This document shows, one piece after another, positions 1 through 64,000 of a stretch of DNA of 64,000 nt (positions within the stretch are counted from its first letter, which is position 1; every line of letters starts with the position of its first letter). Below the pieces are notes generated by a model. That model worked only from the letters and a program-made list of their open reading frames with translations. It had not been told where the DNA came from and made no database searches. The position numbers were made by a program, and so were the translations under genes. This DNA comes from Planctomycetota bacterium (GTDB lineage Bacteria; Planctomycetota; UBA8108; UBA1146), in assembly GCA_028825265.1 (NCBI GenBank), contig JAPKAM010000001.1, positions 386 to 64,385 on the forward strand, written 5' to 3'.

Positions 1-893
1 TCAATCCACCTTCGAGGACCCCTGAAGCGACCGCCGCTTCGATGGAACCCTGCTCGCGAATCCGATTGATGGCTCTCATGTGGTGGGAATGGCCATGCTC
101 GACGACACTTCCATCGGTCACCGATACGCCGAGACTGGTTCCATGCAGTTGTGATTCGATGTCATGGACCGCCAGTGCATTGCCGCTCAGTACCGCATCG
201 ACCCAGCCGGCAGCGACCAGTTGAGCCAGATCATTCGCGGCTCCGGTATGAACCACCACTGGACCCGGTACCCAGACGATTTTCTTGCCATTTTCCCTGG
301 CGGCTCTAGCCAGTTCAACCACCGCCCGGATTTGAACTTCGGCTCGCCGCTCGGACGAAACATCGTTGGACATGAAAGCGAATGCAGGACGAGACTCATC
401 GGCGACCTCGGCACGGATGCGCACACCATCCATTCCGATCGCCACCTCATCCCCGACCTGCACGTCGCGCAACTTGGTGCAAGCCAGGAGTCCTTCGCGG
501 CGCGTGATGCAGCCGTCCATTCGCTGCTGTGGGATGACTTGCCAGTCCGCTCCGTCGAAAACTTCAGTGTGGTGGTGAGTCGTGCTGTAGAAACCCTCGG
601 GAGCGACTCCAGCGGCGCTGGCTGGCTGCCATTTCACCGGATCTTCACTATGCTCCCCCGAATTACCGCGTTCCTCGAATCCGAGGGCGATCAGGGCGTC
701 GACCAGGGCGTTCCCGTCGGCCACATCCGTGGCGGTCACCAGAATCTGTAGATCCTCGTCGGTCAGTCGACGCACCTCGACATCGCCAGGATGCTGCCCT
801 GCGGCCTGAAAGGCAGCCGTCATCAATGAGCGGAAATCTTTTCCCGCTGCGGCGAACAGGTTCTTTTCGAAAGTAGCGGACATCGTGAGACTA
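1..893 (-). CDS. Partial CDS whose C-terminal part lies beyond the left edge. Conserved hypothetical enzyme, possibly LOR/SDH-type (TIGR00300-like). N-terminus reads MSATFEKNLFAAAGKDFRSLM...
   Basis: Reverse-complement frame is open from the ATG (complement of 891-893) to the window edge with no stops. It contains a conserved-looking block ...ENGKKIVWVPGPVVVHTGAANDLAQLVAAGWVDAVLSGNALAVHDIE. The + strand ORF 164..751 is its antisense shadow. Confidence 0.45.
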
Positions 894-1003
894 TTCCCTG
901 TGCTTCCGACCCGAGTCCCGTCACCCTGTCGGGACCGCAGGATAGCACGACTACTTGCTCAGGCGAGAAGTCCCCGCAGGTTCGCGCAGGAAAGGTAGCT
1001 CAC

Positions 1004-2797
1004 TTGCTTCCCAGTCGAAGGCACTCCCCCGGCGACACCACCGATGCGGGGAGTTCACACGACGAGACCCGGCCGTTGAAGGTTCCTCGCCTCGACCAGA
1101 TCGGTTCCTTCTCCATCGAGGAGAAGATCGGTGAGGGCGGAATGGGCGTGGTCTATCGTGCCCGCGATCCGCGGTTGCAGCGAACCGTCGCCATCAAGCG
1201 GATCCATCCTCGCTTGCAAGAGAGCGTCGACATCCGAGAGCGGTTTCTGACCGAGGCTCGAGCCATCGCTGCCGTCAGTCACCCGAACATCGGCCAGATT
1301 CACGCCATCCACGAGGATGAAGATCCTCCCTATCTGGTGATGGAATTCCTCGAGGGGCCCAGCTTCGAGATCCAGGTCGAAAAACACGGCCCCCTGTCAT
1401 CTGCGGAAACGATCCGCATCGCCATCTCTGCCGCTCATGCGCTACGTGCTGCAGTCAGAAGCGGCATCATTCACAGAGACGTGAAACCATCGAACCTGCT
1501 GCAAGATGCTCGGGGAGTCGTCAAACTGGTGGACTTCGGGCTGGCCGGAAACCTCGGCGAAAATCCTCAAGACGATCCAGAATTATTGTGCACTCCCCAG
1601 TACGGATCTCCCGAACAGATCCAGGGTTGGGCTCTCGACGAGCGCTCGGACATCTACAGTCTCGGTGCCACGATGTTTCACTTGCTCACCGGGAAGCCGC
1701 CCTTTGAACGAGAATCTCGGGTCGATTTGATGGTCGCCCAGGTCAACGAACCCGCCAAGTTTCCTTCGTCCCTTCGTTCAGACATCCATCCGGAACTGGC
1801 ACTGCTGATCCTTCGGATGCTGGAGAAGCGTCCGGAAGATCGACCCCATGACCATGGTGAACTACTGACGGAGTTGGAGCAGTTACAGCGGAAGATCGCC
1901 CCCCCCGCCAGAACTCGTCTGACCGTTAGGCAGATCTCGCTGGCAGTGACACTGCTCCTCGGCGCCATCCTGCTGGGGACCTTCTGGCCCGAACCTCGAT
2001 CAGAAACCGGGATCCAGGTCGATGGCACCCTGCGGGGGATCCTCTCCAGTGCGGCCCCCTACGAACTACTCTCCTACGATTTCGATGGGGGCGGAGATCG
2101 CATCGAACGTTTCTTCAGATTTCCCGCCCTCCCCGAGAATGCCGGGGGGCATGTCCAGATCGCTCCCGTGGTCCGCGACGGCACATTACTGTGGGCTAAT
2201 GATCCACGTGCGATCTCCTTTCCTTACCTGAAGGAACTACGCAGGTGGCGCATCGATGGACTACGTTGCCTCGGCACTCCCGATCTGGAACTGAGAACGG
2301 CTCAGGATCCGGAACGACCCGGAGATCGACTGCGGATCGGTCTGGCGGTGGGACGCGGTGTCGCTCCGCGCATCGAGGTACTTCAAGGTGGAATACCCGT
2401 TCCCATCGAGGTGGAACAGCAATCGCAACTGACATTCATCCGGGAGGGTGTCGATCATTCCATCACCCTCGATCGAAGACCCTCCGAGGACCCTACGCGG
2501 GCCAGATACCGCCTCCAGATCTCGCGTCAGGACGGTTCCACAGATCTCGAATCCGCCAATCTCAACTCCGCCAATCTCGACTCCGCCAATCTCAATCCCA
2601 CCGATCTCAATCCGACCGGACTCATTTCGACCGTGACCTTCACTTTGCCAGTCGATGCGATTCCACGGGGAGCTCCTGCGATTCGTTGTGAAGGAGATCT
2701 GGCACGCTGGAATACTCGCATCGGCAGGGTACAAATTCTTGGTCTCCTCGACCGGGATCGCATCATGCGTAGCTGGATCCTGGAGGGCGGACCTTGA
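1004..2797 (+). CDS. Membrane Ser/Thr protein kinase (Hanks type) with one TM segment and C-terminal pentapeptide repeats
   Basis: Kinase motifs are present: GEGGMGVVYRARD (Gly-rich loop), AIKRI (Lys), HRDVKPSNLL (catalytic loop), DFGLA, SPEQ. TM segment ISLAVTLLLGAILLGTFW. Pentapeptide repeats ANLNSANLDSANLNPTDLNP are encoded by 15-bp DNA tandem repeats near 2530-2620. The start (TTG at 1004) is uncertain. Confidence 0.85.
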   Translation: MLPSRRHSPGDTTDAGSSHDETRPLKVPRLDQIGSFSIEEKIGEGGMGVVYRARDPRLQRTVAIKRIHPRLQESVDIRERFLTEARAIAAVSHPNIGQIHAIHEDEDPPYLVMEFLEGPSFEIQVEKHGPLSSAETIRIAISAAHALRAAVRSGIIHRDVKPSNLLQDARGVVKLVDFGLAGNLGENPQDDPELLCTPQYGSPEQIQGWALDERSDIYSLGATMFHLLTGKPPFERESRVDLMVAQVNEPAKFPSSLRSDIHPELALLILRMLEKRPEDRPHDHGELLTELEQLQRKIAPPARTRLTVRQISLAVTLLLGAILLGTFWPEPRSETGIQVDGTLRGILSSAAPYELLSYDFDGGGDRIERFFRFPALPENAGGHVQIAPVVRDGTLLWANDPRAISFPYLKELRRWRIDGLRCLGTPDLELRTAQDPERPGDRLRIGLAVGRGVAPRIEVLQGGIPVPIEVEQQSQLTFIREGVDHSITLDRRPSEDPTRARYRLQISRQDGSTDLESANLNSANLDSANLNPTDLNPTGLISTVTFTLPVDAIPRGAPAIRCEGDLARWNTRIGRVQILGLLDRDRIMRSWILEGGP

Positions 2798-4665
2798 GCA
2801 CTAGCCTCCACATCTGTACTCCTTCCGGCGGTTTTTATGTCGTCGAGATCTCGGTCGAACAAGCGATGAATGATGGACTGGTCATCGGCCGGGATCCCGG
2901 TGCTGACGTGACCATCGACGATGACGCTGCGAGTCGCTTTCACGCCCGCTTGAGTTGTAAGGACCAACGCTGGTACATAGTCGACCTGGAGTCATCCAAC
3001 GGCACCTATCTCAACAATGATCCTGTCCGACAATCGGAACTCGCACCTGGCGACTTGCTCGCCATCGGAGATAGCGAGATCCGACTCGAAGCGGCGATCT
3101 CAACCGCCTCGGAATCCCTTTCCAGAACCCAGGTAGTGCACCGAATCGATGTCGCTCCCGAGGAGTTGGACGGCAAACGAGCCGCCCAGGTGCTGGGAGC
3201 CCTGCACTCCTGCGCCCCGCTGTTGGGTCGCTCAGCCGAGGAGAACTCAGCGCGCCTGGAGAAAGGTCTACGGCTGCTGGTCGAAGGCACGAATGCGGAT
3301 CGGGGGGCCATCTTGATCAGTGAAAAAGAAGGTTGGCTCTGTCGCTCTGCATGGTCGCGTAGCGGAACCCCGATGCATGGATTCGTTCTGAGCCACACGA
3401 TTCACAGCGAGGTGATGCAATCCCGGCGAGCCGTGATCTCGCGTGACACCACCGAAGATCTCCGATTTGCGGACCGCCGGAGCGTCGTCGGAGATGAAAT
3501 TCGCTCGGTGATCGCGGCTCCGATCCCGGTCCACGATGGAATCGGAGGGATTCTTTACCTCGACCGCCTCGACGGAGACCAAAGACCCTTCGGCGACGAG
3601 GAATTGTGGGGCTCTGGAGTCGCTGCAGGAATCATCGGAGCGGGCTTCTCGGTCGGTGAAGAATTGATCGAGTTGTCCAGCGATCGTAAAGAACTGGTTC
3701 GAACCGTGATCGACTCGATGCCCATCATCGGGAACTCGCCGCAAATCGATCAAGTTCGCAACTTCATAAGAAAAACAGCTCCGACTGAAGGCACCGTGCT
3801 GATCCGGGGAGAAACCGGCACCGGTAAGGAACTGGTCGCCAGGGCGATCCACTACCAGGGCAGTCGTGCTGCGGCTCCCTTCATCGCGATGAACTGTGCC
3901 GCAATTCCTGAAAACCTGGTCGAGAGTGAACTGTTCGGCCACGAGAAAGGTGCCTTCACCGGTGCCGATCAGCGAAAGGCTGGCAAGTTCGAGGCCGGAT
4001 CGGGAGGAACAGTCTTCCTCGATGAAATCGGGGAACTGCCCACCTCTGCACAGTCTAAGATGCTCAGGTTACTCGAGGAAAAAAGATTCGAACGAGTCGG
4101 TGGCAACAACTCCGTCGAGGTCGATGTGAGAATCGTCGCCGCCACCCACCGTGACCTGCAAGAAGAGGTCGCACAGGGTCGCTTTCGTGAAGACCTGTAC
4201 TATCGACTTGCGGTGCTCGAAGTGGTGGTGCCGCCGCTCCGTGATCGACCCGGTGACATCGACTTGCTGGCAGAACACTTTCTCGATCTCTGCTGTGGGA
4301 GAAGTCGCCAGCGCAAGCAACTTTCTCGCAATGCCATGACTGCGATGCGGTTGCATTCGTGGCCTGGCAATGTTCGCCAGTTGAGAAATGTCATCGAGAG
4401 TGCCGTGATCCTGTCTCCCTCAACATTACTGGAAGTGGATGATCTTCGTCTCGATCACACCGCCAGCCGAAAGCCAAATCCATCGCCGACCCCGGAGTGG
4501 CAACCGGTCTCGATGAAGGAACTGGAGAGAGAGCACATCGCTCGGGTGCTCAATCATGTGAACTGGAACAAGAAGCGCGCGGCAGAAATTCTTGGAATCG
4601 AACGCTCCACGCTGTACTCGAGAATTCGCAACCTGGATCTGGAGCCGAGTAAGGGTCCCTCATGA
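2794..4665 (+). CDS. Sigma-54-dependent transcriptional activator with FHA, GAF, AAA+ (sigma54 interaction) and Fis-type HTH domains
   Basis: FHA motif VIGRDPGADVTIDD...SRFHARL...SSNGTYLN. Walker A GETGTGKE. Intact GAFTGA (GHEKGAFTGA). ESELFGHEKG. C-terminal HTH AAEILGIERSTLYSRI. Its ATG overlaps the kinase stop (ATGA at 2794-2797). Confidence 0.9.
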   Translation: MSTSLHICTPSGGFYVVEISVEQAMNDGLVIGRDPGADVTIDDDAASRFHARLSCKDQRWYIVDLESSNGTYLNNDPVRQSELAPGDLLAIGDSEIRLEAAISTASESLSRTQVVHRIDVAPEELDGKRAAQVLGALHSCAPLLGRSAEENSARLEKGLRLLVEGTNADRGAILISEKEGWLCRSAWSRSGTPMHGFVLSHTIHSEVMQSRRAVISRDTTEDLRFADRRSVVGDEIRSVIAAPIPVHDGIGGILYLDRLDGDQRPFGDEELWGSGVAAGIIGAGFSVGEELIELSSDRKELVRTVIDSMPIIGNSPQIDQVRNFIRKTAPTEGTVLIRGETGTGKELVARAIHYQGSRAAAPFIAMNCAAIPENLVESELFGHEKGAFTGADQRKAGKFEAGSGGTVFLDEIGELPTSAQSKMLRLLEEKRFERVGGNNSVEVDVRIVAATHRDLQEEVAQGRFREDLYYRLAVLEVVVPPLRDRPGDIDLLAEHFLDLCCGRSRQRKQLSRNAMTAMRLHSWPGNVRQLRNVIESAVILSPSTLLEVDDLRLDHTASRKPNPSPTPEWQPVSMKELEREHIARVLNHVNWNKKRAAEILGIERSTLYSRIRNLDLEPSKGPS

Positions 4666-5435
4666 TTCCCGTGATGCTCGCCTCCTGGATCGGATTGTTG
4701 CTGCCATTGCCGCAATCCGATCAGTCGATGATTCCCGCCGGACAGATCCCGGTAGGCATCTTGCTTCAGGGCTGGAGCCTGGCCACCGATCAGCAGGTGA
4801 TCTCGGAGAGTTCAATCCTGGGCCATCGATCGATCCTGTTATTGCGACCGCTGGCCCTTTCCACCTCGACCAGCACCATGCTCCTGAGAGCACAACTGAA
4901 GCAAGCGGGCATCGAACTGAAGCCGATCCGCCGCGGACTGGTTCGTGGTCCCCACTGGGCCACCACCGATCCTGACGCAGAGCCGCCGCTGGCTCGCTAT
5001 CAGATCCGGGTGATCCCGCTCCAGCACCTGGATCCGGAACCGATCTGCCAATTACTACGAGAAGACGCTCGCAAGCGCGAGCAAGAGATCGGACCGCTCG
5101 ATCGGTACAGTCGCTTTGTTGCCGATCCTCGGACCGGCTCGGTCATCATCTCCTGTACCTCTGCTCGGCGTCTCGAACAGTACCTGAAACTGCTCTCCGC
5201 GGCAGACTGTCCACCGGTGGCGGGGACCCAAAGGCCCGTGCTCCGCAACTGGTCCACCCGCTTTGGCCGCGCCAAGGAACTGGCCCTGGAACTGGATCGA
5301 GCCTGGAAAGAGCGCGGCGGACGGCCGATTCACGTGGTCGCCCATCGAGCCTCCAATAGCCTCATGATCCGGCTGCCCAAGCACCTCTGGCCCGCCGTCG
5401 AGAAGCTCCTCGATCAACTGGATCGCCCTTCCTGA
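4662..5435 (+). CDS. Hypothetical exported protein with one Secretin_N (NolW-like) type domain; possible T2SS accessory protein
   Basis: N-terminal hydrophobic signal or anchor MIPVMLASWIGLLLPLP. The segment YQIRVIPLQHLDPEPICQLLRE...DPRTGSVIISCTSARRLEQYLKLLSAAD follows the secretin-N domain pattern. Its start overlaps the activator stop by 4 bp. Confidence 0.45.
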   Translation: MIPVMLASWIGLLLPLPQSDQSMIPAGQIPVGILLQGWSLATDQQVISESSILGHRSILLLRPLALSTSTSTMLLRAQLKQAGIELKPIRRGLVRGPHWATTDPDAEPPLARYQIRVIPLQHLDPEPICQLLREDARKREQEIGPLDRYSRFVADPRTGSVIISCTSARRLEQYLKLLSAADCPPVAGTQRPVLRNWSTRFGRAKELALELDRAWKERGGRPIHVVAHRASNSLMIRLPKHLWPAVEKLLDQLDRPS

Positions 5436-5570
5436 GAGCCACTCTTGCCGGCTCCGTTGTGTTCGATTATCAAACACTCTCCACCCCAGATCAGTCAGAA
5501 GATCTCTCGTGATGGTTACCGGAATATGCATAACTCCTTTAATAAAATAAAGTTGTGGAACTTGCCCGGT

Positions 5571-5597
5571 TGGCATGGACGGGCATTTCATTTGCGT
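5571..5597 (+). promoter_or_regulatory. Candidate sigma-54 promoter (-24 GG / -12 GC) upstream of gspD
   Basis: Sequence TTGGCATGGACGGGCATTTCATTTGCG. GG at 5582-5583 and GC at 5594-5595 are 10 nt apart (GGGCAT-N5-TTGC), and an overlapping TGGCAT lies at 5572-5577. An AT-rich tract (TTTAATAAAATAAAG) lies just upstream. The site is ~150 nt 5' of the secretin ORF. Confidence 0.35.
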
Positions 5598-5745
5598 AAT
5601 GATGCTCAGACCAGTGTTTCCTCGCACTTGAGGAACCCAGAGGTCGACAGCGCGGCCTCGTGTTGGATCTTTCCCGCCAGAGGAATCCTGGATCTCCCCG
5701 AAAGAGATTTCCCGATCCAGCCGATCAAAGGAAACAAGAGTCGCC

Positions 5746-8100
5746 ATGAACCCGACGACGGAAGGGTGTGTCATAATGGCCCGCAATTCGAAGGTCTCCA
5801 CAAGCGAGACCCTGATCTTTACCTCCTGGATGGCCCCATTGGCCCTTCTGGTACTGTTCATCACCCTCAGCATCGTACTTCCAACTGCCATGCTGGCTCA
5901 GGATCCTCCCGATCCCGTCTCCGAAGAAGAGACGAGCGAGGAAACGGCCCGCGAAGGAGCCGCCACTGCTGCCGGAGCGAACGATTCGGATGTCTCCAAC
6001 CCGGCCATGTACCGAATGGAAGAAGGCAAGTTCCCCGTTCTGAGCCTGATGCGCTTCATCCAGCGCACCTCTGGCAAGTTCGTGAACTATCCCTCCGCTG
6101 GCAAAGATCCTGCATTTGCAGAGGAAACATTTGTCGATGTGGTGGGCGATGTCGATCCGCTGACCTATCCCATCGTCCAGGCGATTCTCGAGACCAACGG
6201 TTACGAGTTGTGGGAAAGCACACTCGATGACGGCACCGTGGTGATCAACGTCCGAGCAACCACCGCACGGACCCAGCCGCCCTCTGATCCGGTCAGCCCC
6301 ATCATCGAGGCGGGTTCCGATCAGGTCTCCGAGTCCGGCGATGAACTAGCAACGCTGGTCCTGCAACTGAAGCATGTCGAGACTGCAGTGGTTCGTCAGG
6401 CTCTCCAAGAGTTGCTCGGAATCCAGGGTGCCGGAAGTCAGAGTGGCAGTCTCAAGATTGTGACCGTGACCAATAACGAAACCCTCATCATCAAGGCCAA
6501 GATGCGCGTTCTCGATCACATCCAACGACTGGTCGAATACATCGATGTCGAGGTCCGTGGTCCCGAAGAGTTGCTCGTCATTCGCGAACTTTTTTACGCC
6601 GATGCCCAAGATATCGTGAGCATTGTCCAGGAAGCACTGAGTGACACATCATCCGCTGGATCCACGGGTCGTAGGACCTCAACTCCAACCTCCCAGGCAG
6701 GACGTGGCGGCAGCACCGCCAACCGGGGTTCAGTCGGTCGCGGAACTGGGCAAGTGGGAGAATCGACCCGCTTGATCGCTGACAATCGCACCCAAAAGAT
6801 TCTGATCCAGTCCTCGGACCCGGCAGAACTCGATCTGGTTCACCAGTTGATCGACGAACTCGACACCAAGGTGAGAAACATCCGCAACACAACCTGGATC
6901 TACAAGGTCAACTACCTCAAGGCAGAGGAACTGGCGGATAACATCCGGCAATTGGTCGAAGGATCGGAAGGATCCCTGCGCCGTGGATCCTCCAGCCGTG
7001 GCGGCACGAGCCGAACCTCCGGCCGAGGAACCACTGGTGGAGCCGGCGGAGTGCAGCAACAACAACAGTTCACTCCAACGCGGATCGTGCCCCACGAACA
7101 AACCAACTCGTTGATCATCCAGGCCGAGCCGGAAGAGTACGAACAGATCGAGGCCATCCTGAAACAGATCGACAAGCGTCGTCGTCAGGTATTCCTCGAG
7201 GTCGCCCTGGTGCAGGTGAAGGACAGTTCCAGTCTCAACTACACCCTCGAATTCCTCGCCGGAAACCTCGATGACCAGGCACTGACCGGCATCCTCTTGA
7301 GCTCCTTCGGTGCCAGTGAGGTCATCCCCAATGTCGATCCCAATGGCGTGATCACTGGAGTCAACAGAATCCCCGGCATCGGCGGGGCAGGACTCAACGC
7401 AATACTCCAGCAGGACGGTCAGTTCCCGTTGATCATGAGTGCCTTGAAGTCCGATGAGGATTCCAACATCCTCGCCACGCCGTTCATCCTGGCGGACGAC
7501 AATCAGGAGAACTCGATCTCGGTTCAAAACGAGATCTTCTACACCAGTTCTAACACCACCAACGTCAACACCACCACTTCTCAGCAATCAGAAAGTGCCG
7601 GAATCACTCTGTCACTGATCCCCACCATTTCCAGTGAGGTCGTACTGCTGGAGCTAGAGTTGGAAGTGTCTTCCTTCTCAGGGGTCTCCAACTCAACCGG
7701 CGCCCTCCCCGATCGATCGACGAATATCATCAGTTCAAAGGTGACGATTCCAGACGGCGGAATGTTCATCATCGGTGGATTGGCTCAAATGGCCGAATCG
7801 GAGGTCAAGAGCAAGGTACCCCTGCTGGGAGATCTTCCCTTCATCGGCACCCTGTTCCAGTCGAGTGGCTCTAACTCTACACGTGACAACCTGTACGTGT
7901 TCCTGAGTGCACACATCCTCGATGATGATCACTTCAATAATCTCGGCGACTTCACCAAGGACGCGATCCACGGGGTCCGTTCCTTCCAGGATGATCTGAG
8001 ACTTCAGCAGTTCACCGATCCAAATAACAAACGCGACCAGCAACTCGCTCCCTTGATCCGGCCAGGACTGACAGCCACCGAGGCGGAGAAAACACCATGA
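5746..8100 (+). CDS. gspD: Type II secretion system secretin GspD (N0-N3 domains plus secretin domain)
   Basis: Signal-like N-terminus. Repeated secretin-N modules (e.g. TWIYKVNYLKAEELADNIRQL). Canonical secretin motif VPLLGDLPFIGTLFQ and ...NLYVFLSAHIL. Confidence 0.9.
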   Translation: MNPTTEGCVIMARNSKVSTSETLIFTSWMAPLALLVLFITLSIVLPTAMLAQDPPDPVSEEETSEETAREGAATAAGANDSDVSNPAMYRMEEGKFPVLSLMRFIQRTSGKFVNYPSAGKDPAFAEETFVDVVGDVDPLTYPIVQAILETNGYELWESTLDDGTVVINVRATTARTQPPSDPVSPIIEAGSDQVSESGDELATLVLQLKHVETAVVRQALQELLGIQGAGSQSGSLKIVTVTNNETLIIKAKMRVLDHIQRLVEYIDVEVRGPEELLVIRELFYADAQDIVSIVQEALSDTSSAGSTGRRTSTPTSQAGRGGSTANRGSVGRGTGQVGESTRLIADNRTQKILIQSSDPAELDLVHQLIDELDTKVRNIRNTTWIYKVNYLKAEELADNIRQLVEGSEGSLRRGSSSRGGTSRTSGRGTTGGAGGVQQQQQFTPTRIVPHEQTNSLIIQAEPEEYEQIEAILKQIDKRRRQVFLEVALVQVKDSSSLNYTLEFLAGNLDDQALTGILLSSFGASEVIPNVDPNGVITGVNRIPGIGGAGLNAILQQDGQFPLIMSALKSDEDSNILATPFILADDNQENSISVQNEIFYTSSNTTNVNTTTSQQSESAGITLSLIPTISSEVVLLELELEVSSFSGVSNSTGALPDRSTNIISSKVTIPDGGMFIIGGLAQMAESEVKSKVPLLGDLPFIGTLFQSSGSNSTRDNLYVFLSAHILDDDHFNNLGDFTKDAIHGVRSFQDDLRLQQFTDPNNKRDQQLAPLIRPGLTATEAEKTP

Positions 8101-9800
8101 GACTCTCCCTCTTCAGCGACCTGATCGAAGAAGGACTCCTCAGCGAGGATCAATTGAACGAGTGCCAGCAGGAGGAACGCTCCACCGGCAAGGCACTCGA
8201 CAAGATCCTGCGTGAGAAGGGCTATGTCACCGAGGTGGCTCTGCTGGAGGCGCTGTCGAAGAGGCTACGCATCCCGTACCTCGCTGATCTCAGCGATTGC
8301 ACTGTACCTACAGAATTCACCCACATGGTGCCGCCACAGTTTGCGCGCACCTACAACCTGGTCGCCGTCAGCGAGACCCCGGGAGTGATTCATATCGCCA
8401 CCTGTGATCCGCTCGATGTCCAACCGATGGATGACCTCGCTGCAATGGTCGGAAGAGTCATCGAGCCGGTGATCTCCCCTCGCGCGGAAATCATCGCATT
8501 GATCAACCGAGCGTTCCAAAAATCGAGTGCAGATGTGGACGAACTTCTCGAGGGTCTCGACGAAGACGACCTGATCGGAATCGCCGCAGAAATCGACGAG
8601 ACTGAAGACGTACTCGATATCGCCAACAAGGCTCCGATCATCAAACTGATGAACACGATCATGTTCGAGGCGCAAAAGAACCGAGCATCCGACATTCACC
8701 TGCAGCCTTTTTCCGATCGGCTCCAGGTCAGGTATCGCATCGATGGAATTCTTTACGACACCAAGGTTATTCCCAAGAAGATCCAGGACGCACTCGTTTC
8801 CAGGGTCAAGGTGATGGGAAAGATGGATATCGCAGAGCGAAGGCTCCCTCAGGATGGTCGAACCTCACTCAGGGTCGGAGACGGCGAACTGGACGTGAGG
8901 ATTTCCTCGGTGCCAACCAGTTACGGCGAGAGAATCGTGTTCCGCCTTCTCGACAAGACGGCACGCCTCTACGAACTTGAAGAGATCGGACTCGATCGAG
9001 AGAACTACCTGATACTCGAAAAACTGATCAACTCTTCCCACGGAATCTTGCTGGTCACAGGACCAACCGGTTCTGGAAAGACCACGACCCTCTATGCCGG
9101 CCTGGCCGAGATGGACTCGCAAGAACTGAACATCATCACCATCGAAGATCCCATCGAATACAACCTCGATACCATCAGCCAGATTCAGGTTTCGACCAAG
9201 AAGGGTCTCACCTTCGCCTCCGGACTTCGATCGCTGATGCGTCAGGATCCGGATGTGATGATGGTGGGAGAGATTCGAGACGAGGAAACAGCCGGAATCG
9301 CTGTACAGGCATCGAATACCGGACACCTAGTCTTCTCTACCCTACACACCAATGATTCCGCCGGTGCGGTGACTCGAATGATCGATCTCGGAGTCGAACC
9401 TTATCTGGTTTCATCTTCGCTGATTGGCGTGGTTGCCCAGCGACTGGTGAGAGTGATCTGTCAACGTTGCAAGGAATCCTATGAGCCAGAAGCTAGCGAG
9501 CTCGCGAATCTTGGGCTAACCCGAGATGAACTGCTCGAAGGCATGCTCTATCGCGGTCGAGGCTGTGAAAATTGCCTGGGTAGAGGCTACTACGACCGGA
9601 CCGCCATCTACGAGATCCTGACCATCAATGAAACCATTCGAGATCAGATCATCGCACGCACCAGTGCCTCGGTGATCAAGCAGGTCGCCGTCGAATCCGG
9701 TCACCTGAAAACCTTACGTATGGACGGAGCCAAGAAAGTGGCTCTGGGAATCACCACGACCGATGAAGTTTTTCGAGTCACCCAGATGGATGTCTTCTAG
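8097..9800 (+). CDS. gspE: Type II secretion ATPase GspE (GspE_N domain plus secretion NTPase)
   Basis: Walker A GPTGSGKTTTLYA. Asp/His boxes; TGHLVFSTLHTNDSAGAVTRMIDLGVEPYLV. Tetracysteine motif CQRC...CENC. ATGA overlap with gspD. Confidence 0.92.
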   Translation: MRLSLFSDLIEEGLLSEDQLNECQQEERSTGKALDKILREKGYVTEVALLEALSKRLRIPYLADLSDCTVPTEFTHMVPPQFARTYNLVAVSETPGVIHIATCDPLDVQPMDDLAAMVGRVIEPVISPRAEIIALINRAFQKSSADVDELLEGLDEDDLIGIAAEIDETEDVLDIANKAPIIKLMNTIMFEAQKNRASDIHLQPFSDRLQVRYRIDGILYDTKVIPKKIQDALVSRVKVMGKMDIAERRLPQDGRTSLRVGDGELDVRISSVPTSYGERIVFRLLDKTARLYELEEIGLDRENYLILEKLINSSHGILLVTGPTGSGKTTTLYAGLAEMDSQELNIITIEDPIEYNLDTISQIQVSTKKGLTFASGLRSLMRQDPDVMMVGEIRDEETAGIAVQASNTGHLVFSTLHTNDSAGAVTRMIDLGVEPYLVSSSLIGVVAQRLVRVICQRCKESYEPEASELANLGLTRDELLEGMLYRGRGCENCLGRGYYDRTAIYEILTINETIRDQIIARTSASVIKQVAVESGHLKTLRMDGAKKVALGITTTDEVFRVTQMDVF

Positions 9801-9819
9801 AAGTTAGCCAGGAGCGCGG

Positions 9820-11034
9820 ATGCCAATCTACTCCTACCAGGCCGTCGATAGCCGTGGTCGCAACAAGAAGGGTACCATCGATGCCGATACGGCACGCGAT
9901 GGCCGCGACAAGTTGCGTCATCAGAAACTCCGCGTCACGAAGATGCAGAGGATCGATGCCATCGCTCGTGGAGGTGGGACTGCCGGCCGCTTCCAATTGC
10001 AGCGCAAGGCCAATATTCGTGACCTGGCCATCCTGACGCGACAGTTTTCCACTCTTCTCGCTTCCGGAGTTCACCTCTCGGAAGCGTTGACAGTTCTGGT
10101 GGAGCAGATCGAGGATCGAAGGATGGAAGTAATCTTTCGCGACATTCGCGAGAAGATCACTTCGGGAACGGGACTGGCGGATGCATTTTCACTGCACCCT
10201 GCATACTTCAGTGATCTCTACATCAACATGGTCCGGGCCGGTGAGGCGAGCGGGAACCTCGATGAGGTGCTATTGAGTCTCGCGAACTACCTGCAAAAAC
10301 AAGCATCCATCCGTGGGAAGATCTCCGCAGCACTGACCTACCCAGCGATCATGGTGATGGTCGGAATCATGGTCGTGTCCTTCTTGATGACCTTCGTTGT
10401 GCCAAAGATCACCGAGATGCTGCTCAAGAAGGGCAATGTCTTGCCCCGCCCCACCGAGATCCTGATCTTCATCAGTGACATGTTCAAGGCGTACTGGTTG
10501 CCGGGAATGATCTTCGCCCTGATTGCGATGGTCTTCTTCAGGGCCTTGATCGCTACCGAGAAGGGGCGGTTGATGTACGACACCTTCCTGCTGAAAATCC
10601 CGGTCATCGGATCCCTCTTGCAACGATCCGCCATCTCTAGATTTACAGTAACCCTGTCCATTCTGCTCAAGAGTGGACTGCCGGCCCTCGACGCCCTGAA
10701 CATCGTTGGAAAGGTCGTCAACAACGCACTGATGGCCAAGACCCTCGCTCAGGTTGCAGACCGAATCGTTGAAGGTGCTGACATCTCCACGCCACTCAAG
10801 AAATCCAAGATGTTTCCGCCCATGGTAGGCTACATGATCGCCGTTGGAGAGCAGAGTGGAGAACTCGAAAGCGTACTCGATCGGATCTCAGAGGCTTACG
10901 AGGAAGAGATCGATCTCTCCATACAGCGTCTGACAGCCATGGTCGAGCCGGTCATCATCGTACTACTCGCGGTGGCCGTTGGATTCATCGTCATGGCCGT
11001 ACTGTTACCACTATTGCAGTTCAACAACCTGTAA
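9820..11034 (+). CDS. gspF: Type II secretion inner-membrane platform protein GspF
   Basis: Two GspF/PilC-type repeats with three TM segments. Typical segments EALTVLVEQIED..., GEASGNLDEVL, and C-terminal VEPVIIVLLAVAVGFIVMAVLLPLLQF. Confidence 0.9.
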   Translation: MPIYSYQAVDSRGRNKKGTIDADTARDGRDKLRHQKLRVTKMQRIDAIARGGGTAGRFQLQRKANIRDLAILTRQFSTLLASGVHLSEALTVLVEQIEDRRMEVIFRDIREKITSGTGLADAFSLHPAYFSDLYINMVRAGEASGNLDEVLLSLANYLQKQASIRGKISAALTYPAIMVMVGIMVVSFLMTFVVPKITEMLLKKGNVLPRPTEILIFISDMFKAYWLPGMIFALIAMVFFRALIATEKGRLMYDTFLLKIPVIGSLLQRSAISRFTVTLSILLKSGLPALDALNIVGKVVNNALMAKTLAQVADRIVEGADISTPLKKSKMFPPMVGYMIAVGEQSGELESVLDRISEAYEEEIDLSIQRLTAMVEPVIIVLLAVAVGFIVMAVLLPLLQFNNL

Positions 11035-11081
11035 AACCTTCCCGGCAATTCCGGGATGAAATTAATGATTAGGAGGCGGCC

Positions 11082-11501
11082 ATGAACCGTCGAGAGCACA
11101 AACCGACAGCGGGATTTTCGCTGATCGAATTGATTGTCGTTATCACGATTCTAGGAATCCTTGCCAGCACCGTGGTAGTGAGCGTGTTCGGCCGATCGGA
11201 CCAGGCGAGAGTCGCCGCCGTTCGCGCAGACTTCAGCAGCATCATGACCGCTTCACGATTGTTCAGGGAAGACCACAAGCGTTGGCCTGACAACATCGAG
11301 GAATTGCTTTCTCCGCCAGCCACTCAAAACGGTTCCAATATCGATTACCTCTCTTCAGAGCCTCTCGATCCATGGACCCTCGAGTACTACTACTACGAGT
11401 TGGGTGATCGGGGTCCGCTTCTCATCTCCTTCGGAGCCGATGGCATCGAAGGTGGTGATGAGTACAACACCGATATCTACTCCGATGAGAGTGGACGCTG
11501 A
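11082..11501 (+). CDS. gspG: Major pseudopilin GspG
   Basis: Prepilin signal ...TAGFSLIELIVVITILGIL (G|F cleavage site, Glu+5). GspG hallmark ...DPWTLEYYYYELGDRGP...SFGADG. Confidence 0.9.
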   Translation: MNRREHKPTAGFSLIELIVVITILGILASTVVVSVFGRSDQARVAAVRADFSSIMTASRLFREDHKRWPDNIEELLSPPATQNGSNIDYLSSEPLDPWTLEYYYYELGDRGPLLISFGADGIEGGDEYNTDIYSDESGR

Positions 11502-11505
11502 GCTC

Positions 11506-12036
11506 ATGACTCGGCAAGCCACGACTGCAGGTTTCACCATGATCGAGTTGATCGTCGTCGTGACGATCCTCGGCCTGCTTGCATCGGTTGTGGCCCCGAG
11601 GCTTGACGGACTTTCACCCAAGTACCGCCTCCGATCCGGAGCCCGTACTGTCGGCCAGAATATCAGCTGGGCGCGAAGTCTCGGCGGCGGTGTCGGTGAA
11701 GAATACGTGATCCAGTACGATCTGGCCCAAAATTCCTTCACCATCGTCTTGCCTCCACAAGAAGATGAAGACCCCGAACTCGAGATCGACATGCGTCAGA
11801 CGATGGGAATTCTAACGCTTCCTGATGGGATCGAGATCAGCAAGATCATGCACCCCGATGGTGGATCCGATGCGTACGGAATTGTCGACATCACTCTCGA
11901 TGAGTACGGCACAACTGGATCTCACATCGTGATTCTGACCAATGAAAATAACCAATCGATTGCGGTCCACTTCGAGGCGATCATCGGCAGTATCCAGTAC
12001 AAGCCCGGCGACGAGGCGGAGTTCCCTCGATGGTAA
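11506..12036 (+). CDS. Minor pseudopilin (GspH-like by position)
   Basis: MTRQATTAGFTMIELIVVVTILGLLAS prepilin N-terminus. I place the start at ATG 11506; the track ORF 11404 would overlap gspG. Confidence 0.7.
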   Translation: MTRQATTAGFTMIELIVVVTILGLLASVVAPRLDGLSPKYRLRSGARTVGQNISWARSLGGGVGEEYVIQYDLAQNSFTIVLPPQEDEDPELEIDMRQTMGILTLPDGIEISKIMHPDGGSDAYGIVDITLDEYGTTGSHIVILTNENNQSIAVHFEAIIGSIQYKPGDEAEFPRW

Positions 12037-12503
12037 ATCATGACTCCAGGATGCTGAGCGCTCGGGATGGATTCACTCTCATCGAACTGGTGATGGCGTT
12101 GGCCATCATCGGCGGATCCTTCCTCACCCTGCTATACATGCGAACCGATGCCGTGGATCGAGCCTTCAACTACAATCATCAACGGTTGGTCGAACGTGTT
12201 GCGAGAGAATTACTGGATGAGGCGGCTTTTGGCATCTCGGAAGGGTTGGACGGAACGGCACAACTTCCTGGCAGCGACAGTTCTTCAACTGGCTGGCCCT
12301 GGTCCGCCATTGTGACGGATCTCTCCACCGAAGAGACCGGCCCACGACTGCTCGAGATCACCTTAACCCTCGAGTATCCGGGGCCCGATCTGATCAGTTC
12401 GGAAGAGTACGTCTTGACGACTCGAGTCTTAGTCGATGCCGATGATCCACTCGCCACCAATGCCCAGACTCTGAACTCTTATGATAATGGAGCGGGATTC
12501 TGA
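12030..12503 (+). CDS. Minor pseudopilin (GspI-like by position)
   Basis: ...SARDGFTLIELVMALAIIGGSFL prepilin N-terminus. Small size (157 aa). Confidence 0.65.
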   Translation: MVNHDSRMLSARDGFTLIELVMALAIIGGSFLTLLYMRTDAVDRAFNYNHQRLVERVARELLDEAAFGISEGLDGTAQLPGSDSSSTGWPWSAIVTDLSTEETGPRLLEITLTLEYPGPDLISSEEYVLTTRVLVDADDPLATNAQTLNSYDNGAGF

Positions 12504-13420
12504 TGTCACAAAAAGGATTCACCCTCATCGAACTGATCGTGGTACTGGGGATGTTCACCATCGTGATGTCGATGTGCTACACGATCCTCGACACCACCCT
12601 TGAGGCGGATCGAAGAATCCAGAAGGCCACTCTCACCGGCAAGGTTGGAGAGGCGATTCTCGGCCAGATGAGACGCGATCTTCAGGGCGTCGCCTGGCGT
12701 GGTCTCGGAACAGATGTTTTCCGTGGTGAAGATCGTGGCCAGGATGAGAATGCCGAGGACTCGATCGATTTCATCACCACTTCACCGGTGGCTGAGCCCT
12801 CAGAGGACACCCCCAACTGGACCGGAGAACTCAGTTCCATCGGCTACGCACTGCGACCAGGAAAAGATGGAGACAGCGTGCTGTTTCGCAGGATCTCGTG
12901 GGATCTGACCGAGGATTCTTTCGATTCCGGCGAGCGAAGTGCCATCTACGACCGAGTGATGGCTCTCAACTTCGAGTTCCTCGGAGAGGAGGGCGAGTGG
13001 CTCCAGGAGTGGGACGCCTCGACCTTGCTGCCGGACCAGAATCTGACCGACTTCCCCTACCTCGATGAGAGGGCGGCCATCGCAGCGATGGAAGCGGAGG
13101 AAGCGAGTGGGTCAGGCGGCGCGACCGGCGCATCGGGCACGGAGACCGGCACGGCGCCAGGATCGGTCCTGCAGCCGGGTGATATCGACCCCGCAACTGG
13201 CGAGGAGATCGTCGAGGAGCCGCTCCCACGACCTCTCCCCAGGGCTGTCCGCATCGTTCTTTACCTGCACTACAGCAATGAACAGGGACAGATCCTCAAC
13301 AACGATGGAACCCCGTTTGAGGAAGTTTTTTCGACCATCATCCCCTTGCTCTCTGCGGAGCAGATCCTGGTCGAGGATCCTGCATCCTTGCTGCTCGAGG
13401 GGAGCAACAGCAGCTTCTGA
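12503..13420 (+). CDS. Minor pseudopilin (GspJ-like by position) with acidic low-complexity C-terminal region
   Basis: MSQKGFTLIELIVVLGMFTIV prepilin N-terminus. Follows the GspI-like gene with a 1-nt overlap. Confidence 0.65.
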   Translation: MSQKGFTLIELIVVLGMFTIVMSMCYTILDTTLEADRRIQKATLTGKVGEAILGQMRRDLQGVAWRGLGTDVFRGEDRGQDENAEDSIDFITTSPVAEPSEDTPNWTGELSSIGYALRPGKDGDSVLFRRISWDLTEDSFDSGERSAIYDRVMALNFEFLGEEGEWLQEWDASTLLPDQNLTDFPYLDERAAIAAMEAEEASGSGGATGASGTETGTAPGSVLQPGDIDPATGEEIVEEPLPRPLPRAVRIVLYLHYSNEQGQILNNDGTPFEEVFSTIIPLLSAEQILVEDPASLLLEGSNSSF

Positions 13421-13451
13421 CAACACGACCCCACCGAATGCATCAATGGAG

Positions 13452-13530
13452 GGGCCTCCGGAAGGATATGGCAAGAACTCGGATTGCGTGATCCCCAGGT
13501 TCGAGCCCCGGAGGCCCTACTTTTCTTCTC
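13452..13530 (+). terminator. Candidate complex terminator or structured RNA downstream of the gspD-J operon
   Basis: 10-bp perfect inverted repeat GGGCCTCCGG (13452-13461) / CCGGAGGCCC (13508-13517) encloses ~46 nt. It is followed by TACTTTTCTTCTCC (U-rich). Confidence 0.35.
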
Positions 13531-13653
13531 CAGATGCTCCTAGACGTACCTACAGCGGTAGAAGAGTATTTGACAGAGGGCCCTGCAACTGTGCCAAAAT
13601 CGCACATGCCCCCTCCCTAGGGCCCCATTCAAGCCTCTCCAGAGGCCCCTTTT

Positions 13654-13670
13654 TGGCACTGATGATGCTC
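13654..13670 (+). promoter_or_regulatory. Candidate sigma-54 promoter (TGGCAC-N5-ATGCT)
   Basis: TGGCACTGATGATGCTC. Perfect -24 hexamer TGGCAC at 13654-13659. GC at 13667-13668 is 10 nt after the GG. It is oriented toward the Kelch lipoprotein gene, ~450-530 nt away. Confidence 0.3.
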
Positions 13671-13730
13671 TCTATCAACTGGAGAGGGTCTTGCCGAGAG
13701 ATCGATTTGGAAATCGACTTTAGACAGCCT

Positions 13731-13870
13731 TCATCGACCTAGCAGCCATCGACCTAGCAGCCATCGACCTGGCGGCGACGGTGGACAGGGTTGCGCCGGA
13801 GAACTACAATCCGCCACTTGAGGAGAAGGTACTCCTGGAACTGAAGATACTCCTGGAACTAACGAGGAAC
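13731..13870. repeat. Short tandem repeats in an intergenic region
   Basis: AGCAGCCATCGACCT occurs in ~2.5 copies at 13735-13775. TACTCCTGGAACT x2 and GAACTAACG x2 occur at 13822-13870. Confidence 0.7.
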
Positions 13871-14116
13871 TAACGGGCCTAGGGCATCGAGCCTCGGGCG
13901 CGGTTACGGGAAATCGTGTATCGCTGGTCTGATTCGTGGTCTGCGGGGTTCCTGCCCCGACCGTTACCCGTGAAATCGCGGGCGGTCTGCAGGACAGGAC
14001 CAGATCAGATTTTACATTCTCGTCGATGAGCATCGGCAAACGATGGCGTCAAACTGAGCCCCACTTCGTATTGAGTTTGGCGACCGTCGGTCGCCACTTG
14101 GAAAGAGCAGAAACGC

Positions 14117-16018
14117 ATGAGCCCCCACGTCAGATCTCATCCGGAGTTTCACGGCTTCACCGATCGTCAAACCTCTCACTTCAGATGGATGGGTCTACTC
14201 ACCATCTGCCTTCCTATGCTGCTGGGATTCGTCGGATGTCACGGAGACATCAGCTCGGTTCCAAACATCAACAACGCTGCTGCGTTCCTCGAAGATAATG
14301 CGACATACATCGGCCCTTCGATGGTTTCTCCGCGTTATGGACACACGGCGACCACTCTTGAAGACGGAACCGTACTGGTGGTCGGTGGAAGTGATGAGAG
14401 ATTCCTCACCTCCCTCGATGTTTCAGAGATTTTTGACCAAGGAGCCAGTGTCGGTCTCAACCAAGCGATTCCCGACACGGTTTCCGGAGACTTCATCGAT
14501 ACCGATGTCGAGGGCAATCTGATGCTGCTCGCCCAAGGTGGCCGAGTCTTCCATACCTCCACCCTGCTACCCAACGGCAATGTGTTTATCTGCGGTGGAA
14601 CCGGAGATGCCCTGTTTGCCCAGGCCACCGAGGTGTCCGAGATCTACGACATCAGCAGTCGTGAATTTGCCCCGGATTTCCTCCAGTTGAACCAGGACAT
14701 GTCCATTCCGCGATTCCGCCACAGCGCCACTCTCCTGCCCAACGGCCGAGTTCTGATCGCTGGAGGCCAGGAATCAAGGTCAGAGACGATCATCGATCCG
14801 AATTTCGCACCGGGCCAACCCGGTTTCCAGGTCGATATCAACGTCTTCCCCTCTCTCAAGTCGATGGAGATTTTCGATCCCGGAGCCCTCGCCTTCATCC
14901 CCGCCATCTCGGCCAACGGTGACGATGCCGAATTCCTCAGTGCACGCGGTCGGGCGGGACACAGCATGCAAGGATTGGCTGGATTTGATGGGCTTCTGGG
15001 AACCACCGATGACATCCTCCTCAGTGCCGGGGGATTCCAGACTCTCTCGACCATCTTCGCTCCACAGTTCAAGATGCCATGGCAGCAGGACACCAGTAAC
15101 TCGGCCAATTTCGAGTACTTCGATGCCACCACAGGAGATAACCGGATCGCCGCGGGCATCGTCGCCGCTGAACGTGTCAACCAACCACAAATCATCAACC
15201 TGGGTATCCATCGCAGGTCGACCCTGGAGTTCGACTTTGATCCCGAGGATGGAATTATCGACATCCCCTCGATCGATGGATTGAACAATATCGTCCTGAT
15301 TGCAAATGGTGACAACGACGATCCTGCTTGCCCCACTGGTAGTGGAAGCAACGATCTACTGGTCGCCACTTTCAGCAATTTCGGACCTTCCAACGGACTG
15401 ACCTTTTCCCTCTTTGGCGGTGAGGCCACACTCTTCAACAACATCGAGTTGATCGTCTTCGACCCGATGAACTGTGCGTCCTTCTCTCGTAGTGAGGCAG
15501 ACCTGGTTCAGGTGCAAACTCGTCGGACTTACAATGGAGTAACGATCGCCACGACCGTTGGATTGAGCGCCGGCGGAGCCTTCGAACTTCCCACGCCCAA
15601 TGGTTGTGTCGAGTTGATGCAGGGTACCTGCGCCAACGGAATCGTCGGCGTGAGCATTTACGATCCGTTCTACAATGCGGCGAATGACCCCCCCTGGGAT
15701 CCGACCGACAACATCAATCCGATCACGCACCCGACTGGTATCTTCGGCACCTTCATCAACGTCGATGGAGTGATCGCGGATGACACCTTCGATGGGTTCG
15801 CCGACGGAAGCCTCCTGATCGCTCTGGCGCAGGCAAAGGTGCTTCACACTTTGAGTGTGGTTCCAGGTGAAGATGGCGTCCTCAACAGTGTCGATGACCG
15901 GGTCGTGTCGATCGGGGGCGGCGTCAGCTACTTCCCGAACTTTGGCGATGAACCGGCCACCATCAACTGCGAAGTGATCATGCTGCCAGGAACCAATGCG
16001 ACGAATCCGACTCCGTAA
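14117..16018 (+). CDS. Kelch-repeat beta-propeller lipoprotein
   Basis: The probable true start is M at 14189 (MGLLTICLPMLLGFVGC, lipobox LGFVGC). Kelch-type repeats: RYGHTATTLEDGTVLVVGG, FHTSTLLPNGNVFICGG, RFRHSATLLPNGRVLIAGG. Confidence 0.75.
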   Translation: MSPHVRSHPEFHGFTDRQTSHFRWMGLLTICLPMLLGFVGCHGDISSVPNINNAAAFLEDNATYIGPSMVSPRYGHTATTLEDGTVLVVGGSDERFLTSLDVSEIFDQGASVGLNQAIPDTVSGDFIDTDVEGNLMLLAQGGRVFHTSTLLPNGNVFICGGTGDALFAQATEVSEIYDISSREFAPDFLQLNQDMSIPRFRHSATLLPNGRVLIAGGQESRSETIIDPNFAPGQPGFQVDINVFPSLKSMEIFDPGALAFIPAISANGDDAEFLSARGRAGHSMQGLAGFDGLLGTTDDILLSAGGFQTLSTIFAPQFKMPWQQDTSNSANFEYFDATTGDNRIAAGIVAAERVNQPQIINLGIHRRSTLEFDFDPEDGIIDIPSIDGLNNIVLIANGDNDDPACPTGSGSNDLLVATFSNFGPSNGLTFSLFGGEATLFNNIELIVFDPMNCASFSRSEADLVQVQTRRTYNGVTIATTVGLSAGGAFELPTPNGCVELMQGTCANGIVGVSIYDPFYNAANDPPWDPTDNINPITHPTGIFGTFINVDGVIADDTFDGFADGSLLIALAQAKVLHTLSVVPGEDGVLNSVDDRVVSIGGGVSYFPNFGDEPATINCEVIMLPGTNATNPTP

Positions 16019-17141
16019 CTCGAAGCTGATCGACCGCTCACCTCATCGGCTTCCGGTGAAGTCCACCTCGAGGATTCGAGGATGGGGTCAATCGGGTCGC
16101 GTCCACAGCGCCATCCCCACCGTGCTCGCTCTGGTGGCTCTCGGCTGGGTGCTGGCGTACCTGTGGATCCCGACCCGATCACCTCAAACCAGCAGTCCCC
16201 AGACTGGGGTCACAGAAGTGATCCAGAAGAATCGATCGGGATCCCCGGCCACCGACTCCACCGGAACCACAGCTTCGGAAGCCCTCTCCCCACTCGACTC
16301 CCTCTCGCCGCAGATGAGAACCATTCGCGAGCAGTTGGACCGCTTGTTTCTTAAGACACAATGGAATCAAGCGATGGACGCGTCCACCGCTCACAGGGTG
16401 GCTCGAGCTCGTGAAGACCTGGAATCCTATCTCGATTCGCTCGCAGAAGAACATGTCCCGCTGCTGCTGGGCTTGCTGGCAGAAGAACCCGATTTCATCA
16501 ACCGCCGCTTCTTGCTTCGAGCGCTCGGGAAGATCGGGAACGATGAAGCTCTCGCAGGACTGCTGGATCATTTCAACTGGGCTGCAGGAAACTCCAAGGA
16601 AAGCGAAGTCAAGCACACCGTGGCGGCCCTCGCGGCAGCCAACAATGACCGATCTTTCCAGATTCTGAGCGACTACGCTGTCGCGGAGGAGACCGAAACC
16701 CACCGCTATCGATTTGTCGGTGCTCTCACCCAGCACTCGAGATCCGCCGATGCGATCGGGATCTACTCGGAGTTACTGACCGATTCTTCGCACTTCAGAG
16801 TGCGCCAGCGAGCCGCTTTTGGGATGAAGATCTCGGGCGGGATCGCACAGGCTCATGAGGTAGAAACAGCCCTTGTGGATGAGGGCAATCCATACGTTCG
16901 ACAATCATTCCTGGGGGCTCTCGGAGGCATACGAGATGTACGATCGGTTCCCCTGGTTAGCCGTATCCTGCAAGGGGATGAGGTTCTGGCCACCCGCGTC
17001 TCTGCAGTCAGGGCCTTGCTTCGCATCGAGGGAGATGCGGTGGTAGACGCCTTGAGGGCTGCCCGCGATGACATTTCTCAGCCACAGAGGGTCCACGAAG
17101 AAGTGCTCCGAGCCCTCGATTCGTTGGGAATCTCTGGCTAA
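15996..17141 (+). CDS. HEAT/PBS-lyase-type repeat protein with N-terminal membrane anchor
   Basis: TM segment IPTVLALVALGWVLAYLWI. Repeated ...RxxAxxALGxIG... units: RRFLLRALGKIGNDEAL, VRQRAAFGMKI, VRQSFLGALGGIRDVRSVPLVSRIL, RVSAVRALLRI. The start is uncertain (ATG 15996 overlaps the upstream gene; GTG 16057 is an alternative). Confidence 0.65.
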   Translation: MRRIRLRNSKLIDRSPHRLPVKSTSRIRGWGQSGRVHSAIPTVLALVALGWVLAYLWIPTRSPQTSSPQTGVTEVIQKNRSGSPATDSTGTTASEALSPLDSLSPQMRTIREQLDRLFLKTQWNQAMDASTAHRVARAREDLESYLDSLAEEHVPLLLGLLAEEPDFINRRFLLRALGKIGNDEALAGLLDHFNWAAGNSKESEVKHTVAALAAANNDRSFQILSDYAVAEETETHRYRFVGALTQHSRSADAIGIYSELLTDSSHFRVRQRAAFGMKISGGIAQAHEVETALVDEGNPYVRQSFLGALGGIRDVRSVPLVSRILQGDEVLATRVSAVRALLRIEGDAVVDALRAARDDISQPQRVHEEVLRALDSLGISG

Positions 17142-17256
17142 CGGGTCCGAGGCACTCTTGAGAATCGGCCGCTGCGATGTCACGATCCTACTCATGGCAG
17201 GACCCCGGTGCCTTCAGCACTGGATCACATCCCCAGAAGATGCAAGGAGAGGCTCG

Positions 17257-19401
17257 ATGATCTGGCAACTTTGGAAGCCACCATCATCTCCATCTCCGAT
17301 CGGACTGCTGCTGCCCCCGCTGCTTCTCCTGCTGCTGCTCGGTGTCATCGGCTGTCAACCGACCTCTCATCCGGCACTGATCTCGGCACGGATCGACGGC
17401 CTTCTCGAAGACGGGCTGGGTGAAGGAGATCAGATCATCCTGGTCCTCGATGCTGCGCTGGAACTGACTGCAAGCCCCCGCGTCGGTCTGATGATCGAGG
17501 GCGCCACGGGCTCGGAACAGTACTCGTTTCACAGTACAGAGGACCACAATGTACTCATCGTCGAACTCGAATCGGGGTTTGACCATCTCGACCTGATCAA
17601 TTCCGATCGCTCCGTGCTGGTCTCCCTGGACCTTGGCTTGCTGGGTCTCAAGGACGACCTTGGACAACCCCTCGAAGGTGTGGTGGGACCGGCGATTCTG
17701 CAACTCCCTGTGGCAGAACCGGCGATTCTTGAGGATGCCCGCTGGATCGATTCCGATCGCAGCTCCACCGTCAATCGGGAAGACTTGCTAGTGCTTCGCT
17801 GGAATCAACCGGTCCACTTCTCGCAGACCCTACGAGATCGCAAACTCCAGATCTCACCCAGTCTGATTCGACTTTCGGTAAAAGGGGATCAGCTGGGATC
17901 TAGCAGGATTCCTGCTCGTTTCCTCGATGGTCCTTCCTCCAGAGAAACCAGCATCCTGCTGGGAGAACTTCCCTTTCTCACGATCGATGGGATGCACGAG
18001 CACAGTCGATCGAGATTTGAAGGCTCCCCCAGTGCCATCGCCGTGACGGGCACCACCATCTTACCCTCGCTGGATCTGGTCACCGATCAGGGAGGAGGGG
18101 TGGCTTCGCCGGTAGTGGTGGATCTGGAGGGAGAATGTGCACCCTGGCAAGACCTCGAATTACCTCCGGGGTTACCGGCGCTTGCGGGGCACTCTCTGAC
18201 TCGATTGCCAGGCGGCAAGGTACTGATCGCTGGTGGCCGAGCGCTGATGGCAGGATCCTCCGGAAGGGCGCTGGCCAGCGCCTGGATCATCGATCCACTA
18301 GGAAATCACCAGGGGCCCATCTCGATGCAAGCGGCGCGTGCCGACCACTGCGCGACTTTGCTCCCCGGAGTCGACGGGTTGCTGGAAACCAATGACGATC
18401 TGGTTCTGATCACCGGCGGCTGGGATGGATCTCGGGCTCGTGATGACGCCGAAGTACTGCTTTTTTCCGCTGAAAATAGCCACTTCATTCCGGTCGAAAC
18501 CAGTGCCCCTTCCAGTGCAAGATTCGATCACTCGGCCCATCCGATTGCTCAGTTGAACACCGTGATCCTGGTGGCTGGTCGCCTCGATGGAACTTTGAAC
18601 GGACTCATCGAACAGGTCGAGATTGAAATCCTCGACAGTGACACTGGACCGAAGGCGATCAGCACGACCTACCAGATCGGTGAGTTGCGCTATCCAAGGC
18701 ACCAGCATGGTTCGATTCTGTTCGAAGATTCCGAACAACCGCTGCTGCTACTCTATGGTGGCTACGGTGGATCCCTCGGTACTCCACACGTCCAGTTTGA
18801 TACGGAGCACTGCCGGGTCCTCGACAATCCTGAAGCATTTCGGATCCGTGCCGACTCCAGGACCACTCGTGCCCTCCTGATCGATGAGCCCGAGTTAAAC
18901 TTGCCGGGACCTCGTCGCGGCTTGCGGCTCCATTCGATTGGAGATAGTTCCTCCCAGGGAAACCGGGCCTTGCTGATCGCGGGAACACGCAGAGAACCCA
19001 ATCCGGATGCGTTGACCCCATTTCAACCGACCGAATGCAGGACCAGTTATCTTCTCGAGCAACAGGATACGAAATTCGGTCGCATCCGGTTGCGTTGGAT
19101 TCCAGCGGGCAGACTTCCGGTCGAACTCTACCAGCCCAGCATCGTGGGACTTCCTGGTGGCAGGATCCTGATCGCTGGTGGCTATGACCGCGGTGGACTT
19201 CCAACATCGGAAGCGGCGATCTACGACCCCTTCTCGGGAGTTGTGGAGCGGGTGTGCAAACCTCTCAGCAGAGAATCCGCCCAGGGCGAAGAATTGCTGC
19301 TAGCACCGCAGTCCGTCGCATTGTGGGGGGGAGCACTGATTATAGCCGCTTCGCCGGAAAGCCGCACCAGTCGGGCATTGCTGTTCAAGTCAGGAAACTG
19401 A
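17257..19401 (+). CDS. Kelch-repeat beta-propeller lipoprotein, paralog of the 14189 gene
   Basis: Start M at 17257 (MIWQLWKPP...LLLLLLLGVIGCQ, lipobox). Kelch-like repeats: LTRLPGGKVLIAGG, HCATLLPG..VLITGGWDG, RHQHGSILFEDSEQPLLLLYGGYGG, LPGGRILIAGGYD. Confidence 0.75.
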   Translation: MIWQLWKPPSSPSPIGLLLPPLLLLLLLGVIGCQPTSHPALISARIDGLLEDGLGEGDQIILVLDAALELTASPRVGLMIEGATGSEQYSFHSTEDHNVLIVELESGFDHLDLINSDRSVLVSLDLGLLGLKDDLGQPLEGVVGPAILQLPVAEPAILEDARWIDSDRSSTVNREDLLVLRWNQPVHFSQTLRDRKLQISPSLIRLSVKGDQLGSSRIPARFLDGPSSRETSILLGELPFLTIDGMHEHSRSRFEGSPSAIAVTGTTILPSLDLVTDQGGGVASPVVVDLEGECAPWQDLELPPGLPALAGHSLTRLPGGKVLIAGGRALMAGSSGRALASAWIIDPLGNHQGPISMQAARADHCATLLPGVDGLLETNDDLVLITGGWDGSRARDDAEVLLFSAENSHFIPVETSAPSSARFDHSAHPIAQLNTVILVAGRLDGTLNGLIEQVEIEILDSDTGPKAISTTYQIGELRYPRHQHGSILFEDSEQPLLLLYGGYGGSLGTPHVQFDTEHCRVLDNPEAFRIRADSRTTRALLIDEPELNLPGPRRGLRLHSIGDSSSQGNRALLIAGTRREPNPDALTPFQPTECRTSYLLEQQDTKFGRIRLRWIPAGRLPVELYQPSIVGLPGGRILIAGGYDRGGLPTSEAAIYDPFSGVVERVCKPLSRESAQGEELLLAPQSVALWGGALIIAASPESRTSRALLFKSGN

Positions 19402-19432
19402 TCGGCATCAATTTCAGCGACCGTTCCTCAAC

Positions 19433-19570
19433 CACACCGTTCCTCAATCGCACAGTTCCTCAATCGCACAGTTCCTCAACCACACCGTTCCTCAATCGCA
19501 CAGTTCCTCAATCGCACAGTTCCTCAACCACACAGTGCCTCAATCGCAGCGCTCCAACTCAGCACTGATC
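19433..19570. repeat. Tandem array of ~9 copies of a 16-bp unit GTTCCTCAAYCRCACA (higher-order 48-bp period)
   Basis: Directly visible: CGTTCCTCAACCACAC / CGTTCCTCAATCGCACA / GTTCCTCAATCGCACA repeated. It lies between convergent gene ends (Kelch-2 stop 19401, GspM-like stop 19572). Confidence 0.85.
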
Positions 19571-19571
19571 T

Positions 19572-20120
19572 CTATCGCGCGGCCGTCTCACCGCTGTAAT
19601 TCACAAGCACCAGGTAGAGTTCCCATGACTCCGCCTCGGTCTCATTCTTGGCCCTGTTGGTGAGTTTCACCTTTTCGAATCCGAGGTGAGGTGCCCGCGA
19701 CTGAATATGAGCCAAAAATGTGATCTGTTCACGTAAGGGTCTATTTTCAAAGGTCGCCGCATAACTGTGCTTGGTGATGCCAGCGGTGACATCCGCATCA
19801 TTGCTTTGACTCTTGATCTCTGGCTTCGAAGAACTATTTTTCATCGATTCGATGATCTCGGCGATGGTGGTACTGATCTTGCCAGAGTTTTTCTTGCTCT
19901 CCTCGCGACGTAAATGCTCAAGAACCACCTCTTTACTCTCAGCGCTATTGAGCAAATCCTTCAGGTTCATCAGATTCTGGCTCTCTCTTACGGTAGCAGC
20001 ACGGTACTTTTCAGCACTGGTGTGAAGCCAGTACCCCCAGCCACCGAATACCGCTGAGCAAAGAAACAGGGTCAGGAGTATGATCTGCGTCAGATCACTG
20101 GTTTTTCCACGGTCTGTCAT
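19572..20120 (-). CDS. GspM/PilO-like bitopic membrane protein (putative T2SS GspM)
   Basis: 182 aa. N-terminal TM LTQIILLTLFLCSAVFGGWGYWL, then coiled-coil and periplasmic domain. Positioned immediately downstream of the GspL-like gene. Confidence 0.5.
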   Translation of the reverse strand: MTDRGKTSDLTQIILLTLFLCSAVFGGWGYWLHTSAEKYRAATVRESQNLMNLKDLLNSAESKEVVLEHLRREESKKNSGKISTTIAEIIESMKNSSSKPEIKSQSNDADVTAGITKHSYAATFENRPLREQITFLAHIQSRAPHLGFEKVKLTNRAKNETEAESWELYLVLVNYSGETAAR

Positions 20121-20122
20121 CG

Positions 20123-21865
20123 TTAGTTCCTCCCGCCAGTTCCAGTGATCGATTCCTTCAACTTCAACTTCAGGGTGACCTTTTTTCGATCTCCCGCAGG
20201 CTTGATGTCATCTTCGATGTTGAAGTATTTGGACTTCTGCTCCAGAGCCGTGATCACTCGCTCTCCGGCAGCGGCATCGGGAACCTCGAAGATCACGGTG
20301 GAGGTTCCGCCTCGTTTCTTGGCGCTATTGATCTCGATCGATTTCCAGGTCGGATAGACCTTGGGATTCGCTGCGGAGATCCCACCGGTCACATCCTTGA
20401 TCAGGTCCATTCCTGGTAAGTACTGCACAAGCCTTGCACGCTTATTGGCTCCCGTCCCGCCCTTCAATTCTGCGATCTTCAGTTCTGCACTTCGGACAAA
20501 TACAGGAGAAGAGCCCTTTGGAGCCTCTCCAAATCTAGCCATGAAGACGTCGCGTTCGTTGGCTCTCACCGTTTCAAACTCTGCTCGGCGGAGTTGCTTA
20601 CCTCGATGGCTATCGATCAACCAAGTCACGGACATGAAGCACAGGATCAAGCCCATCAACATCAGCCCCGGGAGCAACTTTGAAAATCTGCGCTCATACC
20701 GGTGCTCTTCTTTGCGTAAATCAAATCGAACTAATCCTTGCCCTGCAGACTGAAGCGCGAGTCCTACAGCCACACCTCCCGATAGGTTACAGCGATCGAC
20801 GAGATCCAGGGGCAATCCCGTTTCGATGCCGTCACAGACACGTAACTGCTGTGCGGGCACTTCATATTCCTCTGCCAAGCGATCTGCAATCCCCAGTTCA
20901 CAAGCGGCACCTCCGGCAACAACAATTCGATCGAGAGGCGATCTCATCAGGATTCCTGCAAAGGTCCGCTCGATCTCGGTGAATAATCGACCGATCACCT
21001 CATCGGGATCCGCTGGAGGAAGGGTTGGAGACGATGAGAGTTCCGCATTCAACCGCTCGAACTCTTCATCCGAAACCACCGCAATTGCGAGTTCATCTTC
21101 GGCGGCAGTTTCAGCAGCGACTCCTCCGCCTTGCATCAGATCTGCAAACTCCATCGCAGTCTCTGACTGGGCGCTGTCGGAACCACTAGCAGTCGCTCCG
21201 GCACTCCCGGTCGATGCAGTCGTCAGCGTCGGAATCGCGGAACGTTGGAGATGATTCGAGGTCGATCGAATCTTCGTGACCCTTCCTTCCTCTAGTAGGA
21301 CGAAGGTCGTATGGCCCGCTTCCATACCGATCAGAAGGGTCCTTCCGCCTCGCAGATCTGGCCTGGCTACATGAAGGGAAGTCGCCAGGGCCGTGGCATC
21401 GATCTCGATCTGGACCGGATCCACCCCACCTTCGCGAAGCATCTCCAGATGAGCTCCGACCAGTTGTTTCTGCACCGCACTGATCAGGAGCCGGCTCGAA
21501 TCTTCAGTTTCCGAACACTTGATGTATTCGATGACCAGATCATCGATGGAAGCCGAAGGAAGGTGCCCCTCGCTCTCGTACCGGATCGTCTTGGAAATGA
21601 CATCGTCATTTGTGAATGGAACCGATATCTCCCTCAAGGTAGACATACGGGTTGGGATGGAACTGACGACATCGATCGTCTTGCTTCCGTGACTATCTAG
21701 TGCACTACGAAGGATCGCTCGCAGAGACACGAGGCGCTCCTCGCTATTGTCTCCGACAATCTTTCCCTCGATGTAGTCGATGATGACGGTCTGTTTCGAA
21801 GTGGCTTCCACCACTGCGATCGAGACGTCAGGACCATCGATCTCTATTCCTGCGTGCAGGGCCAC
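20123..21865 (-). CDS. GspL-like protein (PilM-like cytoplasmic actin-fold domain + TM + PilN-like periplasmic domain)
   Basis: N-terminus MALHAGIEIDGPDVSIAVVE... (PilM/GspL cytoplasmic domain style). Internal TM LLPGLMLMGLILCFMSVTWLI. Gene order is gspK, (C-like), L-like, M-like. Confidence 0.6.
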   Translation of the reverse strand: MALHAGIEIDGPDVSIAVVEATSKQTVIIDYIEGKIVGDNSEERLVSLRAILRSALDSHGSKTIDVVSSIPTRMSTLREISVPFTNDDVISKTIRYESEGHLPSASIDDLVIEYIKCSETEDSSRLLISAVQKQLVGAHLEMLREGGVDPVQIEIDATALATSLHVARPDLRGGRTLLIGMEAGHTTFVLLEEGRVTKIRSTSNHLQRSAIPTLTTASTGSAGATASGSDSAQSETAMEFADLMQGGGVAAETAAEDELAIAVVSDEEFERLNAELSSSPTLPPADPDEVIGRLFTEIERTFAGILMRSPLDRIVVAGGAACELGIADRLAEEYEVPAQQLRVCDGIETGLPLDLVDRCNLSGGVAVGLALQSAGQGLVRFDLRKEEHRYERRFSKLLPGLMLMGLILCFMSVTWLIDSHRGKQLRRAEFETVRANERDVFMARFGEAPKGSSPVFVRSAELKIAELKGGTGANKRARLVQYLPGMDLIKDVTGGISAANPKVYPTWKSIEINSAKKRGGTSTVIFEVPDAAAGERVITALEQKSKYFNIEDDIKPAGDRKKVTLKLKLKESITGTGGRN

Positions 21866-21907
21866 GACAGGGCTCCTCTCGAATCATCCTCGGGATGGGA
21901 ATCATGA

Positions 21908-23071
21908 CTAATTTGGCTGATTTTGTTGACGGGCTCTCTGAAGTTCCTTGAGACGACGAATCGCTTCCTGAGGGTTGGACTCGACATCCACGCCGAGTGC
22001 CCCTTCCAAGGTCGTCTGCCTCACTGTTGGTTTGGGAGTCTTGGTGGATGTTCCGCCACGAAGTTTTGGCTTGACCGGATTCGGAGGGACTTGCGCTCCC
22101 CTCCTTTGGGACCTGGGATCACCTACATTTCGATTGTTACTTCTGGGATTCACCGCAGCCTTGTTGGTGGGAGACCTGGTCGCAGCGCCTCGGGGTGGAG
22201 TACCTCCGGAGGGAGGCTTGGATGCAGCGGTTCCCCGCATCTCTTTGCCGTCATTACCACGAATCCAGCCTCTCTCATCTCCGGGGATCGCTCCCACCCG
22301 ACCGGCAGCACTGACTCCGGCCCCGGAACCCGAGAGGAGTTCCATTTCCTCCGGGCTGAAGCCCCGGAGCACCAGCGTCTGGCCTTCTTCATGGATCACC
22401 GGATCGGTGATCGATTCCTGCCGAAGGGTGTAACTGCGACCGTTGTGCTCGTAAATCACCTGCTTGGGTTGGTCCTGAATTTCGACCACCATGTAGCGGT
22501 TCTCATCAATTCGAAACTCTTTCCCCTGTTCCAGGTATCGCACCCGTTGGTTCGAGACCTGGCTGCGATTCGTTCTGGAGTTGTTCAGCCGACTGGTCGG
22601 GGAAGCTCCACCACCTCTGGGGGCCCGACCACGAACACGGGTAGTTGTGGTGGCACGCCCGTTACGGCTATTCGATTTGAGGACGTTGGTTTGCCCCTTC
22701 TCCTGGATGGATGCGAATCGCTGTCCCTCAGCAGAAAAGATGACTCCAACGATCTCCCATTCTCCGATGGGGCCAGTATCGAGTGACGGAAGCGTCGACT
22801 CGACTGGTTTGACCACAGCCACAGGAGCCTGTGGTGCAGAGCGGTAAAGTTCGCCAATGATATCCCGATACTGGTTTGGAACCGGGCGAGCCGCCTGCTC
22901 CTTCAATTCAAAATCTTGCGGATTGACCAGGCGTACCTTGACCCCCTGTGGAGATTCGAGCAGCAGATCGAACAATACGAATCCGAGCAGGGTCATCGCT
23001 GAAATGTTGAAGAGCAGAATTCCGCCCCGAAGTAATTGGATGCTTACTTTTGGCATCGTCTGATCCTCCAC
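21908..23071 (-). CDS. Bitopic membrane protein with Arg/Pro/Gly-rich C-terminus; possible GspC/PilP-like T2SS component
   Basis: N-terminal TM ILLFNISAMTLLGFVLFDLLL. Lies between gspK and the gspL-like gene. I do not recognise a PDZ domain; this is a context-based call. Confidence 0.4.
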   Translation of the reverse strand: MEDQTMPKVSIQLLRGGILLFNISAMTLLGFVLFDLLLESPQGVKVRLVNPQDFELKEQAARPVPNQYRDIIGELYRSAPQAPVAVVKPVESTLPSLDTGPIGEWEIVGVIFSAEGQRFASIQEKGQTNVLKSNSRNGRATTTTRVRGRAPRGGGASPTSRLNNSRTNRSQVSNQRVRYLEQGKEFRIDENRYMVVEIQDQPKQVIYEHNGRSYTLRQESITDPVIHEEGQTLVLRGFSPEEMELLSGSGAGVSAAGRVGAIPGDERGWIRGNDGKEMRGTAASKPPSGGTPPRGAATRSPTNKAAVNPRSNNRNVGDPRSQRRGAQVPPNPVKPKLRGGTSTKTPKPTVRQTTLEGALGVDVESNPQEAIRRLKELQRARQQNQPN

Positions 23072-23078
23072 GAAATCT

Positions 23079-24674
23079 TCATCGTCGTACTTCCTTCCAG
23101 GAAATCACAACAACATGCTGGCCTTTCCTAGCGCACACCATTCTACCCGAGAGAGAGCGATCCTCGCTCGTACCTTCGATGGTAGTGGTGAAAAAACTGC
23201 TAGAAAAGACAATATGATCCTCAAGGTCTTGCTGCAGAAGTGCGAATACTGACTCGTCTGAGCCACTGTCGTCTTGCCAAGTCTCATCGACCTGCTTTAG
23301 TTGCTCGAATCGGGAGAAATACTCGAATTGCTGCACTTCCTCCTCATCCACACCGAATTCGCTGAGGAGATCCTCGAGGATTTCCCCAGTCACGTCATCG
23401 ATCTCCTGCTGGTAACTATTGCAATGATCTCGAATCTGCCAGGCGATTTCCTTGGCCTCATCGAAGTCCTCGAAAGATCGAAGCATGGCCATCAGCACCT
23501 CAGGCCTGGCGGTATTGAGGTTGATCTTGCCCGATGAGTTTGCGGTCATGACATGTCGAAGACCGATGGGAGTCGGAATTTGATCCACTCCGCCATCGAG
23601 TAACTCGAACCCGGATGACTCCAGATCGTCGAATGATCCGGGAATCAGCGACTGTAAATCTTCCATCATTCCGGGGGAATCTTCCTGGTCGTATTGGTCC
23701 TCTTCTTCCAGCGTCGCCGGATCGATGGGGCCGTAGAACAGTTCCCAGGTGACTTCTTCCAGCTGACGGATCGTATCGAGACTGCGAATTCTACGCAGAT
23801 TTTCATCGAGAACCCGCTGGTGAACCATCGAGACGATCGCCTCTGCTGTGCCCCCTGGATCAGGAGTGTCGATGTAATCGAATCCATTTTCAGTGTTGAA
23901 ATCGATGACCGCCTCGATCAACCGCTCGAGAATCACTTGGGCCTCGTCCACTTCTTCTTGCTCGGGAGGCACGAACTCTTCTAGCAGCCCCGCTTCCTGC
24001 AGTAGCCCATCAATTGCAGCGTTGCCAGCGGCCGCTTCTTCGAGGGCATCGAGATCGCTGTCCTCTTCCTCGGGCAAGGCCGCGAGCGAGAAGATGTGAT
24101 TGAGATCGATACAGGATTCTCCGTCGACCACCACTCCAACGACCTGGACGCCATTGATGGTTTCCTGGATCGGATGAGCCCAGTTATCATGGTGGGTATC
24201 CACCGGGTCATCGTCAGATGGGTTTTCACCCGTACCACCCTGGCCTCCTCCTCCACCCGATCCGGGGAGAGTGAGTCCTCCGGGAAGTTGGGTTCCGACC
24301 CCTTCCCCTGCGGTATCCATTCCAGCCAGAGCATCCTCCTCGAGATCATCCTCGAGGTAACCAAGATCTTCCATCAGGTCGGTGGAGAGTTTCAGCAGCA
24401 CCTGGCGCCCCGAGGCCTGCAAGGCATAGGAAAGAGCCGTTCTTCCCTGCCGATTGCGCGAGATCCGTTCCTCGATTTTTGTGACGAAGATCAACTGGGT
24501 GATGACGACCGTCAGGACCAGCACCAGGATCAGCACCACGAACAACGCAATCCCCCCCTCGGGGGATCGTGTCGCATTCTCGCTGGCTCGCGGCGGCTGA
24601 ATCATCAGATCTCCGGTCATCGGTTCAATTTCAAACGGGTCCAATTCAAACGAGTCGACGAAGAGTTCCCTCAT
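23079..24674 (-). CDS. gspK: Minor pseudopilin GspK (long form with acidic insertion)
   Basis: Prepilin-like N-terminus without Glu+5 (GGIALFVVLILVLVLTVVITQLIFV). GspK hallmark INLNTARPEVLMAMLRSF (helix-hairpin-helix). 531 aa with a long D/E-rich insertion. Confidence 0.7.
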   Translation of the reverse strand: MRELFVDSFELDPFEIEPMTGDLMIQPPRASENATRSPEGGIALFVVLILVLVLTVVITQLIFVTKIEERISRNRQGRTALSYALQASGRQVLLKLSTDLMEDLGYLEDDLEEDALAGMDTAGEGVGTQLPGGLTLPGSGGGGGQGGTGENPSDDDPVDTHHDNWAHPIQETINGVQVVGVVVDGESCIDLNHIFSLAALPEEEDSDLDALEEAAAGNAAIDGLLQEAGLLEEFVPPEQEEVDEAQVILERLIEAVIDFNTENGFDYIDTPDPGGTAEAIVSMVHQRVLDENLRRIRSLDTIRQLEEVTWELFYGPIDPATLEEEDQYDQEDSPGMMEDLQSLIPGSFDDLESSGFELLDGGVDQIPTPIGLRHVMTANSSGKINLNTARPEVLMAMLRSFEDFDEAKEIAWQIRDHCNSYQQEIDDVTGEILEDLLSEFGVDEEEVQQFEYFSRFEQLKQVDETWQDDSGSDESVFALLQQDLEDHIVFSSSFFTTTIEGTSEDRSLSGRMVCARKGQHVVVISWKEVRR

Positions 24675-24699
24675 CGGGAGGGCTCACTGCCCTATTGAT

Positions 24700-24716
24700 C
24701 GGCAGATCTCATGCCA
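24700..24716 (-). promoter_or_regulatory. Candidate sigma-54 promoter upstream of the gspK operon
   Basis: Minus-strand reading TGGCATGAGATCTGCCG: GG-N10-GC spacing, -24 TGGCAT, -12 CTGCC. The -12 element is ~27 nt 5' of the gspK start codon. Confidence 0.3.
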
Positions 24717-24861
24717 TTCTATAGCCCGCAGAGCCTTCCTCTGAGAACTACGATGATCCTATAAGCCTTTTCATCACAATAGTTTATGGCCATGGTCCGA
24801 AAATCTCAAATGAGGTCCGCCGGCACTCTACCCGTTTTCGAGTAATGAGTGTTCGGAATCA

Positions 24862-27800
24862 CTACATCGGAGACGATTCGGCAGCCGCTGGCGCCGGCAG
24901 ATCTGGCTTTTTCGCCTTCAGGATGAAGGAGAGCACCACCGGTAACACGATCAGGGTCAGCACGGTCGATACGGACAGCCCGCCAACGATCGCCTTCCCC
25001 AGCGTATTGAACTGGGGCCCAGTCAACATCTGGGTTCCATAGGCCATAGGAATCAATCCCAGCACCGTGGTCAGTGCGGTGATCAGAATCGGGCGCAAAC
25101 GATCACTCGCTCCCTTGCGGATCGCAAGGATGGGATCGATGCCTTCATCGAGTCGTCGACGCACCTGATCGATCAATACGATGCCGTTATTGACCACGAT
25201 ACCGCAAAGCAAGATCAAGCCGACCGCAGCCGGAGTATCGAGCGAGTCACCCTGCAGCCAGAGGGTCCAGATCACTCCAGGAATCGCCAGTAACACCGTG
25301 ACCATCAACACCAACGGCGTCCGGAGAGACTCAAACAGACAGGCGAGAACCAGGTAAACCAGGAACACCGACAGGTACAGCCCCTCGCCAAAGGAACTGC
25401 GATTCCTCCAGCGACCAGACCAGCCCTCTCCCAAGTCCCAGCTATACCCCACCGGCCAGGGATATTCAGAAAGTGCCATCTCTAGCCTCTGTTGGATCTG
25501 ATCCTTACTACTTGGATCGTACTGCGCCGACACCGTCAGGTTGGCGAGGCGCTGATCACGACGTCGTCGATTGGGAGCCTCGACCTGCTCGACCTTTCCG
25601 ATCTCCTGGATGGGAAGTTCAAGAGTATCGGTCAGAGGAAATCTCATGAAGTTCAGTTCCTGGACTGAATCGGTCTCATCCTCGTCGAGTCCGAGAGTGA
25701 TGTCGAAGTCACCAGACTGGGTTCGAAGTTGACTGAGGCGATTTCCCGCAAAGGCTGAACTGATGCTACGAGCGACCGTATCCCCCGACACCTGCAAACG
25801 ACCGAGCAGATCTTCATCGGGTTCCAGTCGCAGTTCATCGACCTCATCTTCCCCTGCAACTTCTGCTTCGATGATGCCCTCGACTCCCCTCAGGTAAGTG
25901 GCCACCTCGATTCCCAATTCATCGAGGAATGAGCTGGAATCACCGGCCAGTCGAATTCGAAAGGAACCAGCGGAAGATCGCGAGCCAGCGCCGTGGCCTC
26001 GACCGCCCCAGCCCCAACCATCGTCGGTACGGATCCTAAAGCCGGGAACCTTCGGAAGAACCTCATCGATGCGACCTCTCAACTCGGCGATGTAATCCTC
26101 CGTCGCAATCTCGGGCGGTGGATAAATCCTCGTCAGAGCGTAGCCATCTTTGTACCAGGAATAGATGTCGCCTTCCCCGATGACATCTCTACGACTCGCC
26201 AGAAGATTCTCGATATCGGTGACCGTTTTTTCCATCTCCCTGTAGTCGAGACCCTCGACCGGGCGGTATGAGATGTTCGCGTAATTGGATTTCCAGTCCG
26301 CATCGGACATGTCCATCCTGAATCCATTCTCGAATGGGATCACGACACTCAGGGTTGCTGCCACCGCTACGGTCAAAGTCGCCCTTCGATGTGTCAGCGC
26401 GGATTTCAGCAGTTTCTCGTAACCAAGACTGACCTTCTTGAACCAGGAGGATTTTCCGGGGTCGCCACCGCTATAAATTCTTGCGGCCACCATCGGTACG
26501 AGGGTCAAGGAGACAAACAAACTCGCTGCGATGGTCAGAGAGATCACCAGACCGACGCTGGCCAGGGCATCCGAGAATCCATTTCTCTCCGAAATGAAGA
26601 CCGGTAAGAACACCACCATCGTCGTCAGTGTGGCTGCGAACACGGGAGTTGCGACTTCCAGCGTTCCAGTGGTCGCTGCCGTCACCGGGTCATCTCCGAG
26701 GCCTGCACGTCGGACAATCGACTCCACCACCACAACCGCGGTATCGACCAGCATCCCGACTCCGAGCATCAATGCCATGATGGTGATGATGTTCAGTTCC
26801 TGGTCGAGAAAGTGAAGTACCGCCAGTGCAGCCAGCACCGAGATCGGGATGGTCATACCCACCAACACCGTGGCAGAAATTCGCCGCAAGAAGATCAGCA
26901 GGATCATCAGGGCCAAGCCGCCACCGATGAAGCCGGCATCTCGCAGGCGCGCCAGTGAACTGACGATCATCTGACCCTGATCCTGCCAGACCAGAAGGTT
27001 GATTCCTGCCAGTTGAGGATCCTGAGAGATCCTCTCCACTTCGGCTCTGACATTCTTGCAAACCTCGACCGTATTGGCACCGGCCTCCTGAGAGATCTCG
27101 AGGGAGACTGCATAGGAGCCATTAAGATGGCGTCCCCAGCGCAATTCTCCTTCCTTCTTCTCTATGGTCGCCACCTGCCCCAGCCGCAATCCATTCCGAT
27201 TGATCGGCAACTGGCGCATCGCTTCTATATCGGGAAGGGCATTGATCAGCCGAAGGCGACGAGTCTTCCCATCGCTCCAGACTCTTCCGATGGTGGCGTC
27301 GACATTCGAGTTTCGTATCGCCTGGGCGACCCGACCGAGTGTCAGGCCATGTCTTTCCAGGTCACCCTTGGTAAAGGAGATCCGTACCTCCTTGGGCGTC
27401 ACACCATCGAGTGCCACCTGCCCGACACCATCGAGTCGCTCAAGAGGACGCTGGATCCGATTGACCAACAGGTCGTAATTTTCTGACAGGTTGATTCCCA
27501 CCGCACTGATGCGAGCCTCCATGATGGCATCTGCATCTGCACCCCAGCCTCCGGTGCTCAATCGGATCCGATCCAGATCTTCCAATGGAAGTTGTTCCTT
27601 CGCCCGTGCCAGTCGCTCTCGTATCTCGACCTTGACCTGATCGAGGTCCTCTCCGTAATCAAAACGAAGAGTGACCCGTCCATTTCCCTCCCTCGACTCG
27701 CTGTTGAATCCACGCACCCTCCGGAGCGTAGCTAGGGCTTCCTCGAGCGGCCTCACCACCTCATTTTCAACCTGTATCGGAGAGGCATTGGGATAGGGAA

Positions 27801-27948
27801 TGTTGATATTGATGCTCATGCTGCCGAGATCTGCAGTGGCACTGAGAGGAATCCTATTGATGGAAAGGATCCCGCCGAGCACCAGCAGGATGTGCAAGGT
27901 CAGGGTGGTGATGGGTCGCTCAAGACAGAAGCGGACAAAGGTTTTCAT
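24862..27948 (-). CDS. RND family efflux permease (AcrB/MdtC-like), second of a tandem pair
   Basis: 1028 aa with 12-TM RND architecture and conserved stretches (e.g. ...LLCGIVVNNGIVLIDQ..., AIRKGASDRLRPILITALTTVLGLIPMA). Confidence 0.9.
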   Translation of the reverse strand: MKTFVRFCLERPITTLTLHILLVLGGILSINRIPLSATADLGSMSININIPYPNASPIQVENEVVRPLEEALATLRRVRGFNSESREGNGRVTLRFDYGEDLDQVKVEIRERLARAKEQLPLEDLDRIRLSTGGWGADADAIMEARISAVGINLSENYDLLVNRIQRPLERLDGVGQVALDGVTPKEVRISFTKGDLERHGLTLGRVAQAIRNSNVDATIGRVWSDGKTRRLRLINALPDIEAMRQLPINRNGLRLGQVATIEKKEGELRWGRHLNGSYAVSLEISQEAGANTVEVCKNVRAEVERISQDPQLAGINLLVWQDQGQMIVSSLARLRDAGFIGGGLALMILLIFLRRISATVLVGMTIPISVLAALAVLHFLDQELNIITIMALMLGVGMLVDTAVVVVESIVRRAGLGDDPVTAATTGTLEVATPVFAATLTTMVVFLPVFISERNGFSDALASVGLVISLTIAASLFVSLTLVPMVAARIYSGGDPGKSSWFKKVSLGYEKLLKSALTHRRATLTVAVAATLSVVIPFENGFRMDMSDADWKSNYANISYRPVEGLDYREMEKTVTDIENLLASRRDVIGEGDIYSWYKDGYALTRIYPPPEIATEDYIAELRGRIDEVLPKVPGFRIRTDDGWGWGGRGHGAGSRSSAGSFRIRLAGDSSSFLDELGIEVATYLRGVEGIIEAEVAGEDEVDELRLEPDEDLLGRLQVSGDTVARSISSAFAGNRLSQLRTQSGDFDITLGLDEDETDSVQELNFMRFPLTDTLELPIQEIGKVEQVEAPNRRRRDQRLANLTVSAQYDPSSKDQIQQRLEMALSEYPWPVGYSWDLGEGWSGRWRNRSSFGEGLYLSVFLVYLVLACLFESLRTPLVLMVTVLLAIPGVIWTLWLQGDSLDTPAAVGLILLCGIVVNNGIVLIDQVRRRLDEGIDPILAIRKGASDRLRPILITALTTVLGLIPMAYGTQMLTGPQFNTLGKAIVGGLSVSTVLTLIVLPVVLSFILKAKKPDLPAPAAAESSPM

Positions 27949-30900
27949 GAGGGATCTCCGGCGCGGATCGATCTTTGAAGTAATCGGTAGCCGGTAGGAA
28001 TCACGGCCAGCGTCATCACCGTGGCCACAGCAAGGCCCCAGACGACGGTGATCGCCAGCGGCTTGCGAAGTTCCGCCCCAGGGCCCAGGCCAAGCGCCAA
28101 CGGCATCAAACCAAGAATCGTGGTCGCGCTGGTGATGAGGATCGGACGTAATCTCTCGACCCCAGCGGTTTTTGCGGCACTGGACGGGTCATGACCCTGC
28201 TGGCTCAACTGCTGGATCCGAGCGACGAAGATGATGCCATTGTTGACCACGATTCCACACAGCAGGATCACTCCGATCATCGAAAGCACCCCGAGGGGAA
28301 TCCCAGTGAGGAACATCGCGATGACCGCTCCACAGATTCCGAGAGGTACGGTAAAGATGACGATGAACGGCAGAAGCAAGGATTCAAAGGTGCTGGCGAG
28401 CACCAGGTAAACCACGAACACAGCCAGCACCAGTGCCTCAGTAAGACTGGAGAGGGACTCCTTCATCTCCTGGTTCTGACCCGACATCTGAGCAGACGAA
28501 GTCGGCGGCAGGTAATCACCATGGATGACTGATTCCGCCCTCTCGGTGGCAGTTCCAAGATCGATACCATCGGTTCTCGCGGTGACCAGAACGGATCGCT
28601 CTCCACCGACCCGGCGAATCTCCACCGGTCCCAGCGCCTGCTCCAGTCGACCAAGAGAAGCGACCCTCAGAGGTGCGACGACTCCATCTCCTGCTAGTGT
28701 TACCGAGTCCATCTCGACATCGGAAAGGGTCTTATCCAAAGCCCCCCTCATCCGCACACGGATATCGATCGGCTTCTCGGCGTATCGATACTGCGTGGCG
28801 ACTTCTCCGATTCCCTTGGCCCTAAGGCTGTTGGCAATCTGTTCCAGGGAGAGGCCGTATGCAGCAATTCGCACCGGATCCAGCCGAACATGAACCTCCG
28901 GCACCTGATCAGAAACCTGTGCCTTGACATCGAGAAGTCCCGGAACCAATTCCAGCCGATCCTCGATGGCGAAGGCAGATGACCTCAACAGATCCAGATC
29001 TTCATCGTAAACCTCAATCTCGATGGGATCCCTGAAGGTGAACAGCGATGGTCTGCCGAGGGTATATGGACAATCAGGTACCTTATTAAACTCTCCTACG
29101 ATGCGATCGATGACCCGTTCCTCATCCGCACGGTTAGCCTCGGGGGTCAGCGTGACTGAAACCCTGGCAACATGTTCTCTTCGATCTCCCGATTGCACTT
29201 CACCCAGGACCGGAGCATCGCCGACAATCGAGGTGGTCATCGCAATCGGTAATCCCTCTTCACGGAGCCTGTCGATGGCATGTTCTAGTGCAGCCACCTT
29301 GCGATCGGTCTCCTCGAGGGGGGTCCCTTCCGCCAGTTCAACATCAAAGTGAAACTGGCCCTGAAAAAGATCCGGTACCAGTTCTGAACCGAGGTCGGTG
29401 GCCCGCGGTAGAATCGCAAAGCACAGCCCAAGAGCGAGAACAGGTGGCACCCAGGAGACCTCAAGGATTCGGTCCAGCACCCTCGCGTAGGCCTTTTGGG
29501 CCGCTTTCATGGCGACCGTAAAAACGTTGGAGAGTGGACTCAGCAACCGATCGAGCAGTTGAAACAACTTGGACAACCACCCACTACCCGAACCGGAGCC
29601 ATTGGCAATGATGGTGGGAATCACGGTGATGGCGACAAACAAACTTGCCAGTAGCGAATAGGTCACCGTCAGTGCCTGATCCCGGAAGATTTCTCCTCCG
29701 ATGCCCTGGACGAAGATCAGCGGCAAGAAGACTGCGATGGTGGTAAGGGTCGAGGCGATGATTCCCCCCATCACCTGAGCGGTTCCCTGCGTCACGGCAG
29801 TTCGCATCTCCACGCCATCGTCTCGCAAGCGCTGGATCGATTCCAGGACCACCACGCTGTTGTCCACCAGCATTCCGATTCCCAGCGCCAGTCCTCCCAG
29901 AGACAGAACATTGATGCTGACTCCGGTCAATTCCATCAGCAGAAAGGTGACCGCCACGGAGATCGGAATGGAGAGTGCAATGGTCAGGGTGCTGATTATG
30001 TTTCGAAGAAACAAGAACAGCACCAGTGCCGCCAACATCGCTCCCACCATGGCGGTGGACTCGACACTGGCGATCGATTCCTCGATGAATCGAGCCTGGT
30101 CGGCAAGGATTTCAATTTCACAGCCATTTAGACTTCGATCTTTCTCCAACGTTTCTAGCCGCGCACGAACGCCCTTGGCCACAGACACCGCGTTGGCATC
30201 GCCCTCCTTGTAGAGGTCGATCTGAACCGCCGGTTTTCCATTGACGCGCACGAGGATTTCTTCGTCCTTTGGAACGATCTCGGCAGAACCGATGTCCCTC
30301 ACCCGTACGGTTCCCGCTTCACCATGGCGGATGATGACATCTTCAATGTCCTCGAGAGATTGGAATTCCCGGACGGTCCTCAACCGGTATGCCGTCTGCT
30401 GATCCCGGATCTCTCCGCCAGAGCGATTGACATTTTCCTGTGCCAGACGCTGGGCCACTTCCGGAACCGAAATCCGCAGCACATCGAGGCGTTTGGGATC
30501 GAGTTCGACCAGCACTTCGTCCTCGGCCCCACCGATGACCCTTGCTGCAGCCACTCCATCGAGAGTCTCTAACGAACGCTTAACCCGTAATTCTGCCAGT
30601 TTTCTCAGGTCAGCGACGGAGCGTGACCCGGTCAGTGCCAATCGCATCATCGGATCGAGAGAAGGATCGAAACGGAACACCAGCGGCGCACGGGCATCAT
30701 CCGGCAGGTTGATGAGATCGAGTTTCTCTCTCACATCGAGGCTGGCCCGCTGCATATCGGTATCCCAGCTGAACTCCAGAACCACCTCTGAAACACCTGC
30801 ACGAGAATCACTGATGTACCTGCGCAAGCCCTGAACCACACCGACCACTTCTTCGATCGGCTCGGTAACCAGTTGTTCCACTTCTTGGGGGGACGCATCC

Positions 30901-31058
30901 GGCAATTCGGTCTGAACCGTCAGCGTCGGGTAGGTGATATCTGGAAGCAACTCGATGGGAAGACGTCCGAGCGAAAGAGCACCGAAGGTAAATGCGGCGA
31001 TGGTGATCATTCCCACCGTCACTGGTCTTCGGATGATTCCCTTCAGCCAGTTCTCCAT
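27945..31058 (-). CDS. RND family efflux permease (AcrB/MdtB-like), first of a tandem pair
   Basis: 1037 aa. RND motifs (GIVVNNGIIFV, AAKTAGVERLRPILITSATTILGLMPLA). Its stop overlaps the downstream RND gene start by 4 bp. Confidence 0.9.
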   Translation of the reverse strand: MENWLKGIIRRPVTVGMITIAAFTFGALSLGRLPIELLPDITYPTLTVQTELPDASPQEVEQLVTEPIEEVVGVVQGLRRYISDSRAGVSEVVLEFSWDTDMQRASLDVREKLDLINLPDDARAPLVFRFDPSLDPMMRLALTGSRSVADLRKLAELRVKRSLETLDGVAAARVIGGAEDEVLVELDPKRLDVLRISVPEVAQRLAQENVNRSGGEIRDQQTAYRLRTVREFQSLEDIEDVIIRHGEAGTVRVRDIGSAEIVPKDEEILVRVNGKPAVQIDLYKEGDANAVSVAKGVRARLETLEKDRSLNGCEIEILADQARFIEESIASVESTAMVGAMLAALVLFLFLRNIISTLTIALSIPISVAVTFLLMELTGVSINVLSLGGLALGIGMLVDNSVVVLESIQRLRDDGVEMRTAVTQGTAQVMGGIIASTLTTIAVFLPLIFVQGIGGEIFRDQALTVTYSLLASLFVAITVIPTIIANGSGSGSGWLSKLFQLLDRLLSPLSNVFTVAMKAAQKAYARVLDRILEVSWVPPVLALGLCFAILPRATDLGSELVPDLFQGQFHFDVELAEGTPLEETDRKVAALEHAIDRLREEGLPIAMTTSIVGDAPVLGEVQSGDRREHVARVSVTLTPEANRADEERVIDRIVGEFNKVPDCPYTLGRPSLFTFRDPIEIEVYDEDLDLLRSSAFAIEDRLELVPGLLDVKAQVSDQVPEVHVRLDPVRIAAYGLSLEQIANSLRAKGIGEVATQYRYAEKPIDIRVRMRGALDKTLSDVEMDSVTLAGDGVVAPLRVASLGRLEQALGPVEIRRVGGERSVLVTARTDGIDLGTATERAESVIHGDYLPPTSSAQMSGQNQEMKESLSSLTEALVLAVFVVYLVLASTFESLLLPFIVIFTVPLGICGAVIAMFLTGIPLGVLSMIGVILLCGIVVNNGIIFVARIQQLSQQGHDPSSAAKTAGVERLRPILITSATTILGLMPLALGLGPGAELRKPLAITVVWGLAVATVMTLAVIPTGYRLLQRSIRAGDPS

Positions 31059-31082
31059 CGATTCCTCCTCAGCAACGGTAAA

Positions 31083-32507
31083 TCATCCGCCGGAGCTGTT
31101 GGTTCCGCTCGCTTCGCTGGTCTTCTGAATTTGAGTCTCGACCTGCGTCGATCCTGCAGGATCGACGGCAGTGTTACCCGTAGGGATGGCTACCGATGGC
31201 GAGCGTGAGTCTTTACCCGGACGCCGGCCGGTGGACTTCCCCGCTCGGCGATCACCACGAGTCTCACCAGAGGTACCGGTCGGACCTGTCCGTGATTCCT
31301 TTATTGGATTCGGCTGCCGATCTGCGGAACCACCATCCATCCTCTCGACGGTGATGGAGTCGACTTCGACTGGAATTTCTCGGTAGACGCTAACCCGATC
31401 ACGATCGGAAAGATCGTCCAGCCCCTGGACCACGACCCGGTCACCCAGGCCCAGTCCTTCCTCGCAGACGATGATCGTCTCGTTCTCGTAACCGGTCACC
31501 ACATCGATCTCCTGAACAGTTTCACCATCTTCGAGCAGGCGAAAGATGCGTGATCGTCCTTCACCTTTCAGCACCGCCTTGCGCGGCACCACGATGCAGT
31601 TCTTCAGGGTCCTGGTGATGATGTCTATGTGGGCAAATGAACCGGGTCGTAACGTCACTCCCGCATCTGGAAATGTGGTCAACACCTCGACGGTCAAACT
31701 CTCGCGATCGACCACCGGACTGATTCGTTCGACGGTGCCTTCGGAAAGCACCGGGCCGTCGCTTTCAGAGCGCAGCACACAGCGTTGACCCAGTTCGACA
31801 TCACCCACTTCGCTCTCGGGGAGGTACAGCCGAACTCGAAGCGGCTCAAAGTCGGCGAAGGCAAATAATTCATCGCCAACTCGAACGTATTGCCCCGATT
31901 CCACCCGGCGACGAATGATGATGCCGTCGAATAAAGCCTCGGGCTGAGAATGCCCCAGGTCGATCAGGGAACGAGCATGATTCGCTTCAGTTTTCTGCAG
32001 AGTAAATCGGGAGTCTTCTAGTTCTTGATTGGTGACGCCGCGAATTTCAGACAAACCCTCGAGTCGTTCGAAACTCGCCTTGGCCTGCTCCATCTCAATT
32101 CGAGCGAGTTGTTCTGAGATCCGCAACTCCTCCTGATCGATGGTGCAGAGGGTCATCCCCTTGCTCACCTGCTGGCCCTCGACCACGTGAACGTCGTCGA
32201 CACTTCCTTCGACCCTGGAGAGGAGCGAGACCTGTCTCTCGGGCTCCAGGATTCCACTGCCGCGGACTCGTTCTCGAATCACTGCCAACATCGAGGAGGT
32301 CACTTCTACTGGCACCACTTCTTGTCGGTTGCTGGTCGCCGATGTTCCGTATTGAAATCCACCGGAACTTCGACCTCCCGAGGATCCAGGCCGTCCCATC
32401 GAACCGGCTCCAGGTGCAGAGTTTCCACCAGGAATGGCACCGTGAGAGAACCAGCCGATGGCCACCAGGGCGATCGCAGTGATCAACTGCGGCATCCATC
32501 GTTTCAT
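31083..32507 (-). CDS. RND efflux membrane fusion protein (HlyD/MdtA-like) with long Gly/Ser/Arg-rich C-terminal tail
   Basis: Lipoyl, beta-barrel and hairpin pattern (coiled-coil ...ISEQLARIEMEQAKASFERLEGL...). The C-terminal ~100 aa are low-complexity (GPTGTSGETRGDRRAGKSTGRRPGKDSRSPS...). Confidence 0.85.
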   Translation of the reverse strand: MKRWMPQLITAIALVAIGWFSHGAIPGGNSAPGAGSMGRPGSSGGRSSGGFQYGTSATSNRQEVVPVEVTSSMLAVIRERVRGSGILEPERQVSLLSRVEGSVDDVHVVEGQQVSKGMTLCTIDQEELRISEQLARIEMEQAKASFERLEGLSEIRGVTNQELEDSRFTLQKTEANHARSLIDLGHSQPEALFDGIIIRRRVESGQYVRVGDELFAFADFEPLRVRLYLPESEVGDVELGQRCVLRSESDGPVLSEGTVERISPVVDRESLTVEVLTTFPDAGVTLRPGSFAHIDIITRTLKNCIVVPRKAVLKGEGRSRIFRLLEDGETVQEIDVVTGYENETIIVCEEGLGLGDRVVVQGLDDLSDRDRVSVYREIPVEVDSITVERMDGGSADRQPNPIKESRTGPTGTSGETRGDRRAGKSTGRRPGKDSRSPSVAIPTGNTAVDPAGSTQVETQIQKTSEASGTNSSGG

Positions 32508-32836
32508 GTGCGACTCTCTTCACATTCCGGACAGGGGCATGCAGCTCTCAGCCGATCCAGCGACCAGATGCCGGTGCCATGACCGTCGGAAAAAGTCAGG
32601 TTCAATCCGTACCTGCCGGTTCGTTCAAATGAGGTGCAATGGAGATCGACAGGAAGGGATTTAGGATCGAGAATTGGCTTCCTCGACCACTCATCGATAC
32701 AGGCGGCGCATTCACAGCTCTCCCGCAGCGGTCGATGGGGAAAAAGGCTCTCATGCCCGTCTCCCCAAACGATCAGTAGCATCGCCGGCTTCAAGAGTTC
32801 GACGACATCGGCTCGAATCCTGGTGGAGAGTTCCAT
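32504..32836 (-). CDS. DUF971 (gamma-butyrobetaine hydroxylase-like N-terminal domain) family protein
   Basis: The Cys-rich motif PLRESCECAACIDEWS...CPCPECEE is typical of DUF971. It overlaps the membrane fusion protein start by 4 bp, so it is the first gene of the efflux operon. Confidence 0.65.
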   Translation of the reverse strand: MELSTRIRADVVELLKPAMLLIVWGDGHESLFPHRPLRESCECAACIDEWSRKPILDPKSLPVDLHCTSFERTGRYGLNLTFSDGHGTGIWSLDRLRAACPCPECEESRT

Positions 32837-33284
32837 GGGGTCCCTTCAGGATCCGCAAACGGCCATCATTGTACCTATGAAGAGGATATCCCTCACTCGA
32901 ATCTGGTCAGGATCCAACCGAGTCAGGGACCAGAGGTGAAGGAGTGAGCCCCCTCCGGAATTGGGTCGATCCCGGAGAGGGCCGATTTGGAAGGCAAATT
33001 CGGCTGTTCTTTCCCTCCGTGGGGCAGGAAAGAGAAAAAGGTGGGCCGGAGAGAGGTACGCCGCGTCAACTTCGGGGAAAAACCACTCCACGGGTTCGAC
33101 AACTCCCCAACTCTCTCCGGCCGTCGAACCGCCGCCAAATATACTTTGCACAATGTAAAATGTAAAGTGCATTTTCAACCTTTCTCGTAACCCCCTCGCG
33201 CTGAAGTGATTAGCAGCGTCAAAATCCTCCAGCGCAGTTCTTGCCAGGGCTGAAACGCTGCTAGAGACTCTTTCCGGAGGCTCG

Positions 33285-34208
33285 ATGAACGACCATCACC
33301 CTGCGATCTTTCAAGACTGGCTGCTTCAACTGCAACAACGGATCTGTTCCACCCTCGAGCAGCTGGAGAACGGCGCACGTTTTGATTCCACCTCCTGGGA
33401 GCGACCAGAGGGAGGAGGAGGCGAGAGTCGACTGCTTCGTGATGGGGAGTTGTTCGAGCAAGCGGGAGTCAACATCTCGATGATCGAGGGGGACTCTCTT
33501 CCGGCCAGTGCCAGTGCGGCGAGACCTCAACTCGCGGGTCGTAGTTTCAAAGCGATGGGGCTCTCTCTGGTGATCCATCCACGCAACCCATTCGTCCCCA
33601 CCACTCACATGAACGTACGGTTATTTCACGCCGAAGCGGCAGGGGAAGAACCGATCTGGTGGTTCGGAGGCGGCTACGACTTGACCCCTTACTACCCTTT
33701 CCTCGAGGACGCTCAGCACTGGCATCGCAACGCCCAGGCTGCGCTGGACCGCCATGACCCCGACTATTACCCGCGCTTCAAGGAATGGTGCGACCGTTAC
33801 TTTTTTCTTCCGCACCGAGATGAAACCCGAGGGGTCGGGGGCATCTTCTTTGATGACCTGGAGGACGGCGGCTTTACCGATGCGATGTCCATCACGCAAT
33901 CGGTCGGAGATTCTTTTCTCGCTGGTTACCTACCGATCATCGAGCGCCGTCGACATCTTCCCCACGGCGATCGAGAACGTCAGTTCCAGCTCTATCGCCG
34001 CGGCCGTTACGTCGAGTTCAACCTGTTATTCGATCGGGGCACCCTGTTCGGAATCCAGAGTGGCGGGCGGACCGAAGCGATCCTCATGTCGCTGCCGCCA
34101 GTGGTTCGCTGGCAGAGTGGCTGGAGTCCCCAGGCCGATTCCGAAGAGGCCAAACTGACCGATTTCCTCAAACCTAGAGATTGGCTGGACCTCACGGATA
34201 AGCCGTAA
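33285..34208 (+). CDS. hemF: Oxygen-dependent coproporphyrinogen III oxidase
   Basis: Matches HemF throughout: ...[22 protein letters not shown]..., [73 protein letters not shown] before the ATG. Confidence 0.9.
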
Positions 34209-34325
34209 GATCTTCTATTAAAGCAGGTTAACTCTGCCGAGTTGTTTCACCGCATCTCCCGATTGCCATTTTGGCAACCGGAGACTTGCCAAACTGACAA
34301 CTACGGTTATTCTCGTAAGTGAGGC

Positions 34326-35939
34326 ATGCTGAATGCCATCGAGATCCAGATCTGGGAACGGAGAGGTCGCCCCTTGAACCAGCAATACGAAGACGAATCG
34401 TTTGAAGAACAAGAAGAGGAAAATGATGTTGGTGGCTGGCTCACCAACACACCGTACTGGCTCATCTCCATCGCCCTTCACGTGATTGTTCTGTTCATCC
34501 TCGGCAGTGTTGTCGTTCTCGAAATTGTTGAGGAAGAGGAACAGCGCCGGACCGTGGTCAAGAAAGAGATCAAGCCACCAAAGTACGATCCGACCAAGAA
34601 GCGAGACATCGAGCGCAAGCCAGAGATCCTCGAGAAGCAAAAGAAGGATCCGGTCAAGATTCTCAAACCCGACAAGATCAGCCGGACTCCCAAGGGAACC
34701 AGCAAGAACAACAAGACCAACAAGAACATCAAGAACCAGCTCAATGATGCCTTCGGAATGACTGGCGCGGGAGCCGGTGCCTACGGAGATCGTTTCGGAA
34801 GAGGATCCCTCTCTCGTGAAGGAGGCTCCGAGGCCACCGAGAGCGCCGTGCTCGCGGCGCTCAAGTGGCTCGAACGGCATCAGCACCCCGACGGCCACTG
34901 GTCCTCGAATGGCTTCCTCCGTCCCGATGGGTGTGAAAAAGAAGATGGCGATGGATGGGATGGCTACGATGTCGGCTGCACTGCCATGGCGATGCTGGCC
35001 TACCTCGGATTTGGCCATACACACGAGAGTGGCGAGTTCCCTGAATTCGTAGTGGTGATGCGTAAAGCGATGGACTGGATGCTCAAACAGCAGGTCAAAG
35101 ACGCGGATCCCAAGATCAAAGGCTTGTTCGGATTGCCCCTCGATAATGCCGACGAGTGGATCTACAACCACGCCATCGCGACGATGGCGATGAGTGAGTT
35201 ATTGCTGCTCTCCCATGACAAGATCAAGTTGGCCAAACCGGTTGAAAATGCCACAAAATGGTGCCTGCGGGCACAGAATCCCGGATACGGGTGGAAGTAC
35301 GGTTACCAGGCAGGCCGCAACGATACCTCTGTCACCGGCTGGATGGTGCTGGCTCTGAAGACCTCCAAGGTCTGTGCCCTGTCCCGCTACATCAAGATCA
35401 AATCAAAGGACTTCCAGCCCGCCTTTGACGGTGCGCTCAAGTGGTTCGAATCCTGTACTTCTGAGCGAAGTGGAATCTGCGGCTACGAGACTCCGGGAGA
35501 CGAGGGCTCCCGTCTGCAGGCCCATGTCGAACCCTATCCGTACTCCAAGGATCTCTCCTGTATGACCGCAGTTTCGGTGCTGTGCCGCATCTTCGCCGGC
35601 GAAAAAACCAGTTCCGATGCGATCAAGTCTGGAGCTGCCGTTTTGATGGAGGAAATTCCCCGCTGGCGTGCCCAGCAGGGCAAGCGTAAGTCGAAGATCA
35701 ACCTCTACTACTGGTACTACGCCACCTACGCGATGTTCCAGATCGGCGGAAGTAAGTGGCGCGAGTGGAATGAAGCGATGATCGAAGCGCTGGTTAAAAA
35801 CCAGCGAGTCGGCGGTTGTGAAGATGGATCCTGGGATCCGGTCGGAGAATGGGGCATCGCTGGTGGACGCGTCTACAACACGGCCATCGGTGCGATGACC
35901 CTCGAAGTCTACTACCGCTTCGCCAGAGCCGGAAATTGA
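34326..35939 (+). CDS. Membrane-anchored prenyltransferase/squalene-oxidase-repeat (alpha/alpha-toroid) protein with Lys-rich linker
   Basis: TM YWLISIALHVIVLFILGSVVVL. K/E-rich linker. Repeated toroid motifs (AVLAALKWLERHQHPDGHW, GWKYGYQAGRNDTSVTGWMVLAL, YWYYATYAMFQIGG). Confidence 0.6.
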   Translation: MLNAIEIQIWERRGRPLNQQYEDESFEEQEEENDVGGWLTNTPYWLISIALHVIVLFILGSVVVLEIVEEEEQRRTVVKKEIKPPKYDPTKKRDIERKPEILEKQKKDPVKILKPDKISRTPKGTSKNNKTNKNIKNQLNDAFGMTGAGAGAYGDRFGRGSLSREGGSEATESAVLAALKWLERHQHPDGHWSSNGFLRPDGCEKEDGDGWDGYDVGCTAMAMLAYLGFGHTHESGEFPEFVVVMRKAMDWMLKQQVKDADPKIKGLFGLPLDNADEWIYNHAIATMAMSELLLLSHDKIKLAKPVENATKWCLRAQNPGYGWKYGYQAGRNDTSVTGWMVLALKTSKVCALSRYIKIKSKDFQPAFDGALKWFESCTSERSGICGYETPGDEGSRLQAHVEPYPYSKDLSCMTAVSVLCRIFAGEKTSSDAIKSGAAVLMEEIPRWRAQQGKRKSKINLYYWYYATYAMFQIGGSKWREWNEAMIEALVKNQRVGGCEDGSWDPVGEWGIAGGRVYNTAIGAMTLEVYYRFARAGN

Positions 35940-35980
35940 TGGGCGACTGCTCGATGAATGAATCCGCCGCTTCGCCATCG

Positions 35981-36184
35981 ATGATCGAGGTACGACTCAA
36001 TGGCGAGTCGCACCCCGTTCATCCGGGAACCACAGTCGCAGCACTCATCGAGGGTCTCGCCATCGAAACGACTGCGGTTGCAGTCGAACGCAATCGCAAG
36101 ATCGTTCCTCGTTCACTTCATCCCTCGACCGTCGTCGAGGCCGGAGATGAACTAGAAGTGGTCACCATCGTCGGAGGAGGTTGA
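35981..36184 (+). CDS. thiS: Thiamine biosynthesis sulfur-carrier protein ThiS
   Basis: MIEVRLNGESHPV...ELEVVTIVGGG (67 aa ending in Gly-Gly). The frame is open from 35939, so upstream in-frame ATGs (35939, 35954) are alternative starts. Confidence 0.75.
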   Translation: MIEVRLNGESHPVHPGTTVAALIEGLAIETTAVAVERNRKIVPRSLHPSTVVEAGDELEVVTIVGGG

Positions 36185-36187
36185 TCT

Positions 36188-36991
36188 TTGAATTTGGAAC
36201 TGACCCGTGTCACCGAAACAAAGCCCAAACCGCTCGAACTGGGTGGTCGTACCTTCCGCTCACGACTGCTGGTGGGAACTGGCAAGTACTCTGATCACGA
36301 GACGATGAATGCCGCTCTCGAAGCATCTGGCTGTGAGATGGTCACGGTGGCGATTCGACGTGTCGATCTCTCGAGTTCCGACAACCTGCTCTCCCACCTC
36401 GATCGGGAACGCTACTTCTTGCTCCCCAACACCGCCGGCTGTTTCAATGCCGAGGACGCCATCCGGGTTTGCCACCTGTCACGAGAATTGGGTCTAGGAG
36501 ACTGGGTAAAACTAGAGGTTCTGGGTGACAAAAAGACGCTGCTCCCCGATCCGATCGGGACTCTCGAGGCGTGCCGATCCCTCGTCTCTGAAGGTTTCAA
36601 GGTGATGGTCTACACCAGTGATGATCCTGTGCTGGCACTTCGGTTGCAAGATGCCGGAGCGACCTCGGTGATGCCCGCGGGTTCTCCCATCGGCAGCGGC
36701 CAAGGAATCCTCAATCCAAACAACATCTCCATCATCCTCGAGCAACTCGAGGTTCCTGTGATCATCGATGCCGGCGTCGGAACCGCCAGCGACGTCACCA
36801 TCGCGATGGAACTGGGAGCCGAGGGCGTGCTACTCAACACCGGCATCGCTGGAGCCCGCGATCCCGTGGCGATGGCCCATGCGATGCGAAACGCGCTCGA
36901 TGCCGGTTGGTTCGCTGCCCGAGCCGGGCGGATCCCCAAGCGTAGATATGCCCAGGCGTCCAGTCCCACCGAGGGTGTGCTGGGCGAGTGA
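36188..36991 (+). CDS. thiG: Thiazole synthase ThiG
   Basis: [36 protein letters not shown]...; ...[14 protein letters not shown]...; ThiG throughout. Apparent TTG start. Confidence 0.9.
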
Positions 36992-37944
36992 TGTTTCAGG
37001 CTGCGTTAGGAACCGAAAGTGAAGAGCGACCATTGGGGTTCGATCCGCTGGGGTCCGATCCGATGGGATCCGATCTGATCGACTCTGATCTGGTCGATTC
37101 CGCTGCTTCCGTGCCAGCGGCCAGCGAACCCGACAGCTGGATCCTCTACATGGTAGCCATTGCCATGATCTACATCTCGCTGGTCGCGCTGCGCAAGTTG
37201 GCCTCTCATTTCTTCGCTAAATCTGCTCCGCAAACAAACGTACCCCTCTTCAAGATCGAAGATCTGCTGATCATCTTTGGCCTGTGGATCTTCTCCACCA
37301 CAGCGGTGGTCTCTTTGATCCTGACTCTGTTTGACGACCGATTCCTGGCCATCCCCAGTTCGGCCATCATCAGCATCCTGATGATGGTCATGACCATCAC
37401 TGTGCACCGAAAACGATGTGTCGAGCAGAATCGGCCTACGGACTTCTTCATCGTAGACGGAACATCTGCGGGAAAATTGGTAGGTGTCGCACTGTTGGCA
37501 CTGCTTTGCTACTTGCCCGCCCACCTCGGTGTCTCCTGGTTCTGGGACTCACTCTTGCGCGTGTTCGATTTTGACAATGATGTACAGCAAGGGGTCGTCG
37601 TGATTCGTGACGCGATCCAGCAACAGAACTGGGGACTGCTGCTCTCGATGGCCTTGATGGCGGTGGTGATCGCTCCCTGCATTGAGGAAGTTCTGTTTCG
37701 TGGATTACTGTTTCGATTCCTGCGCGATCAGAATGGCTTCTTTCCTGCGGCGCTGATTTCATCGATGTTATTTGGCCTGATGCATGACGCCAGCTGGGGC
37801 CCACTGGTCGTACTTGGTTTCCTGCTCGCCTGGCTCTATCAACGAAGCGGCAATCTACTGGTCAGCATCATCTTTCATGCCACGTTCAATTCGGTGACGA
37901 TTGGCCTCCTGTTCCTGGTCGAGTACATGGGCTGGGGTGCCTGA
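36988..37944 (+). CDS. CPBP (CAAX) family intramembrane metalloprotease
   Basis: Motif 1 [10 protein letters not shown], motif 2 FGLMHD, motif 3 IFHATFN. Multiple TM segments. Confidence 0.8.
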
Positions 37945-37945
37945 G

Positions 37946-38908
37946 ATGGCGAAGATCGGAACTCTGATCCGCACCCTTCGCGAGGAGAAGGGGATCGCGG
38001 CCAAAGACCTGGCCGAACAGATCGGGCTCTCCGCATCCCAGATGAGCCGACTCGAAAGTGGCCAGCGCCGCGTCAATAGCGAGGTTCTGGCTCGGATCGC
38101 CAGGGCGCTACAGGTGACCCCTTCCGAGTTCTTCGAGGAAGGAGCGATCGCTCCCGTTCGCCCCCTCTCCAATTCATCGGCGACCCCCCTGCGAGAGGCG
38201 ATCGGCAAGGTGATCCGTTCCGCCCGTCGCCAGAAGCACTGGACCGTCGAGGACCTGGCACGAAAGACCTTCACCTCCCGGGCCTTTTGCCTATCGGTCG
38301 AGGAGGGACGAAGAAGCGGGATCGAGAACGACTTCATCAAGAAGGCCTGCCGCCTGCTCGGCTTCACGGCCATCGATCTGCTGGCCGCTGCTGAAGAGAA
38401 ATTGGACGTCACCGAACCGGAATCGATGCCCGTCGCCCATCGCACCTCCAGCGAAGGCCACGGGACCCCACTGCTGGTGGCAGAGATGAGCGCATACCCG
38501 GAAGAACTGGATGAAGAGGGAAAGCCGGCGGGAGTGGTCGAGCAGTGGCTGCAACTTCCCGGAATCCATCCGGATCGGACCTTCGCAGTTCGAGTCGACG
38601 GGGATGCGATGACCGGTCCTGGAGAGAACTGCTTTCGAAGAGGCGATGTGATCGTGCTAGGCCTCGACGAGGAGGTGACCAGCGGCTCCTATGCGTTGGT
38701 GAGAACATTGTGGAAAACTGAACAAGAGCCGCATGAAACCTCCCGGACCCTGTTCTGTCGCTACTTCGATGACGATGCGGAAGCGATCCGTTTACAGTTC
38801 TTGCGCTCCGAGTTTCCCCCCTACATACTTCCCACCGCAGAGGTGGAACGCGCCTGGAAGGTGCTCTTACACCTCCGAGATCCTGCTGGCGCTGGGTTTC
38901 GTCCCTGA
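37946..38908 (+). CDS. Transcriptional regulator with two XRE-type HTH domains and a C-terminal S24 (LexA-like) peptidase-fold domain
   Basis: HTH1 IRTLREEKGIAAKDLAEQIGLSASQMSRLESGQRRV. HTH2 IRSARRQKHWTVEDLARKT. C-terminal VRVDGDAMTGPG...GDVIVL resembles the S24 GDSM region but with Ala in place of Ser. Start taken at ATG 37946. Confidence 0.7.
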   Translation: MAKIGTLIRTLREEKGIAAKDLAEQIGLSASQMSRLESGQRRVNSEVLARIARALQVTPSEFFEEGAIAPVRPLSNSSATPLREAIGKVIRSARRQKHWTVEDLARKTFTSRAFCLSVEEGRRSGIENDFIKKACRLLGFTAIDLLAAAEEKLDVTEPESMPVAHRTSSEGHGTPLLVAEMSAYPEELDEEGKPAGVVEQWLQLPGIHPDRTFAVRVDGDAMTGPGENCFRRGDVIVLGLDEEVTSGSYALVRTLWKTEQEPHETSRTLFCRYFDDDAEAIRLQFLRSEFPPYILPTAEVERAWKVLLHLRDPAGAGFRP

Positions 38909-39027
38909 ACCTGCCCGCTCAAGATCGCAGTACCAAAGAAGTTACAACAGTTTTGGCTTTTTTTGAGTGCACCGGGAACAGATCCAGTGCCTGGGCCGTT
39001 AATTCAGCAGACACACCTCCTCACGGG

Positions 39028-39062
39028 TCGGAGGGAATTCGTTCCCTCCGGCTCTATTTCAA
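39028..39062 (+). terminator. Candidate rho-independent terminator or sRNA 3' hairpin
   Basis: Perfect 8-bp inverted repeat GGAGGGAA-TTCG-TTCCCTCC flanked by G·C pairs, followed by GGCTCTATTTC. ~120 nt after the regulator stop. Confidence 0.4.
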
Positions 39063-39081
39063 TTCCAGAGCGTCTCGTATA

Positions 39082-39130
39082 TCTATCCGCTTCATATTTC
39101 TATCCGCTTCATATTTCTTTACGCTTCAAC
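39082..39130. repeat. 18-bp direct repeat, ~2.7 copies (TCTATCCGCTTCATATTT)
   Basis: TCTATCCGCTTCATATTT CTATCCGCTTCATATTT CTTTACGCTTCAA, directly visible in a 475-bp convergent intergenic region. Confidence 0.8.
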
Positions 39131-39383
39131 AGATTCAATTCCACCGAGTTCAATCTTTGTGGGTGGAGGCGATCTTCTCCGCACTCTGGCACTTCCCTCC
39201 CCAGGAAACCAAGACAAAACCGGTGACCACCGAATCCTTGTGCAACTCCGCTTCCTTGCACAATTTTCTTGCACAACTCCTCGATGCACAAGTGCGGACG
39301 CGGGTCTTCCGGATGTGGAATTAGAATCGGCGGAGGCACGGTGATAAAAACCGAACCTCCGCCGAAGAAGAGAGGGCAAGTGC

Positions 39384-40088
39384 TCAGCGGATGTCGTGAA
39401 TCCGCAGATCGGGCTGCAACGCCTGCAAGGTTTTCATCACTTCCTTGTAGCGCTGCTGGCCTCCGATTCGAATGTAACGCTCGAAGCTAAGAATCGCTTC
39501 CTTGCGATCCTTGTGCATCATTTGCACCCGACCAATCCAGTAATGAGGTTCCGGGAAGGTCGGATCCGCTTCGAGGGCGTTCTTGAAGCAAGTGAAGGCC
39601 TTATCACTGCGCTCCATCTGCATGTAAAGCAGACCCAGTTGCATCGAGGGTCCAGAGTATTCTGTTCCGCTTGAAGTGGCCTCGATGACCGCCAGGTAGG
39701 CCTTTTCAGCAGCAGAGTAGCTGCCGATGCCCTCAAAAACCTGCGCTTCAAGGTAGTTGTAGCGTGGATTATCGGGATCCAGTTTCTTGGCGCGGGCCAG
39801 CGCCTTCAGCGACATCTTGTGGTCATTTTTTTCCCAGTGCAGGCGAGCCAGTTTCTCCTGGTATCTCGCTTCCTTGGGAAAGTCCTTCGCCAGTTCAGTG
39901 TATTTCGCCAGTTTCACATCGATGATGGTGGAACGATTTTCCTCGTCCTCGATGATCACTTGCTGGGAGATGGGGCGAATCGTCTGGGTGGTACAACCCG
40001 AGACCAGAAAAAGAATGGGCAATGTGAGAATAGCCCCGAAGATACGATGGTTCATGTTTTCAAATCCTCTCGACGAAGCGGCTCCCAC
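39384..40088 (-). CDS. TPR-repeat lipoprotein
   Basis: Signal + lipobox ...LPILFLVSGCTTQ. TPR-like helices (YQEKLARLHWEKNDHKMSLKALARAKKLDPDNP..., AEKAYLAVIEAT..., KAFTCFKNALEADPTFPEPHYWIGRV). Confidence 0.75.
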   Translation of the reverse strand: MGAASSRGFENMNHRIFGAILTLPILFLVSGCTTQTIRPISQQVIIEDEENRSTIIDVKLAKYTELAKDFPKEARYQEKLARLHWEKNDHKMSLKALARAKKLDPDNPRYNYLEAQVFEGIGSYSAAEKAYLAVIEATSSGTEYSGPSMQLGLLYMQMERSDKAFTCFKNALEADPTFPEPHYWIGRVQMMHKDRKEAILSFERYIRIGGQQRYKEVMKTLQALQPDLRIHDIR

Positions 40089-40319
40089 AGGGGTGACCTC
40101 TCTCCGTGAGGAATTGATCGGATCTTCGGCAGTGACTCTTGAGGAAATTGCCTGAATTTAGCGATTTGATCGCATTCCTCGACGGTTCCGGGCGGTTCCG
40201 GAAAAAACCTCTGCTCTCCAGCCCCCCCTGGCGAGTCCTCCAGCCCACTCGTCAGGAGCCACCACGGCTCGAGTTCTAGCGAACCAGAAGAAATCACGCG
40301 AGCCCGCCGTTTCGACCGA

Positions 40320-41630
40320 TCAGAATCGATCAAAGGGGGCCGGGTAACGGACCTCTCCCTGCCACCCCTTCAATCCTCCCGCGCTCAACTCGAGCACCTG
40401 GAAATTTGTCCCCGAATTTGGCCACTGACAATGAAGTTGCCTCTGCTGCGCCAACCGCCAACCAAAACGGCAGTAATACCCTGCATCTCCCAGGACAAAA
40501 GCCGCACCGATCCCCTGCTGCCGGCATCGATCGAGTCCGTCCCGGATCAAGGCACTACCGCATCCTTGTCGCTGCTGGGATGGACGCACTGCGATCGGCC
40601 CCAGAGCCACCGCTGGCGGGCAGTTCGATTCAGCAGTGGAACGGGTGACCGGGATGAACAAGGCATGCCCGAGGATCGAACCCGCCCTGACCGCCACCAG
40701 CGACAGCACCCCCGGCTGCCCCCGCATCTGATCGATCAGTTGTGCTTCCTCCACGCCCTCAAAGGCGGCCTGCACCAGCGATCGCACCTCGGCGTGATCC
40801 GCCGCCACTTCCTGGCGAACGACCATCGAATCCCCTCCCAGCAACAGCGCCCGCTGGATGGTGTCCATCTCGAATCCCAGTCGCCGATACAACCCCAGTG
40901 CAGGTCCCTCCCCATCGGCCATCAGCAGCAGCGCGCGGCATCCTCCTCGGCCCAGTGCGTCCTGGCCCACCGTCGACACTAGGGCCGAGCAAACCCCGCG
41001 CCGCCGAAAATCAGGATGAGTCTCGACCGCCTGGTATCTTCCCAGTCGGTCGCAACAGGAGACCCATCCGCACTGCCCCACCAATTGTTCATCGAGGAAT
41101 GCCCCCCACCAGGTGGCCATTCCCGCCCGCACTCGCCGACGCCACGATTGACGGATTCGTTCCTTGAAGAGTTTGTACTGCGAGGAACCGCTGCTCTCGT
41201 TGGGATCACACTGCTGGCTAAGTTGCTCGAACCGATCGAACTCGACCTCGAAATCCAGGGGCCGGACCTCTACATCCAGATTCTCGGGATCGATCAGTTG
41301 GGTTGCGATCATCGCGGGCGCGGAATCCTCGATCATGCCGAGGGCGCTCGCTTGCGCCTGTGCCTGCGGCGTCAGTGCGACTCCGTCCCAGCGCAGGAGT
41401 ACATGCTCCACTTCGGAATCCGACTGGAACTGCTCGCGAAACCGATCGATCCAGGATTCCAGTTGCTGCGCCTCGGGCACTGCGGGTAACAGTAGGTAGT
41501 TGCCCCAATAATAGCCGGGGTTCTGTGGAGATCTGACCTGGATCCACGACTCCAGTGATTCCACCACACCATCGACGGCCGCCATCTCGAGGTCGGTCCG
41601 AGTCAGCAATGAGTATTCTGGTCGAGGCAA
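40320..41630 (-). CDS. GNAT-family N-acetyltransferase with two tandem acyl-CoA N-acyltransferase domains
   Basis: Two GNAT core regions: ...RRGVCSALVSTVGQDALGRGGCRALLLMADGEGPALGLYRRLGFE and ...RQGCGSALIRDGLDRCRQQGIGAAFVLGD. Confidence 0.6.
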   Translation of the reverse strand: MPRPEYSLLTRTDLEMAAVDGVVESLESWIQVRSPQNPGYYWGNYLLLPAVPEAQQLESWIDRFREQFQSDSEVEHVLLRWDGVALTPQAQAQASALGMIEDSAPAMIATQLIDPENLDVEVRPLDFEVEFDRFEQLSQQCDPNESSGSSQYKLFKERIRQSWRRRVRAGMATWWGAFLDEQLVGQCGWVSCCDRLGRYQAVETHPDFRRRGVCSALVSTVGQDALGRGGCRALLLMADGEGPALGLYRRLGFEMDTIQRALLLGGDSMVVRQEVAADHAEVRSLVQAAFEGVEEAQLIDQMRGQPGVLSLVAVRAGSILGHALFIPVTRSTAESNCPPAVALGPIAVRPSQQRQGCGSALIRDGLDRCRQQGIGAAFVLGDAGYYCRFGWRLAQQRQLHCQWPNSGTNFQVLELSAGGLKGWQGEVRYPAPFDRF

Positions 41631-41714
41631 CGGTTCTCCTTCTCGGTTCCAGCGAAGCCGCGTGCCTACTGCAAGGTGCCTACTGCAAGACGGTCAGGAT
41701 GCGACTCCCCCGTG

Positions 41715-43796
41715 TCAGAAAGCGACACGCTTGCGGAAGCGACTTTCATCGACGGTGATCTTCACGATTCGGCTACCCACCTCGATCTGATCGAGGAACT
41801 GCAACCCTTCCACCACCTGACCAAACACCGTGTAACGGCCATCGAGATGGGGAGTCGGGAGGTGAGTGATGAAGATCTGAGAACCACCGGTGTCATCCCC
41901 GGCCTTCGGCATGCCGATGGTGCCGCGTCGATAGGTTCGTGGGTGGATCTCGTCGATCAGGTGCCAGCCCTCATCTCCCCAGCCGTCACCGCGGGGTCCA
42001 CCGCCCTGGGCGACAAAGGACGCGACCACCCTGTGGAAGATTCGACCGTCATAAAATTTGCGCCTGACCCCGTCGATGAAGGCGCTGACATGGCGCGGTG
42101 CCGCTGCCAGATCGAGTTCGATCACCATCGTTCCCGACTCCAGTTGGAGAAACACTCGTGGTGGTCCTTCTCCGGTCAATTGGCGAGGGGTGATCCGCTC
42201 GGCGGGACAGCGCCCCGCGAGGGGAGGAGTCGGAATCTGCAGCAGCGTTGCGGCGGCACTCCTGACGGTCCGAAACGGATCATCGAGCGCCTGACGTGCC
42301 AGCAACTCGCCGACATTGGTCTCGCCGAGATGGCCGAGCAGTTGCACTCGCAACTCCCAGCTCTCGGCATCGAGAGATCTCGCCCACAACCTCTTCAGTT
42401 GCTGCTGCCAGTTTTTGATCTTCCGGCTGGCGGCCAGTTGGGCCGCGGGCATCTTCACCGACACATCGGCGTCACGCAGTGCCCTCAGAATCAAGGCTTC
42501 AACCGCAGGATCCTCGATCGATTGCAGCGCCGAGACTGCTGCCGCACGAACACGCCGATCGGGATCGATCAGGAACCCCTCGAGGGAAGGGATGCCCACC
42601 ACTCCCAGGCTCGCGATGGCCACCGCCGAAGCACTCCGGATCCAGGGTGAATCTTCACGACTGAACTCCGCCAGAATCTCTGCACAGCGAATCGGAGTCA
42701 CCAACCCCGCTTTCGCTGCAGCGGCGAGCGCGCCGACCGCTGCCGAGCGAACCGCTTCCGAGCGCTCCCGATCGAGCGATCCGATGATGAAGGGTAACTC
42801 GACTGAGGTCGCTCCGATGCCAAGACTCTCCACCACCACCGGAGCCACCAGCGGATGTTGCTCCTGGATCAGGTGACGCAACAATACATCTCTCACCTGA
42901 TCGGCTCGCTCCCACTCCAGTTCCCGCAACTTGCCGAAGGTACGCAACGCTTCGACCCGAGCGGTCCAGGGGCTGACCGGATCGAGGAGCAAGGCATCGA
43001 GCCCGTCCACAGACCGCGGGTCGAGCGGTTGTCGACAGCCCCACGCCGCATAGGTACGGACCAGTCCCGAGCGATGGGCCAGGGCCCGTCGCAGCGGTGC
43101 CGAGGTCTCGAGATGATCAATCTTCATCAGGGCATAGGCGTAGGGCCATGGATCGGCGGAGTGCTCCTCTTCGAGTCGGCGAGCTAGCACCGAGATCCCC
43201 GCCACTGAATCGGCTCCATAGCGCCACAACGCCAGGGCTGCCTCATGGCTGAGGGTTTCTTCCGTCTCGATTTCAAGGATCTCGATCAACCTCGAAACGG
43301 CGACCGGGGCTTTACTCGCTCGGTCATCATCGCTGAAGACGATCCTCCCCAGCGCCGTGATGGCCGCCTTGCGCACCGCGATCGGCCACGGTGGAGCACT
43401 CCATTGCACCAGCGAGTCGAGCGCCCGAGAGTCGCCCAACTGGCCCAGTGAGAATGCGATGGAAGCCATCACTTGGGGATCTTGTTCCCTTCGTCCCGCC
43501 TCGATCAATGCAGCAGCGCCCTCCTTGAACCTCGATCTTCCCGCCACCTCCGCAGCCTTCTGACGAACTGCAGGGGATGGTTTTCTCAGCATCCGTTCCA
43601 GGAACACCCGTTCGAGACTGCGCTCATCCTCGGCCTTGTCGAGCAACTCGATCGACAGCGTCTCGGCTGCCCCTCTGACCCGCTCTGCGCCAGACCAACT
43701 GTTCGCTCGATCGCTAGGCCCCTGACAGGAACTCAGCAGCCATGGCAACATCAGCAGGACAGCGAATAAAATCGAAGTGAACTTCATCTGAATCAT
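41715..43796 (-). CDS. Secreted HEAT-repeat protein fused to a C-terminal cyclophilin-type peptidyl-prolyl cis-trans isomerase
   Basis: N-terminal signal MIQMKFTSILFAVLLMLPWLLSSCQG. Many HEAT-like repeats (...VRQKAAEVAGR..., VRKAAITALGRI, VRAAAVSALQSI, VRSAAATLL). C-terminal cyclophilin: FHRVVASFVAQGGGPRGDGWGDEG...GTIGMPKAGDDTGGSQIFITHLPTPHLDGRYTVFGQVVEG. Confidence 0.8.
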   Translation of the reverse strand: MIQMKFTSILFAVLLMLPWLLSSCQGPSDRANSWSGAERVRGAAETLSIELLDKAEDERSLERVFLERMLRKPSPAVRQKAAEVAGRSRFKEGAAALIEAGRREQDPQVMASIAFSLGQLGDSRALDSLVQWSAPPWPIAVRKAAITALGRIVFSDDDRASKAPVAVSRLIEILEIETEETLSHEAALALWRYGADSVAGISVLARRLEEEHSADPWPYAYALMKIDHLETSAPLRRALAHRSGLVRTYAAWGCRQPLDPRSVDGLDALLLDPVSPWTARVEALRTFGKLRELEWERADQVRDVLLRHLIQEQHPLVAPVVVESLGIGATSVELPFIIGSLDRERSEAVRSAAVGALAAAAKAGLVTPIRCAEILAEFSREDSPWIRSASAVAIASLGVVGIPSLEGFLIDPDRRVRAAAVSALQSIEDPAVEALILRALRDADVSVKMPAAQLAASRKIKNWQQQLKRLWARSLDAESWELRVQLLGHLGETNVGELLARQALDDPFRTVRSAAATLLQIPTPPLAGRCPAERITPRQLTGEGPPRVFLQLESGTMVIELDLAAAPRHVSAFIDGVRRKFYDGRIFHRVVASFVAQGGGPRGDGWGDEGWHLIDEIHPRTYRRGTIGMPKAGDDTGGSQIFITHLPTPHLDGRYTVFGQVVEGLQFLDQIEVGSRIVKITVDESRFRKRVAF

Positions 43797-44209
43797 TCCT
43801 TCTTGTTAGTCTCGCCGTGACCCAGGAGCAACTTCTGAATCTCTTCCTTCGAGTAGACCACTCCGGTTCCAGTTCCTGGACAATCCTCGACCACCTCCTG
43901 CCACTCGTCGACCGACGAGAGGTTCTGGTGCCAGAAAGGAAACGTCTTGCACTGTGGAGGGCGGACCGGATAGACGGTGCAGCCGTTATCCCAAAAGATG
44001 CACTCCAGATTTGGCTTCTCGATCAGGCTGCGCTGGCGACCCACGGTCCGGACATACTTCTTCTCGAACTCTGCCGGGGTGATGTCGAGAAACTCTGCCA
44101 TCTTGCGGATATCTTCACTTCGTACCCAGACATAGCCCTCAATCTTGCAGCATTTGCCACACTGAGTGCACTGGAAGGGCAAACCTTCATCCCACCACTT
44201 TCGTTCCAT
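43793..44209 (-). CDS. YkgJ/UPF0153 family Cys-rich (CxxCxxCC) zinc/iron-chelating domain protein
   Basis: FQCTQCGKCCKIEGYVWV...FWDNGCTVYPVRPPQCKTFPFW. Start taken at M (complement of 44207-44209) with GAAAGG RBS. Its stop overlaps the HEAT-cyclophilin start (ATGA). Confidence 0.65.
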   Translation of the reverse strand: MERKWWDEGLPFQCTQCGKCCKIEGYVWVRSEDIRKMAEFLDITPAEFEKKYVRTVGRQRSLIEKPNLECIFWDNGCTVYPVRPPQCKTFPFWHQNLSSVDEWQEVVEDCPGTGTGVVYSKEEIQKLLLGHGETNKKE

Positions 44210-44330
44210 GACACGACCTTTCTGCTGGAAACCGTAACCCGGAAGGCGGCAGGAGGGAATGGCGACGCTTCCTGTCAGTGCCCGTGGCGGTGCTGACGCA
44301 GGCTGGTTACGATCCGTTCGGAGGAAAACG

Positions 44331-44804
44331 ATGCCCCTAAAATCTGCGCTTCCGATGTTTCGACCGACGATTTTCCTGCTGCTCTGCTCGGCTCTCTTCA
44401 TCTTGCCTGGCTGCGTCGAACGATCCCTTTCGATCCGGACCGATCCGCCTGGGGCGCGGGTGTTTGTCGATGGAGTCGATGTCGGCGAAGCGCCAGTCTC
44501 CCTACCCTTCTCCCATTACGGAACCAGAGATGTCCTGGTCCGGATGGAAGAGGATGACCAGCGAGGAGTCCGATCACTCGCACCCCAACAGCGCCGGGTC
44601 CACCTCTCACCTCCCTGGTATCAAAGATTTCCCATCGACATCGTCTCCGAAGTGCTGTGGCCAGGAACCATTCAGATTGCCTACGATGAGTTGTTCGTGC
44701 TGGAGCCGCAGGACCTCGACGCATTGTCAGAGAGATTCCGGGCCACTGCCCGCGAACACGGTGTCATCGGTCCCCTCGACGATTCGGATCATGATCAGAG
44801 ATGA
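44331..44804 (+). CDS. PEGA-domain lipoprotein (putative)
   Basis: MPLKSALPMFRPTIFLLLCSALFILPGCVE (lipobox). Then SIRTDPPGARVFVDGVDVGEAPVSLPFSHYGTRDVLV, which matches a PEGA motif. Confidence 0.55.
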   Translation: MPLKSALPMFRPTIFLLLCSALFILPGCVERSLSIRTDPPGARVFVDGVDVGEAPVSLPFSHYGTRDVLVRMEEDDQRGVRSLAPQQRRVHLSPPWYQRFPIDIVSEVLWPGTIQIAYDELFVLEPQDLDALSERFRATAREHGVIGPLDDSDHDQR

Positions 44805-46263
44805 GCCTACTGTGAGCACGGAATTGGTGACTGACCTTCAATTTCAGCCGCCAGACCGGGAACCCCATCAACTCGAAGGGTTGCGGGTACTGGTACTGGG
44901 CCTCGGAAGGCATCGAGGCGGCACCGATCTGGTTCATTTCCTCCACAACCGAGGAGCCCAGGTTTCCATCTCGGATCCGGCTTCCCCAGATGAACTGGGT
45001 CCATCGCTCGATTCGATCAAGGGGATGGTTTCAGGTCCGTCTCGGATCGGAGAACCCCATCATCCGGGCGATCTCGATGAGTGCGACTGGGTGGTGGTGA
45101 ATCCTGCCATCCGACCGGGATCCCCGATCCTTGATGAGATCGCCGCAAGAAACATCTTGCCGGTCACCGAACTGGGTTTGGCTCTCTCCTGGTTACCCAG
45201 CAGCCAGATGGCTCTGGTGAGCGGAACTCACGGCAAGAGCACCACCTGCCAACTCGCCAGCCAGATGTTGACGGCATCGGGCATAAAAGCGGTGGCTGGC
45301 GGCAATCTGGGCGGCAGTTTGCTCTCAAAACTAGACGATGAAGACCTGGGACAGTTACGCCTGGTGGTCGAGATTTCTTCCTTTCAGGCGCAAAGACTAG
45401 CCAACTGCGGAGCCGGAGCGGCGGTGGTGGCCATCACCAATCTGAATGATGATCACCTCGATTGGCATGGCAGCCGCGAGGCGTACCACGAGGCCAAATT
45501 GAGTCTGCTCCGAACCTCTGGAGGGCGTGACTCCGTGGCGATTCTTCCCGACTGCGGCCCCCTCGCACAAGCAGAAACTGGCACCGAGCGGCAGGTGATT
45601 CGCTGTCGCAGCGATGGAACCGAGCCGCATTCTCGCAGAGTCGGAGATCAACTCGAGATCCGTACTCGAGATGGCGCGACGCTGACGGTCCGTTATGCAC
45701 CGACTGTTGCGCTGGAGGGTCCGACCGGGCTCGACAACGCTCTTCATTCCGCCACCGTTGCGGCGGCACTGGGGGCCACAGAGGAGGGCATCGCAAAGGC
45801 GATCGGTCTCTACGCAGGCCTTCCCCACCGCTATCAGCCTGTCGGTGAACACGACCGAGTTCAATTCATCGACGATTCCAAGGCGACCACTCTCGATGCC
45901 GTGGCATCGGCACTTGAACGCAGCGACGTCGCCGTCCACTGGCTCTGTGGTGGAAGGCCGAAGAGCGATCCGAAGTGCAATTCCCTGCAGGTCGACATGC
46001 TGTTGCAACCGCTGCAAGATCGGCAGTGCCAGATCTATTGCTTCGGTGAAGCGGCTTCACGGTGGCAACAGGCCCTCTCCTCGTTGGGGACTGCACCCAT
46101 CGAGTGTCACGAGAAGTTGGACGATGCCTTTGCCAGTGCTGTAGACCATGCCAGGCCTGGAGAAACTGTTCTTCTGAGCCCTGGCGGCACTTCCCTTGAT
46201 CACTTTCAGTCGGCAGAAGAGCGAGGAGAACATTTCCAGCGGTTGATTCAGCAGTTGAAGTGA
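44791..46263 (+). CDS. murD: UDP-N-acetylmuramoyl-L-alanine--D-glutamate ligase (MurD)
   Basis: Mur ligase motifs: VLVLGLGRHRGG, DWVVVNPAIRPGSPIL, VSGTHGKSTTCQLASQML, GGNLGGSLL, and the MurD-typical VVEISSFQ. Start at ATG 44791 or GTG 44812 (overlaps the PEGA stop by 14 nt if 44791). Confidence 0.8.
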   Translation: MIRDEPTVSTELVTDLQFQPPDREPHQLEGLRVLVLGLGRHRGGTDLVHFLHNRGAQVSISDPASPDELGPSLDSIKGMVSGPSRIGEPHHPGDLDECDWVVVNPAIRPGSPILDEIAARNILPVTELGLALSWLPSSQMALVSGTHGKSTTCQLASQMLTASGIKAVAGGNLGGSLLSKLDDEDLGQLRLVVEISSFQAQRLANCGAGAAVVAITNLNDDHLDWHGSREAYHEAKLSLLRTSGGRDSVAILPDCGPLAQAETGTERQVIRCRSDGTEPHSRRVGDQLEIRTRDGATLTVRYAPTVALEGPTGLDNALHSATVAAALGATEEGIAKAIGLYAGLPHRYQPVGEHDRVQFIDDSKATTLDAVASALERSDVAVHWLCGGRPKSDPKCNSLQVDMLLQPLQDRQCQIYCFGEAASRWQQALSSLGTAPIECHEKLDDAFASAVDHARPGETVLLSPGGTSLDHFQSAEERGEHFQRLIQQLK

Positions 46264-46349
46264 CTTACACAGCAGGGTGAGACTGTTGGCCGTCTCGGTC
46301 CGGTCTAATTTTTCTGAAATCTCTGGATCCCGGTACCTGCGATGTCACG

Positions 46350-47756
46350 ATGAACCAGGTCACTGCGGCAATGCCCACCCATACCGGAGGATTCTTGGCG
46401 AAAACTAGAACTCAATTCATGTGTCTCGAATGTGGTACCTCTCACGAACGCCACATGGGTCGCTGCCCCGATTGCGGCACCTATAACTCGCTGAAAGAAC
46501 ACCGACTCGCCCCAGAGCCGCGCCAACCACGAACTCGGCAACAGAACTCCCCAGCCGTGGCGGTACCCATCGATCAGGTCGAGGCGAACGAAGGGGATCG
46601 AATCTCCACCGGCCTCTCCGAAGTCGATCGAGTGCTCGGGGGAGGATTGGTTCCCGGCTGTGGAATGTTGCTCTCCGGTGAGCCGGGGATCGGCAAGTCG
46701 ACCTTGCTGCTCCAGATCGCCCAGGCCATCTCTCGCCAGGGGAAGAGATTTCTCTACGTCACCGGAGAGGAATCCGCAGCACAGGTTCGGCTTCGCTCCG
46801 ATCGAATCGGTACGGCAGGTTCAGAACTATGGCTGCACTCTGGTTGTGATCTCGCATCCATCGAGGATCTGATCGGGCAGCATGAACCGGTAGTGGTGGG
46901 AATCGACAGCATCCAGACCATCTGCTGGGACGAGATCCCAGCCGGTGCAGGAGGGGTGACCCAAGTCCGGGAAGTGGCTTCCCGCCTGCTGGCACTGGCC
47001 CGCAGTGTAGGATTCCCCCTCTTGCTGGTGGGGCATGTCACCAAGGACGGAACCGTCGCCGGGCCTCGAACCCTCGAACACATGGTCGATGCGGTGCTCC
47101 AATTTGAAGGGGAACGTGGTCACAGCCTCAGAATCCTGCGCGGGCTGAAGAACCGCTTCGGTTCGACCGAGGAGGTGGGAATCTTCGAGATGACATCCGA
47201 TGGTCTGAAAGAAGTGGACAACCCATCCGGACTACTTCTCTCCAACCGTCACGGCGCATCTCCCGGTTCAGCCACCGCTGCGATTCTCGAGGGAACCCGA
47301 CCGTTGCTGGTAGAAATCCAGGCGCTGGTCACCCCTGCCGCTCACGGAGCTCCCGCTCGTAAGCCATCAGGCATCGATTCCGGTCGGTTGTCGATGCTCG
47401 CCGCGGTCCTCGAAAAACGTCTCGGGATTCCTCTCGGAGGTTGCGACATTCACGCCAATGTCGTCGGCGGAGTGAAACTGAAGGGGACCGCCGCAGATCT
47501 GGCGCTCGCCGCCGCCATCCTGTCCTCCTTCCATGACCGAGCATTGCCCAAGGATGTGATCTTTACCGGCGAAGTGGGACTGCTCGGTGAAGTGCGACAG
47601 GTTCCTGGAACCCGGCAACGACTGGAAGAAGCCAGTCGCCTCGGCTTTCACTCGGCCTGTGTCGCCCCCGGAAGCCTCGATGGCCCGGGTCCTGAAGGAA
47701 TGCGAATTCATGAAACCGCCGAACTCCAGACACTGGCGGCCAGGTTCGTCCAGTGA
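46350..47756 (+). CDS. radA: DNA repair protein RadA (Sms)
   Basis: Zinc finger CLECGTSHERHMGRCPDCG. Walker A GEPGIGKSTLLLQ. KNRFG motif (LKNRFGSTEE). Lon-like C-terminal domain. Confidence 0.92.
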   Translation: MNQVTAAMPTHTGGFLAKTRTQFMCLECGTSHERHMGRCPDCGTYNSLKEHRLAPEPRQPRTRQQNSPAVAVPIDQVEANEGDRISTGLSEVDRVLGGGLVPGCGMLLSGEPGIGKSTLLLQIAQAISRQGKRFLYVTGEESAAQVRLRSDRIGTAGSELWLHSGCDLASIEDLIGQHEPVVVGIDSIQTICWDEIPAGAGGVTQVREVASRLLALARSVGFPLLLVGHVTKDGTVAGPRTLEHMVDAVLQFEGERGHSLRILRGLKNRFGSTEEVGIFEMTSDGLKEVDNPSGLLLSNRHGASPGSATAAILEGTRPLLVEIQALVTPAAHGAPARKPSGIDSGRLSMLAAVLEKRLGIPLGGCDIHANVVGGVKLKGTAADLALAAAILSSFHDRALPKDVIFTGEVGLLGEVRQVPGTRQRLEEASRLGFHSACVAPGSLDGPGPEGMRIHETAELQTLAARFVQ

Positions 47757-48589
47757 ACTCCCCCACAAGCATCCCCCAGAGTTTCGATCTGCTCGACTCC
47801 AAGGGTCAAGTCACCTGGGCATCACTGGCGCTCCTGACACTACTGCTGGTCTGCGTCGGAACTCTCTGGCCCATCTATCCCGCCGCTGACAATCCCGCTC
47901 TGGAATCACTTCTCCAGTCAGAGGACTCCCTCGACTCCACGCGCCAGTTGCCGTGGCTTCGACCCACTGACCAAAACCAGCGGCTCCCCTTCGATATCCA
48001 GGCGTTGCTATACGTCCACCAGATTCGAGGAACCCGCGCCATCTCGACCCACAATCTCTCGCCACAAGAGTGGGTCAGGACTCTGATGCTGATCTCGAAG
48101 TACACGACCGATCTCGCCAAGGGCGAGGTGGTACTGGCACTGATGCTGCTGGCGGCACTCTGGGCAAAACTGAAGCGATTTTCAGACGAGGTCCAGATGA
48201 AGATCAACAGCGGATTTGCAGGGATGGTGGTGGGCGCCATCTTGACCTGGGTGATCAAGATTGGGGTCGGTCGTGCCAGGCCCAACGGACTGTTCTATCA
48301 AGGAGATATGGACTGGAGTCCCGTCTCGCTGGAAAACTTACATCACAGTTTTCCATCGGGCCACTCCACTGCAGCGGGTGCAATGATGATGCTTCTCATC
48401 TTCCATTTCCCTCGATTCCGGTTTCTGTGGTTCGGAGCAGCGCTGTGGATCTGCGCCACTCGCGTGCTGACCGCCAACCATTGGCCCACCGATACTTTGG
48501 CCGGGCTACTGGTCGGAGCCTTCAGCGTTGCGTGGCTCAGTTCGGTCACCAGGTCGAGGATGAAGGCTCGGGTTCAAGAGCCGGCGTGA
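47753..48589 (+). CDS. PAP2 superfamily phosphatase (membrane-bound)
   Basis: PAP2 motifs KIGVGRARP, PSGHS, ATRVLTANHWPTD. Multiple TM segments. 4-bp overlap with radA. Confidence 0.8.
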   Translation: MNSPTSIPQSFDLLDSKGQVTWASLALLTLLLVCVGTLWPIYPAADNPALESLLQSEDSLDSTRQLPWLRPTDQNQRLPFDIQALLYVHQIRGTRAISTHNLSPQEWVRTLMLISKYTTDLAKGEVVLALMLLAALWAKLKRFSDEVQMKINSGFAGMVVGAILTWVIKIGVGRARPNGLFYQGDMDWSPVSLENLHHSFPSGHSTAAGAMMMLLIFHFPRFRFLWFGAALWICATRVLTANHWPTDTLAGLLVGAFSVAWLSSVTRSRMKARVQEPA

Positions 48590-50265
48590 TACCAGAGTTC
48601 GAGGGAAATCATCTCGCCTGTTGAATAGTTGAGAGTTCCCGCAGAGCCGTTGGTCCACACCTTCATGCAACCAGAGTTGTGGGGATCCAATCCGTCTCGC
48701 TCTCGCGCCCGGCGTGAAAGGAGCAGCCATGCGGGTCCGCCAGTCTGAAGCCACTGCGAGAATCCCTGTGGGTATTGATCGTGGAGTGACGGGAGTGTTT
48801 TTTGCCCCGCAACAGGATCTCGATCGAGGGCGAACACCAGGGAAGGCTCGTTGTATCCATGAACCACCAATGGCGCATCCGGCGCGTCACTCTCTGCGAT
48901 GGCTTTGACGATCTGTGGAGCCAGTTGCAAGCGTCTCTGAACTTCCCCAAGGCCGACGAAGATCAGTAGCAGGCTGATCCAGGTCGTGACCATCACAAAT
49001 CCTGGACCTTGCCAGCCCCAAAAATAAGACCCAGGCCTCATCTTCAACACCAGGATCGAAGTCGCGAGAAGTGCTGCCGTGGCCATCCACATCACCCAAA
49101 CACTGCCACCCTGATGATTCATCGATACGACCAAGCCGATCGCCAGCAGCAACAGTATCAGCATAGAAAAGCAACGACCGACGGTTCCGGCGATGCCGCC
49201 GAGTAGCCTCGATTCCACCTCGCCTTTCTCGACTCGAGTGCAAACCACGACCACCATTACGGCAATGCCGGGAAAGGCCCCAAGGATGTAATGGGGCAAC
49301 TTGGTGGCCACCACGGTCATCAACAGTAGTACCGGAAGGATCAATGCCGCCAGCAGGACTCCCTTTCCTTCACCGCCAAATAGTTGACGCCGATGGACCA
49401 CGATCGGAAATAGCAGTGCAGAGAGCGGCGCCGCCCCCAACAAGATCACCGGCAAGTAGAAAGGCAGTCCCAGGATCCAGCCGAGCCAACCGCTGGCACC
49501 ATGGCTCTCGAGTGCCGAGGTGGTTCTTTCGATCAGGTGGCGTTCGATGCCGATCTTTGCCAGTTGTCCATCGGTCGCATCATTGGCCGGGATCCCCCAG
49601 CCGAGAAAAATCACCAGCGCGAGCAAAGAAGCGATGGCCACCGTCCGCCACCACTTCCGACCCAGATCGAGGTGGTTGTTGCCGCCGATCGATGCCCAAG
49701 TCGATGCCAGCAAAAAGATGAGAGGCGCCACCGGCCCCTTGGCCAGCCACGCCCAGGCGAGAGCCAGGGTCAAGATGGGGAGGTGAGCCGGACGCCCGCC
49801 ACCGATCGCACGATCGACCAGAATGGCCAGCGAGACGGTGAGCCCTGCCATCATCGTGGCATCCGCCGTGGCCGCGCTTCCCAGCAGCAACGGCAGCGGC
49901 ATCCACGCCCCCACCAGCGCCGCCTTCCATCCAACATCACTGCCAGCGAAATTCCTTCCGATGTGGAAGGTCGCCAGTGCAGTGATGAGAGTGGCCAGGA
50001 TCGATGGGATTCGAACCGCCAGATCGGTCGCTCCCAGCCAGCCGATCCAGGGCATCATCAGCCAATAGACCAGTGGAGGCTTGTCGGGGCGAAGTTGGCC
50101 ATCGAATCGAGGGACCAGAAAATCTCCGGTCCTGACCATCTCCACCGCCGCCCGAGCAAAACGAGGCTCGTCTCGATCGAACAACTGGGTCGATGACGCC
50201 AGTTGGATGCCGCTGCCACACAACACGATCAATAACAGAGACAAGCGGAAGCCCTGCGACTTCAT
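48574..50265 (-). CDS. ArnT/PMT (GT39/GT83)-like membrane glycosyltransferase
   Basis: N-terminal FDRDEPRFARAAVEMVRTGDFLVPRFDGQLRPDKPPLVYWLM is the typical ArnT/PMT family loop. Many TM segments. 563 aa. Confidence 0.75.
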   Translation of the reverse strand: MKSQGFRLSLLLIVLCGSGIQLASSTQLFDRDEPRFARAAVEMVRTGDFLVPRFDGQLRPDKPPLVYWLMMPWIGWLGATDLAVRIPSILATLITALATFHIGRNFAGSDVGWKAALVGAWMPLPLLLGSAATADATMMAGLTVSLAILVDRAIGGGRPAHLPILTLALAWAWLAKGPVAPLIFLLASTWASIGGNNHLDLGRKWWRTVAIASLLALVIFLGWGIPANDATDGQLAKIGIERHLIERTTSALESHGASGWLGWILGLPFYLPVILLGAAPLSALLFPIVVHRRQLFGGEGKGVLLAALILPVLLLMTVVATKLPHYILGAFPGIAVMVVVVCTRVEKGEVESRLLGGIAGTVGRCFSMLILLLLAIGLVVSMNHQGGSVWVMWMATAALLATSILVLKMRPGSYFWGWQGPGFVMVTTWISLLLIFVGLGEVQRRLQLAPQIVKAIAESDAPDAPLVVHGYNEPSLVFALDRDPVAGQKTLPSLHDQYPQGFSQWLQTGGPAWLLLSRRARERDGLDPHNSGCMKVWTNGSAGTLNYSTGEMISLELWYHAGS

Positions 50266-50290
50266 CTGCGGTTGACTCCATCCGAGAGCA

Positions 50291-51394
50291 TCATGGCTGA
50301 AGAGCTGCTTTTAGCTGATCCCAGTCGATCTGAGGGACCTGTCTGGAACTGGATGGGGCCCGCTGAAGTTGCTCCCGAATCGAGTCTGCCCTGCTGCCCG
50401 GATCCGGATGGGAAGAAAGCCACGCCGGCACCGAAGATTGCAGATCTTCCGCTGCCAGTTTCTCGAAGAAGGTCGCCATCGATGAGCCATCCCAACCCGC
50501 CGATTGAACCATCCTGAGCCCGACTTGATCCGCCTCGGTTTCGTGATCCCTGCTGTATCCCTGCTGAATCAGGTACTCCAACCCACCCCCCAGAGCCGCC
50601 GTCCCGGATACATCCCCCAGGCCCGCCTGGACCAGCGCCGCCAACGAAACCGTCTGGATCAACTGGCGTACTCCATGGCGCCCAGTGGCATGAGCCAGTT
50701 CATGTGCGATCACTCCTGCCACCTCATCGGCGTTGTCAGCGGCCAGCAGTAGGCCGGTGAAGACGGTGACATAACCACCCGGAAGGCAGTAGGCATTGAC
50801 CAGTTCGCTCTCCACCACCACCAGTTCAGGCTCGATCCCTTCGACACCGAGATGGGGCCGGAGGGAATCGAGAATTCGAGTCATCGCTGAATTGACCACT
50901 TCGTCGGTACAGATGGTTTGATCGGCAAGCATCGTTTGGTGGGTTGCTTTCCCGAGACTCTGGTCGAGGGAAATGGGAACCAGATGGATCAGCATTCCGA
51001 CCGCTAGAACGACGCCAAAATAGAGCAGGGCTGCCACGCTGGAGAGGACCAGCAGAGAGACCCACAAGATCTTGCCGGCTCCCCAGCTTCGCTTGCGCAG
51101 ATTCGTGGCCATTTCATCCAGTTGATCGGAGAGTTCCAGCGGCGCGCAGGATCTCACCTCCGCGAACACAGCGGAGTCCCTCATCGAAAAGGCGAGATCT
51201 CCCTGCGATGCACGAACGCTAATACAACTGCCAAGAATCTCAGCGCGAGCAGAATTCAGATCGATGGTCGCTCGCTGGCCATCGGGCCCGTTCAAGAGCG
51301 CCCGACCCTCCTTGATCTGGAGATCTGCAGAGCCACTGACACCGAACTCACCCCCATGTGCGGTGACTGAAAGCCCGGCGGAGGCGTCGTCCAT
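50291..51394 (-). CDS. M48-family zinc metallopeptidase with N-terminal non-catalytic domain and TM segment
   Basis: HEXXH: VIAHELAHATGRHGV. Downstream Glu: ETEADQVGLRM. TM ILWVSLLVLSSVAALLYFGVVLAVGMLI. Confidence 0.8.
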   Translation of the reverse strand: MDDASAGLSVTAHGGEFGVSGSADLQIKEGRALLNGPDGQRATIDLNSARAEILGSCISVRASQGDLAFSMRDSAVFAEVRSCAPLELSDQLDEMATNLRKRSWGAGKILWVSLLVLSSVAALLYFGVVLAVGMLIHLVPISLDQSLGKATHQTMLADQTICTDEVVNSAMTRILDSLRPHLGVEGIEPELVVVESELVNAYCLPGGYVTVFTGLLLAADNADEVAGVIAHELAHATGRHGVRQLIQTVSLAALVQAGLGDVSGTAALGGGLEYLIQQGYSRDHETEADQVGLRMVQSAGWDGSSMATFFEKLAAEDLQSSVPAWLSSHPDPGSRADSIREQLQRAPSSSRQVPQIDWDQLKAALQP

Positions 51395-51397
51395 CGC

Positions 51398-54144
51398 CTA
51401 GTGATCCCGTCCGGGGCTGGCTCTCAATGCTGGCTCTGCCGCGAATCCAGTCGGCGATTCGATACGAGTCACTTCCACCGCAGCCACTTTGAACTCGGGG
51501 GTTTCCGTGATGGGATCCACATCTGGATTGGTGATGTCGTTGGTCATCGTTTCCTCAGGAAAGGCGAAACTCATGAACATGGTCCCGCGAGGGGATGTCT
51601 TTGTGACGGTCACCCGAGTCATCACCTCGCCACGACGGGAGCGGATTTTTGCCCAGTCGCCATCTTCGAGTTTCAACTTCTCGGCATCCGCTGGATGAAC
51701 TTCGAGCCATTCATTGGGAACCAGGATCCGAAATCCGCTCGACCGCCCAGTCATGGTGTTGGTGTGATAGGTCGGCAAACGACGTCCTGTGGTCAGGTAG
51801 TAGGGATACTCATCGTCTGGATTCTCCGAAGGAGGGACATACTCCAGTAACTGCAACTTGCCCTTACCATTGACGAACTCATCCTCGTGCAACACGGGAG
51901 TTCCAGGGTGGTCGAGGTGAGGAACTGGCCATGCCAGATCTCCCGATTCGATCCGATCGTAATTGAGCCCCGCATAGATGGGAGACAAGGATGCCAGTTC
52001 ATCGAAGACCTCTTCGCTACTGGAATAGTCGAAATGAACTCCGCTTTCCATCCGCTTGGCGACTTCCGCAATGATCCACCAGTCCGCCTTTGCTTCTCCC
52101 GGCGGTACAGCCGCCTGCCTCAGGCGTTGCACACGACGATCCGAATTGGTGAAGAAGCCATCGACCTCAGTGAACGCTGCCGCAGGAAAGATCACATCTG
52201 CTTTTTCCGCCGTGTCAGTGAGAAACATGTCCTGAACAACGAGGAAATCCAGAGCTTCGAGAGCCTTGGTTGTGTGCTTGACATCAGGATCGGTGACCAG
52301 TGTGTTTTCGCCGACAATCCACATCGATTTGACTCGACCATCGACTGCATGATCGAGGGCTGCGATTTTTGTGATTCCATTTTTTGGGTCCATCGGAACA
52401 CCATAGGCCTTCTCGAATTTCAGCTGGCTCGCAGGATCATCGACCGCCTGGAATCCGGGGTAGTTGTTGGGCAATGCGCCGCAATCACCGGCTCCCTGGA
52501 TGTTGTTCTGGCCACGCAAGGGATTGACTCCAGCACTGCTCTTCCCCAGGTTTCCTGTGATCAGTGCTAGATTACAGAGGCTCTGTACATTTGAGACTCC
52601 GCAGATGTGCTCCGTGATTCCAAGGGTGTAATAAATTCCAGCTCGCTCTGCTGAACCATACGCGATGGCACATTCACGAATCAAATCTGCAGGAACCCCG
52701 GTGACTCCCTCGGCATATTCGGGCGTGAAGGGCACCAAGTGATCCTTCAATTGCTCGAATCCTTCGGTACGATTCTCGATGTAATCCAGATCTGCGAGCC
52801 CTTCCTGGATGATCACATTGGCCATCGCATTGAAGAGCGCGACATCGGAACCCAGTTTCAATGGCAAGTGCCCGGTGGCGTATTGTGTCAGCGGTATCTT
52901 TCGTGGATCGACCACGTAAAGCTTGGCACCCTTTCGAACCGCCTTCTTCACACGCACCGCGATGATCGGATGGCATTCGGTCATGTTGGTACCGACACAC
53001 AGCATCATCGGGCAATCCTCGATCTCGGGGATCGAGTTCGACATCGCTCCGCGTCCAATCGAGGCCGCCAGACCGGCGACCGTTGGACTGTGTCAGCCAC
53101 GCGAACAGTTGTCGATTTGATTCGAGTTCATCACTGCTCGAGTGAACTTCTGTAACATGTAGGCACTTTCGCCAGGAGCTCTACCACTGGCGATGGCGTA
53201 AAAGGCCTTGGGGCCATGGTCCGCCTTGATGCTCTTAAGGCGTGAAGCAGTATAGTCGAGCGCCTCGTTCCAGGAGACTGGAGTCAACTTCCCCTGCTTG
53301 CGAATCAGTGGCCTGGTCAGTCGGTCATCCGAGTTGACGAAATCAAACCCAAACTGTCCCTTCACGCACAACGCTCCGGCATTGACCGGGCCGCCGAGAA
53401 CCGGCGTGACTCCGATCATCTTTCCATCCCTTGAATGGAGATTGATGGAACAACCGGTACCACAATAGGGACACACACTTCGAGTGACTTCGATCTCACC
53501 AGGAACAGATCCCTGATTGACCATCTTCTTGTCAGCAAGAGCTCCGGTGGGACAGGTGTAGATGCATTGCCCGCAGAGCGTACAGTCGCTACCCATCAAG
53601 AGACCATCAAACGCGGTGGCGATGCCCTTGTTCCAACCACGGCCAGTCATGGTGATGGCATGATCCGCTTCCACTTCATCGCAGATTCGGACACATCGAT
53701 AGCAGGAGATGCATCGGTCGTAGTCTCGCAGCAGGAAGGGATTGGAATCATCCATCGAGGCGTTGCTGGTCGCTCCCAGGAAGCGATTGCGTCCAACCTT
53801 GAATTCTGTAGCCAGGTCGTGAACTTCACAACTTCCGAGATCCCTGCACCTCGGACACTCATCACCCGGGTTTTCCGAAAGCACCATCTCGACCAAGGTA
53901 CTCTGCATCTTCCGCAGTTTGTCACTGCCAGTGCGCACCACCATGCCTTCTGCGGCCCCCAGAGTGCAGGAAGAAGCGGGCATCCGATGGCCTTCCACTT
54001 CCACCACGCACAATCGACAGGAGCCAAAGGGCTCGAGCCGTTCATCCCAACAAAGGGTCGGAACAAAGGTCCCCAGACGCCGTGCCACTTCGAGCACCGT
54101 CTCGCCCTCCTGGAAGGTCACATCTTGACCATCGAGATTCATCT
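51398..54144 (-). CDS. fdhA: Selenocysteine-containing formate dehydrogenase catalytic subunit (FdhF/FdsA-like). N-terminal NuoG-like 2Fe-2S plus 4Fe-4S domains are fused to a Mo-bisPGD domain. The in-frame TGA (complement of 53093-53095) is read as Sec.
   Basis: The two track ORFs (53093..54217 and 51398..53044) are in the same frame, separated only by TGA. The translation across the junction is ...YMLQKFTRAVMNSNQIDNCSRG-U-HSPTVAGLAASIGRGAMSNSIPEIEDCPMMLCVGTNMTECHP... It aligns with E. coli FdhF ...VDCCARV-U-HGPSVAGL...GAMSNAINEID... N-terminus CRLCVVEV (2Fe-2S), CISCYRCVRICDE and CTLCGQCIYTCP (4Fe-4S), CPYCGTGCSINL (MopB 4Fe-4S). Start at ATG (complement of 54142-54144) with AAGGAG RBS. Confidence 0.85.
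53063..53092 (-). promoter_or_regulatory. Putative bacterial SECIS element immediately 3' of the UGA-Sec codon of fdhA
   Basis: mRNA: UGA-CACAGUCCAAC-GGUCGCC-GGUCU-GGCGGCC. 7-bp stem (with one G·U pair) and GGUCU apical loop begin 11 nt after UGA. This closely mirrors the E. coli fdhF SECIS (GGUUGCAGGUCUGCACC). Confidence 0.5.
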
Positions 54145-54149
54145 TCGAC

Positions 54150-55910
54150 TCACTCAACTGAATCTCCTTTTCCTGGGTTCTTCGCACTCTGCCCGTCGAT
54201 GTAGTCTTGCACGACATCCGGCCAGTACTTCTTCATCGTCCTGGTGATGAAGGGTGCAGCCAATCCAAGTCCACAGGCGCTGGTTTCTCCCAGCACCTCT
54301 TCCAAGTCTGCCAGTTCCTCCAGTGGATTGTCGCGAATCACCGGGTTCCCAGCGGAATGCTCGATCAATTCATCGAGCAACTCGGTAACCCTGACAGTAC
54401 CGATTCGGCAGGGAAAACACTTCCCGCACGATTCCTGCGCAAGGAAGTGCATACTCTCGCGCGCCGCTTGGATCATGCACCGAGTTTCATCGTGCACGAT
54501 GATCCCTCCGGCTCCGAGCATTGCGCCGAGTTCCGTCAAGGAACCTGGATCGAGCGCCACGTCGAGATCCGCGGCTCCGACGAACCCGCCGCTGATTCCC
54601 GCCATCGTCACACCCTGGATCGCTTTTCCATCGGGTGTTCCACCGGCGTAAGTTTGCAGGAGTTCTCGCAGCGAAGTCCCCACCGGGACCTCGTAATTTC
54701 CGGGGTGGGAGATATCTCCCGAAACGCTGAAGACTCGGGTTCCGGCATTTTCTCCCAACCCGAGTGCCTGGAACCAGGCTCCCCCTTTTTCAAGGATGGC
54801 AGGGACTGCACAGAAGGTCTCGACATTGTTGACCACTGTCGGCAGATCGAACAGTCCATGAGTGGTGGGGAAAGGAGGCTTCTCCCTCGGGAATGGGTGC
54901 TTGCCCTCCAGAGAGTTCAACAGTGAGGTCTCTTCACCACAGATGTAGGCTCCGGCTCCCCGACGGATGACAATCCGAAATGGCCGACCCGTTCCACAGA
55001 CATCATCTCCCAGCAGACCCGCCTGAGTGGCTTCGTCGATGGCGACCTGCAGTGATTCAAGGATTTCAGGGTATTCCCACCGAAGATATACGATGCCAAT
55101 CTTGGCACCGGTCACCAGGCCTGCACAGGCCATTCCCTCGAGCATTGCATGGGGACTATGAGCCATCAGAAGTCGATCCTTGAAACAACCGACCTCACTC
55201 TCGTCCGCGTTGCAAATGATGTACTTCGGCCCGCGGGTCTCGCTACGAACCGCTTCCCACTTCACGCCGGTGGGAAATCCTGCCCCCCCCCTGCCAGTGA
55301 GGCCGCTTTCATTCATCTGGGCGAGCACTTCCTGAGGATCGGAGGCGGCCAGTTTGGGGCTCTCCCAGGCTCCGTGGGAAAGCGCTCCAGCGAGGGTGTC
55401 GATTCCATCTCGAATGTCTCGGAAGAGACACTCTTCCAGACCTGTTTCGGGGGGAAGCGGCATCGTCGCAGCAGTCATATTTTCGACGGCACCGGCCCGG
55501 GCACCGTGGAAAAACTTCTCGCCGATCAGAATCGGAACCGGCATATCACATCGCCCCGGGCAGGAGATCTTCTCGACCTGGCCCGAATGTGCGACTCCCA
55601 GATCCACATCGACCACCTCCCTGGAAATGGCATCCAGATCATGAAGGCAGCAAGCCGAGTTCTCACAGATACGAATATCGGGGATCGGTTTCGGCTCCAG
55701 CTGGAAGTAGTGGTAGAAGGTGACGGTGCCATAGAGGTCGCTGATGGGGATCTTGAATCGCTCAGCCACCTGTCGGAGAGCAGGTTCTGGCAGATAACCA
55801 TGATGATCCTGGATCGCATGAAGCACCTCCAGGAACGGAGCCGGCTGCTCCATCAGGCGATCGAGAATCCCATCGGTGACCGGATCCTTGACCTCGATTC
55901 CCGTCTTCAT
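54150..55910 (-). CDS. Fused NuoE-like (2Fe-2S) / NuoF-like (FMN, NADH-binding, 4Fe-4S) diaphorase subunit of NAD(P)-linked formate dehydrogenase
   Basis: NuoE part: HAIQDHHGYLPEPALRQVAERFKIPISDLYGTVTFYHYF...ICENSACCLHD. NuoF part: GRGGAGFPTGVKWE, ESCGKCFPCRIGT. Immediately upstream of fdhA (5-nt gap). Confidence 0.85.
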   Translation of the reverse strand: MKTGIEVKDPVTDGILDRLMEQPAPFLEVLHAIQDHHGYLPEPALRQVAERFKIPISDLYGTVTFYHYFQLEPKPIPDIRICENSACCLHDLDAISREVVDVDLGVAHSGQVEKISCPGRCDMPVPILIGEKFFHGARAGAVENMTAATMPLPPETGLEECLFRDIRDGIDTLAGALSHGAWESPKLAASDPQEVLAQMNESGLTGRGGAGFPTGVKWEAVRSETRGPKYIICNADESEVGCFKDRLLMAHSPHAMLEGMACAGLVTGAKIGIVYLRWEYPEILESLQVAIDEATQAGLLGDDVCGTGRPFRIVIRRGAGAYICGEETSLLNSLEGKHPFPREKPPFPTTHGLFDLPTVVNNVETFCAVPAILEKGGAWFQALGLGENAGTRVFSVSGDISHPGNYEVPVGTSLRELLQTYAGGTPDGKAIQGVTMAGISGGFVGAADLDVALDPGSLTELGAMLGAGGIIVHDETRCMIQAARESMHFLAQESCGKCFPCRIGTVRVTELLDELIEHSAGNPVIRDNPLEELADLEEVLGETSACGLGLAAPFITRTMKKYWPDVVQDYIDGQSAKNPGKGDSVE

Positions 55911-56056
55911 CAGGCTCCTCTTCCAGGATAGTGGCTCATGGTGACTCCGAACCAGGAGCCGCGACCATCACCAAGGTATCTGGAACCGACAACTTCAACA
56001 AGGCGAGGGTTCTTCAGATTACCCCCCTCCATAGAAAAGAAGGCATCCGTACGACT

Positions 56057-56092
56057 AAAAAAGCGGCCCCGCTGCGTGTACAGCGGGGCCGC
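56057..56092 (-). terminator. Rho-independent terminator downstream of the S8-PKD protease gene
   Basis: 12-bp perfect inverted repeat GCGGCCCCGCTG / CAGCGGGGCCGC with a 6-nt loop. It is followed on the - strand by TTTTTT (AAAAAA at 56057-56062 on +). Confidence 0.6.
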
Positions 56093-56118
56093 AATCCAAC
56101 GAAACGATCGAGTCGATG

Positions 56119-59100
56119 TCAGCGAATCGAGAGTCCGTCGATATCCTCACTGGCGTTGATCCCGAGTGCACTCATATCGAGAATCAACTCTGCAAGCCCC
56201 GATGTCGCGCTTCCAAAACTACCGGTGAATCGCGAGACATCCTCGTCCGCACCGGCCGATCCCGAGGCGGAGTAAGATCCCTGGGTCGAGAAGAGCAAGG
56301 ATCCATCAAAATCGAGACTGATGGCATTGAGATCTTCACCACCGCTGTTGGAAAAACCAACATCACTCCCATCGAAGAAAGTGGTCCAGGAACCACCGCT
56401 GGCAGAGCCTACGGATGTGGGGGTGAAGAGCATCACATCTTCATCGCGGTTGGTCGGCCCACCGCCACGAGCCGTGCCCAGCGTCGACATCAACAAGGTG
56501 CCATCATCTAGATAACAAACCCCATCGATATCCTCACCGTTGGTCGTGAGTGCACAGTCCGAACCATCGAGGTAGAAGGACCATGAGCCCGCGCTGCTGG
56601 AGCCGGTCATGGTGGGCGTGAACAGAACCAGGTCACTATCTTCCACCGTGTTTCCGGAGGGCCCACCTATGAGTCCCGACAATGAGAACGAGCCGGAGTT
56701 AAAGGAAACCAGCACGCTACCATCCGCAAGGACGCTGAGAGCATTGATGTCGGTACTACCGATACCGACATCGCTACCGTCCAAATACCAGTCCCAGGAA
56801 TCGGTCGCTGGATCGTAGGTCACGATGTCTTCATCCCGAACCGTTCCCAGTCCAGGTACCGTGGTGGTCGACAGGAATGAGATGTAGTACAGCGTTGACG
56901 AAGGAGGCGGTGGGGGCGGCGGAGGAGGATCGGTCACAACGATGCAAGAGTTGCAAGTGACGGTGTCAGAGCCCCCCGGTCCGGTCACCGTCAAACTCAC
57001 GGTGTAGGTCCCGGCACTGGTATAGGTGTGCGACGGGTTCAGTGCCGACGATCCATTTCCATCACCAAAGTCCCACGAGTAACCGGTGATGTCTCCGATC
57101 GACGAATTACTGAAGGAGACGGTCACCGGCGCTTCGCCCCCCGATGAATCGTGGATGAAGCCAGCCACCGGAGCGGGTGGCGGCGGCGGCGGATCGGTCA
57201 CCACGATGCACGAGTTACAGGTCGCGGTGTCCGAGCCCCCCGGTCCAGTCGCCGTCAGGGTCACGGTGTAGGTGCCTGCACTGGTATAGGTGTGCGATGG
57301 GTTCTGCGCGGTCGAGGCGCCGCCATCGCCAAAGGTCCACGAGTATCCACTGATATCTCCCGTCGACGAATTGCTGAAGGAGACGGTCACCGGTGCTTCA
57401 CCACCGGAGGAATCGGCCGAGAAACCGGCCACCGGAGCGGTCGGCGGGGGTGGCGGCGGATCGGTCACCACGATGCACGAGCCACAAGTTGCCGTGTCGG
57501 AGCCCCCCGCGCCGGTGGCGGTCAAGGTCACGGTGTAGGTGCCAGCACTGGTGTAGGTGTGCGACGGGTTCAGTGCCGTCGAGCCCCCTCCATCGCCAAA
57601 GTCCCACGAGTATCCGCTGATGTCTCCGGTCGACGAATTATTGAAGGAGACGGTCACCGGTGCTTCACCACCGGATGAACTGGGCGTGAAGCCCGCCGCC
57701 GGTGGTGGCGGTGGCGGATCGGTCACCACGATGCACGAGCCACAAGTTGCCGTGTCCGAACCCCCCGGACCGGTCACCGTCAAGATCACGGTGTAGGTGC
57801 CAGCACTGCTATAGGTGTGCGACGGATTCTGCGCCGTCGATGCGCCACCATCGCCAAAGGTCCACGAGAATCCACTGATGTCTCCGGTCGACGAATTGCT
57901 GAAGGAGACGCTCACCGGCGCTTCTCCGCCGGATGAACTGGGCGTGAAGCCCGCCACCGGTGGTGGCGGCGGCGGATCGGTCACCACGATGCACGAGTTA
58001 CAGGTTGCGGTGTTGGAGCCCCCCGGTCCAGTTGCGGTCAAGGTCACCGTGTAGGTGCCCGCACTGGTGTAACTGTGGGACGGGTTCAGTGCCGTCGATC
58101 CACCCCCGTCGCCGAAGTTCCACAAATAGCCGGTGATGTCTCCGGTCGACGAATTACTGAAGGAAACAGTCACCGGCGCTTCACCACTGGTCGGCGATGG
58201 CACGAAGCCGGCTACCGGTGCGGGAGGAGGGGGCGGGGGTGATCCGATGAAGCAATTGAGGATCGCACCGACCAGACCTGCCCGGGTCGATGCGCCATCG
58301 ACGAGCCCACCGATCTCGAATGAAGTTCCGAAGGTACGATAGGTGCCGGCATCATTGAACACCCCGACATCGTAGGCTGCAGTCGGATTGGTCAGGGTGA
58401 CCACTGCACTGCCCGTCGTTCCGAGACGATCGATCCAACTGTTCTCACCGCTATAGCTCCAACTACTGCCCACAAGGCTGCAGCCGGCTCCGGCGGCTCC
58501 GTTAACGGTCGAAAGGTCACTGGTTCCATCGGACAGTCCGCTGATCCCAAAGTGCGAATGAACCGCGGTCGCACTGTCGTAGGCCCAGGTATCGCCTCCC
58601 TCCATGTAGAGGAAGGATCCACCGACACCATTGGTCAGGTAGGTCTCGAGAGTGGTGCCCTCTGCGGCCGACAGTACATGGCCCGATGGGTAAATGCCCA
58701 GATTGACCCAGACCGTCTCGAAGGCGTCGAGACTCGCGACGGCATCGAGGGTGGTGACCACCAGTGGCGAACGACCATTGGCGGTGAGTGCCGCAGAGAT
58801 GGCACTTCCCCCCGCCACGGCACCGCCCGCTGCCGATGGAGCCCAGACCAGATCGGTCGCTCCTCCGGTGAGGAAAATGGAGCAACTGACCTGAGGACTT
58901 TGGTCCGAGCCGACGAAGCCTCGAACTCCGTAGGAGATGTTTCCCACTCCTGCGGCGGAATCGGTGTACGAGGTGGCAGATCCGGAAAGAGTGGCGATGA
59001 CGCTACCGCCGCGGCTCACCTGTACCTGTGAATAACTCTCGCCATTGGTCCAAGAGAGGAGCGCATCGGCACCGGAGCTGCTACAGCTGAGATTGGTCGG

Positions 59101-60720
59101 CGCGCTCACGGAACTCGCCACCGTCAGCAGCAACGCCTCGCAGTTGATCCGTCCGTAGCCCATGTATTGATCAAAACCGGCCGTATCTTCCGAGGGCGGC
59201 CCAACTTGGTCATCAGCGGTCTGTCGCATGTAAGTTCGAACTTGATCGTGGGTCAAGCCCGGCGCCACCGCCAGCAACAGTGCTCCAGCACCCGCAGCGT
59301 GAGGGGTGGCCGAAGATGTACCGTTGAAACTGGAAGTGTAGTCGGTTGAAGAGTAGCCACCGCTGCCGGAGATATCGACGGTGGTCGTCAACGGACCCGG
59401 TGCGACAAAGTCGAGAGCAGATCCGTAGTTACTGCCCCACCAGGTTTCTCCATCGCAAGACGATGGACTCTTGCGTTCATCACAGGGGCTGGAAGCACCC
59501 ACGGCGATCGCTTCTGGATAGAGTGCCGGATAAGAGACCGCAGAGTTGTCATTCCCTGAAGCGAAGAAAACCGGGCAACCCAGTCCCCCTCTTCCGTTGG
59601 TGTTGCCGTAAGCGACCGCATTCTGGATGGCGCTACTGGCCGATCCTCCCCCCCAGCTATTGGAGAGAACATCCGCACCATGGTCGACCGGCCAGGTCAG
59701 TCCATCGACGAGCCAATCGGTCTGAGTCCAGAAACTTCCGAATCCGATGCGCACCGGCATGATCTTGCTGTTCCACGTGACACCCGTGACACCGATTCCG
59801 TTGTTTCCCACCGCTGCGATGATGCCTGCACAGCAGGTTCCATGGCCGTCTGTGGAGTTGGCATTTCCGGGGATCCCTCCCGGTGTGGGGTCAGCAGTGA
59901 CGGCATCGTAGCCCGCCACCATGTTGGCTTGCAGGTCCGCATGATTCACATCGACACCTTCGTCGATGACCGCCACCACGATGCTCGAAGAACCGGTCGA
60001 GATGTCCCAGGCGGCGGCGGCTTTCATGTCCGCACCGATGGTGCCGCCGGTTTGTCCGGTATTCTGCATGTCCCACTGATCTGGGAAGAGCGGATCGTTA
60101 GGAGTCGCCATTTCTGGCAAATCGTGGATAAAATTGGGCTCCGCAACCCAGACTTCCTCCAGTTGCGTCAGGGCGTCAGAGATTTCGAAACCGAGCGATG
60201 TGGGTCCATCGAAACCCAGCATGTAGGTCGGATCGATGGCCGGAAACTCCCTGAGAAAGCGCAGTCCTGACTGTCGAATCACGCTTCGGATCTCATCAGC
60301 GTCGACCGAACCATCGAAAGTCACGATGACTTCCGGCCGTGGAATCATGACCGCTTCTTGGTACCCGAGGACCGGGCCGGCAAACTCGACGACGGCCGCA
60401 CTCGATAGTTGTGCGAGGATCTCTTGCTGCATCCTTGCATCGACTCGCTTCTCGAGAGGGACGTACCACAGTCCAGGGTACTCCTGCAGGTCCTTTTCAC
60501 TGACCTTGCCGACTCCTCGGATCGATCGCAGTTCGGCCCGCAGGGAACCCAACTCATCTTCCAGTCCGTCGATCATCTTGACCGCAACGATCCCATCCAC
60601 CTGAACCAGGGATGCTCGTCCTTCTCCGTAGGGATAGGACCACTTCTGCCCTGTCTCCTGAGCGCTGGAAAGAAGGGGGGAAAACAGCACAAAGAGCAGT
60701 GCCGGGAAAATTCGAAGCAT
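56119..60720 (-). CDS. Giant secreted subtilisin-like serine protease (S8) with 5 tandem PKD domains and a C-terminal triple-repeat domain of unknown function
   Basis: Signal peptide MLRIFPALLFVLFSPLLSSAQE (start at complement of 60718-60720, AGGAGG RBS 5 nt upstream; an in-frame ATG 15 nt further upstream is an alternative). S8 triad regions VAVIDEGVDVNHADL (Asp), HGTCCAGIIAA (His), GTSSATPHAAGAGALL (Ser). Five ~88-aa PKD repeats (...EAPVTVSFSNSSTGDISGYSWTFGDGG.STA.NPSHTY.SAGTYTVTLTATGPGGSDTATC.SCIVVT) are separated by poly-Pro linkers. Confidence 0.85.
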   Translation of the reverse strand: MLRIFPALLFVLFSPLLSSAQETGQKWSYPYGEGRASLVQVDGIVAVKMIDGLEDELGSLRAELRSIRGVGKVSEKDLQEYPGLWYVPLEKRVDARMQQEILAQLSSAAVVEFAGPVLGYQEAVMIPRPEVIVTFDGSVDADEIRSVIRQSGLRFLREFPAIDPTYMLGFDGPTSLGFEISDALTQLEEVWVAEPNFIHDLPEMATPNDPLFPDQWDMQNTGQTGGTIGADMKAAAAWDISTGSSSIVVAVIDEGVDVNHADLQANMVAGYDAVTADPTPGGIPGNANSTDGHGTCCAGIIAAVGNNGIGVTGVTWNSKIMPVRIGFGSFWTQTDWLVDGLTWPVDHGADVLSNSWGGGSASSAIQNAVAYGNTNGRGGLGCPVFFASGNDNSAVSYPALYPEAIAVGASSPCDERKSPSSCDGETWWGSNYGSALDFVAPGPLTTTVDISGSGGYSSTDYTSSFNGTSSATPHAAGAGALLLAVAPGLTHDQVRTYMRQTADDQVGPPSEDTAGFDQYMGYGRINCEALLLTVASSVSAPTNLSCSSSGADALLSWTNGESYSQVQVSRGGSVIATLSGSATSYTDSAAGVGNISYGVRGFVGSDQSPQVSCSIFLTGGATDLVWAPSAAGGAVAGGSAISAALTANGRSPLVVTTLDAVASLDAFETVWVNLGIYPSGHVLSAAEGTTLETYLTNGVGGSFLYMEGGDTWAYDSATAVHSHFGISGLSDGTSDLSTVNGAAGAGCSLVGSSWSYSGENSWIDRLGTTGSAVVTLTNPTAAYDVGVFNDAGTYRTFGTSFEIGGLVDGASTRAGLVGAILNCFIGSPPPPPPAPVAGFVPSPTSGEAPVTVSFSNSSTGDITGYLWNFGDGGGSTALNPSHSYTSAGTYTVTLTATGPGGSNTATCNSCIVVTDPPPPPPVAGFTPSSSGGEAPVSVSFSNSSTGDISGFSWTFGDGGASTAQNPSHTYSSAGTYTVILTVTGPGGSDTATCGSCIVVTDPPPPPPAAGFTPSSSGGEAPVTVSFNNSSTGDISGYSWDFGDGGGSTALNPSHTYTSAGTYTVTLTATGAGGSDTATCGSCIVVTDPPPPPPTAPVAGFSADSSGGEAPVTVSFSNSSTGDISGYSWTFGDGGASTAQNPSHTYTSAGTYTVTLTATGPGGSDTATCNSCIVVTDPPPPPPAPVAGFIHDSSGGEAPVTVSFSNSSIGDITGYSWDFGDGNGSSALNPSHTYTSAGTYTVSLTVTGPGGSDTVTCNSCIVVTDPPPPPPPPPSSTLYYISFLSTTTVPGLGTVRDEDIVTYDPATDSWDWYLDGSDVGIGSTDINALSVLADGSVLVSFNSGSFSLSGLIGGPSGNTVEDSDLVLFTPTMTGSSSAGSWSFYLDGSDCALTTNGEDIDGVCYLDDGTLLMSTLGTARGGGPTNRDEDVMLFTPTSVGSASGGSWTTFFDGSDVGFSNSGGEDLNAISLDFDGSLLFSTQGSYSASGSAGADEDVSRFTGSFGSATSGLAELILDMSALGINASEDIDGLSIR
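56930..58250. repeat. Five near-identical ~264-bp tandem DNA repeats (encoding PKD domains plus PPPPPP linkers)
   Basis: Strong DNA periodicity. The + strand shadow ORFs at 57086, 57290, 57557, 57815 and 58133 have near-identical sequences (…SPVDELLKETVTGASPP…GGGGGG…). Confidence 0.85.
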
Positions 60721-60955
60721 AAGTTCCTCCTGCATTCGGCGATGCCGAAAACCAACTCGGGAGTCCCGAGTCATGACATGACGGGGCAAATCAAAAGAAC
60801 CCAATCTCGCAGGCGGGAGCGAGGAACGAGCAGTTTGATCGAGAGAATCGACCACATCAACCATGTGCCTTCCTCCTCGAGGATGGGCTATCCTGCCACA
60901 GTGAATTCTGTAGGACTCTTTGGAAACAACCCAACATCTCGATGAAGGAGCACTG

Positions 60956-61996
60956 ATGAATACCCTGATCGTATTGATCACAATTATGGCCACGGCTGTC
61001 CCGACAATGGACGATTCATCTCCATGGCTCACCTTCAATGGCACCAAGGGCGCGGGAGTGGGAAAGCACATCGTATTGATCACGGGCGATGAGGAGTACC
61101 GATCGGAACAAGGGATGCCCCAGATGGCTCAGGTCCTCGCCAAGCACCACGGCTTCCGCTGCACGGTCCTCTTTTCCATCGATCCCGAAACCGGTTGTAT
61201 AGATCCGCAGGTCAATGACAACATTCCCGGAATGGAGCTCATCGATGGAGCCGACCTGGTGATTCTCTTCACCCGCTTCCGAAATCTTCCAGACGAACAG
61301 ATGAAACACTTCGTCAATTTCGTCAATTCGGGCAAACCTGTGATCGGACTACGAACATCGACTCACGCCTTCGATATCCCGGGTGACCGGGAGTATCACC
61401 GCTGGTCGTGGCGGAATGGCCAGTGGGACGGCGGGTTTGGACGCCAGGTGATGGGTGAGACATGGATCGATCATCATGGAGGCCATGGCTGGCAAAGTAG
61501 TAGCGGCATCATCGTCGAAGGGGCCAGCGATCATCCGATCCTCCAGGGGATCAAGAACGGCGATGTCTGGGACCCTTCCGATGTCTACACGGTACGGTTA
61601 CCACTCCCCAAGGGCTGCACCCCTCTATTGAACGGTCGAGTGCTGTCGGGGATGGACCCCGATGACGGACCCTGTGAGGTGGAGAAGAAAGACGACCAGA
61701 CCACATTCGACAAGAACGATCCGATGATGCCGATCGCCTGGACCCATGTACGCCGATCTGAAAGCGGCAAGAAGCAGCGGGTCTTCTCCTCGACCTTTGG
61801 AGCATCGCGTTCCTTTACCCGGGAAGGCTCGAGAAGGCTGCTGGTCAACGCCTGCTACTGGTGCCTCGGCATGCAGGGGCAGATCAAACCGAACTTGACG
61901 GTCGATCTGGTCGGCGACTATCAACCGACCCAGTTCGGATTCGGCAAGCACACCCCCGATCTGAAGCCAGCGGACATGGTCAAGACGGCTCAATGA
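60956..61996 (+). CDS. ThuA-like (trehalose-utilisation / class-I glutamine amidotransferase-like) protein
   Basis: HIVLITGDEEYRSEQGMPQMAQVLAKHHGFRCTVLFS...ELIDGADLVILFTRFRNLPDEQMKHFVNFVNSGKPVIGLRTSTHAF is the ThuA family pattern. AAGGAG RBS before ATG 60956. Confidence 0.75.
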   Translation: MNTLIVLITIMATAVPTMDDSSPWLTFNGTKGAGVGKHIVLITGDEEYRSEQGMPQMAQVLAKHHGFRCTVLFSIDPETGCIDPQVNDNIPGMELIDGADLVILFTRFRNLPDEQMKHFVNFVNSGKPVIGLRTSTHAFDIPGDREYHRWSWRNGQWDGGFGRQVMGETWIDHHGGHGWQSSSGIIVEGASDHPILQGIKNGDVWDPSDVYTVRLPLPKGCTPLLNGRVLSGMDPDDGPCEVEKKDDQTTFDKNDPMMPIAWTHVRRSESGKKQRVFSSTFGASRSFTREGSRRLLVNACYWCLGMQGQIKPNLTVDLVGDYQPTQFGFGKHTPDLKPADMVKTAQ

Positions 61997-64000
61997 TTGC
62001 AGCGATCTTCTTGCTGACATCCTTCGCCGGGGAGATCACCGGATCGGATCAAGAGCCGCCCTTCATCGGCGCCTACTCCACCGAGTACCGCAATGGAACC
62101 TCTCCATCGATCTCTGGCGGATTGCTGCTGCTGGGTGAACTGGGTTGCACGGCGTGTCACTCGACCACGGATGGTTCTTCTCGCTGGATCCTCCCGAGGC
62201 AGGCACCTCGCCTCGAGCGTATCGCCCAGCGGGTCGATCCGAAGCACCTGCACCAGTTGATCCTCGATCCCGCCACGACCCATCCGGGCACCGTGATGCC
62301 GTCGCTGCTGGATGACCACCCCGAGCGGCAGCAAGCGGCCTTCGATCTGGTCGAGTACCTGCTCTCGCGATCGCCCGCCGATTCGCACTGGCAACCGACA
62401 GCACCGGATCAGGTGGCCATCGATGAAGGCGAGCGCCTCTACCATCAGGTCGGTTGCGTCAGCTGTCATGAACCGCTTCGCGAGGGAGCGATCCAGCCAC
62501 TCCACTCGAATCGGCTCGCCGGCCGGGTCGAACACTGGTCGCAACCACAGTTGACAAAATTCCTGAAGGATCCGCATCAGGTCAGGCCCTCCGGGCGGAT
62601 GCCCTCCCTTGGGCTTCAGCACGGTGAAGCCAATGCCCTCGCACACTACCTGCTGCGCAGCACCAGAGTTGCCGCCCCGCTCGACCTCGCCATCGATTGG
62701 GGACATCGAAAAGGCCTCGACGATTCCTCTCGTTCACGACCGAGAAACACGACGATCACCGGTAGTTTCTCGCTACCCGATCAGCAGCGCAGAAACGATG
62801 TCACCACTCACTTCTCTGGCTGGCTTCGCATCGAACAAGCGGGAGATTACCAGTTCTTCCTGAAGGTCGATGACATCGGCAGGTTACGGATCGACGAGAA
62901 GGATGTCATCGATCTGGGAGGCAAGAAAAATTATCAGCGTAAGAAGGTGATGGAGAGCCAAGCCTCCATCGATCTTGAATCGGGGTTGCATCGCATCGAG
63001 GTGTCTCACTTCCAGTGGGTCGATGATGCCATCCTGGAACTGGAGTGGCTCGGCCCCGGGATCGATCGTGGACCGATCGACTCCAGCTTATTGACCAACT
63101 CCAGGGAACCCCTGCCGCCGGTTCTCAGCTGGAATCACCAGCGTGGCGATGCCAAGCGGGGCGAGGACCTCTACCTGAAGCTGGGCTGTGCTCAGTGCCA
63201 CGAAGATGGGAACGCAGCCACCGTAGACAGCGTAAATACCTTAGAGCAGTTGTCTGGTCCACTTCCTGGCCACCATCATCCTCGTTATCCCCTCTCTGCA
63301 CGGCAAACCGCTGACCTCGAGGCCGCTCTCCACTTTCTGCAGGATCGTCCAGAGGCACCCGCTGCGCAGCAGCGAGTCGATCACACTCTTCGCTCCTTTC
63401 GATGCACCGCCTGCCATTCAAGGGGAGACCTCGGTGGCGTCGCACAAGATCGAAACGATTTTTTCACCGGTACCGAGCCGCTGCTCGGTGACGAAGGGCG
63501 TCTTCCCCCACCGCTAGCGGGAGTGGGTGACAAACTGGTGCTCGATTGGCTCGATGCAGTGATTCGATCGGGGCGTAGCTTGCGAAGTTACTTCCACACT
63601 CGCATGCCGACCTTCGATCACCCACAAACCCGGTCCCTCGCGGCAGATCTGATCGCTGTGGATCGTCATGTCACAGGCGTGCCTCGCATGATCCATGACG
63701 ATGATGCCATGAAGGCCGCAGGGCATCAGATGGCGGGCAGCAACATGCTGCAGTGTGTTCTCTGTCACGACTTCAATCAGAAACATTCGGTGGGGATGCG
63801 AGCGATGGATCTGGTCACCACCACCGAACGACTCAACCGAGACTGGTTTCATCGCTACATGCTCGACCCGGAATCGCTTCGCCCCGGCACCCAGATGCTG
63901 GCCTTCTGGCCTGAAGGCCGCAGCATGGTTCCAGAACTACTCGGCGGAGATGCCGGACAGCAGGTGCAGGCTCTCTGGCGCTATCTCGAAGATGGTGATC
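61993..64000 (+). CDS. Partial (3'-truncated) c-type cytochrome / PA14-domain protein, of the Planctomycete PSCyt type
   Basis: Haem-binding CxxCH motifs: LGCTACHST, LGCAQCHED, FRCTACHSR, LQCVLCHDF. PA14-like segment GDYQFFLKVDDIGRLRIDEKDVIDLGG...HFQWVDDAILELEW. Its ATG overlaps the ThuA stop (ATGA). The frame is open to the window end. Confidence 0.7.
   Translation, partial: MIAAIFLLTSFAGEITGSDQEPPFIGAYSTEYRNGTSPSISGGLLLLGELGCTACHSTTDGSSRWILPRQAPRLERIAQRVDPKHLHQLILDPATTHPGTVMPSLLDDHPERQQAAFDLVEYLLSRSPADSHWQPTAPDQVAIDEGERLYHQVGCVSCHEPLREGAIQPLHSNRLAGRVEHWSQPQLTKFLKDPHQVRPSGRMPSLGLQHGEANALAHYLLRSTRVAAPLDLAIDWGHRKGLDDSSRSRPRNTTITGSFSLPDQQRRNDVTTHFSGWLRIEQAGDYQFFLKVDDIGRLRIDEKDVIDLGGKKNYQRKKVMESQASIDLESGLHRIEVSHFQWVDDAILELEWLGPGIDRGPIDSSLLTNSREPLPPVLSWNHQRGDAKRGEDLYLKLGCAQCHEDGNAATVDSVNTLEQLSGPLPGHHHPRYPLSARQTADLEAALHFLQDRPEAPAAQQRVDHTLRSFRCTACHSRGDLGGVAQDRNDFFTGTEPLLGDEGRLPPPLAGVGDKLVLDWLDAVIRSGRSLRSYFHTRMPTFDHPQTRSLAADLIAVDRHVTGVPRMIHDDDAMKAAGHQMAGSNMLQCVLCHDFNQKHSVGMRAMDLVTTTERLNRDWFHRYMLDPESLRPGTQMLAFWPEGRSMVPELLGGDAGQQVQALWRYLEDGD

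Follow-up and report, generated by a model that had tools for sequence, protein, structure and literature searches.

What do two Kelch lipoproteins and a HEAT-repeat protein, encoded side by side within a T2SS locus, do for the machine that surrounds them? The genes were analysed in a window of 64 kb, the whole stretch of DNA under study, which comes from a Planctomycetota MAG. They form a triad in the order K1, HEAT and K2, all on the + strand, and three open reading frames were found at the following positions:

14117-16018, + strand: K1, a 633-aa lipoprotein with lipobox Cys41 and a seven-bladed Kelch propeller (ORF, Pfam, alignment, AlphaFold model)
15996-17141, + strand: HEAT protein, 381 aa, with one N-terminal TM helix and a PBS-lyase-type HEAT solenoid (Pfam, hydrophobicity, homologues)
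17257-19401, + strand: K2, a 714-aa lipoprotein with lipobox Cys33 and a C-terminal Kelch propeller (ORF, homologues, alignment)

Kelch domains had been proposed for both flanking proteins, and Pfam Kelch models score above cutoff in K1 (Kelch_4, 43.4 bits, cutoff 21.6; Kelch_6, 32.8 bits) and in K2 (Kelch_1, Kelch_6 and Kelch_4). An unusual blade motif, PG-x-DG-x-L-x-T-x-DD, is common to the two proteins; residues 206-217 of K1 read LLPNGRVLIAGG. The lipoprotein signals named in the original prediction are also present, LGFVGC at aa 36-41 of K1 and LGVIGC at aa 28-33 of K2. The lipobox Cys is retained in all orthologues of both proteins and in all aligned lipobox-type K1 paralogues. The Gly/Ser-rich residues that follow this Cys in K1 and K2 are common among lipoproteins and hence non-diagnostic.

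K1, annotated at NCBI as hypothetical protein OSB09_00060, is predicted by AlphaFold (pLDDT 79, pTM 0.83) to adopt a galactose-oxidase-like fold with seven blades. The original prediction had proposed blade count and such a fold as a check; the fold stood, whereas membership in the enzyme family did not. As a candidate AA5 copper radical oxidase, K1 scores 24.7 bits against NCBIfam GlxA (cutoff 800), and the profile matches span single blades, out of register. The carbohydrate or surface-ligand binding that had been suggested for such propellers gained no specific support, as K1 falls outside the copper radical oxidase family and lectin-type signatures were found in neither K1 nor K2. Four Cys residues of K1 (405, 453, 497 and 505) are invariant in the alignment, which suggests that they form disulfides.

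The longest K2 reading frame starts at 17068 (777 aa), but the start at 17257 (714 aa), which the original prediction had used, is shared by the orthologues and agrees with the NCBI annotation (P0121, 100% identical). The N-terminal region of K2 (about aa 40-300) is beta-rich. In Foldseek comparisons, the predicted model (pLDDT 70) matches the six-bladed KLHL12/Keap1 propellers with TM values of 0.65-0.69 (target-normalised). Kelch propellers, as represented among the fold-search matches, are binding or catalytic modules.

HEAT/PBS-lyase repeats and an N-terminal anchor had been read in the middle protein. Both were recovered, as HEAT_2 (60.9 bits, cutoff 27.7) and HEAT_PBS (22.3 bits) matches in Pfam and as a single hydrophobic segment at aa 40-58. 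An R/K-rich N-terminus is followed by the TM helix, a Ser/Pro/Thr-rich linker and the HEAT solenoid, which is predicted from the positive-inside rule to face the periplasm.

The start of HEAT overlaps the end of K1 by 23 nt, and 115 nt separate HEAT from K2; this tight packing bears out the operon-like arrangement that had been proposed. The K1-HEAT spacing in other genomes is 15-210 nt. The triad occupies a slot between gspD-E-F-G-H-I-J and a convergent gspK-(C-like)-L-M operon:

4662-13420, + strand: gsp operon overall (profile matches)
4662-5435, + strand: Secretin_N protein
5746-8100, + strand: GspD
8097-9800, + strand: GspE
9820-11034, + strand: GspF
11082-11501, + strand: GspG
about 11506-12036, + strand: GspH-like protein
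12030-12503, + strand: GspI-like protein
12503-13420, + strand: GspJ-like protein
19572-24716, - strand: convergent gsp operon overall, including a sigma-54-like element
23079-24674, - strand: GspK-like protein
21908-23071, - strand: bitopic protein of 387 aa, possibly GspC-like
20123-21865, - strand: GspL-like PilM_2 protein
19572-20120, - strand: GspM-like protein

At 635.1, GspE scores above the NCBIfam equivalog cutoff of 630.25; the locus further encodes the secretin, GspF, GspG and minor pseudopilins. A recognisable GspC, N, O, S or pilotin was not detected in the locus, and an AsmA-like lipoprotein transfer factor of the GspN/PulN type was found neither there nor in the rest of the 64-kb window.

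The triad had been described as embedded in the T2SS locus. This holds for its position between the gsp operons, but transcriptionally it appears separate from gspJ. The two are about 700 bp apart, and this gap contains the first three of the following regulatory features:

13448-13529, + strand: terminator-like hairpin directly 3' of gspJ (DNA conservation, folding, covariance model)
13570-13606, + strand: TTGACA hexamer (13570-13575) and perfect palindrome TGTGCCAAAATCGCACA (13590-13606) (alignment of 10 loci)
13654-13668, + strand: sigma-54-type -24/-12 element TGGCACTGATGATGC, about 450 nt 5' of the K1 ATG
2794-4665, + strand: sigma-54 enhancer-binding protein heading the gsp locus, with domains FHA-GAF-AAA+-HTH_8 (Pfam)
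24716-24702, - strand: sigma-54-like element TGGCATGAGATCTGC of the gspK operon (motif scan)

The hairpin has a G+C-rich outer stem of 11 bp (GGGGCCUCCGG / CCGGAGGCCCU), its apical core (UUGCGUGAUCC) is invariant, and it includes a U-run. Its minimum free energy is -38.6 kcal/mol (z = -2.95). DNA identity in the hairpin is 89-95% across loci whose flanking proteins are 55-75% identical; the exact core occurs in all gsp-linked loci of the window's subclade that cover the region, and the outer stem carries compensatory changes in L004, L034 and L039. Searches with the covariance model yield a single copy in each locus, with 63-96 bits on the + strand vs 19-35 bits on the - strand. The hairpin matches no Rfam family and contains no tRNA.

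Hexamer and palindrome can be recognised in each of the 10 loci aligned. The hexamer reads TTGACA in eight of them, TCAACT in L003 and TAAACG in L004; the majority of palindrome positions are invariant, and the palindrome occurs once in the window. The two blocks may represent an activator or operator site of the triad promoter. Of the 18 loci scanned, 16 carry the -24/-12 pattern TGGCAC-N5-(T/A)TGC between gspJ and K1, on the correct strand and with 0-1 mismatch, against a chance expectation that we estimate at about 0.02 per 700 bp. Matches are perfect, with differing spacers, in L001, L003, L008, L020, L024, L025 and L029; the element is also present in L042, while L043 and L044 have none at this threshold. 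The GAFTGA and ESELFGH motifs of the enhancer-binding protein are intact, and its gene holds the same position in most sufficiently long related loci, being missing from L004/L031 and L034. Elements similar to that of the gspK operon lie 5' of the gspK-like gene in L003, L008, L009, L011, L013, L034, L043 and L044. Since the gap carries its own regulatory elements, the triad is best read as a transcription unit of its own, predicted to be free of read-through from gspJ, rather than as a continuation of the gsp operon; hairpin, palindrome, -24/-12 element, intact activator and the gspK-operon element all back a separately regulated unit.

The original prediction had named a lack of conserved linkage with gsp genes as one refuting result, but this linkage is kept in all sampled loci that show neighbours, down to 26-32% identity. 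Counts cover sampled loci of marine and soil Planctomycetota, all uncultured MAGs, that are long enough to include neighbour genes. Of 31 loci from species-representative genomes, 25 have K1-HEAT-K2 between gspJ and gspM; the other six are additional, unlinked K1 paralogues from genomes that also hold a linked copy. The same order is found in five of five distant K2 homologues sampled (down to ~26-32% identity; K1 27-33% and K2 26-31% identical where detected by tblastn) and in metagenome loci retrieved via the GspL-like protein. Members of the K2 or HEAT families were not found outside gsp loci among the sampled homologues. The outer flank varies, with RND pump genes in one subclade and sdhA-like and HflX genes in another. 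Because the triad lies inside the T2SS cluster at every related locus sampled that shows neighbours, a functional partnership with this secretion machine is almost certain, as far as gene context can tell.

The reading that we tentatively prefer, at somewhat below even probability, casts K1 and K2 as dedicated surface lipoproteins that depend on the T2SS, comparable to PulA and InvL, and the HEAT protein as a membrane-anchored chaperone for both, comparable to LipB and CpaB. The triad would be a sigma-54-controlled operon serving the adjacent T2SS. K1 and K2 would leave the cytoplasm via Sec, receive a lipid at the conserved Cys and fold in the periplasm into Kelch propellers. The HEAT protein, with its anchor in the inner membrane and its alpha-solenoid on the periplasmic side, would be a membrane-associated T2SS chaperone or dock dedicated to these two proteins, keeping them at the inner membrane, off default lipoprotein sorting, and handing them to the machine. 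The T2SS would then carry both propellers over the outer membrane, where they would serve as lipid-anchored surface modules for ligand binding or enzymatic activity.

The conserved lipobox Cys, the invariant Cys pairs of K1, the binding or catalytic nature of Kelch propellers and the architecture of K1 paralogues suggest such cargo. Some unlinked paralogues combine a signal peptide with a dockerin-like domain and He_PIG Ig domains, which makes it probable that the K1 propeller is an extracellular module; one adjoins a weak cohesin match. Precedent comes from PulA and InvL, two lipobox proteins that reach the cell surface through the T2SS (PMC12802150). Against the cargo reading, known T2SS lipoprotein cargo requires the AsmA-like GspN/PulN (PMC12802150), which is absent from the window. 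The HEAT protein fits the in-silico part of a published operational definition of T2SS chaperones (Harding et al. 2016, PMC4713064), namely an effector-adjacent gene in one unit, an N-terminal TM helix and a (predicted) periplasmic C-terminal domain; its lack of sequence relation to Lif/LipB or CpaB speaks against the chaperone role.

The main rival, which we regard as somewhat less probable than this reading, holds that the triad is a structural accessory of the Planctomycetota-type T2SS, a lineage-specific sub-complex with an inner-membrane HEAT scaffold that would assemble, anchor or gate the secretin or pseudopilus in place of pilotins, GspA/B or GspN. T2SS cargo repertoires usually differ between genera, and the co-occurrence of K2 and HEAT with the machine at all sampled loci, at deep divergence, is more typical of a machine part. 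Their restriction to one constant slot at gsp loci, with K2 down to ~26% identity, points the same way, and their strict one-copy co-conservation fits a machine part as well as it fits cargo. In L034, the triad has diverged as much as the periplasmic T2SS parts (K1/HEAT/K2 42/31/30%, GspL/M/K 41/32/34%; GspE 75%). The undetected pilotin, GspN and canonical GspC in the locus and the sigma-54-type elements at both the triad and the gspK-L-M operon also agree with it. However, the dispersed K1 paralogues with extracellular-type architectures would be unusual for a machine part. To our knowledge, Kelch propellers and HEAT proteins are not among T2SS or type IV pilus components, and canonical T2SSs function without them. 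Moreover, L076, from a related lineage, has a gspK-L-M operon with no triad behind it; the genome may nevertheless carry the triad at another site, together with gspD-J.

Alternatively, the triad could be an independent envelope module, for instance a periplasmic or outer-membrane complex for ligand binding or sensing, that shares its location, and perhaps its regulation, with the T2SS, the linkage being maintained by shared regulation or slow genome rearrangement in the clade. Its own promoter, the hairpin that would insulate it from gspJ, the absence at the gspK promoter of the palindrome upstream of K1, and the conservative gene order of the window's subclade, RND pump flank included, are in keeping with this idea. 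We nevertheless judge it improbable: the linkage outlasts replacement of the outer flanks (L009, L042, L043) and a transposase-like insertion beside K2 (L042), and its persistence at 26-33% protein identity argues for selection on the arrangement. Finally, K1 is encoded directly behind gspH-I-J, a position that resembles fimU-pilVWXY1, and PilY1 bears a C-terminal propeller, but a PilY1/PilC-like K1 riding the minor pseudopilin tip complex is highly improbable, as K1 is a lipoprotein with a separate promoter behind the hairpin, neither K1 nor K2 has a PilY1/PilC match in Pfam at E <= 1, and the best 50-60 matches listed per fold search comprise Kelch, WD40 and other propellers without PilY1/PilC.

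Set against known systems, K1 differs from AA5 enzymes (galactose oxidase, glyoxal oxidase, Streptomyces GlxA): in the model it terminates directly behind the last blade and thus has no C-terminal domain to close the copper site. The locus shares GspD, E, F and G, H/I/J/K-like pseudopilins and L/M-like proteins with the canonical proteobacterial T2SS (Gsp/Pul/Eps). In contrast to that system, it comprises two convergent operons with the triad in between and is headed by a sigma-54 activator; GspD, GspK and GspL score under curated cutoffs, the GspL-like protein is akin to the PVC-type Amuc_1101 family, and GspE bears an MshEN c-di-GMP-type domain. Like Lif/LipB, which serves lipase, and CpaB, which serves CpaA, the HEAT protein is encoded beside its candidate effectors in the same unit and combines one N-terminal TM helix with a predicted periplasmic C-terminal domain; the periplasmic domain of Lif is an all-helical scaffold. 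Unlike them, it has only HEAT_2/PBS-lyase-type matches and two candidate clients, one on either side. PulA (Klebsiella), InvL (Acinetobacter) and SslE (E. coli) resemble K1 and K2 in their lipobox signal peptide, in a folded periplasmic intermediate such as is proposed for K1 and K2, and in genes adjoining secretion genes; all three are T2SS-dependent surface lipoproteins encoded at or near gsp loci, and pulA is also co-regulated with the secretion genes. These proteins are a glycoside hydrolase, an invasin-like adhesin and a mucinase that depend on GspN/PulN, of which none is seen in the window, whereas K1 and K2 are Kelch propellers. Their distribution is narrow and strain-variable, while the triad is fixed across a deep clade.

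The three open reading frames of the predicted Kelch–HEAT–Kelch triad are all present in the window, and lie between the gspD-J operon (4662-13420, + strand) and the convergent gspK-X-L-M operon (19572-24716, - strand):

14117-16018, + strand: K1, a 633-aa Kelch protein in which above-threshold Pfam Kelch matches are restricted to residues 70-220
15996-17141, + strand: middle protein, 381 aa, with HEAT_2/PBS-lyase-type repeats
17257-19401, + strand: K2, a Kelch protein of 714 aa from the conserved, NCBI-annotated start at 17257; the ORF runs from 17068, and Kelch matches range from residue 374 to 727 in long-ORF numbering

The K1 and HEAT genes overlap by 23 nt, and the HEAT and K2 genes are separated by 115 nt. 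In this Planctomycetota MAG, annotation of the three products goes no further than "hypothetical" or "HEAT repeat domain-containing" protein. Each features one hydrophobic segment, located at the N terminus. The lipoprotein signals assigned to K1 (LGFVGC, Cys41) and K2 (LGVIGC, Cys33) were correctly recognised. The lipobox cysteine is found in all K1 orthologues, in lipobox-type K1 paralogues and in K2 orthologues, including those of a second, deeply divergent subclade of loci; residues at positions -2/-3 are atypical in a few orthologues (e.g., I-H-G-C in K1 of locus L009). Carrying both a signal peptide and a lipobox, K1 and K2 are predicted bacterial lipoproteins (Lgt/LspA substrates). K1 also fits an oxidising compartment, since it has four invariant cysteines besides the lipid-attachment site. 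The anchor attributed to the HEAT protein corresponds to a single hydrophobic helix (aa 40-58) of conserved position, preceded by an R/K-rich N terminus and followed by a variable Ser/Pro/Thr-rich linker. By the positive-inside rule, the R/K-rich N terminus would place the HEAT solenoid on the periplasmic side.

The Kelch assignment holds for both predicted lipoproteins. Motifs score above the Pfam gathering cutoffs in K1 (Kelch_4, 43.4, cutoff 21.6; Kelch_6, 32.8, cutoff 25.3; Kelch_2, 26.2, cutoff 21.3; Kelch_1, 20.6, cutoff 20.1) and in K2 (Kelch_1, 28.0; Kelch_6, 26.9; Kelch_4, 25.9), and just 2-3 blades per protein are visible to Pfam. The predicted fold is a closed propeller of four-stranded blades, as expected of a Kelch propeller. 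The K1 model, built on a 28-sequence alignment, is confident (pLDDT 79, pTM 0.83), and seven R-x-x-H...GG motif units occur in the alignment, which together indicate that K1 is a seven-bladed propeller with large insertions. The K2 model (pLDDT 70) comprises a predicted β-rich N-terminal region of ~260 residues, followed by a propeller matching the six-bladed KLHL12/Keap1. The N-terminal region is also found as a repeat within giant proteins of 3-4 thousand residues. K1 and K2 have in common an unusual blade, PG-x-DG-x-L-x-T-x-DD-x-V-x-x-GG, and are, as judged from sequence, distant paralogues.

The original prediction had pointed to a galactose-oxidase-like fold as a feature to be checked. 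Seven blades and a match to the galactose oxidase fold were obtained for K1, but membership in the copper radical oxidase family was not. K1 was rejected as an AA5 enzyme (galactose oxidase/GlxA) because the fold fits but the full-length family match fails: K1 scores 24.7 bits against the NCBIfam GlxA equivalog model (cutoff 800) and 19.7 against Pfam Glyoxal_oxid_N (cutoff 37.5), and HMM matches to PDB oxidases cover single blades and are out of register. No C-terminal domain completing a copper site is found in K1, as the protein ends with the last blade of the propeller. The invariant histidines belong to the per-blade R-x-x-H Kelch motif and form no obvious copper site.

The HEAT protein was evaluated as a homologue of Lif/LipB or CpaB, and no homology was found. 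Its Pfam and NCBIfam matches are limited to HEAT_2, HEAT_PBS, NblB and CpcE-type models, with no lipase chaperone family among them, and a PDB profile search returned alphaRep/HEAT proteins only. The window encodes a second HEAT protein (41715-43796, - strand; 693 aa), whose HEAT_2/HEAT repeats are fused, at the C terminus, to a cyclophilin-type peptidyl-prolyl isomerase, which is a folding catalyst.

Upstream of the triad, the gene order is Ser/Thr kinase, bEBP (a sigma-54 activator), a small Secretin_N protein, GspD, GspE, GspF, GspG and three minor pseudopilins. Downstream, on the opposite strand and converging on K2, are genes encoding GspK-like, 387-aa bitopic, GspL-like PilM_2 and GspM-like proteins, followed by an RND efflux system. 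With GspE, GspF, GspD and GspG all recognised, the host locus is a predicted type II secretion system (T2SS). GspE scores 635.1 on TIGR02533 (NCBIfam equivalog cutoff 630.25), and T2SSF, Secretin with Secretin_N, and T2SSG are above Pfam cutoffs. GspD scores 273.8 on TIGR02517, under the cutoff of 351.35, the GspK-like protein scores 36.6 versus 130 on the GspK model, and for the GspL-like protein the matches are confined to PilM_2 and Amuc_1101 family models. The GspM-like protein and the bitopic protein, which is possibly GspC-like, have no family matches. GspC, N, O and S are not recognisable at the locus, and no Pfam match of the AsmA/GspN type was obtained among gsp-locus ORFs or the other window ORFs of at least 200 aa that were examined.

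Some additional features of the region are worth reporting. GspE (8097-9800, + strand) carries an N-terminal MshEN-type domain (residues 9-55 and 57-143) that scores 39.5 bits on the NCBIfam cyclic-di-GMP-binding motif, barely over the cutoff of 38; this domain hints that c-di-GMP, in addition to sigma-54, may gate the machine. The GspL-like protein (20123-21865, - strand) and the secretin (5746-8100, + strand) weakly match the Akkermansia Amuc_1101 and Amuc_1098 family models, respectively, which suggests a type IV filament/T2SS lineage common to the PVC superphylum. A 1654-aa subtilase (Peptidase_S8) with five PKD domains is encoded at 56119-61083 (- strand). This protein has the appearance of a large secreted protease and could plausibly be a further T2SS client.

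Linkage of the triad to gsp genes, on which the original prediction had been made to depend, is conserved in 25 of 31 loci and in five distant K2 members. The 31 loci were returned by a scan with the K1 alignment, one genome per species, and their neighbours were mapped by tblastn with all window proteins. All are labelled as Planctomycetota, Planctomycetia or unclassified bacterium, except for one Bacillota-labelled MAG (L019). The order gspD-E-F-(G)-H-I-J, K1-HEAT-K2, gspM-L-X-K (reverse strand) is found in the 25 loci wherever the contig is long enough. The other six are extra K1 paralogues in three genomes, each of which has a linked copy too. An exhaustive profile search revealed that the K2 family is larger than a word-indexed search implied, with ~60 full-length representatives at 50% clustering. 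All five distant K2 members sampled are in a triad, which, where the contig is long enough, is located after gspJ and before reverse-strand gspM/L-like genes. In distant loci, identity drops to 27-33% for K1 and 26-31% for K2. Metagenomes scanned with the GspL-like protein as anchor yielded more triad-bearing loci, including contigs that are more diverged (GspL-like protein ~44% identical to that of the window).

Flanking sequences vary. In the second subclade, the arrangement of triad and gsp genes is kept, and sdhA-like and HflX genes are found at the outer flank instead of the RND pump. In a single distant locus, L042, a 466-aa ORF with no Pfam match (7767-9167, + strand), judged by eye from its sequence to be transposase-like, is present as an insertion that separates K2 from the gspM-like gene; the arrangement is otherwise intact. 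In one related lineage (L058, L059, L076, L077), gspK-X-L-M is followed by unrelated genes, and the contigs show the gspK-L-M part of a split locus. In this lineage (region 6648-12407 of L076 and its flanks), gspK-X-L-M keeps the sdhA-like and HflX upstream flank. Downstream, in place of K2-HEAT-K1-gspJ, there are genes of unknown function along with those for a PBP transpeptidase and a Mur ligase.

The gap of ~700 bp between gspJ and K1 contains three conserved blocks:

13448-13529, + strand: block 1, an 80-nt structured hairpin directly 3' of gspJ, with an 11-bp G+C-rich outer stem and a U-run
gspJ-K1 gap: block 2, a TTGACA hexamer and a perfect palindrome, TGTGCCAAAATCGCACA, unique in the window
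gspJ-K1 gap: block 3, a sigma-54 -24/-12 element, TGGCAC-N5-(T/A)TGC, with varying spacers

As these blocks occupy the gap, the triad is regarded as an operon of its own. Read-through from gspJ, which would make gspD-J and the triad one operon, was rejected because two elements intervene, the terminator-like hairpin, which is conserved, and a predicted -24/-12 promoter separate from that of the gsp genes. Block 1 is found at the same position in L001, L003, L008, L011, L013-L016, L019, L020, L024, L025, L027, L029 and L032, and is weak in L004 and L039. It is present in a single copy per locus and scores far higher on the gsp strand. Its DNA is 89-95% identical between loci encoding proteins that are 55-75% identical; the apical core UUGCGUGAUCC is invariant, and the outer stem shows compensatory changes in divergent loci. 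The hairpin is most likely the end of the gspD-J transcript. It may also have a role beyond termination, such as that of a small RNA derived from the 3'-UTR or a protein-binding hairpin. Searches for a tRNA (ARAGORN) or a known RNA family (Rfam) were both negative. Seven loci, which differ in the spacer, carry a perfect match to block 3, and most others have at most one mismatch. In the second subclade it occurs in L009 and L042, and is missing from L043 and L044 at 0-1 mismatch. The element has the hallmarks of a putative sigma-54 promoter (GG at -24, GC at -12, fixed spacing, conservation), and the bEBP (FHA-GAF-AAA+-HTH_8; 2794-4665, + strand) has an intact GAFTGA motif. The triad operon is very probably under the control of a sigma-54 activator. 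In a consensus scan, matches to sigma-70 promoters and terminators were no more numerous than in shuffled sequence.

The bEBP gene is directly preceded by a Ser/Thr protein kinase gene, with a 4-nt overlap (the pair spans 1004-4665, + strand), and the pairing of an FHA domain with a kinase suggests that the activator is controlled through phosphothreonine. Tandem repeats are found on both sides of the triad. A 16-bp repeat, GTTCCTCAATCGCACA, is reiterated in 7.9 copies (also readable as 48 bp, 2.6 copies) at 19423-19548, in the convergent gap between the stop codons of K2 and the gspM-like gene; shorter repeats are present in the K1 leader (13732-13770 and 13825-13875).

Functional coupling of the triad to the adjacent T2SS is well supported, and we consider it highly probable. 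As to its nature, we favour, tentatively, K1 and K2 as candidate T2SS cargo and the HEAT protein as their candidate chaperone. This is favoured because Kelch propellers are binding or catalytic modules, because PulA and InvL are precedents for lipobox proteins that reach the cell surface through the T2SS (PMC12802150), and because the HEAT protein has, in silico, the features of membrane-associated T2SS chaperones (PMC4713064). It is also favoured by the reuse of the K1 propeller in dispersed paralogues with extracellular-type architectures, which feature a signal peptide, a dockerin-like domain and He_PIG Ig domains; one of them is encoded beside a weak cohesin match.

Alternatively, the three proteins could be unrecognised structural subunits of a Planctomycetota-type T2SS, forming a propeller-lipoprotein/alpha-solenoid sub-complex that links the inner membrane to the secretin and replaces the pilotin, GspC or GspN. 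We deem this somewhat unlikely, yet the observations in its favour weaken the case for cargo: K2 and the HEAT protein accompany the machine in all sampled loci, however deeply these have diverged; the divergence rates of the triad resemble those of periplasmic Gsp proteins; and no GspN, pilotin or canonical GspC is recognisable at the locus. That the triad acts in the envelope independently of the T2SS, and stays close to it because of shared regulation, is rather improbable. A second sigma-54-like element is found upstream of the gspK-like gene in many loci; the palindrome TGTGCCAAAATCGCACA was not found at the gspK promoter, which leaves co-regulation of the triad and the gspK operon by one activator unsupported. 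It is very improbable that K1 is a PilY1-like tip protein, as K1 is a predicted lipoprotein and lacks the PilY1/PilC signature, with no Pfam match to the C-terminal domain at E <= 1 and no PilY1/PilC among the 50-60 matches listed for each fold search.

Knowledge of the T2SS is almost wholly proteobacterial, and the triad is a conserved, uncharacterised three-protein module inside a T2SS cluster whose hosts are widespread uncultured Planctomycetota, marine and, in some cases, from soil. Literature searches retrieved no paper linking Kelch lipoproteins or HEAT proteins with the T2SS, and nothing relevant on Kelch proteins in Planctomycetes. We regard this as a putative T2SS locus whose lipoprotein and scaffold module is dedicated to it and specific to the lineage. 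If K1, K2 and the HEAT protein are machine parts, they would define a type II secretion machine of a new architectural class. If they are cargo and chaperone, the triad would name the one conserved thing that the machine displays on the cell surface. In both cases the regulatory layout is readable: it includes a bEBP, a palindrome and a putative -24/-12 promoter, as well as a conserved RNA-like structure that has no counterpart in Rfam.

Compared with known systems, the candidate cargo differs from the PulA/InvL type in that no GspN/PulN (AsmA-like) lipoprotein transfer factor was found within the window, and the HEAT protein, unlike Lif/LipB, does not belong to the lipase chaperone family. 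It resembles the membrane-associated T2SS chaperones described by Harding et al. 2016, which are co-transcribed beside their effector and have an N-terminal TM helix and a periplasmic C-terminal domain (PMC4713064). Like these chaperones, the HEAT protein is encoded next to its putative partners, between K1 and K2, and features an N-terminal helix and a C-terminal domain that is probably periplasmic. If K1 and K2 are indeed its clients, the idea of a membrane-anchored T2SS chaperone would extend to a HEAT scaffold.

Follow-up and report, generated by a model that had tools for sequence, protein, structure and literature searches.

A very probable selenocysteine codon: the in-frame UGA of a planctomycete formate dehydrogenase gene

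Two open reading frames on the minus strand of the 64-kb stretch of DNA analysed here (the window) very probably form a single gene, fdhA (51398..54142, 915 codons including the UGA). Its product would be the catalytic (alpha) subunit of a formate dehydrogenase that is cytoplasmic and metal-dependent (Mo or W bis-MGD), with the UGA codon at 53095..53093 read as selenocysteine. An enzyme of this kind is an ordinary addition to the most widespread family of bacterial selenoproteins and is biologically expected, FdhA being the bacterial selenoprotein of widest distribution (PMC1794560, PMC13188914). The initial annotation had preferred selenocysteine to a pseudogene break in explaining the interrupted frame, and this interpretation is supported by our results.

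Of the two minus-strand frames listed, 53093..54217 encodes 374 aa and ends in TGA, and 51398..53044 encodes 548 aa. Read in a single frame from 54217 to 51398, they gave a translation of 940 codons with one internal stop, confirming that the two pieces share a frame and that the TGA is the sole interruption; no lesion other than the TGA was found in the full-frame translation. The stop lies in the context ...NQIDNCSRG-stop-HSPTVAGLAASIGRGAMSNS..., the residues across it would read ...NCSRG-U-HSPTVAGLAASIGR, and the first ATG after it, at 53044, comes 16 sense codons (HSPTVAGLAASIGRGA) later. Among the 38 gene-sized open reading frames of the window fdhA alone has an internal stop, and its halves were the only biologically sensible pair joined by a TGA. 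The gene span first proposed, 51398–54217, stands as regards a single minus-strand gene but probably not as regards its start: the ATG at 54217 gives a 25-residue N-terminal extension that is not conserved in relatives and, because homology begins at ‘MNLDG’, ATG 54142 is probably the true site of initiation.

Pfam searches resolved the protein into NuoG-like [2Fe-2S]/[4Fe-4S], Molybdop_Fe4S4, Molybdopterin and Molydop_binding domains, the Molybdopterin domain (PF00384) spanning residues 299–722 uninterrupted over the TGA break. The N-terminus matched Fer2_4 and Fer4_Nqo3, with a weak match to NADH-G_4Fe-4S_3 (22 bits vs. 27), and asparagine stands in place of the histidine in the NuoG-type His-ligated cluster motif. 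The full-length protein scored 778.2 bits against NCBIfam TIGR01591 (Fdh-alpha equivalog; cut-off 666.25), covering profile positions 2–672 of 672, and the Pfam domains agree with the NuoG-like Fe-S N-terminus that had been proposed.

The UGA (53093..53095, minus strand; motif CSRG-U-HSP) is residue 350 counted from 54142, or 375 counted from 54217. As had been suggested, it coincides with Sec140 of Escherichia coli FdhF, in both DNA and protein alignments, and it is also aligned with the metal-ligand cysteine of Rhodobacter capsulatus FdsA (CARVCHSPT; 6tg9_A, 9wxb_B). FdhF residues His141, Arg333, Lys44 and the [4Fe-4S] cysteines Cys8, Cys11, Cys15 and Cys42 are all conserved, and the U is followed by H-S-P, giving the U-H-x-P motif that is listed for FdhA in Table 1 of PMC13188914. 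A TGA occupies the matching codon in 28 homologous loci (45–92% identity) from Planctomycetota, Acidobacteriota, Caldilineaceae, Poribacteria, Gemmatimonadota, Latescibacterota, Desulfobacterales and others, and TGC or TGT occupies it in 26 other loci, all at or below 45% identity. Full-length proteins with cysteine at the U position made up 103 of the best 120 database matches. The initial annotation had named cysteine codons in close relatives, combined with further lesions in this copy, as grounds for rejecting selenocysteine; what we found was a TGA in 28 of 28 homologs of at least 45% identity, and dN/dS values, for comparisons with 11 relatives, of 0.03–0.08 5′ of the TGA and 0.05–0.08 3′ of it. 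Both halves of fdhA are under strong purifying selection.

The codon is followed by a 36-nt hairpin (53053..53088, minus strand), identified as a bacterial SECIS element by its fold, Rfam similarity and covariation. Its lower stem pairs 53088–53083 with 53058–53053, and its upper stem, of 7 bp, pairs 53081–53075 with 53069–53063 and closes an apical loop, GGUCU (53074–53070); the upper stem begins 11 nt, and the loop 18 nt, from the UGA. The published bSECIS model (PMC13188914) requires a loop of 3–9 nt with a G within its first two positions, an upper stem of 4–16 bp, a distance of 16–37 nt from the UGA and an MFE of −7.5 kcal/mol or lower, and the hairpin passes it, with a 5-nt loop starting with GG, 7 bp, 18 nt and −18.7 kcal/mol. 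The 36-nt element had z = −3.38, none of 200 shuffles being equally stable, whereas a 60-nt segment containing it did not exceed its shuffles in stability (z = −0.63), which we count against the element. Over 25 TGA homologs the upper helix was 96% paired, with compensatory changes at synonymous sites: the covarying pairs are 24–36 (CG/GC/UA), 27–33 (CG/AU) and 21–39 (GC/AU/GU), and all six positions are third-codon positions. Neither the pairing nor the covariation was matched in any of 500 shuffles, and sliding the register gave at most 49% pairing, compared with 85% observed. Over the 14 codons that follow the TGA, identity at synonymous codons was 87%, compared with 55% in the rest of fdhA. 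The Cys homologs lack the hairpin, with 37% pairing in the SECIS columns, an MFE of about −7.5 kcal/mol and positive z values, and an Rfam SECIS search of them gave no match.

The best Rfam match of the hairpin was SECIS_3 (RF01989), over the full length of the model (1–59), with 51.6 bits and E = 3e-11 in a local search, a score owed partly to coding-sequence similarity with fdnG-type genes. This falls below the SECIS_3 gathering score of 63, which none of seven Sec relatives reached either, and a gathering-threshold scan accordingly did not report the hairpin. The SECIS_3 consensus presumably resembles the SECIS of E. coli fdnG and fdoG. Unlike the fdhA hairpin, in which the U is base-paired and GGUCU (or GUC, if G-U is taken as the closing pair) forms the loop, the model leaves the U bulged and has a loop of 3 nt with A-U as its closing pair. 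As judged from its predicted fold and conservation, the element functions like a bSECIS, yet it lies outside SECIS_3 by the Rfam threshold.

Directly upstream of fdhA, and ending 7 nt before the start at 54142, lies fdhB (54150..55910, minus strand), identified from Pfam and structure matches as a fusion of a NuoE-like [2Fe-2S] part and a NuoF-like FMN/NAD(H)/[4Fe-4S] diaphorase, as the initial annotation had described it. Its Pfam domains are 2Fe-2S_thioredx, Complex1_51K, SLBB and NADH_4Fe-4S; its NCBIfam matches were to nuoF- and nuoE-family models, every one below cut-off, and residues 24–567, nearly the full length, matched the beta subunit of Methylorubrum extorquens FDH1 (7e5z_B). The adjacency of fdhB and fdhA is kept in Sec and Cys clades alike. 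Further upstream, a hairpin resembling an intrinsic terminator (56063..56092, minus strand; 13 pairs, 11 of them G-C, then TTTTTT) follows a subtilase/PKD gene and, on its predicted structure, would be the upstream limit of the fdhB–fdhA transcription unit. The open reading frames scanned included no FdsD-like gene. The window contains no tRNA genes and, as had been stated earlier, no selA, selB, selD or tRNA(Sec) gene (selC), and none of these four was found within 10 kb of 80 related loci; the Sec decoding machinery is therefore assumed. Full sets of it occur in some other Planctomycetes (PMC4807772).

An open reading frame split by an in-frame stop, in a window where no Sec machinery is visible, might be taken for a pseudogene in which a nonsense mutation had killed a former Cys or Sec formate dehydrogenase gene. 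Such a mutation, however, would have had to fall exactly on the metal-ligand codon and to be kept in 28 independently assembled loci from several phyla, while the sequence 3′ of it remained as constrained as that 5′ of it, acquired no other lesions and retained a conserved, covarying hairpin; the TGA at 28 loci, the dN/dS values and the hairpin effectively refute this reading, to which we attach practically no probability. The same 28 identical codons refute a sequencing or assembly error that turned TGC or TGT into TGA, an error to which nothing specific points and the probability of which is equally negligible. The two frames could also represent a true split gene, in which translation stops at the UGA, yielding an Fe-S protein of 349 aa, and restarts at ATG 53044, yielding a molybdopterin protein of 548 aa with which the first would assemble. 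Gene callers and an NCBI record do annotate relatives in this way (355 aa + 552 aa), but the break would lie inside a single Pfam domain, the catalytic histidine is encoded within the 16 codons that lead from the TGA to the ATG, a stretch conserved as protein in every relative, the active site would be without its sixth metal ligand, and the full-length homologs are all single chains with cysteine at the U position. We regard a split gene as extremely improbable.

Insertion of another amino acid at the UGA, for instance by a near-cognate tRNA for Cys, Trp or Arg or, under scarce selenium, by Cys-tRNA(Sec), is a formal possibility given that the sel genes were not seen, and one for which the analysis yielded no positive evidence. 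In the window TGA serves as a true stop more often than any other codon, ending 26 of its 38 genes, so it has not been reassigned throughout the genome; a conserved SelB-type hairpin with canonical spacing would have no role in simple read-through, and where a lineage can do without Sec at this position, TGC or TGT is used instead. We therefore consider read-through without selenocysteine to be very improbable.

For selenocysteine as the residue inserted, the following mechanism can be proposed. As the ribosome arrives, the mRNA 3′ of the UGA would fold into the 7-bp hairpin with its GGUCU apical loop, to which SelB-GTP carrying Sec-tRNA(Sec) would bind, placing Sec in the A site instead of release factor 2. 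The selenol of the Sec would become the sixth ligand of the Mo or W, beside the conserved catalytic His and Arg. Formate-derived electrons would travel by way of the proximal [4Fe-4S] cluster and then along the NuoG-like chain of Fe-S clusters in the same FdhA polypeptide, and from there to the fused NuoE/NuoF partner, FdhB, where NAD(P)+ would be reduced at the FMN. NAD(P)+ as the electron acceptor, making the enzyme a formate:NAD(P)+ oxidoreductase, is suggested by the domain architecture.

The main value of the case is one of annotation hygiene. In a collection of 5.8 billion proteins, 15 of 15 close FdhA homologs (69–91% identity) were represented only by C-terminal fragments of 536–552 aa, and the NCBI record of a metagenome-assembled genome from an 85%-identical relative has two genes at the fdhA locus, just the miscall that had been predicted; gene callers split every close homolog recovered. 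As a result, reconstructions of marine Planctomycetota could miss an intact formate dehydrogenase and the selenium need that it implies. More tentatively, and with the odds against it, the TGA clade, which takes in marine Planctomycetota, Acidobacteriota, Caldilineaceae, Poribacteria, Gemmatimonadota and Latescibacterota, may be a single coherent group that crosses phyla. Its members would be two-subunit, NAD(P)-linked formate dehydrogenases that resemble MeFDH1 but contain Sec, and their SECIS has a U-G pair in place of the canonical bulged U. Should they operate in bacteria of the oxic water column, such enzymes would represent a selenium form of the O2-tolerant NAD-dependent class, the three structurally characterised members of which use Cys, and in that case would hold some interest for CO2-reduction biocatalysis and marine selenium use. 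The characterised NAD+-dependent metal formate dehydrogenases of such architecture all use Cys (PMC13397495), so a natural Sec counterpart could be a useful comparison.

E. coli FdhF (formate dehydrogenase H, PDB 1aa6) is 43% identical to the catalytic domain of FdhA over 669 residues, and the two genes have in common a stem-loop beginning 11 nt after the UGA and GGUC in its loop. FdhF differs in lacking the NuoG-like N-terminal Fe-S domains and in having hydrogenase 3, not a NuoE/F diaphorase, as its partner; in addition, the bulged U of the fdhF hairpin contrasts with a U-G (or U-A) pair in that of fdhA, which we count against the selenocysteine reading, and Rfam SECIS_2, the model of the E. 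coli fdhF SECIS, gave the fdhA hairpin a score of just 23.9 bits, its gathering score being 70.

M. extorquens AM1 FDH1 (Fdh1A/Fdh1B; PDB 7e5z, 7vw6) is a tungsten, NAD+-dependent enzyme with the two-subunit layout seen here: its alpha subunit has a NuoG-like N-terminus like that of FdhA (682 bits, query residues 26–921) and its beta subunit is a NuoE+NuoF fusion, as is FdhB, but it has Cys at the metal (PMC13397495) where FdhA has a UGA/Sec codon. Its overall similarity to FdhA is slightly below that of Rhodobacter FdsA. The molybdenum, NAD+-dependent FdsABG(D) enzymes of R. capsulatus and Cupriavidus necator (PDB 6tg9, 9wxb, 6vw7) supply the best solved-structure match, FdsA, with 710–720 bits over residues 26–936 and CARVCHSPT corresponding to CSRG-U-HSPT; they have a Cys ligand, separate FdsG and FdsB subunits and an FdsD cap (PMC13397495), whereas here the E and F parts are fused and no FdsD was found. 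In all three characterised NAD+-dependent metal formate dehydrogenases of the MeFDH1/FdsABG class, Cys ligates the Mo or W (PMC13397495). FdhA and FdhB share with that class the NuoG-like fusion and the adjacent NuoE/NuoF partner, but not the Cys ligand. Full-length matches with the JGI label ‘formate dehydrogenase (NADP+) alpha subunit’ (e.g. P0018 and P0115) are about 46–47% identical to FdhA. The NADP-dependent W/Se formate dehydrogenase of Moorella thermoacetica and other clostridial Sec-FdhA proteins likewise have N-terminal Fe-S domains and a NuoE/F-like partner subunit, and the Moorella fdhA SECIS has a fully paired stem and a loop of the GGUCU type, although the hosts of these enzymes are anaerobic acetogens, unlike marine Planctomycetota.

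The formate dehydrogenase alpha gene, fdhA, lies on the minus strand, where the list of open reading frames gives it as an N-terminal piece of 374 aa (53093..54217) and a C-terminal piece of 548 aa (51398..53044). Translation in a single frame from 54217 to 51398 gave 940 codons with one internal stop, in the context NQIDNCSRG-stop-HSPTVAGLAASIGRGAMSNS, exactly as described in the initial annotation, which had reported a split at 53044/53093 within one frame and TGA as the sole interruption. The TGA occupies 53095..53093, 16 sense codons separate it from the next ATG, at 53044, and the tryptic peptide across it, with selenocysteine as U, is G-U-HSPTVAGLAASIGR. The ATG at 54217 was rejected as the start codon because the 25-residue extension that it adds is not conserved in the relatives and overlaps the upstream gene, fdhB. 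The homology of all relatives begins at 'M(N/Q)LDG' and, judged from these alignments, translation most likely starts at the ATG at 54142, 7 nt past the fdhB stop.

With cysteine substituted at the stop codon, a Pfam search of FdhA returned, in order, Fer2_4, a weak NADH-G_4Fe-4S_3, Fer4_Nqo3, Molybdop_Fe4S4, Molybdopterin and Molydop_binding, the Molybdopterin domain (residues 299–722) running across the stop at 375. The protein scored 778 bits against the NCBIfam equivalog TIGR01591 (formate dehydrogenase subunit alpha; cut-off 666). The structural evidence consists of sequence-level matches to solved structures, which we judged decisive; the best were to NAD+-dependent FdsA (9wxb_B, and 6tg9_A from R. 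capsulatus; 710–720 bits, residues 26–936), followed by the alpha subunit of the tungsten-containing M. extorquens FDH1 (7e5z_A and 7vw6_A), and in these alignments CSRG-U-HSPT of FdhA lies opposite CARV-C-HSPT. Comparison with the annotated K-12 fdhF of E. coli aligned the two UGA codons at the DNA level and U with Sec140 of FdhF at the protein level (43% identity over 669 residues), and His141, Arg333, Lys44 and the [4Fe-4S] ligands Cys8/11/15/42 of FdhF are all kept in FdhA. A recent review on prokaryotic selenoproteins (PMC13188914) lists U-H-x-P, the motif seen here, for FdhA.

The N-terminal region differs in detail from FdsA, in which the NuoG-type His-ligated [4Fe-4S] motif has the form HPxDCxxCxxxGxC. 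In FdhA, at approximately 53880-53830 (residues ~88–107 from the 54142 start), it reads SENPxDECPRCRDxGxCE, with Asn for His and a one-residue insertion, a variant common to the Planctomycetota relatives and the Acidobacteriota relative L011. Among the loci checked for this motif (L001–L011, L012, L015–L017 and L020), the selenocysteine homologs from Poribacteria, Gemmatimonadota, Latescibacterota and Vulcanimicrobiota have it without any cysteines, as in MeFDH1.

An in-frame TGA might also be read as the lesion of a pseudogene, as a sequencing error or as a sign of an altered genetic code. A scan of genome contigs with the C-terminal half of FdhA found 80 related loci, 28 of which (45–92% identity) have TGA at the homologous codon; these come from marine Planctomycetota metagenome-assembled genomes related to 'UBA1146', Acidobacteriota, Vulcanimicrobiota, Caldilineaceae, Gemmatimonadota, Poribacteria, Latescibacterota, Desulfobacterales and Desulfosoma. 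TGC or TGT stands there in 26 others, all at or below 45% identity. The best 120 matches in the protein collection include 103 full-length proteins, which have cysteine at the site, and 15 fragments of 536–552 aa; the fragments are the closest relatives among these matches, and most begin 'MSNSIPEIED', that is, at the first Met past the TGA. Nei–Gojobori comparison of fdhA with 11 relatives gave dN/dS values of 0.03–0.07 upstream of the TGA and 0.05–0.08 downstream, at a synonymous divergence of 0.7 to >2, so that the downstream segment is both translated and under constraint. Genome-wide reassignment of UGA was ruled out, as TGA terminates 26 of the 38 window genes and no gene but fdhA is interrupted by an internal stop. 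Taken together, the conserved TGA, the purifying selection on both sides of it and its normal use as a terminator rule out a pseudogene, a sequencing error and a changed code alike.

Some of the related loci are irregular. In L028, a Planctomycetales locus (CAYRLD010000057.1, 7121-8919), TGA and hairpin are kept and the downstream frame has 392 codons against about 564, which suggests a frameshift or assembly error in that contig. In the selenocysteine-type homologs of three Caldilineaceae loci (L013, L014 and L019), the open reading frame that holds the TGA has just 145–155 codons ahead of it, so their NuoG-like N-terminal Fe-S domains are either missing or separately encoded; the fused NuoE/F gene is still nearby.

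A candidate recoding hairpin (SECIS; 53088..53053, minus strand) follows the UGA of fdhA; its 7-bp upper stem, which starts 11 nt past the UGA, closes a loop of 5 nt, GGUCGCC-GGUCU-GGCGGCC, and is lengthened by a lower stem, GUCCAA/UUGGAC. Folding of the 36-nt element gave -18.7 kcal/mol (z = -3.38), a stability equalled by none of 200 shuffles, whereas an arbitrary 60-nt segment of the same region is unexceptional (z = -0.63). It conforms to a published description in which the stem has 6–8 bp and the loop has a conserved G some 20 nt past the UGA (PMC4605307). Rfam at gathering thresholds found no match in the whole window; in a local E-value search of 351 nt, SECIS_3 matched the element over the full model length with 51.6 bits (E = 3e-11), short of its gathering score of 63, and SECIS_2, the consensus of which we take to resemble the E. 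coli fdhF element, gave 23.9 bits.

The Rfam SECIS models contain coding sequence, and we therefore checked the fold separately, with an alignment (A1) of 25 TGA homologs. The upper helix is 96% paired, and compensatory changes are seen at pairs 24–36 (C-G in 17, G-C in four, U-A in four), 27–33 (C-G in 23, A-U in two) and 21–39 (G-C in 13, A-U in three, G-U in two); because all six columns are third-codon positions, these changes are synonymous. In 500 shuffles neither the observed pairing nor the observed covariation was reached, and sliding the 3' arm lowered pairing from 85% to 49% at most. In 20 cysteine homologs pairing at these columns is 37%, a level that shuffles also reach; cysteine homologs fold weakly at the site (-7.4 and -7.6 kcal/mol, z being positive), and the closest cysteine homolog gave no Rfam SECIS match at E ≤ 10. 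In addition, synonymous codons within the Planctomycetota group match those of the window at 87% in the 14 codons past the TGA, compared with 55% in the rest of the gene.

The claim that the window holds no selenium machinery stands: ARAGORN found no tRNA there, nor any tRNA-Sec near 29 related loci; a Pfam survey of about 40 gene-sized window ORFs detected no SelA, SelB or SelD domain; and tBLASTn at E ≤ 1e-3, with E. coli SelA, SelB and SelD sequences as probes, gave no match in the window or the flanks of the 80 loci. Complete sets of selenocysteine-insertion genes do occur in some Planctomycetes (PMC4807772).

Immediately upstream of fdhA, fdhB (55910..54150, minus strand) encodes a 586-aa fusion, identified with Pfam and NCBIfam, of a NuoE-like [2Fe-2S] thioredoxin-like domain and a NuoF-like FMN/NAD(H)/[4Fe-4S] module, and matches the FDH1 beta subunit of M. 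extorquens (7e5z_B) over residues 24–567. The adjacency of the two genes is kept in the selenocysteine and cysteine clades alike. A strong terminator-like hairpin of the intrinsic type (56092..56063, minus strand), which follows a 1654-aa subtilase (Peptidase_S8) gene with five PKD domains (56119-61083, minus strand), is the upstream limit of the fdhB–fdhA unit. An M48 peptidase gene begins 3 nt past the fdhA stop and is followed by a PMT_2 glycosyltransferase gene, an order retained in most close Planctomycetota relatives. As neither a Tat motif nor a membrane subunit accompanies the enzyme, the natural reading of its architecture would be a cytoplasmic, NAD(P)-linked formate dehydrogenase. 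The Pfam survey of about 40 window ORFs detected no FdhD or FdsD domain.

The position of the subtilase/PKD gene is syntenic in several Planctomycetota relatives. In one locus labelled 'MAG: Bacillota bacterium' (L008, QNYK01000003.1), the fdhB, fdhA, M48 and PMT_2 genes share synteny and 57–88% identity with their counterparts in the Planctomycetota group; mislabelling or contamination of this bin is probable. In L011 the Rfam model RF00029, a group II intron domain, matches at 20400-20475 (minus strand) with 60.3 bits, which exceeds its gathering score, ~9 kb downstream of the selenocysteine fdhA.

Elsewhere in the window, 1004-13420 carries genes for a Ser/Thr protein kinase and for an activator of the FHA-GAF-sigma54 type, which precede a type II secretion/type IV pilus-like cluster (a secretin N-domain protein, secretin, T2SSE ATPase, T2SSF and three N-methyl pseudopilins), with further pilus-like genes (PilM_2, PilX_N) on the opposite strand at 20123-24674. 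At 24862-32507 (minus strand) an HlyD-type membrane-fusion gene is followed by a pair of AcrB-family RND transporter genes in tandem (1028 and 1037 aa). The stop of the HlyD gene (TGA, 31085-31083) is in frame with the next pump ORF, but is a gene junction rather than a site of recoding, and the other TGA-joined ORF pairs in a window scan for further selenoprotein genes were likewise gene junctions or non-coding frames. Pfam at E ≤ 1e-3 found nothing for the ORFs of 182–537 aa at 34326-35939 (plus), 21908-23071 (minus), 19572-20120 (minus), 61990-62706 (minus) and 164-751 (plus); the one of 537 aa overlaps another, of 317 aa, on the opposite strand, and either may be the real gene.

We are highly confident that the TGA of fdhA is a selenocysteine codon, as the initial annotation proposed. 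Its prediction that such a gene would be miscalled as two is borne out in an 85%-identical relative (GCA_009937185.1, contig JAACCY010000120.1), for which the NCBI record has two genes, encoding 355 and 552 aa, the C-terminal piece being named just 'molybdopterin-dependent oxidoreductase' by one source. The hairpins of the selenocysteine clade differ from the E. coli fdhF SECIS in that the U bulged there is paired here (U-G in 24 of 25, U-A in one). The classical selenocysteine analogue is the NADP-dependent W/Se enzyme of Moorella thermoacetica. The three characterised NAD-linked enzymes of the MeFDH1/FdsA class all use cysteine (PMC13397495). The fdhA gene adds a new, mis-annotated member to the best-known family of bacterial selenoproteins and does not represent a new kind of system; it is of use for correcting annotation and for drawing attention to a natural selenocysteine form of the NAD-linked formate dehydrogenases of MeFDH1/FdsA type.

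Follow-up and report, generated by a model that had tools for sequence, protein, structure and literature searches.

A probable selenocysteine insertion element downstream of the in-frame UGA in a planctomycete formate dehydrogenase gene

Does the UGA that interrupts a formate dehydrogenase gene in this planctomycete DNA end a protein or encode selenocysteine (Sec), and does the hairpin just behind it act as a SECIS? On the minus strand of the window, by which we mean the whole 64-kb stretch analysed, positions 54217..51398 form a single 939-codon frame whose sole in-frame stop, a UGA at 53093..53095, separates the ORFs 53093..54217 and 51398..53044. A preliminary description had proposed a SECIS-like hairpin 11 nt past this UGA. 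We hold with high confidence that the gene encodes a selenocysteine-containing, NAD(P)-linked FdhA (formate dehydrogenase alpha subunit) and that the hairpin serves as its bacterial SECIS. With a genuine SECIS just past it, the in-frame "stop" is almost certainly read as selenocysteine, which makes the gene one protein, not two.

An fdhA frame interrupted by a single UGA

The fdhA gene (51398..54217, minus strand) carries Pfam domains in both halves, comprising 2Fe-2S, 4Fe-4S, Mo/W-bis-MGD and MopB-binding domains, with the formate dehydrogenase domains split across the UGA. Queried as the whole protein with U changed to C, it scored 778.2 bits against the TIGR01591 model (Fdh-alpha), above the curated cutoff of 666.25, and the nearest solved structures (9wxb_B and 6tg9_A) are both formate dehydrogenase alpha subunits. 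Position 54217 marks the start of the longest ORF; the real start is probably the TTG at 54157, preceded by AAGGAG, or the ATG at 54142. Directly upstream, at 54150..55910 on the minus strand, lies a fused NuoE-like and NuoF-like gene of diaphorase or FdhB-G type (Pfam 2Fe-2S_thioredx, Complex1_51K and NADH_4Fe-4S), which scored under the cutoff for both NCBIfam nuoF_fam and formate dehydrogenase gamma and apparently forms one operon with fdhA.

The UGA occupies the Mo/W-ligand position of FdhA, within the motif NCSRG-U-HSPTVAGL, and in its alignment column every full-length homolog has Cys (105 of 105). This is the Sec/Cys pairing expected of a known selenoprotein family, to which the TIGR01591 score assigns the protein; FdhA is the bacterial selenoprotein of widest distribution (PMC1794560). 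Among database matches of at least 69% identity, all are C-terminal fragments of 536-552 aa, a pattern expected if orthologs share the same in-frame stop, and each close relative in public protein collections appears there as a truncated "molybdopterin-dependent oxidoreductase" entry.

The same entries can be read literally, with the UGA as a true stop in a split gene or pseudogene whose halves are made separately, the second from a restart at ATG 53044, and with a hairpin that acts in termination or reinitiation or has no role. Public gene callers do annotate the 536-552-aa C-terminal ORFs, TGA is the usual stop codon in the window, and no Sec machinery is visible there. Coding selection nevertheless runs across the UGA: the 16 codons between it and the first ATG are conserved in amino acids with third-position drift, and are therefore translated in the fdhA frame, and over the 18 codons past the UGA entropy amounts to 2.5, 0.8 and 19.9 bits at codon positions 1, 2 and 3, respectively. 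In all 80 + 28 genes (orthologous loci and metagenomic homologs) the stop is moreover TGA, with no TAA or TAG among them; it sits exactly on the catalytic Cys column; a split at this point would lose the metal ligand and halve the Molybdopterin domain; and direct reading of the sequence found no U run behind the stem. We therefore regard a true stop as very improbable.

As for the decoding machinery, none of the 40 ORFs of the 64 kb that were searched with Pfam proved to be selA, selB or selD, no sel genes lay within 3 kb of fdhA in 80 orthologous loci, and ARAGORN, run on the window and on all 80 loci, detected no tRNA and hence no tRNA-Sec. With neither sel genes nor tRNA-Sec in the window, we infer this machinery rather than observe it.

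The hairpin and its register

The UGA is followed on the minus strand by an 11-nt spacer, CACAGUCCAAC (53082..53092, read directly; codons His-Ser-Pro-Thr), and then by the proposed SECIS upper stem-loop GGUCGCC-GGUCU-GGCGGCC (53063..53081, minus strand), supported by ViennaRNA folding, conservation and covariation. Numbered from the U of the UGA, the hairpin covers positions 15-33. On the minus strand, its 5' arm GGUCGCC runs from 53081 to 53075, the loop GGUCU from 53074 to 53070 (G23 at 53073, U24 at 53072) and the 3' arm GGCGGCC from 53069 to 53063. The interval first assigned to the hairpin, 53063..53092, is thus spacer plus hairpin, the spacer taking up 53092..53082 and the hairpin 53081..53063.

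ViennaRNA bore out the 7-bp stem with one G·U pair and a GGUCU loop that had been described: the 19-mer folds as (((((((.....))))))) at -12.2 kcal/mol. Dinucleotide shuffles of the 19-mer averaged -6.1 kcal/mol (z = -2.9), and equally good folds arose in 2 of 200. The minimum free energy (MFE) fold extends the hairpin by a lower stem (53053..53088, minus strand) that pairs GUCCAA (53088..53083) with UUGGAC (53058..53053); the 59-nt element reaches -23.4 kcal/mol, and this extended fold does not surpass shuffles (z = -0.89). When all 2,216 TGA trinucleotides on both strands of the window were ranked for a hairpin with a 7-bp stem and 5-nt loop in the exact register, this one came first. Hairpins of -12 kcal/mol or below stand in register at only 2 of these sites and GGUC at +22..+25 at only 20, so that about 0.02 sites with both features are expected per window. 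A scan of the window for in-frame TGAs with at least 120 open codons on each side returned 11, with a SECIS-like hairpin at none other than the fdhA site.

The hairpin also conforms to the bSECIS consensus model of Zhang & Gladyshev, as given in PMC13188914, in all four of its hairpin features: a 5-nt loop and a 7-bp upper stem (model ranges 3-9 nt and 4-16 bp), one G or more at loop positions 1 and 2, typically G then G or U (here GGUCU), a distance within the model of 18 nt from the 11-nt spacer plus the 7-nt arm, and an MFE of -12.2 kcal/mol for the 19-mer (model limit -7.5 kcal/mol or below). Scanned with Rfam at gathering thresholds, neither the window nor 18 orthologous loci gave a match. 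A permissive local Rfam search, the sole source of the following matches, aligned SECIS_3 (RF01989) to 53040..53098 on the minus strand over model positions 1-59 of 59, at 51.6 bits where the gathering score is 63 (E = 2.2e-11 for a 251-nt stretch), and gave SECIS_2 (RF01988) 23.9 bits against a gathering score of 70 (E = 0.012). We take the SECIS_2 consensus to be of the fdhF type, and that of SECIS_3 presumably resembles the fdnG/fdoG type of Proteobacteria. The window shares with SECIS_3 the position of the UGA, the spacer ...CCAACGGU.GCC.GUCUGGC... and a GRGAM coding region downstream; it differs in its loop, which reads GGUCU where the consensus has AGUCU, and the alignment contains several non-canonical pairs in the lower stem.

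Conservation, covariation and the Cys-type comparison

Both TGA and hairpin are kept in 80 of 80 orthologous loci drawn from at least eight phyla (Planctomycetota, Gemmatimonadota, Verrucomicrobiales, Poribacteria, Latescibacterota, Acidobacteriota, Chloroflexota and Proteobacteria). An unstable or unconserved hairpin, which the preliminary description named as grounds for abandoning the assignment, did not materialise, and the covariation that it suggested looking for in orthologous fdh genes was found as compensatory changes. Counted by cells over 73 distinct sequences, the upper helix is 96.5% paired. Pair C18:G30 joins two synonymous third-codon positions and is C-G in 48 sequences, U-A in 32 and G-C in 1 with zero mismatches; a tree of the remainder of the gene implies at least 11 independent switches. 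For pair G15:C33, five standard pair types occur. In 18 of 81 sequences the outermost pair is A·A, so that the stem core conserved in all 81 is 6 bp. The predicted U17·G31 wobble is without exception (73/73 distinct sequences), the loop begins with GG in 81/81 sequences and continues with U in 79/81, and spacer length does not vary in the 81. Four-fold-degenerate sites use all four bases in the hairpin flanks and are fixed at columns 24, 27 and 30, in the loop and stem top. The relatives here are marine metagenome-assembled genomes labelled UBA1146 and TMED53.

The lower stem is probably dispensable. Only 63.7% of its cells pair across orthologs, and pair 11-46 forms in 9 of 73 distinct sequences; as a conserved element, GUCCAA/UUGGAC was rejected, its outer pairs being confined to a close planctomycete clade. 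RNAalifold, run on a 62-column alignment, retained the 6-bp core only, together with long-range pairs between invariant coding columns that we set aside because these columns show no variation.

Conservation of a coding hairpin can have a simpler source. The loop GGUCU spells Gly-Leu codons and the arms Val-Ala and Ala-Ala codons, so the structure could be a by-product of the peptide T-V-A-G-L-A-A written in G+C-rich codons and have no RNA-level function; the VAGL peptide is conserved in Cys-type homologs too, and some Cys-type genes, L096 and L100 among them, form a similar hairpin on their own. A natural control was provided by a metagenome set of 28 UGA-type and 41 Cys-type homologs. The hairpin is kept in the 28 UGA-type genes and absent from the 41 Cys-type genes, most of which encode VAGL; mean MFE of the 19-mer is -10.8 versus -3.4 kcal/mol (Mann-Whitney p = 1e-11), and the Gly codon is GGT in 27/28 versus 11/41 (Fisher p = 3e-9). 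Among genes with an identical VAGLA peptide, mean MFE is still -10.8 versus -4.5 kcal/mol, and GGT is used in 26/27 UGA-type genes, whereas the Cys-type genes spread over all four Gly codons (7, 7, 7 and 2). Together with the perfect covariation of synonymous positions 18 and 30 through at least 11 independent double changes, and with third positions frozen at the hairpin top while neighbouring four-fold sites vary freely, this largely refutes a by-product of the peptide, to which we accord almost no probability. UGA-type and Cys-type homologs, alike in this peptide motif, offer a clean textbook case of selection acting on synonymous sites at the RNA level.

The comparison also bears on the earlier statement that the hairpin is independent sequence-level support for Sec. 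The Cys-type comparison upholds it; the likeness to fdhF and fdnG does so only in part, being partly peptide-driven and thus not fully protein-independent, because GGUCU is the Gly-Leu codon pair of the conserved T-V-A-G-L motif. At the level of sequence comparison, the independent evidence is the set of Cys-type homologs that encode the same peptide without the hairpin and its codon bias.

Decoding of the UGA as Cys or Trp by a near-cognate tRNA, or as another amino acid under a reassigned code, with a hairpin that merely slows the ribosome, is scarcely credible: stable structures past stop codons can promote read-through generally, and SelB and tRNA-Sec are present by inference only, but of 26 window genes with Pfam support, 18 end in TGA, so the code is not reassigned; the GGUCU loop and its register, beyond stem stability, are conserved in 79/81 and 27/28 sequences, which points to a sequence-specific reader; and the element matches SECIS models.

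Known SECIS systems and the proposed decoding

We consider the hairpin an ordinary, known kind of element that calls for no new mechanism. By analogy with the E. coli and Moorella systems, from which SelB binding, competition with release factor 2 and the presence of selA, selB, selC and selD in the host are carried over, a ribosome on fdhA would arrive at the UGA at 53095..53093 while the stem-loop, ~11 nt further on, lies just outside the entrance channel for mRNA. There the C-terminal winged-helix domains of the elongation factor SelB would meet the GGUCU loop with its G23 and U24, and SelB-GTP carrying Sec-tRNA(Sec), tethered beside the A site, would outcompete release factor 2. Selenocysteine would then be put in as the Mo/W ligand and 564 further codons translated.

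The foremost value of this assignment lies in annotation, with the ORFs 53093..54217 and 51398..53044 becoming one selenoprotein gene. It would further imply that this uncultured marine planctomycete and relatives in several further phyla depend on selenium and on full Sec-decoding machinery for formate oxidation or CO2 reduction by an NAD(P)-linked enzyme.

The likeness to the minimal E. coli fdhF SECIS, whose SelB binding has been characterised experimentally (PMC8659212), holds in register as first described: both lie within the coding region right after the Sec-UGA of a formate dehydrogenase, both upper stem-loops begin 11 nt past the UGA, and G23 and U24 fall at the same numbered positions of an apical loop GGUC(U). 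The encoded peptides are homologous (U-H-x-P-[ST]-V-A-G-L), and both have a lower stem, which is dispensable in fdhF (PMC8659212). The two differ in that U17, which E. coli SelB cannot do without as a bulge (PMC8659212), is here predicted to form a U·G pair with G31 in a continuous 7-bp stem, in the length of the upper element (17 nt there, 19 nt here) and at the loop base, where fdhF has A21...U26 and the window a pentaloop closed by C21-G27. The enzymes differ too, fdhF encoding that of the formate-hydrogen lyase and the gene here an NAD-linked FdsA/FdhA type with an N-terminal NuoG-like Fe-S module.

A further parallel may be the Moorella thermoacetica fdhA SECIS, reportedly used by Yoshizawa and colleagues in 2005 (ref. 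17 of PMC4605307) for SelB-RNA co-crystal structures, whose host gene also encodes an NAD(P)-linked FdhA. Its core is said to be GUUGCC-GGUCU-GGCAAC, a continuous stem that requires no bulged U. As a lead, this core would resemble the GGUUGCC-GGUCU-GGCAGCC form found in 32 of 81 orthologs and the hairpin of sequence L158 (UGUUGCC-GGUCU-GGCAACC); the window itself carries the C18-G30 variant (GUCGCC...GGCGGC).

Within the phylum, the Sec-fdhA/nuoEF operon is already known: planctomycete 'P1' has a Sec-containing fdhA in a nuoEF-fdhA operon apart from its Sec-insertion genes, and several Planctomycetes have full selA/selB/selD sets (Kim et al. 2016, PMC4807772). The window shares with 'P1' the phylum, the gene arrangement and an fdhA that is not co-localised with Sec-insertion genes, although 'P1' belongs to another lineage and is likened here by its description only (PMC4807772).

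It is conceivable, if unlikely, that this FdhA clade of at least eight phyla carries a distinct SECIS subclass missed by the curated Rfam thresholds; its features may be a continuous stem, an invariant U17·G31 in place of the bulged U, and a GGUCU pentaloop. In L070, L075 and L126, which are rare natural variants, G stands in for the supposedly essential U24 with the UGA retained; if they are functional, SelB in these lineages would accept changes that in E. coli put an end to decoding.

A SECIS-like hairpin in fdhA

Two minus-strand ORFs, 53093..54217 and 51398..53044, share one frame, and translation from 54217 to 51398 yields 939 codons with a single internal UGA at 53095..53093. Pfam places Fer2_4, NADH-G_4Fe-4S_3, Nqo3-type Fer4, Molybdop_Fe4S4 and the first 71 positions of the Molybdopterin domain upstream of this codon, with the remainder of the Molybdopterin domain and then Molydop_binding downstream, such that a stop here would split a domain. 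With U written as C, the product scores 778 bits against the NCBIfam equivalog TIGR01591 (formate dehydrogenase subunit alpha), above its cutoff of 666, and among solved structures 9wxb_B and 6tg9_A, both formate dehydrogenase alpha subunits, are nearest, followed by 7e5z and 7vw6. A fused NuoE/NuoF-like gene (54150..55910, minus strand) lies directly upstream, its end overlapping fdhA or nearly so; the fdhA start is likely either TTG 54157, which AAGGAG precedes by six bases, or ATG 54142. The gene ends in TAG, with an M48 peptidase gene downstream.

The minus-strand RNA reads 5′-UGU UCG CGU GGC UGA CAC AGU CCA ACG GUC GCC GGU CUG GCG GCC UCG AUU GGA CGC GGA GCG AUG-3′, with an 11-nt spacer (53092..53082) separating the UGA from the hairpin GGUCGCC-GGUCU-GGCGGCC (53081..53063). 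ViennaRNA folded this 19-mer as the preliminary description had claimed, with seven base pairs (one of them U·G) closing a 5-nt loop (-12.2 kcal/mol). Dinucleotide shuffles averaged -6.1 kcal/mol (z = -2.9), with equal folding in 2 of 200. A lower stem, GUCCAA/UUGGAC, extended the hairpin to -23.4 kcal/mol within a 59-nt context, a fold no better than shuffles of the same G+C-rich stretch (z = -0.89). When the fixed-register hairpin was evaluated after all 2216 TGA trinucleotides on both strands of the window, the fdhA site ranked first; only two sites reached -12 kcal/mol, and only 20 carried GGUC at +22..+25. The hairpin is therefore real and beyond chance expectation, and the stability expected of it was borne out. 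Elsewhere, the only TGA trinucleotides followed in this register by similarly strong hairpins gave two near-identical palindromes, CCGCCACCACCGG(U/C)GGCGG, at 57983 and 57725 (minus strand; -12.0 and -10.6 kcal/mol), within a 1654-aa subtilase/PKD-repeat gene (56119-61083, minus strand), which probably reflect repeated PKD domains.

Conservation and covariation across orthologs

One scan of a species-representative genome collection returned 80 orthologous loci, comprising 10 that are 83-92% identical (marine Planctomycetota MAGs of UBA1146, TMED53 and others) and 70 that are ~55-59% identical (Gemmatimonadota, Poribacteria, Latescibacterota, Verrucomicrobiales, Acidobacteriota, Chloroflexota, Brocadiaceae, and Gamma- and Betaproteobacteria MAGs). 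In every one of the 80, TGA occupies the same codon and the hairpin keeps its register, with no indels, answering the question of conservation raised at the outset. In the resulting 81-sequence alignment (73 distinct rows), 96.5% of upper-helix cells were paired, and shifting the 3′ partner by 1-3 columns lowered whole-structure pairing from 81% to 23-56%. Positions C18 and G30, counted from the U of UGA, are both third codon positions (Val GUN, Ala GCN) and hence free of protein constraint; among the 73 distinct sequences the pair was C-G in 41, U-A in 31, G-C in 1 and unpaired in none (48, 32 and 1 across all 81 rows). In a neighbour-joining tree computed from 1.5 kb of gene sequence lying 3′ of the element, this pair changed state at least 11 times, with both sides altered every time, indicating that the covariation, which the preliminary description had proposed as a check, is not a single inherited event. 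Pair G15:C33 occurs as G-C, C-G, U-A, A-U or G-U and is mismatched (A·A or other) in about a quarter of sequences, reducing the conserved core to 6 bp.

The lower helix was only 63.7% paired, its outer pairs being kept only in the close clade. Outside the window, the complete lower stem (53053-53058 with 53083-53088, minus strand) is confined to some of the nearest planctomycete relatives; orthologs at 55-59% identity retain no more than the central C-C-A/U-G-G pairs, which the Pro and Gly codons fix. Three genes with TGA at the active-site codon (UGA-type), namely two scanned loci (L070:3019-3021 and L075:3019-3021) and a metagenome locus (L126), carry GGG instead of GGT for Gly, giving a GGGCU loop with G for U at position 24 while retaining TGA and the stem. 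In E. coli, SelB binding is considered to require U24.

Alternative readings of the UGA and the hairpin

Termination at the UGA with restart at ATG 53044 is very unlikely. Across the 18 codons past the UGA, summed column entropies were 2.5 bits at first, 0.8 at second and 19.9 at third codon positions, and the low values at the first two positions place the stretch up to ATG 53044 under coding selection; moreover, the stop in orthologous and metagenome UGA-type genes is always TGA, never TAA or TAG. The UGA column is Cys in 105/105 aligned full-length homologs, whose motif DHCARL-C-HAsTVAGLA corresponds to DNCSRG-U-HSPTVAGLA in the window. Sec or Cys ligates Mo/W in formate dehydrogenases at a classical position within a UHxP motif (PMC13188914), and by alignment the window UGA occupies it. 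Full-length matches in a large protein collection were all ≤48% identical, whereas matches at 69-91% identity were all 536-552-aa fragments of the post-UGA part. These close relatives (database proteins P0001-P0008, P0030, P0085, P0086, P0093, P0098, P0099 and P0113) match 51398-53044 (minus strand), two of them being named 'molybdopterin-dependent oxidoreductase' and 'YjgC', respectively. In public protein collections, gene callers appear to have split the selenoprotein systematically; in practice, ORFs 53093..54217 and 51398..53044 should be merged as one selenoprotein gene.

The main rival holds that the hairpin merely reflects a conserved peptide in G+C-rich codons, and its loop, GGU CU(G), does encode Gly-Leu, with arms of Val-Ala and Ala-Ala codons. 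A natural control was provided by a metagenome scan with Cys-type homologs (TGC or TGT at the active-site codon) as query, which located the motif in 69 loci, 28 with TGA and 41 with TGC or TGT, most sharing the T-V-A-G-L peptide. Inner pairs formed, of 6, numbered 5.93 in UGA-type and 3.54 in Cys-type loci, with mean 19-mer MFEs of -10.8 and -3.4 kcal/mol (Mann-Whitney p = 1e-11); the GGUCU loop was present in 27/28 versus 8/41, and the Gly codon GGT in 27/28 versus 11/41 (Fisher p = 3e-9). Restricting the comparison to VAGLA peptides left the contrast in place (-10.8 versus -4.5 kcal/mol), with GGT in 26/27 UGA-type genes and the four Gly codons used 7, 7, 7 and 2 times in Cys-type genes. 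In the clade of 81 sequences, all four bases occur at four-fold sites on either side of the hairpin, but little or no variation is seen at those in the stem top and loop (none in columns 24 and 30; T in 79/81 at column 27). Together with the UGA/Cys contrast, these frozen sites indicate selection on the RNA, only where UGA is present, and make a peptide by-product extremely improbable. A more distant metagenome UGA clade carries the compensatory variants GUGGCC/GGCCAC, GUAGCA/UGCUAC and GUUGCC/GGCAAC. SECIS-like hairpins also occur in some Cys-type homologs (scanned loci L096, L100, L103 and L107; GGUCGCC-GGUCU-GGCGACA at -10.9 kcal/mol in L096) and may be fossil elements after recent Sec-to-Cys conversion, a phenomenon described previously (PMC1794560).

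Decoding of the UGA as another amino acid, by near-cognate reading or a reassigned code, is scarcely credible: TGA terminates 18 of the 26 Pfam-supported ORFs in the window (TAA 5, TAG 3), which therefore uses the standard code. A Secretin_N ORF (4662..5435, plus strand) ends in TGA followed by 264 open in-frame codons (5445..6230), overlapping secretin ORF 5746..8100 in a different frame; the 5445..6230 product had no Pfam match, no SECIS-like hairpin follows the TGA, and this open frame is probably chance in G+C-rich DNA.

Relation to known SECIS elements and decoding

The element very probably acts as the bacterial SECIS for a selenocysteine-containing formate dehydrogenase, and the Sec recoding proposed earlier is supported by the conserved covarying hairpin, the Sec/Cys pair and a Cys-type control that on average folds much less stably at this site. 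A bacterial SECIS model specifies a stem of 4-16 bp capped by a 3-9-nt apical loop, G within the first two loop positions (usually then G or U), a UGA-to-loop distance of 16-37 nt and an MFE no higher than -7.5 kcal/mol (PMC13188914). With a 7-bp stem, a 5-nt loop beginning GG(U), a UGA-to-loop distance of 18 nt and an MFE of -12.2 kcal/mol, the window element agrees on 4/4 counts, and it fits a general description that gives the stem 6-8 bp and places a conserved G ~20 nt past UGA (PMC4605307); judged by sequence on everything tested, it would belong to the general bacterial class. By score it falls outside these two curated Rfam families: SECIS_3 matched at full length with 51.6 bits (E = 2e-11; gathering score 63), partly owing to homologous coding sequence, and SECIS_2 with 23.9 bits, and gathering scores were reached neither in the window nor in any of 18 orthologous loci that were scanned.

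In E. coli fdhF, a 17-nt upper stem-loop (positions 15-31) lies 11 nt from the UGA, with U17 bulged and G23/U24 in the loop (PMC8659212). The window hairpin spans positions 15-33 and has G23 and U24 at identical numbers, but its clade has an invariant, predicted U17·G31 wobble in place of the bulge. The close likeness in spacing and loop claimed previously holds for the spacing and G23/U24; U17 differs. The Moorella thermoacetica fdhA SECIS has a continuous stem and GGUCU loop, which the window element resembles.

By analogy, SelB would bind the element and Sec would be inserted at the fdhA UGA. No tRNA, selA, selB or selD was found in the 64-kb window, and searches extending 3 kb from fdhA at each of the 80 orthologous loci found no tRNA, in agreement with planctomycete Sec-containing fdhA reported in an operon with nuoEF, unlinked to Sec-insertion genes (PMC4807772). 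Several Planctomycetes are reported to have complete sel gene sets (PMC4807772), and the decoding machinery would be encoded elsewhere in the source genome. The element is of a well-known kind, FdhA being the most widespread bacterial selenoprotein (PMC1794560), and the same gene arrangement has already been reported in the lineage. Other genes in the window (4662-13420, plus strand; 20123-21865 and 24862-32507, minus strand), none selenium-related, include a type II secretion/type IV pilus-like cluster (secretin, T2SSE ATPase, T2SSF, prepilin-type N-methyl protein, PilM-like) and RND efflux genes for a pair of AcrB-family pumps together with their HlyD-type adaptor.
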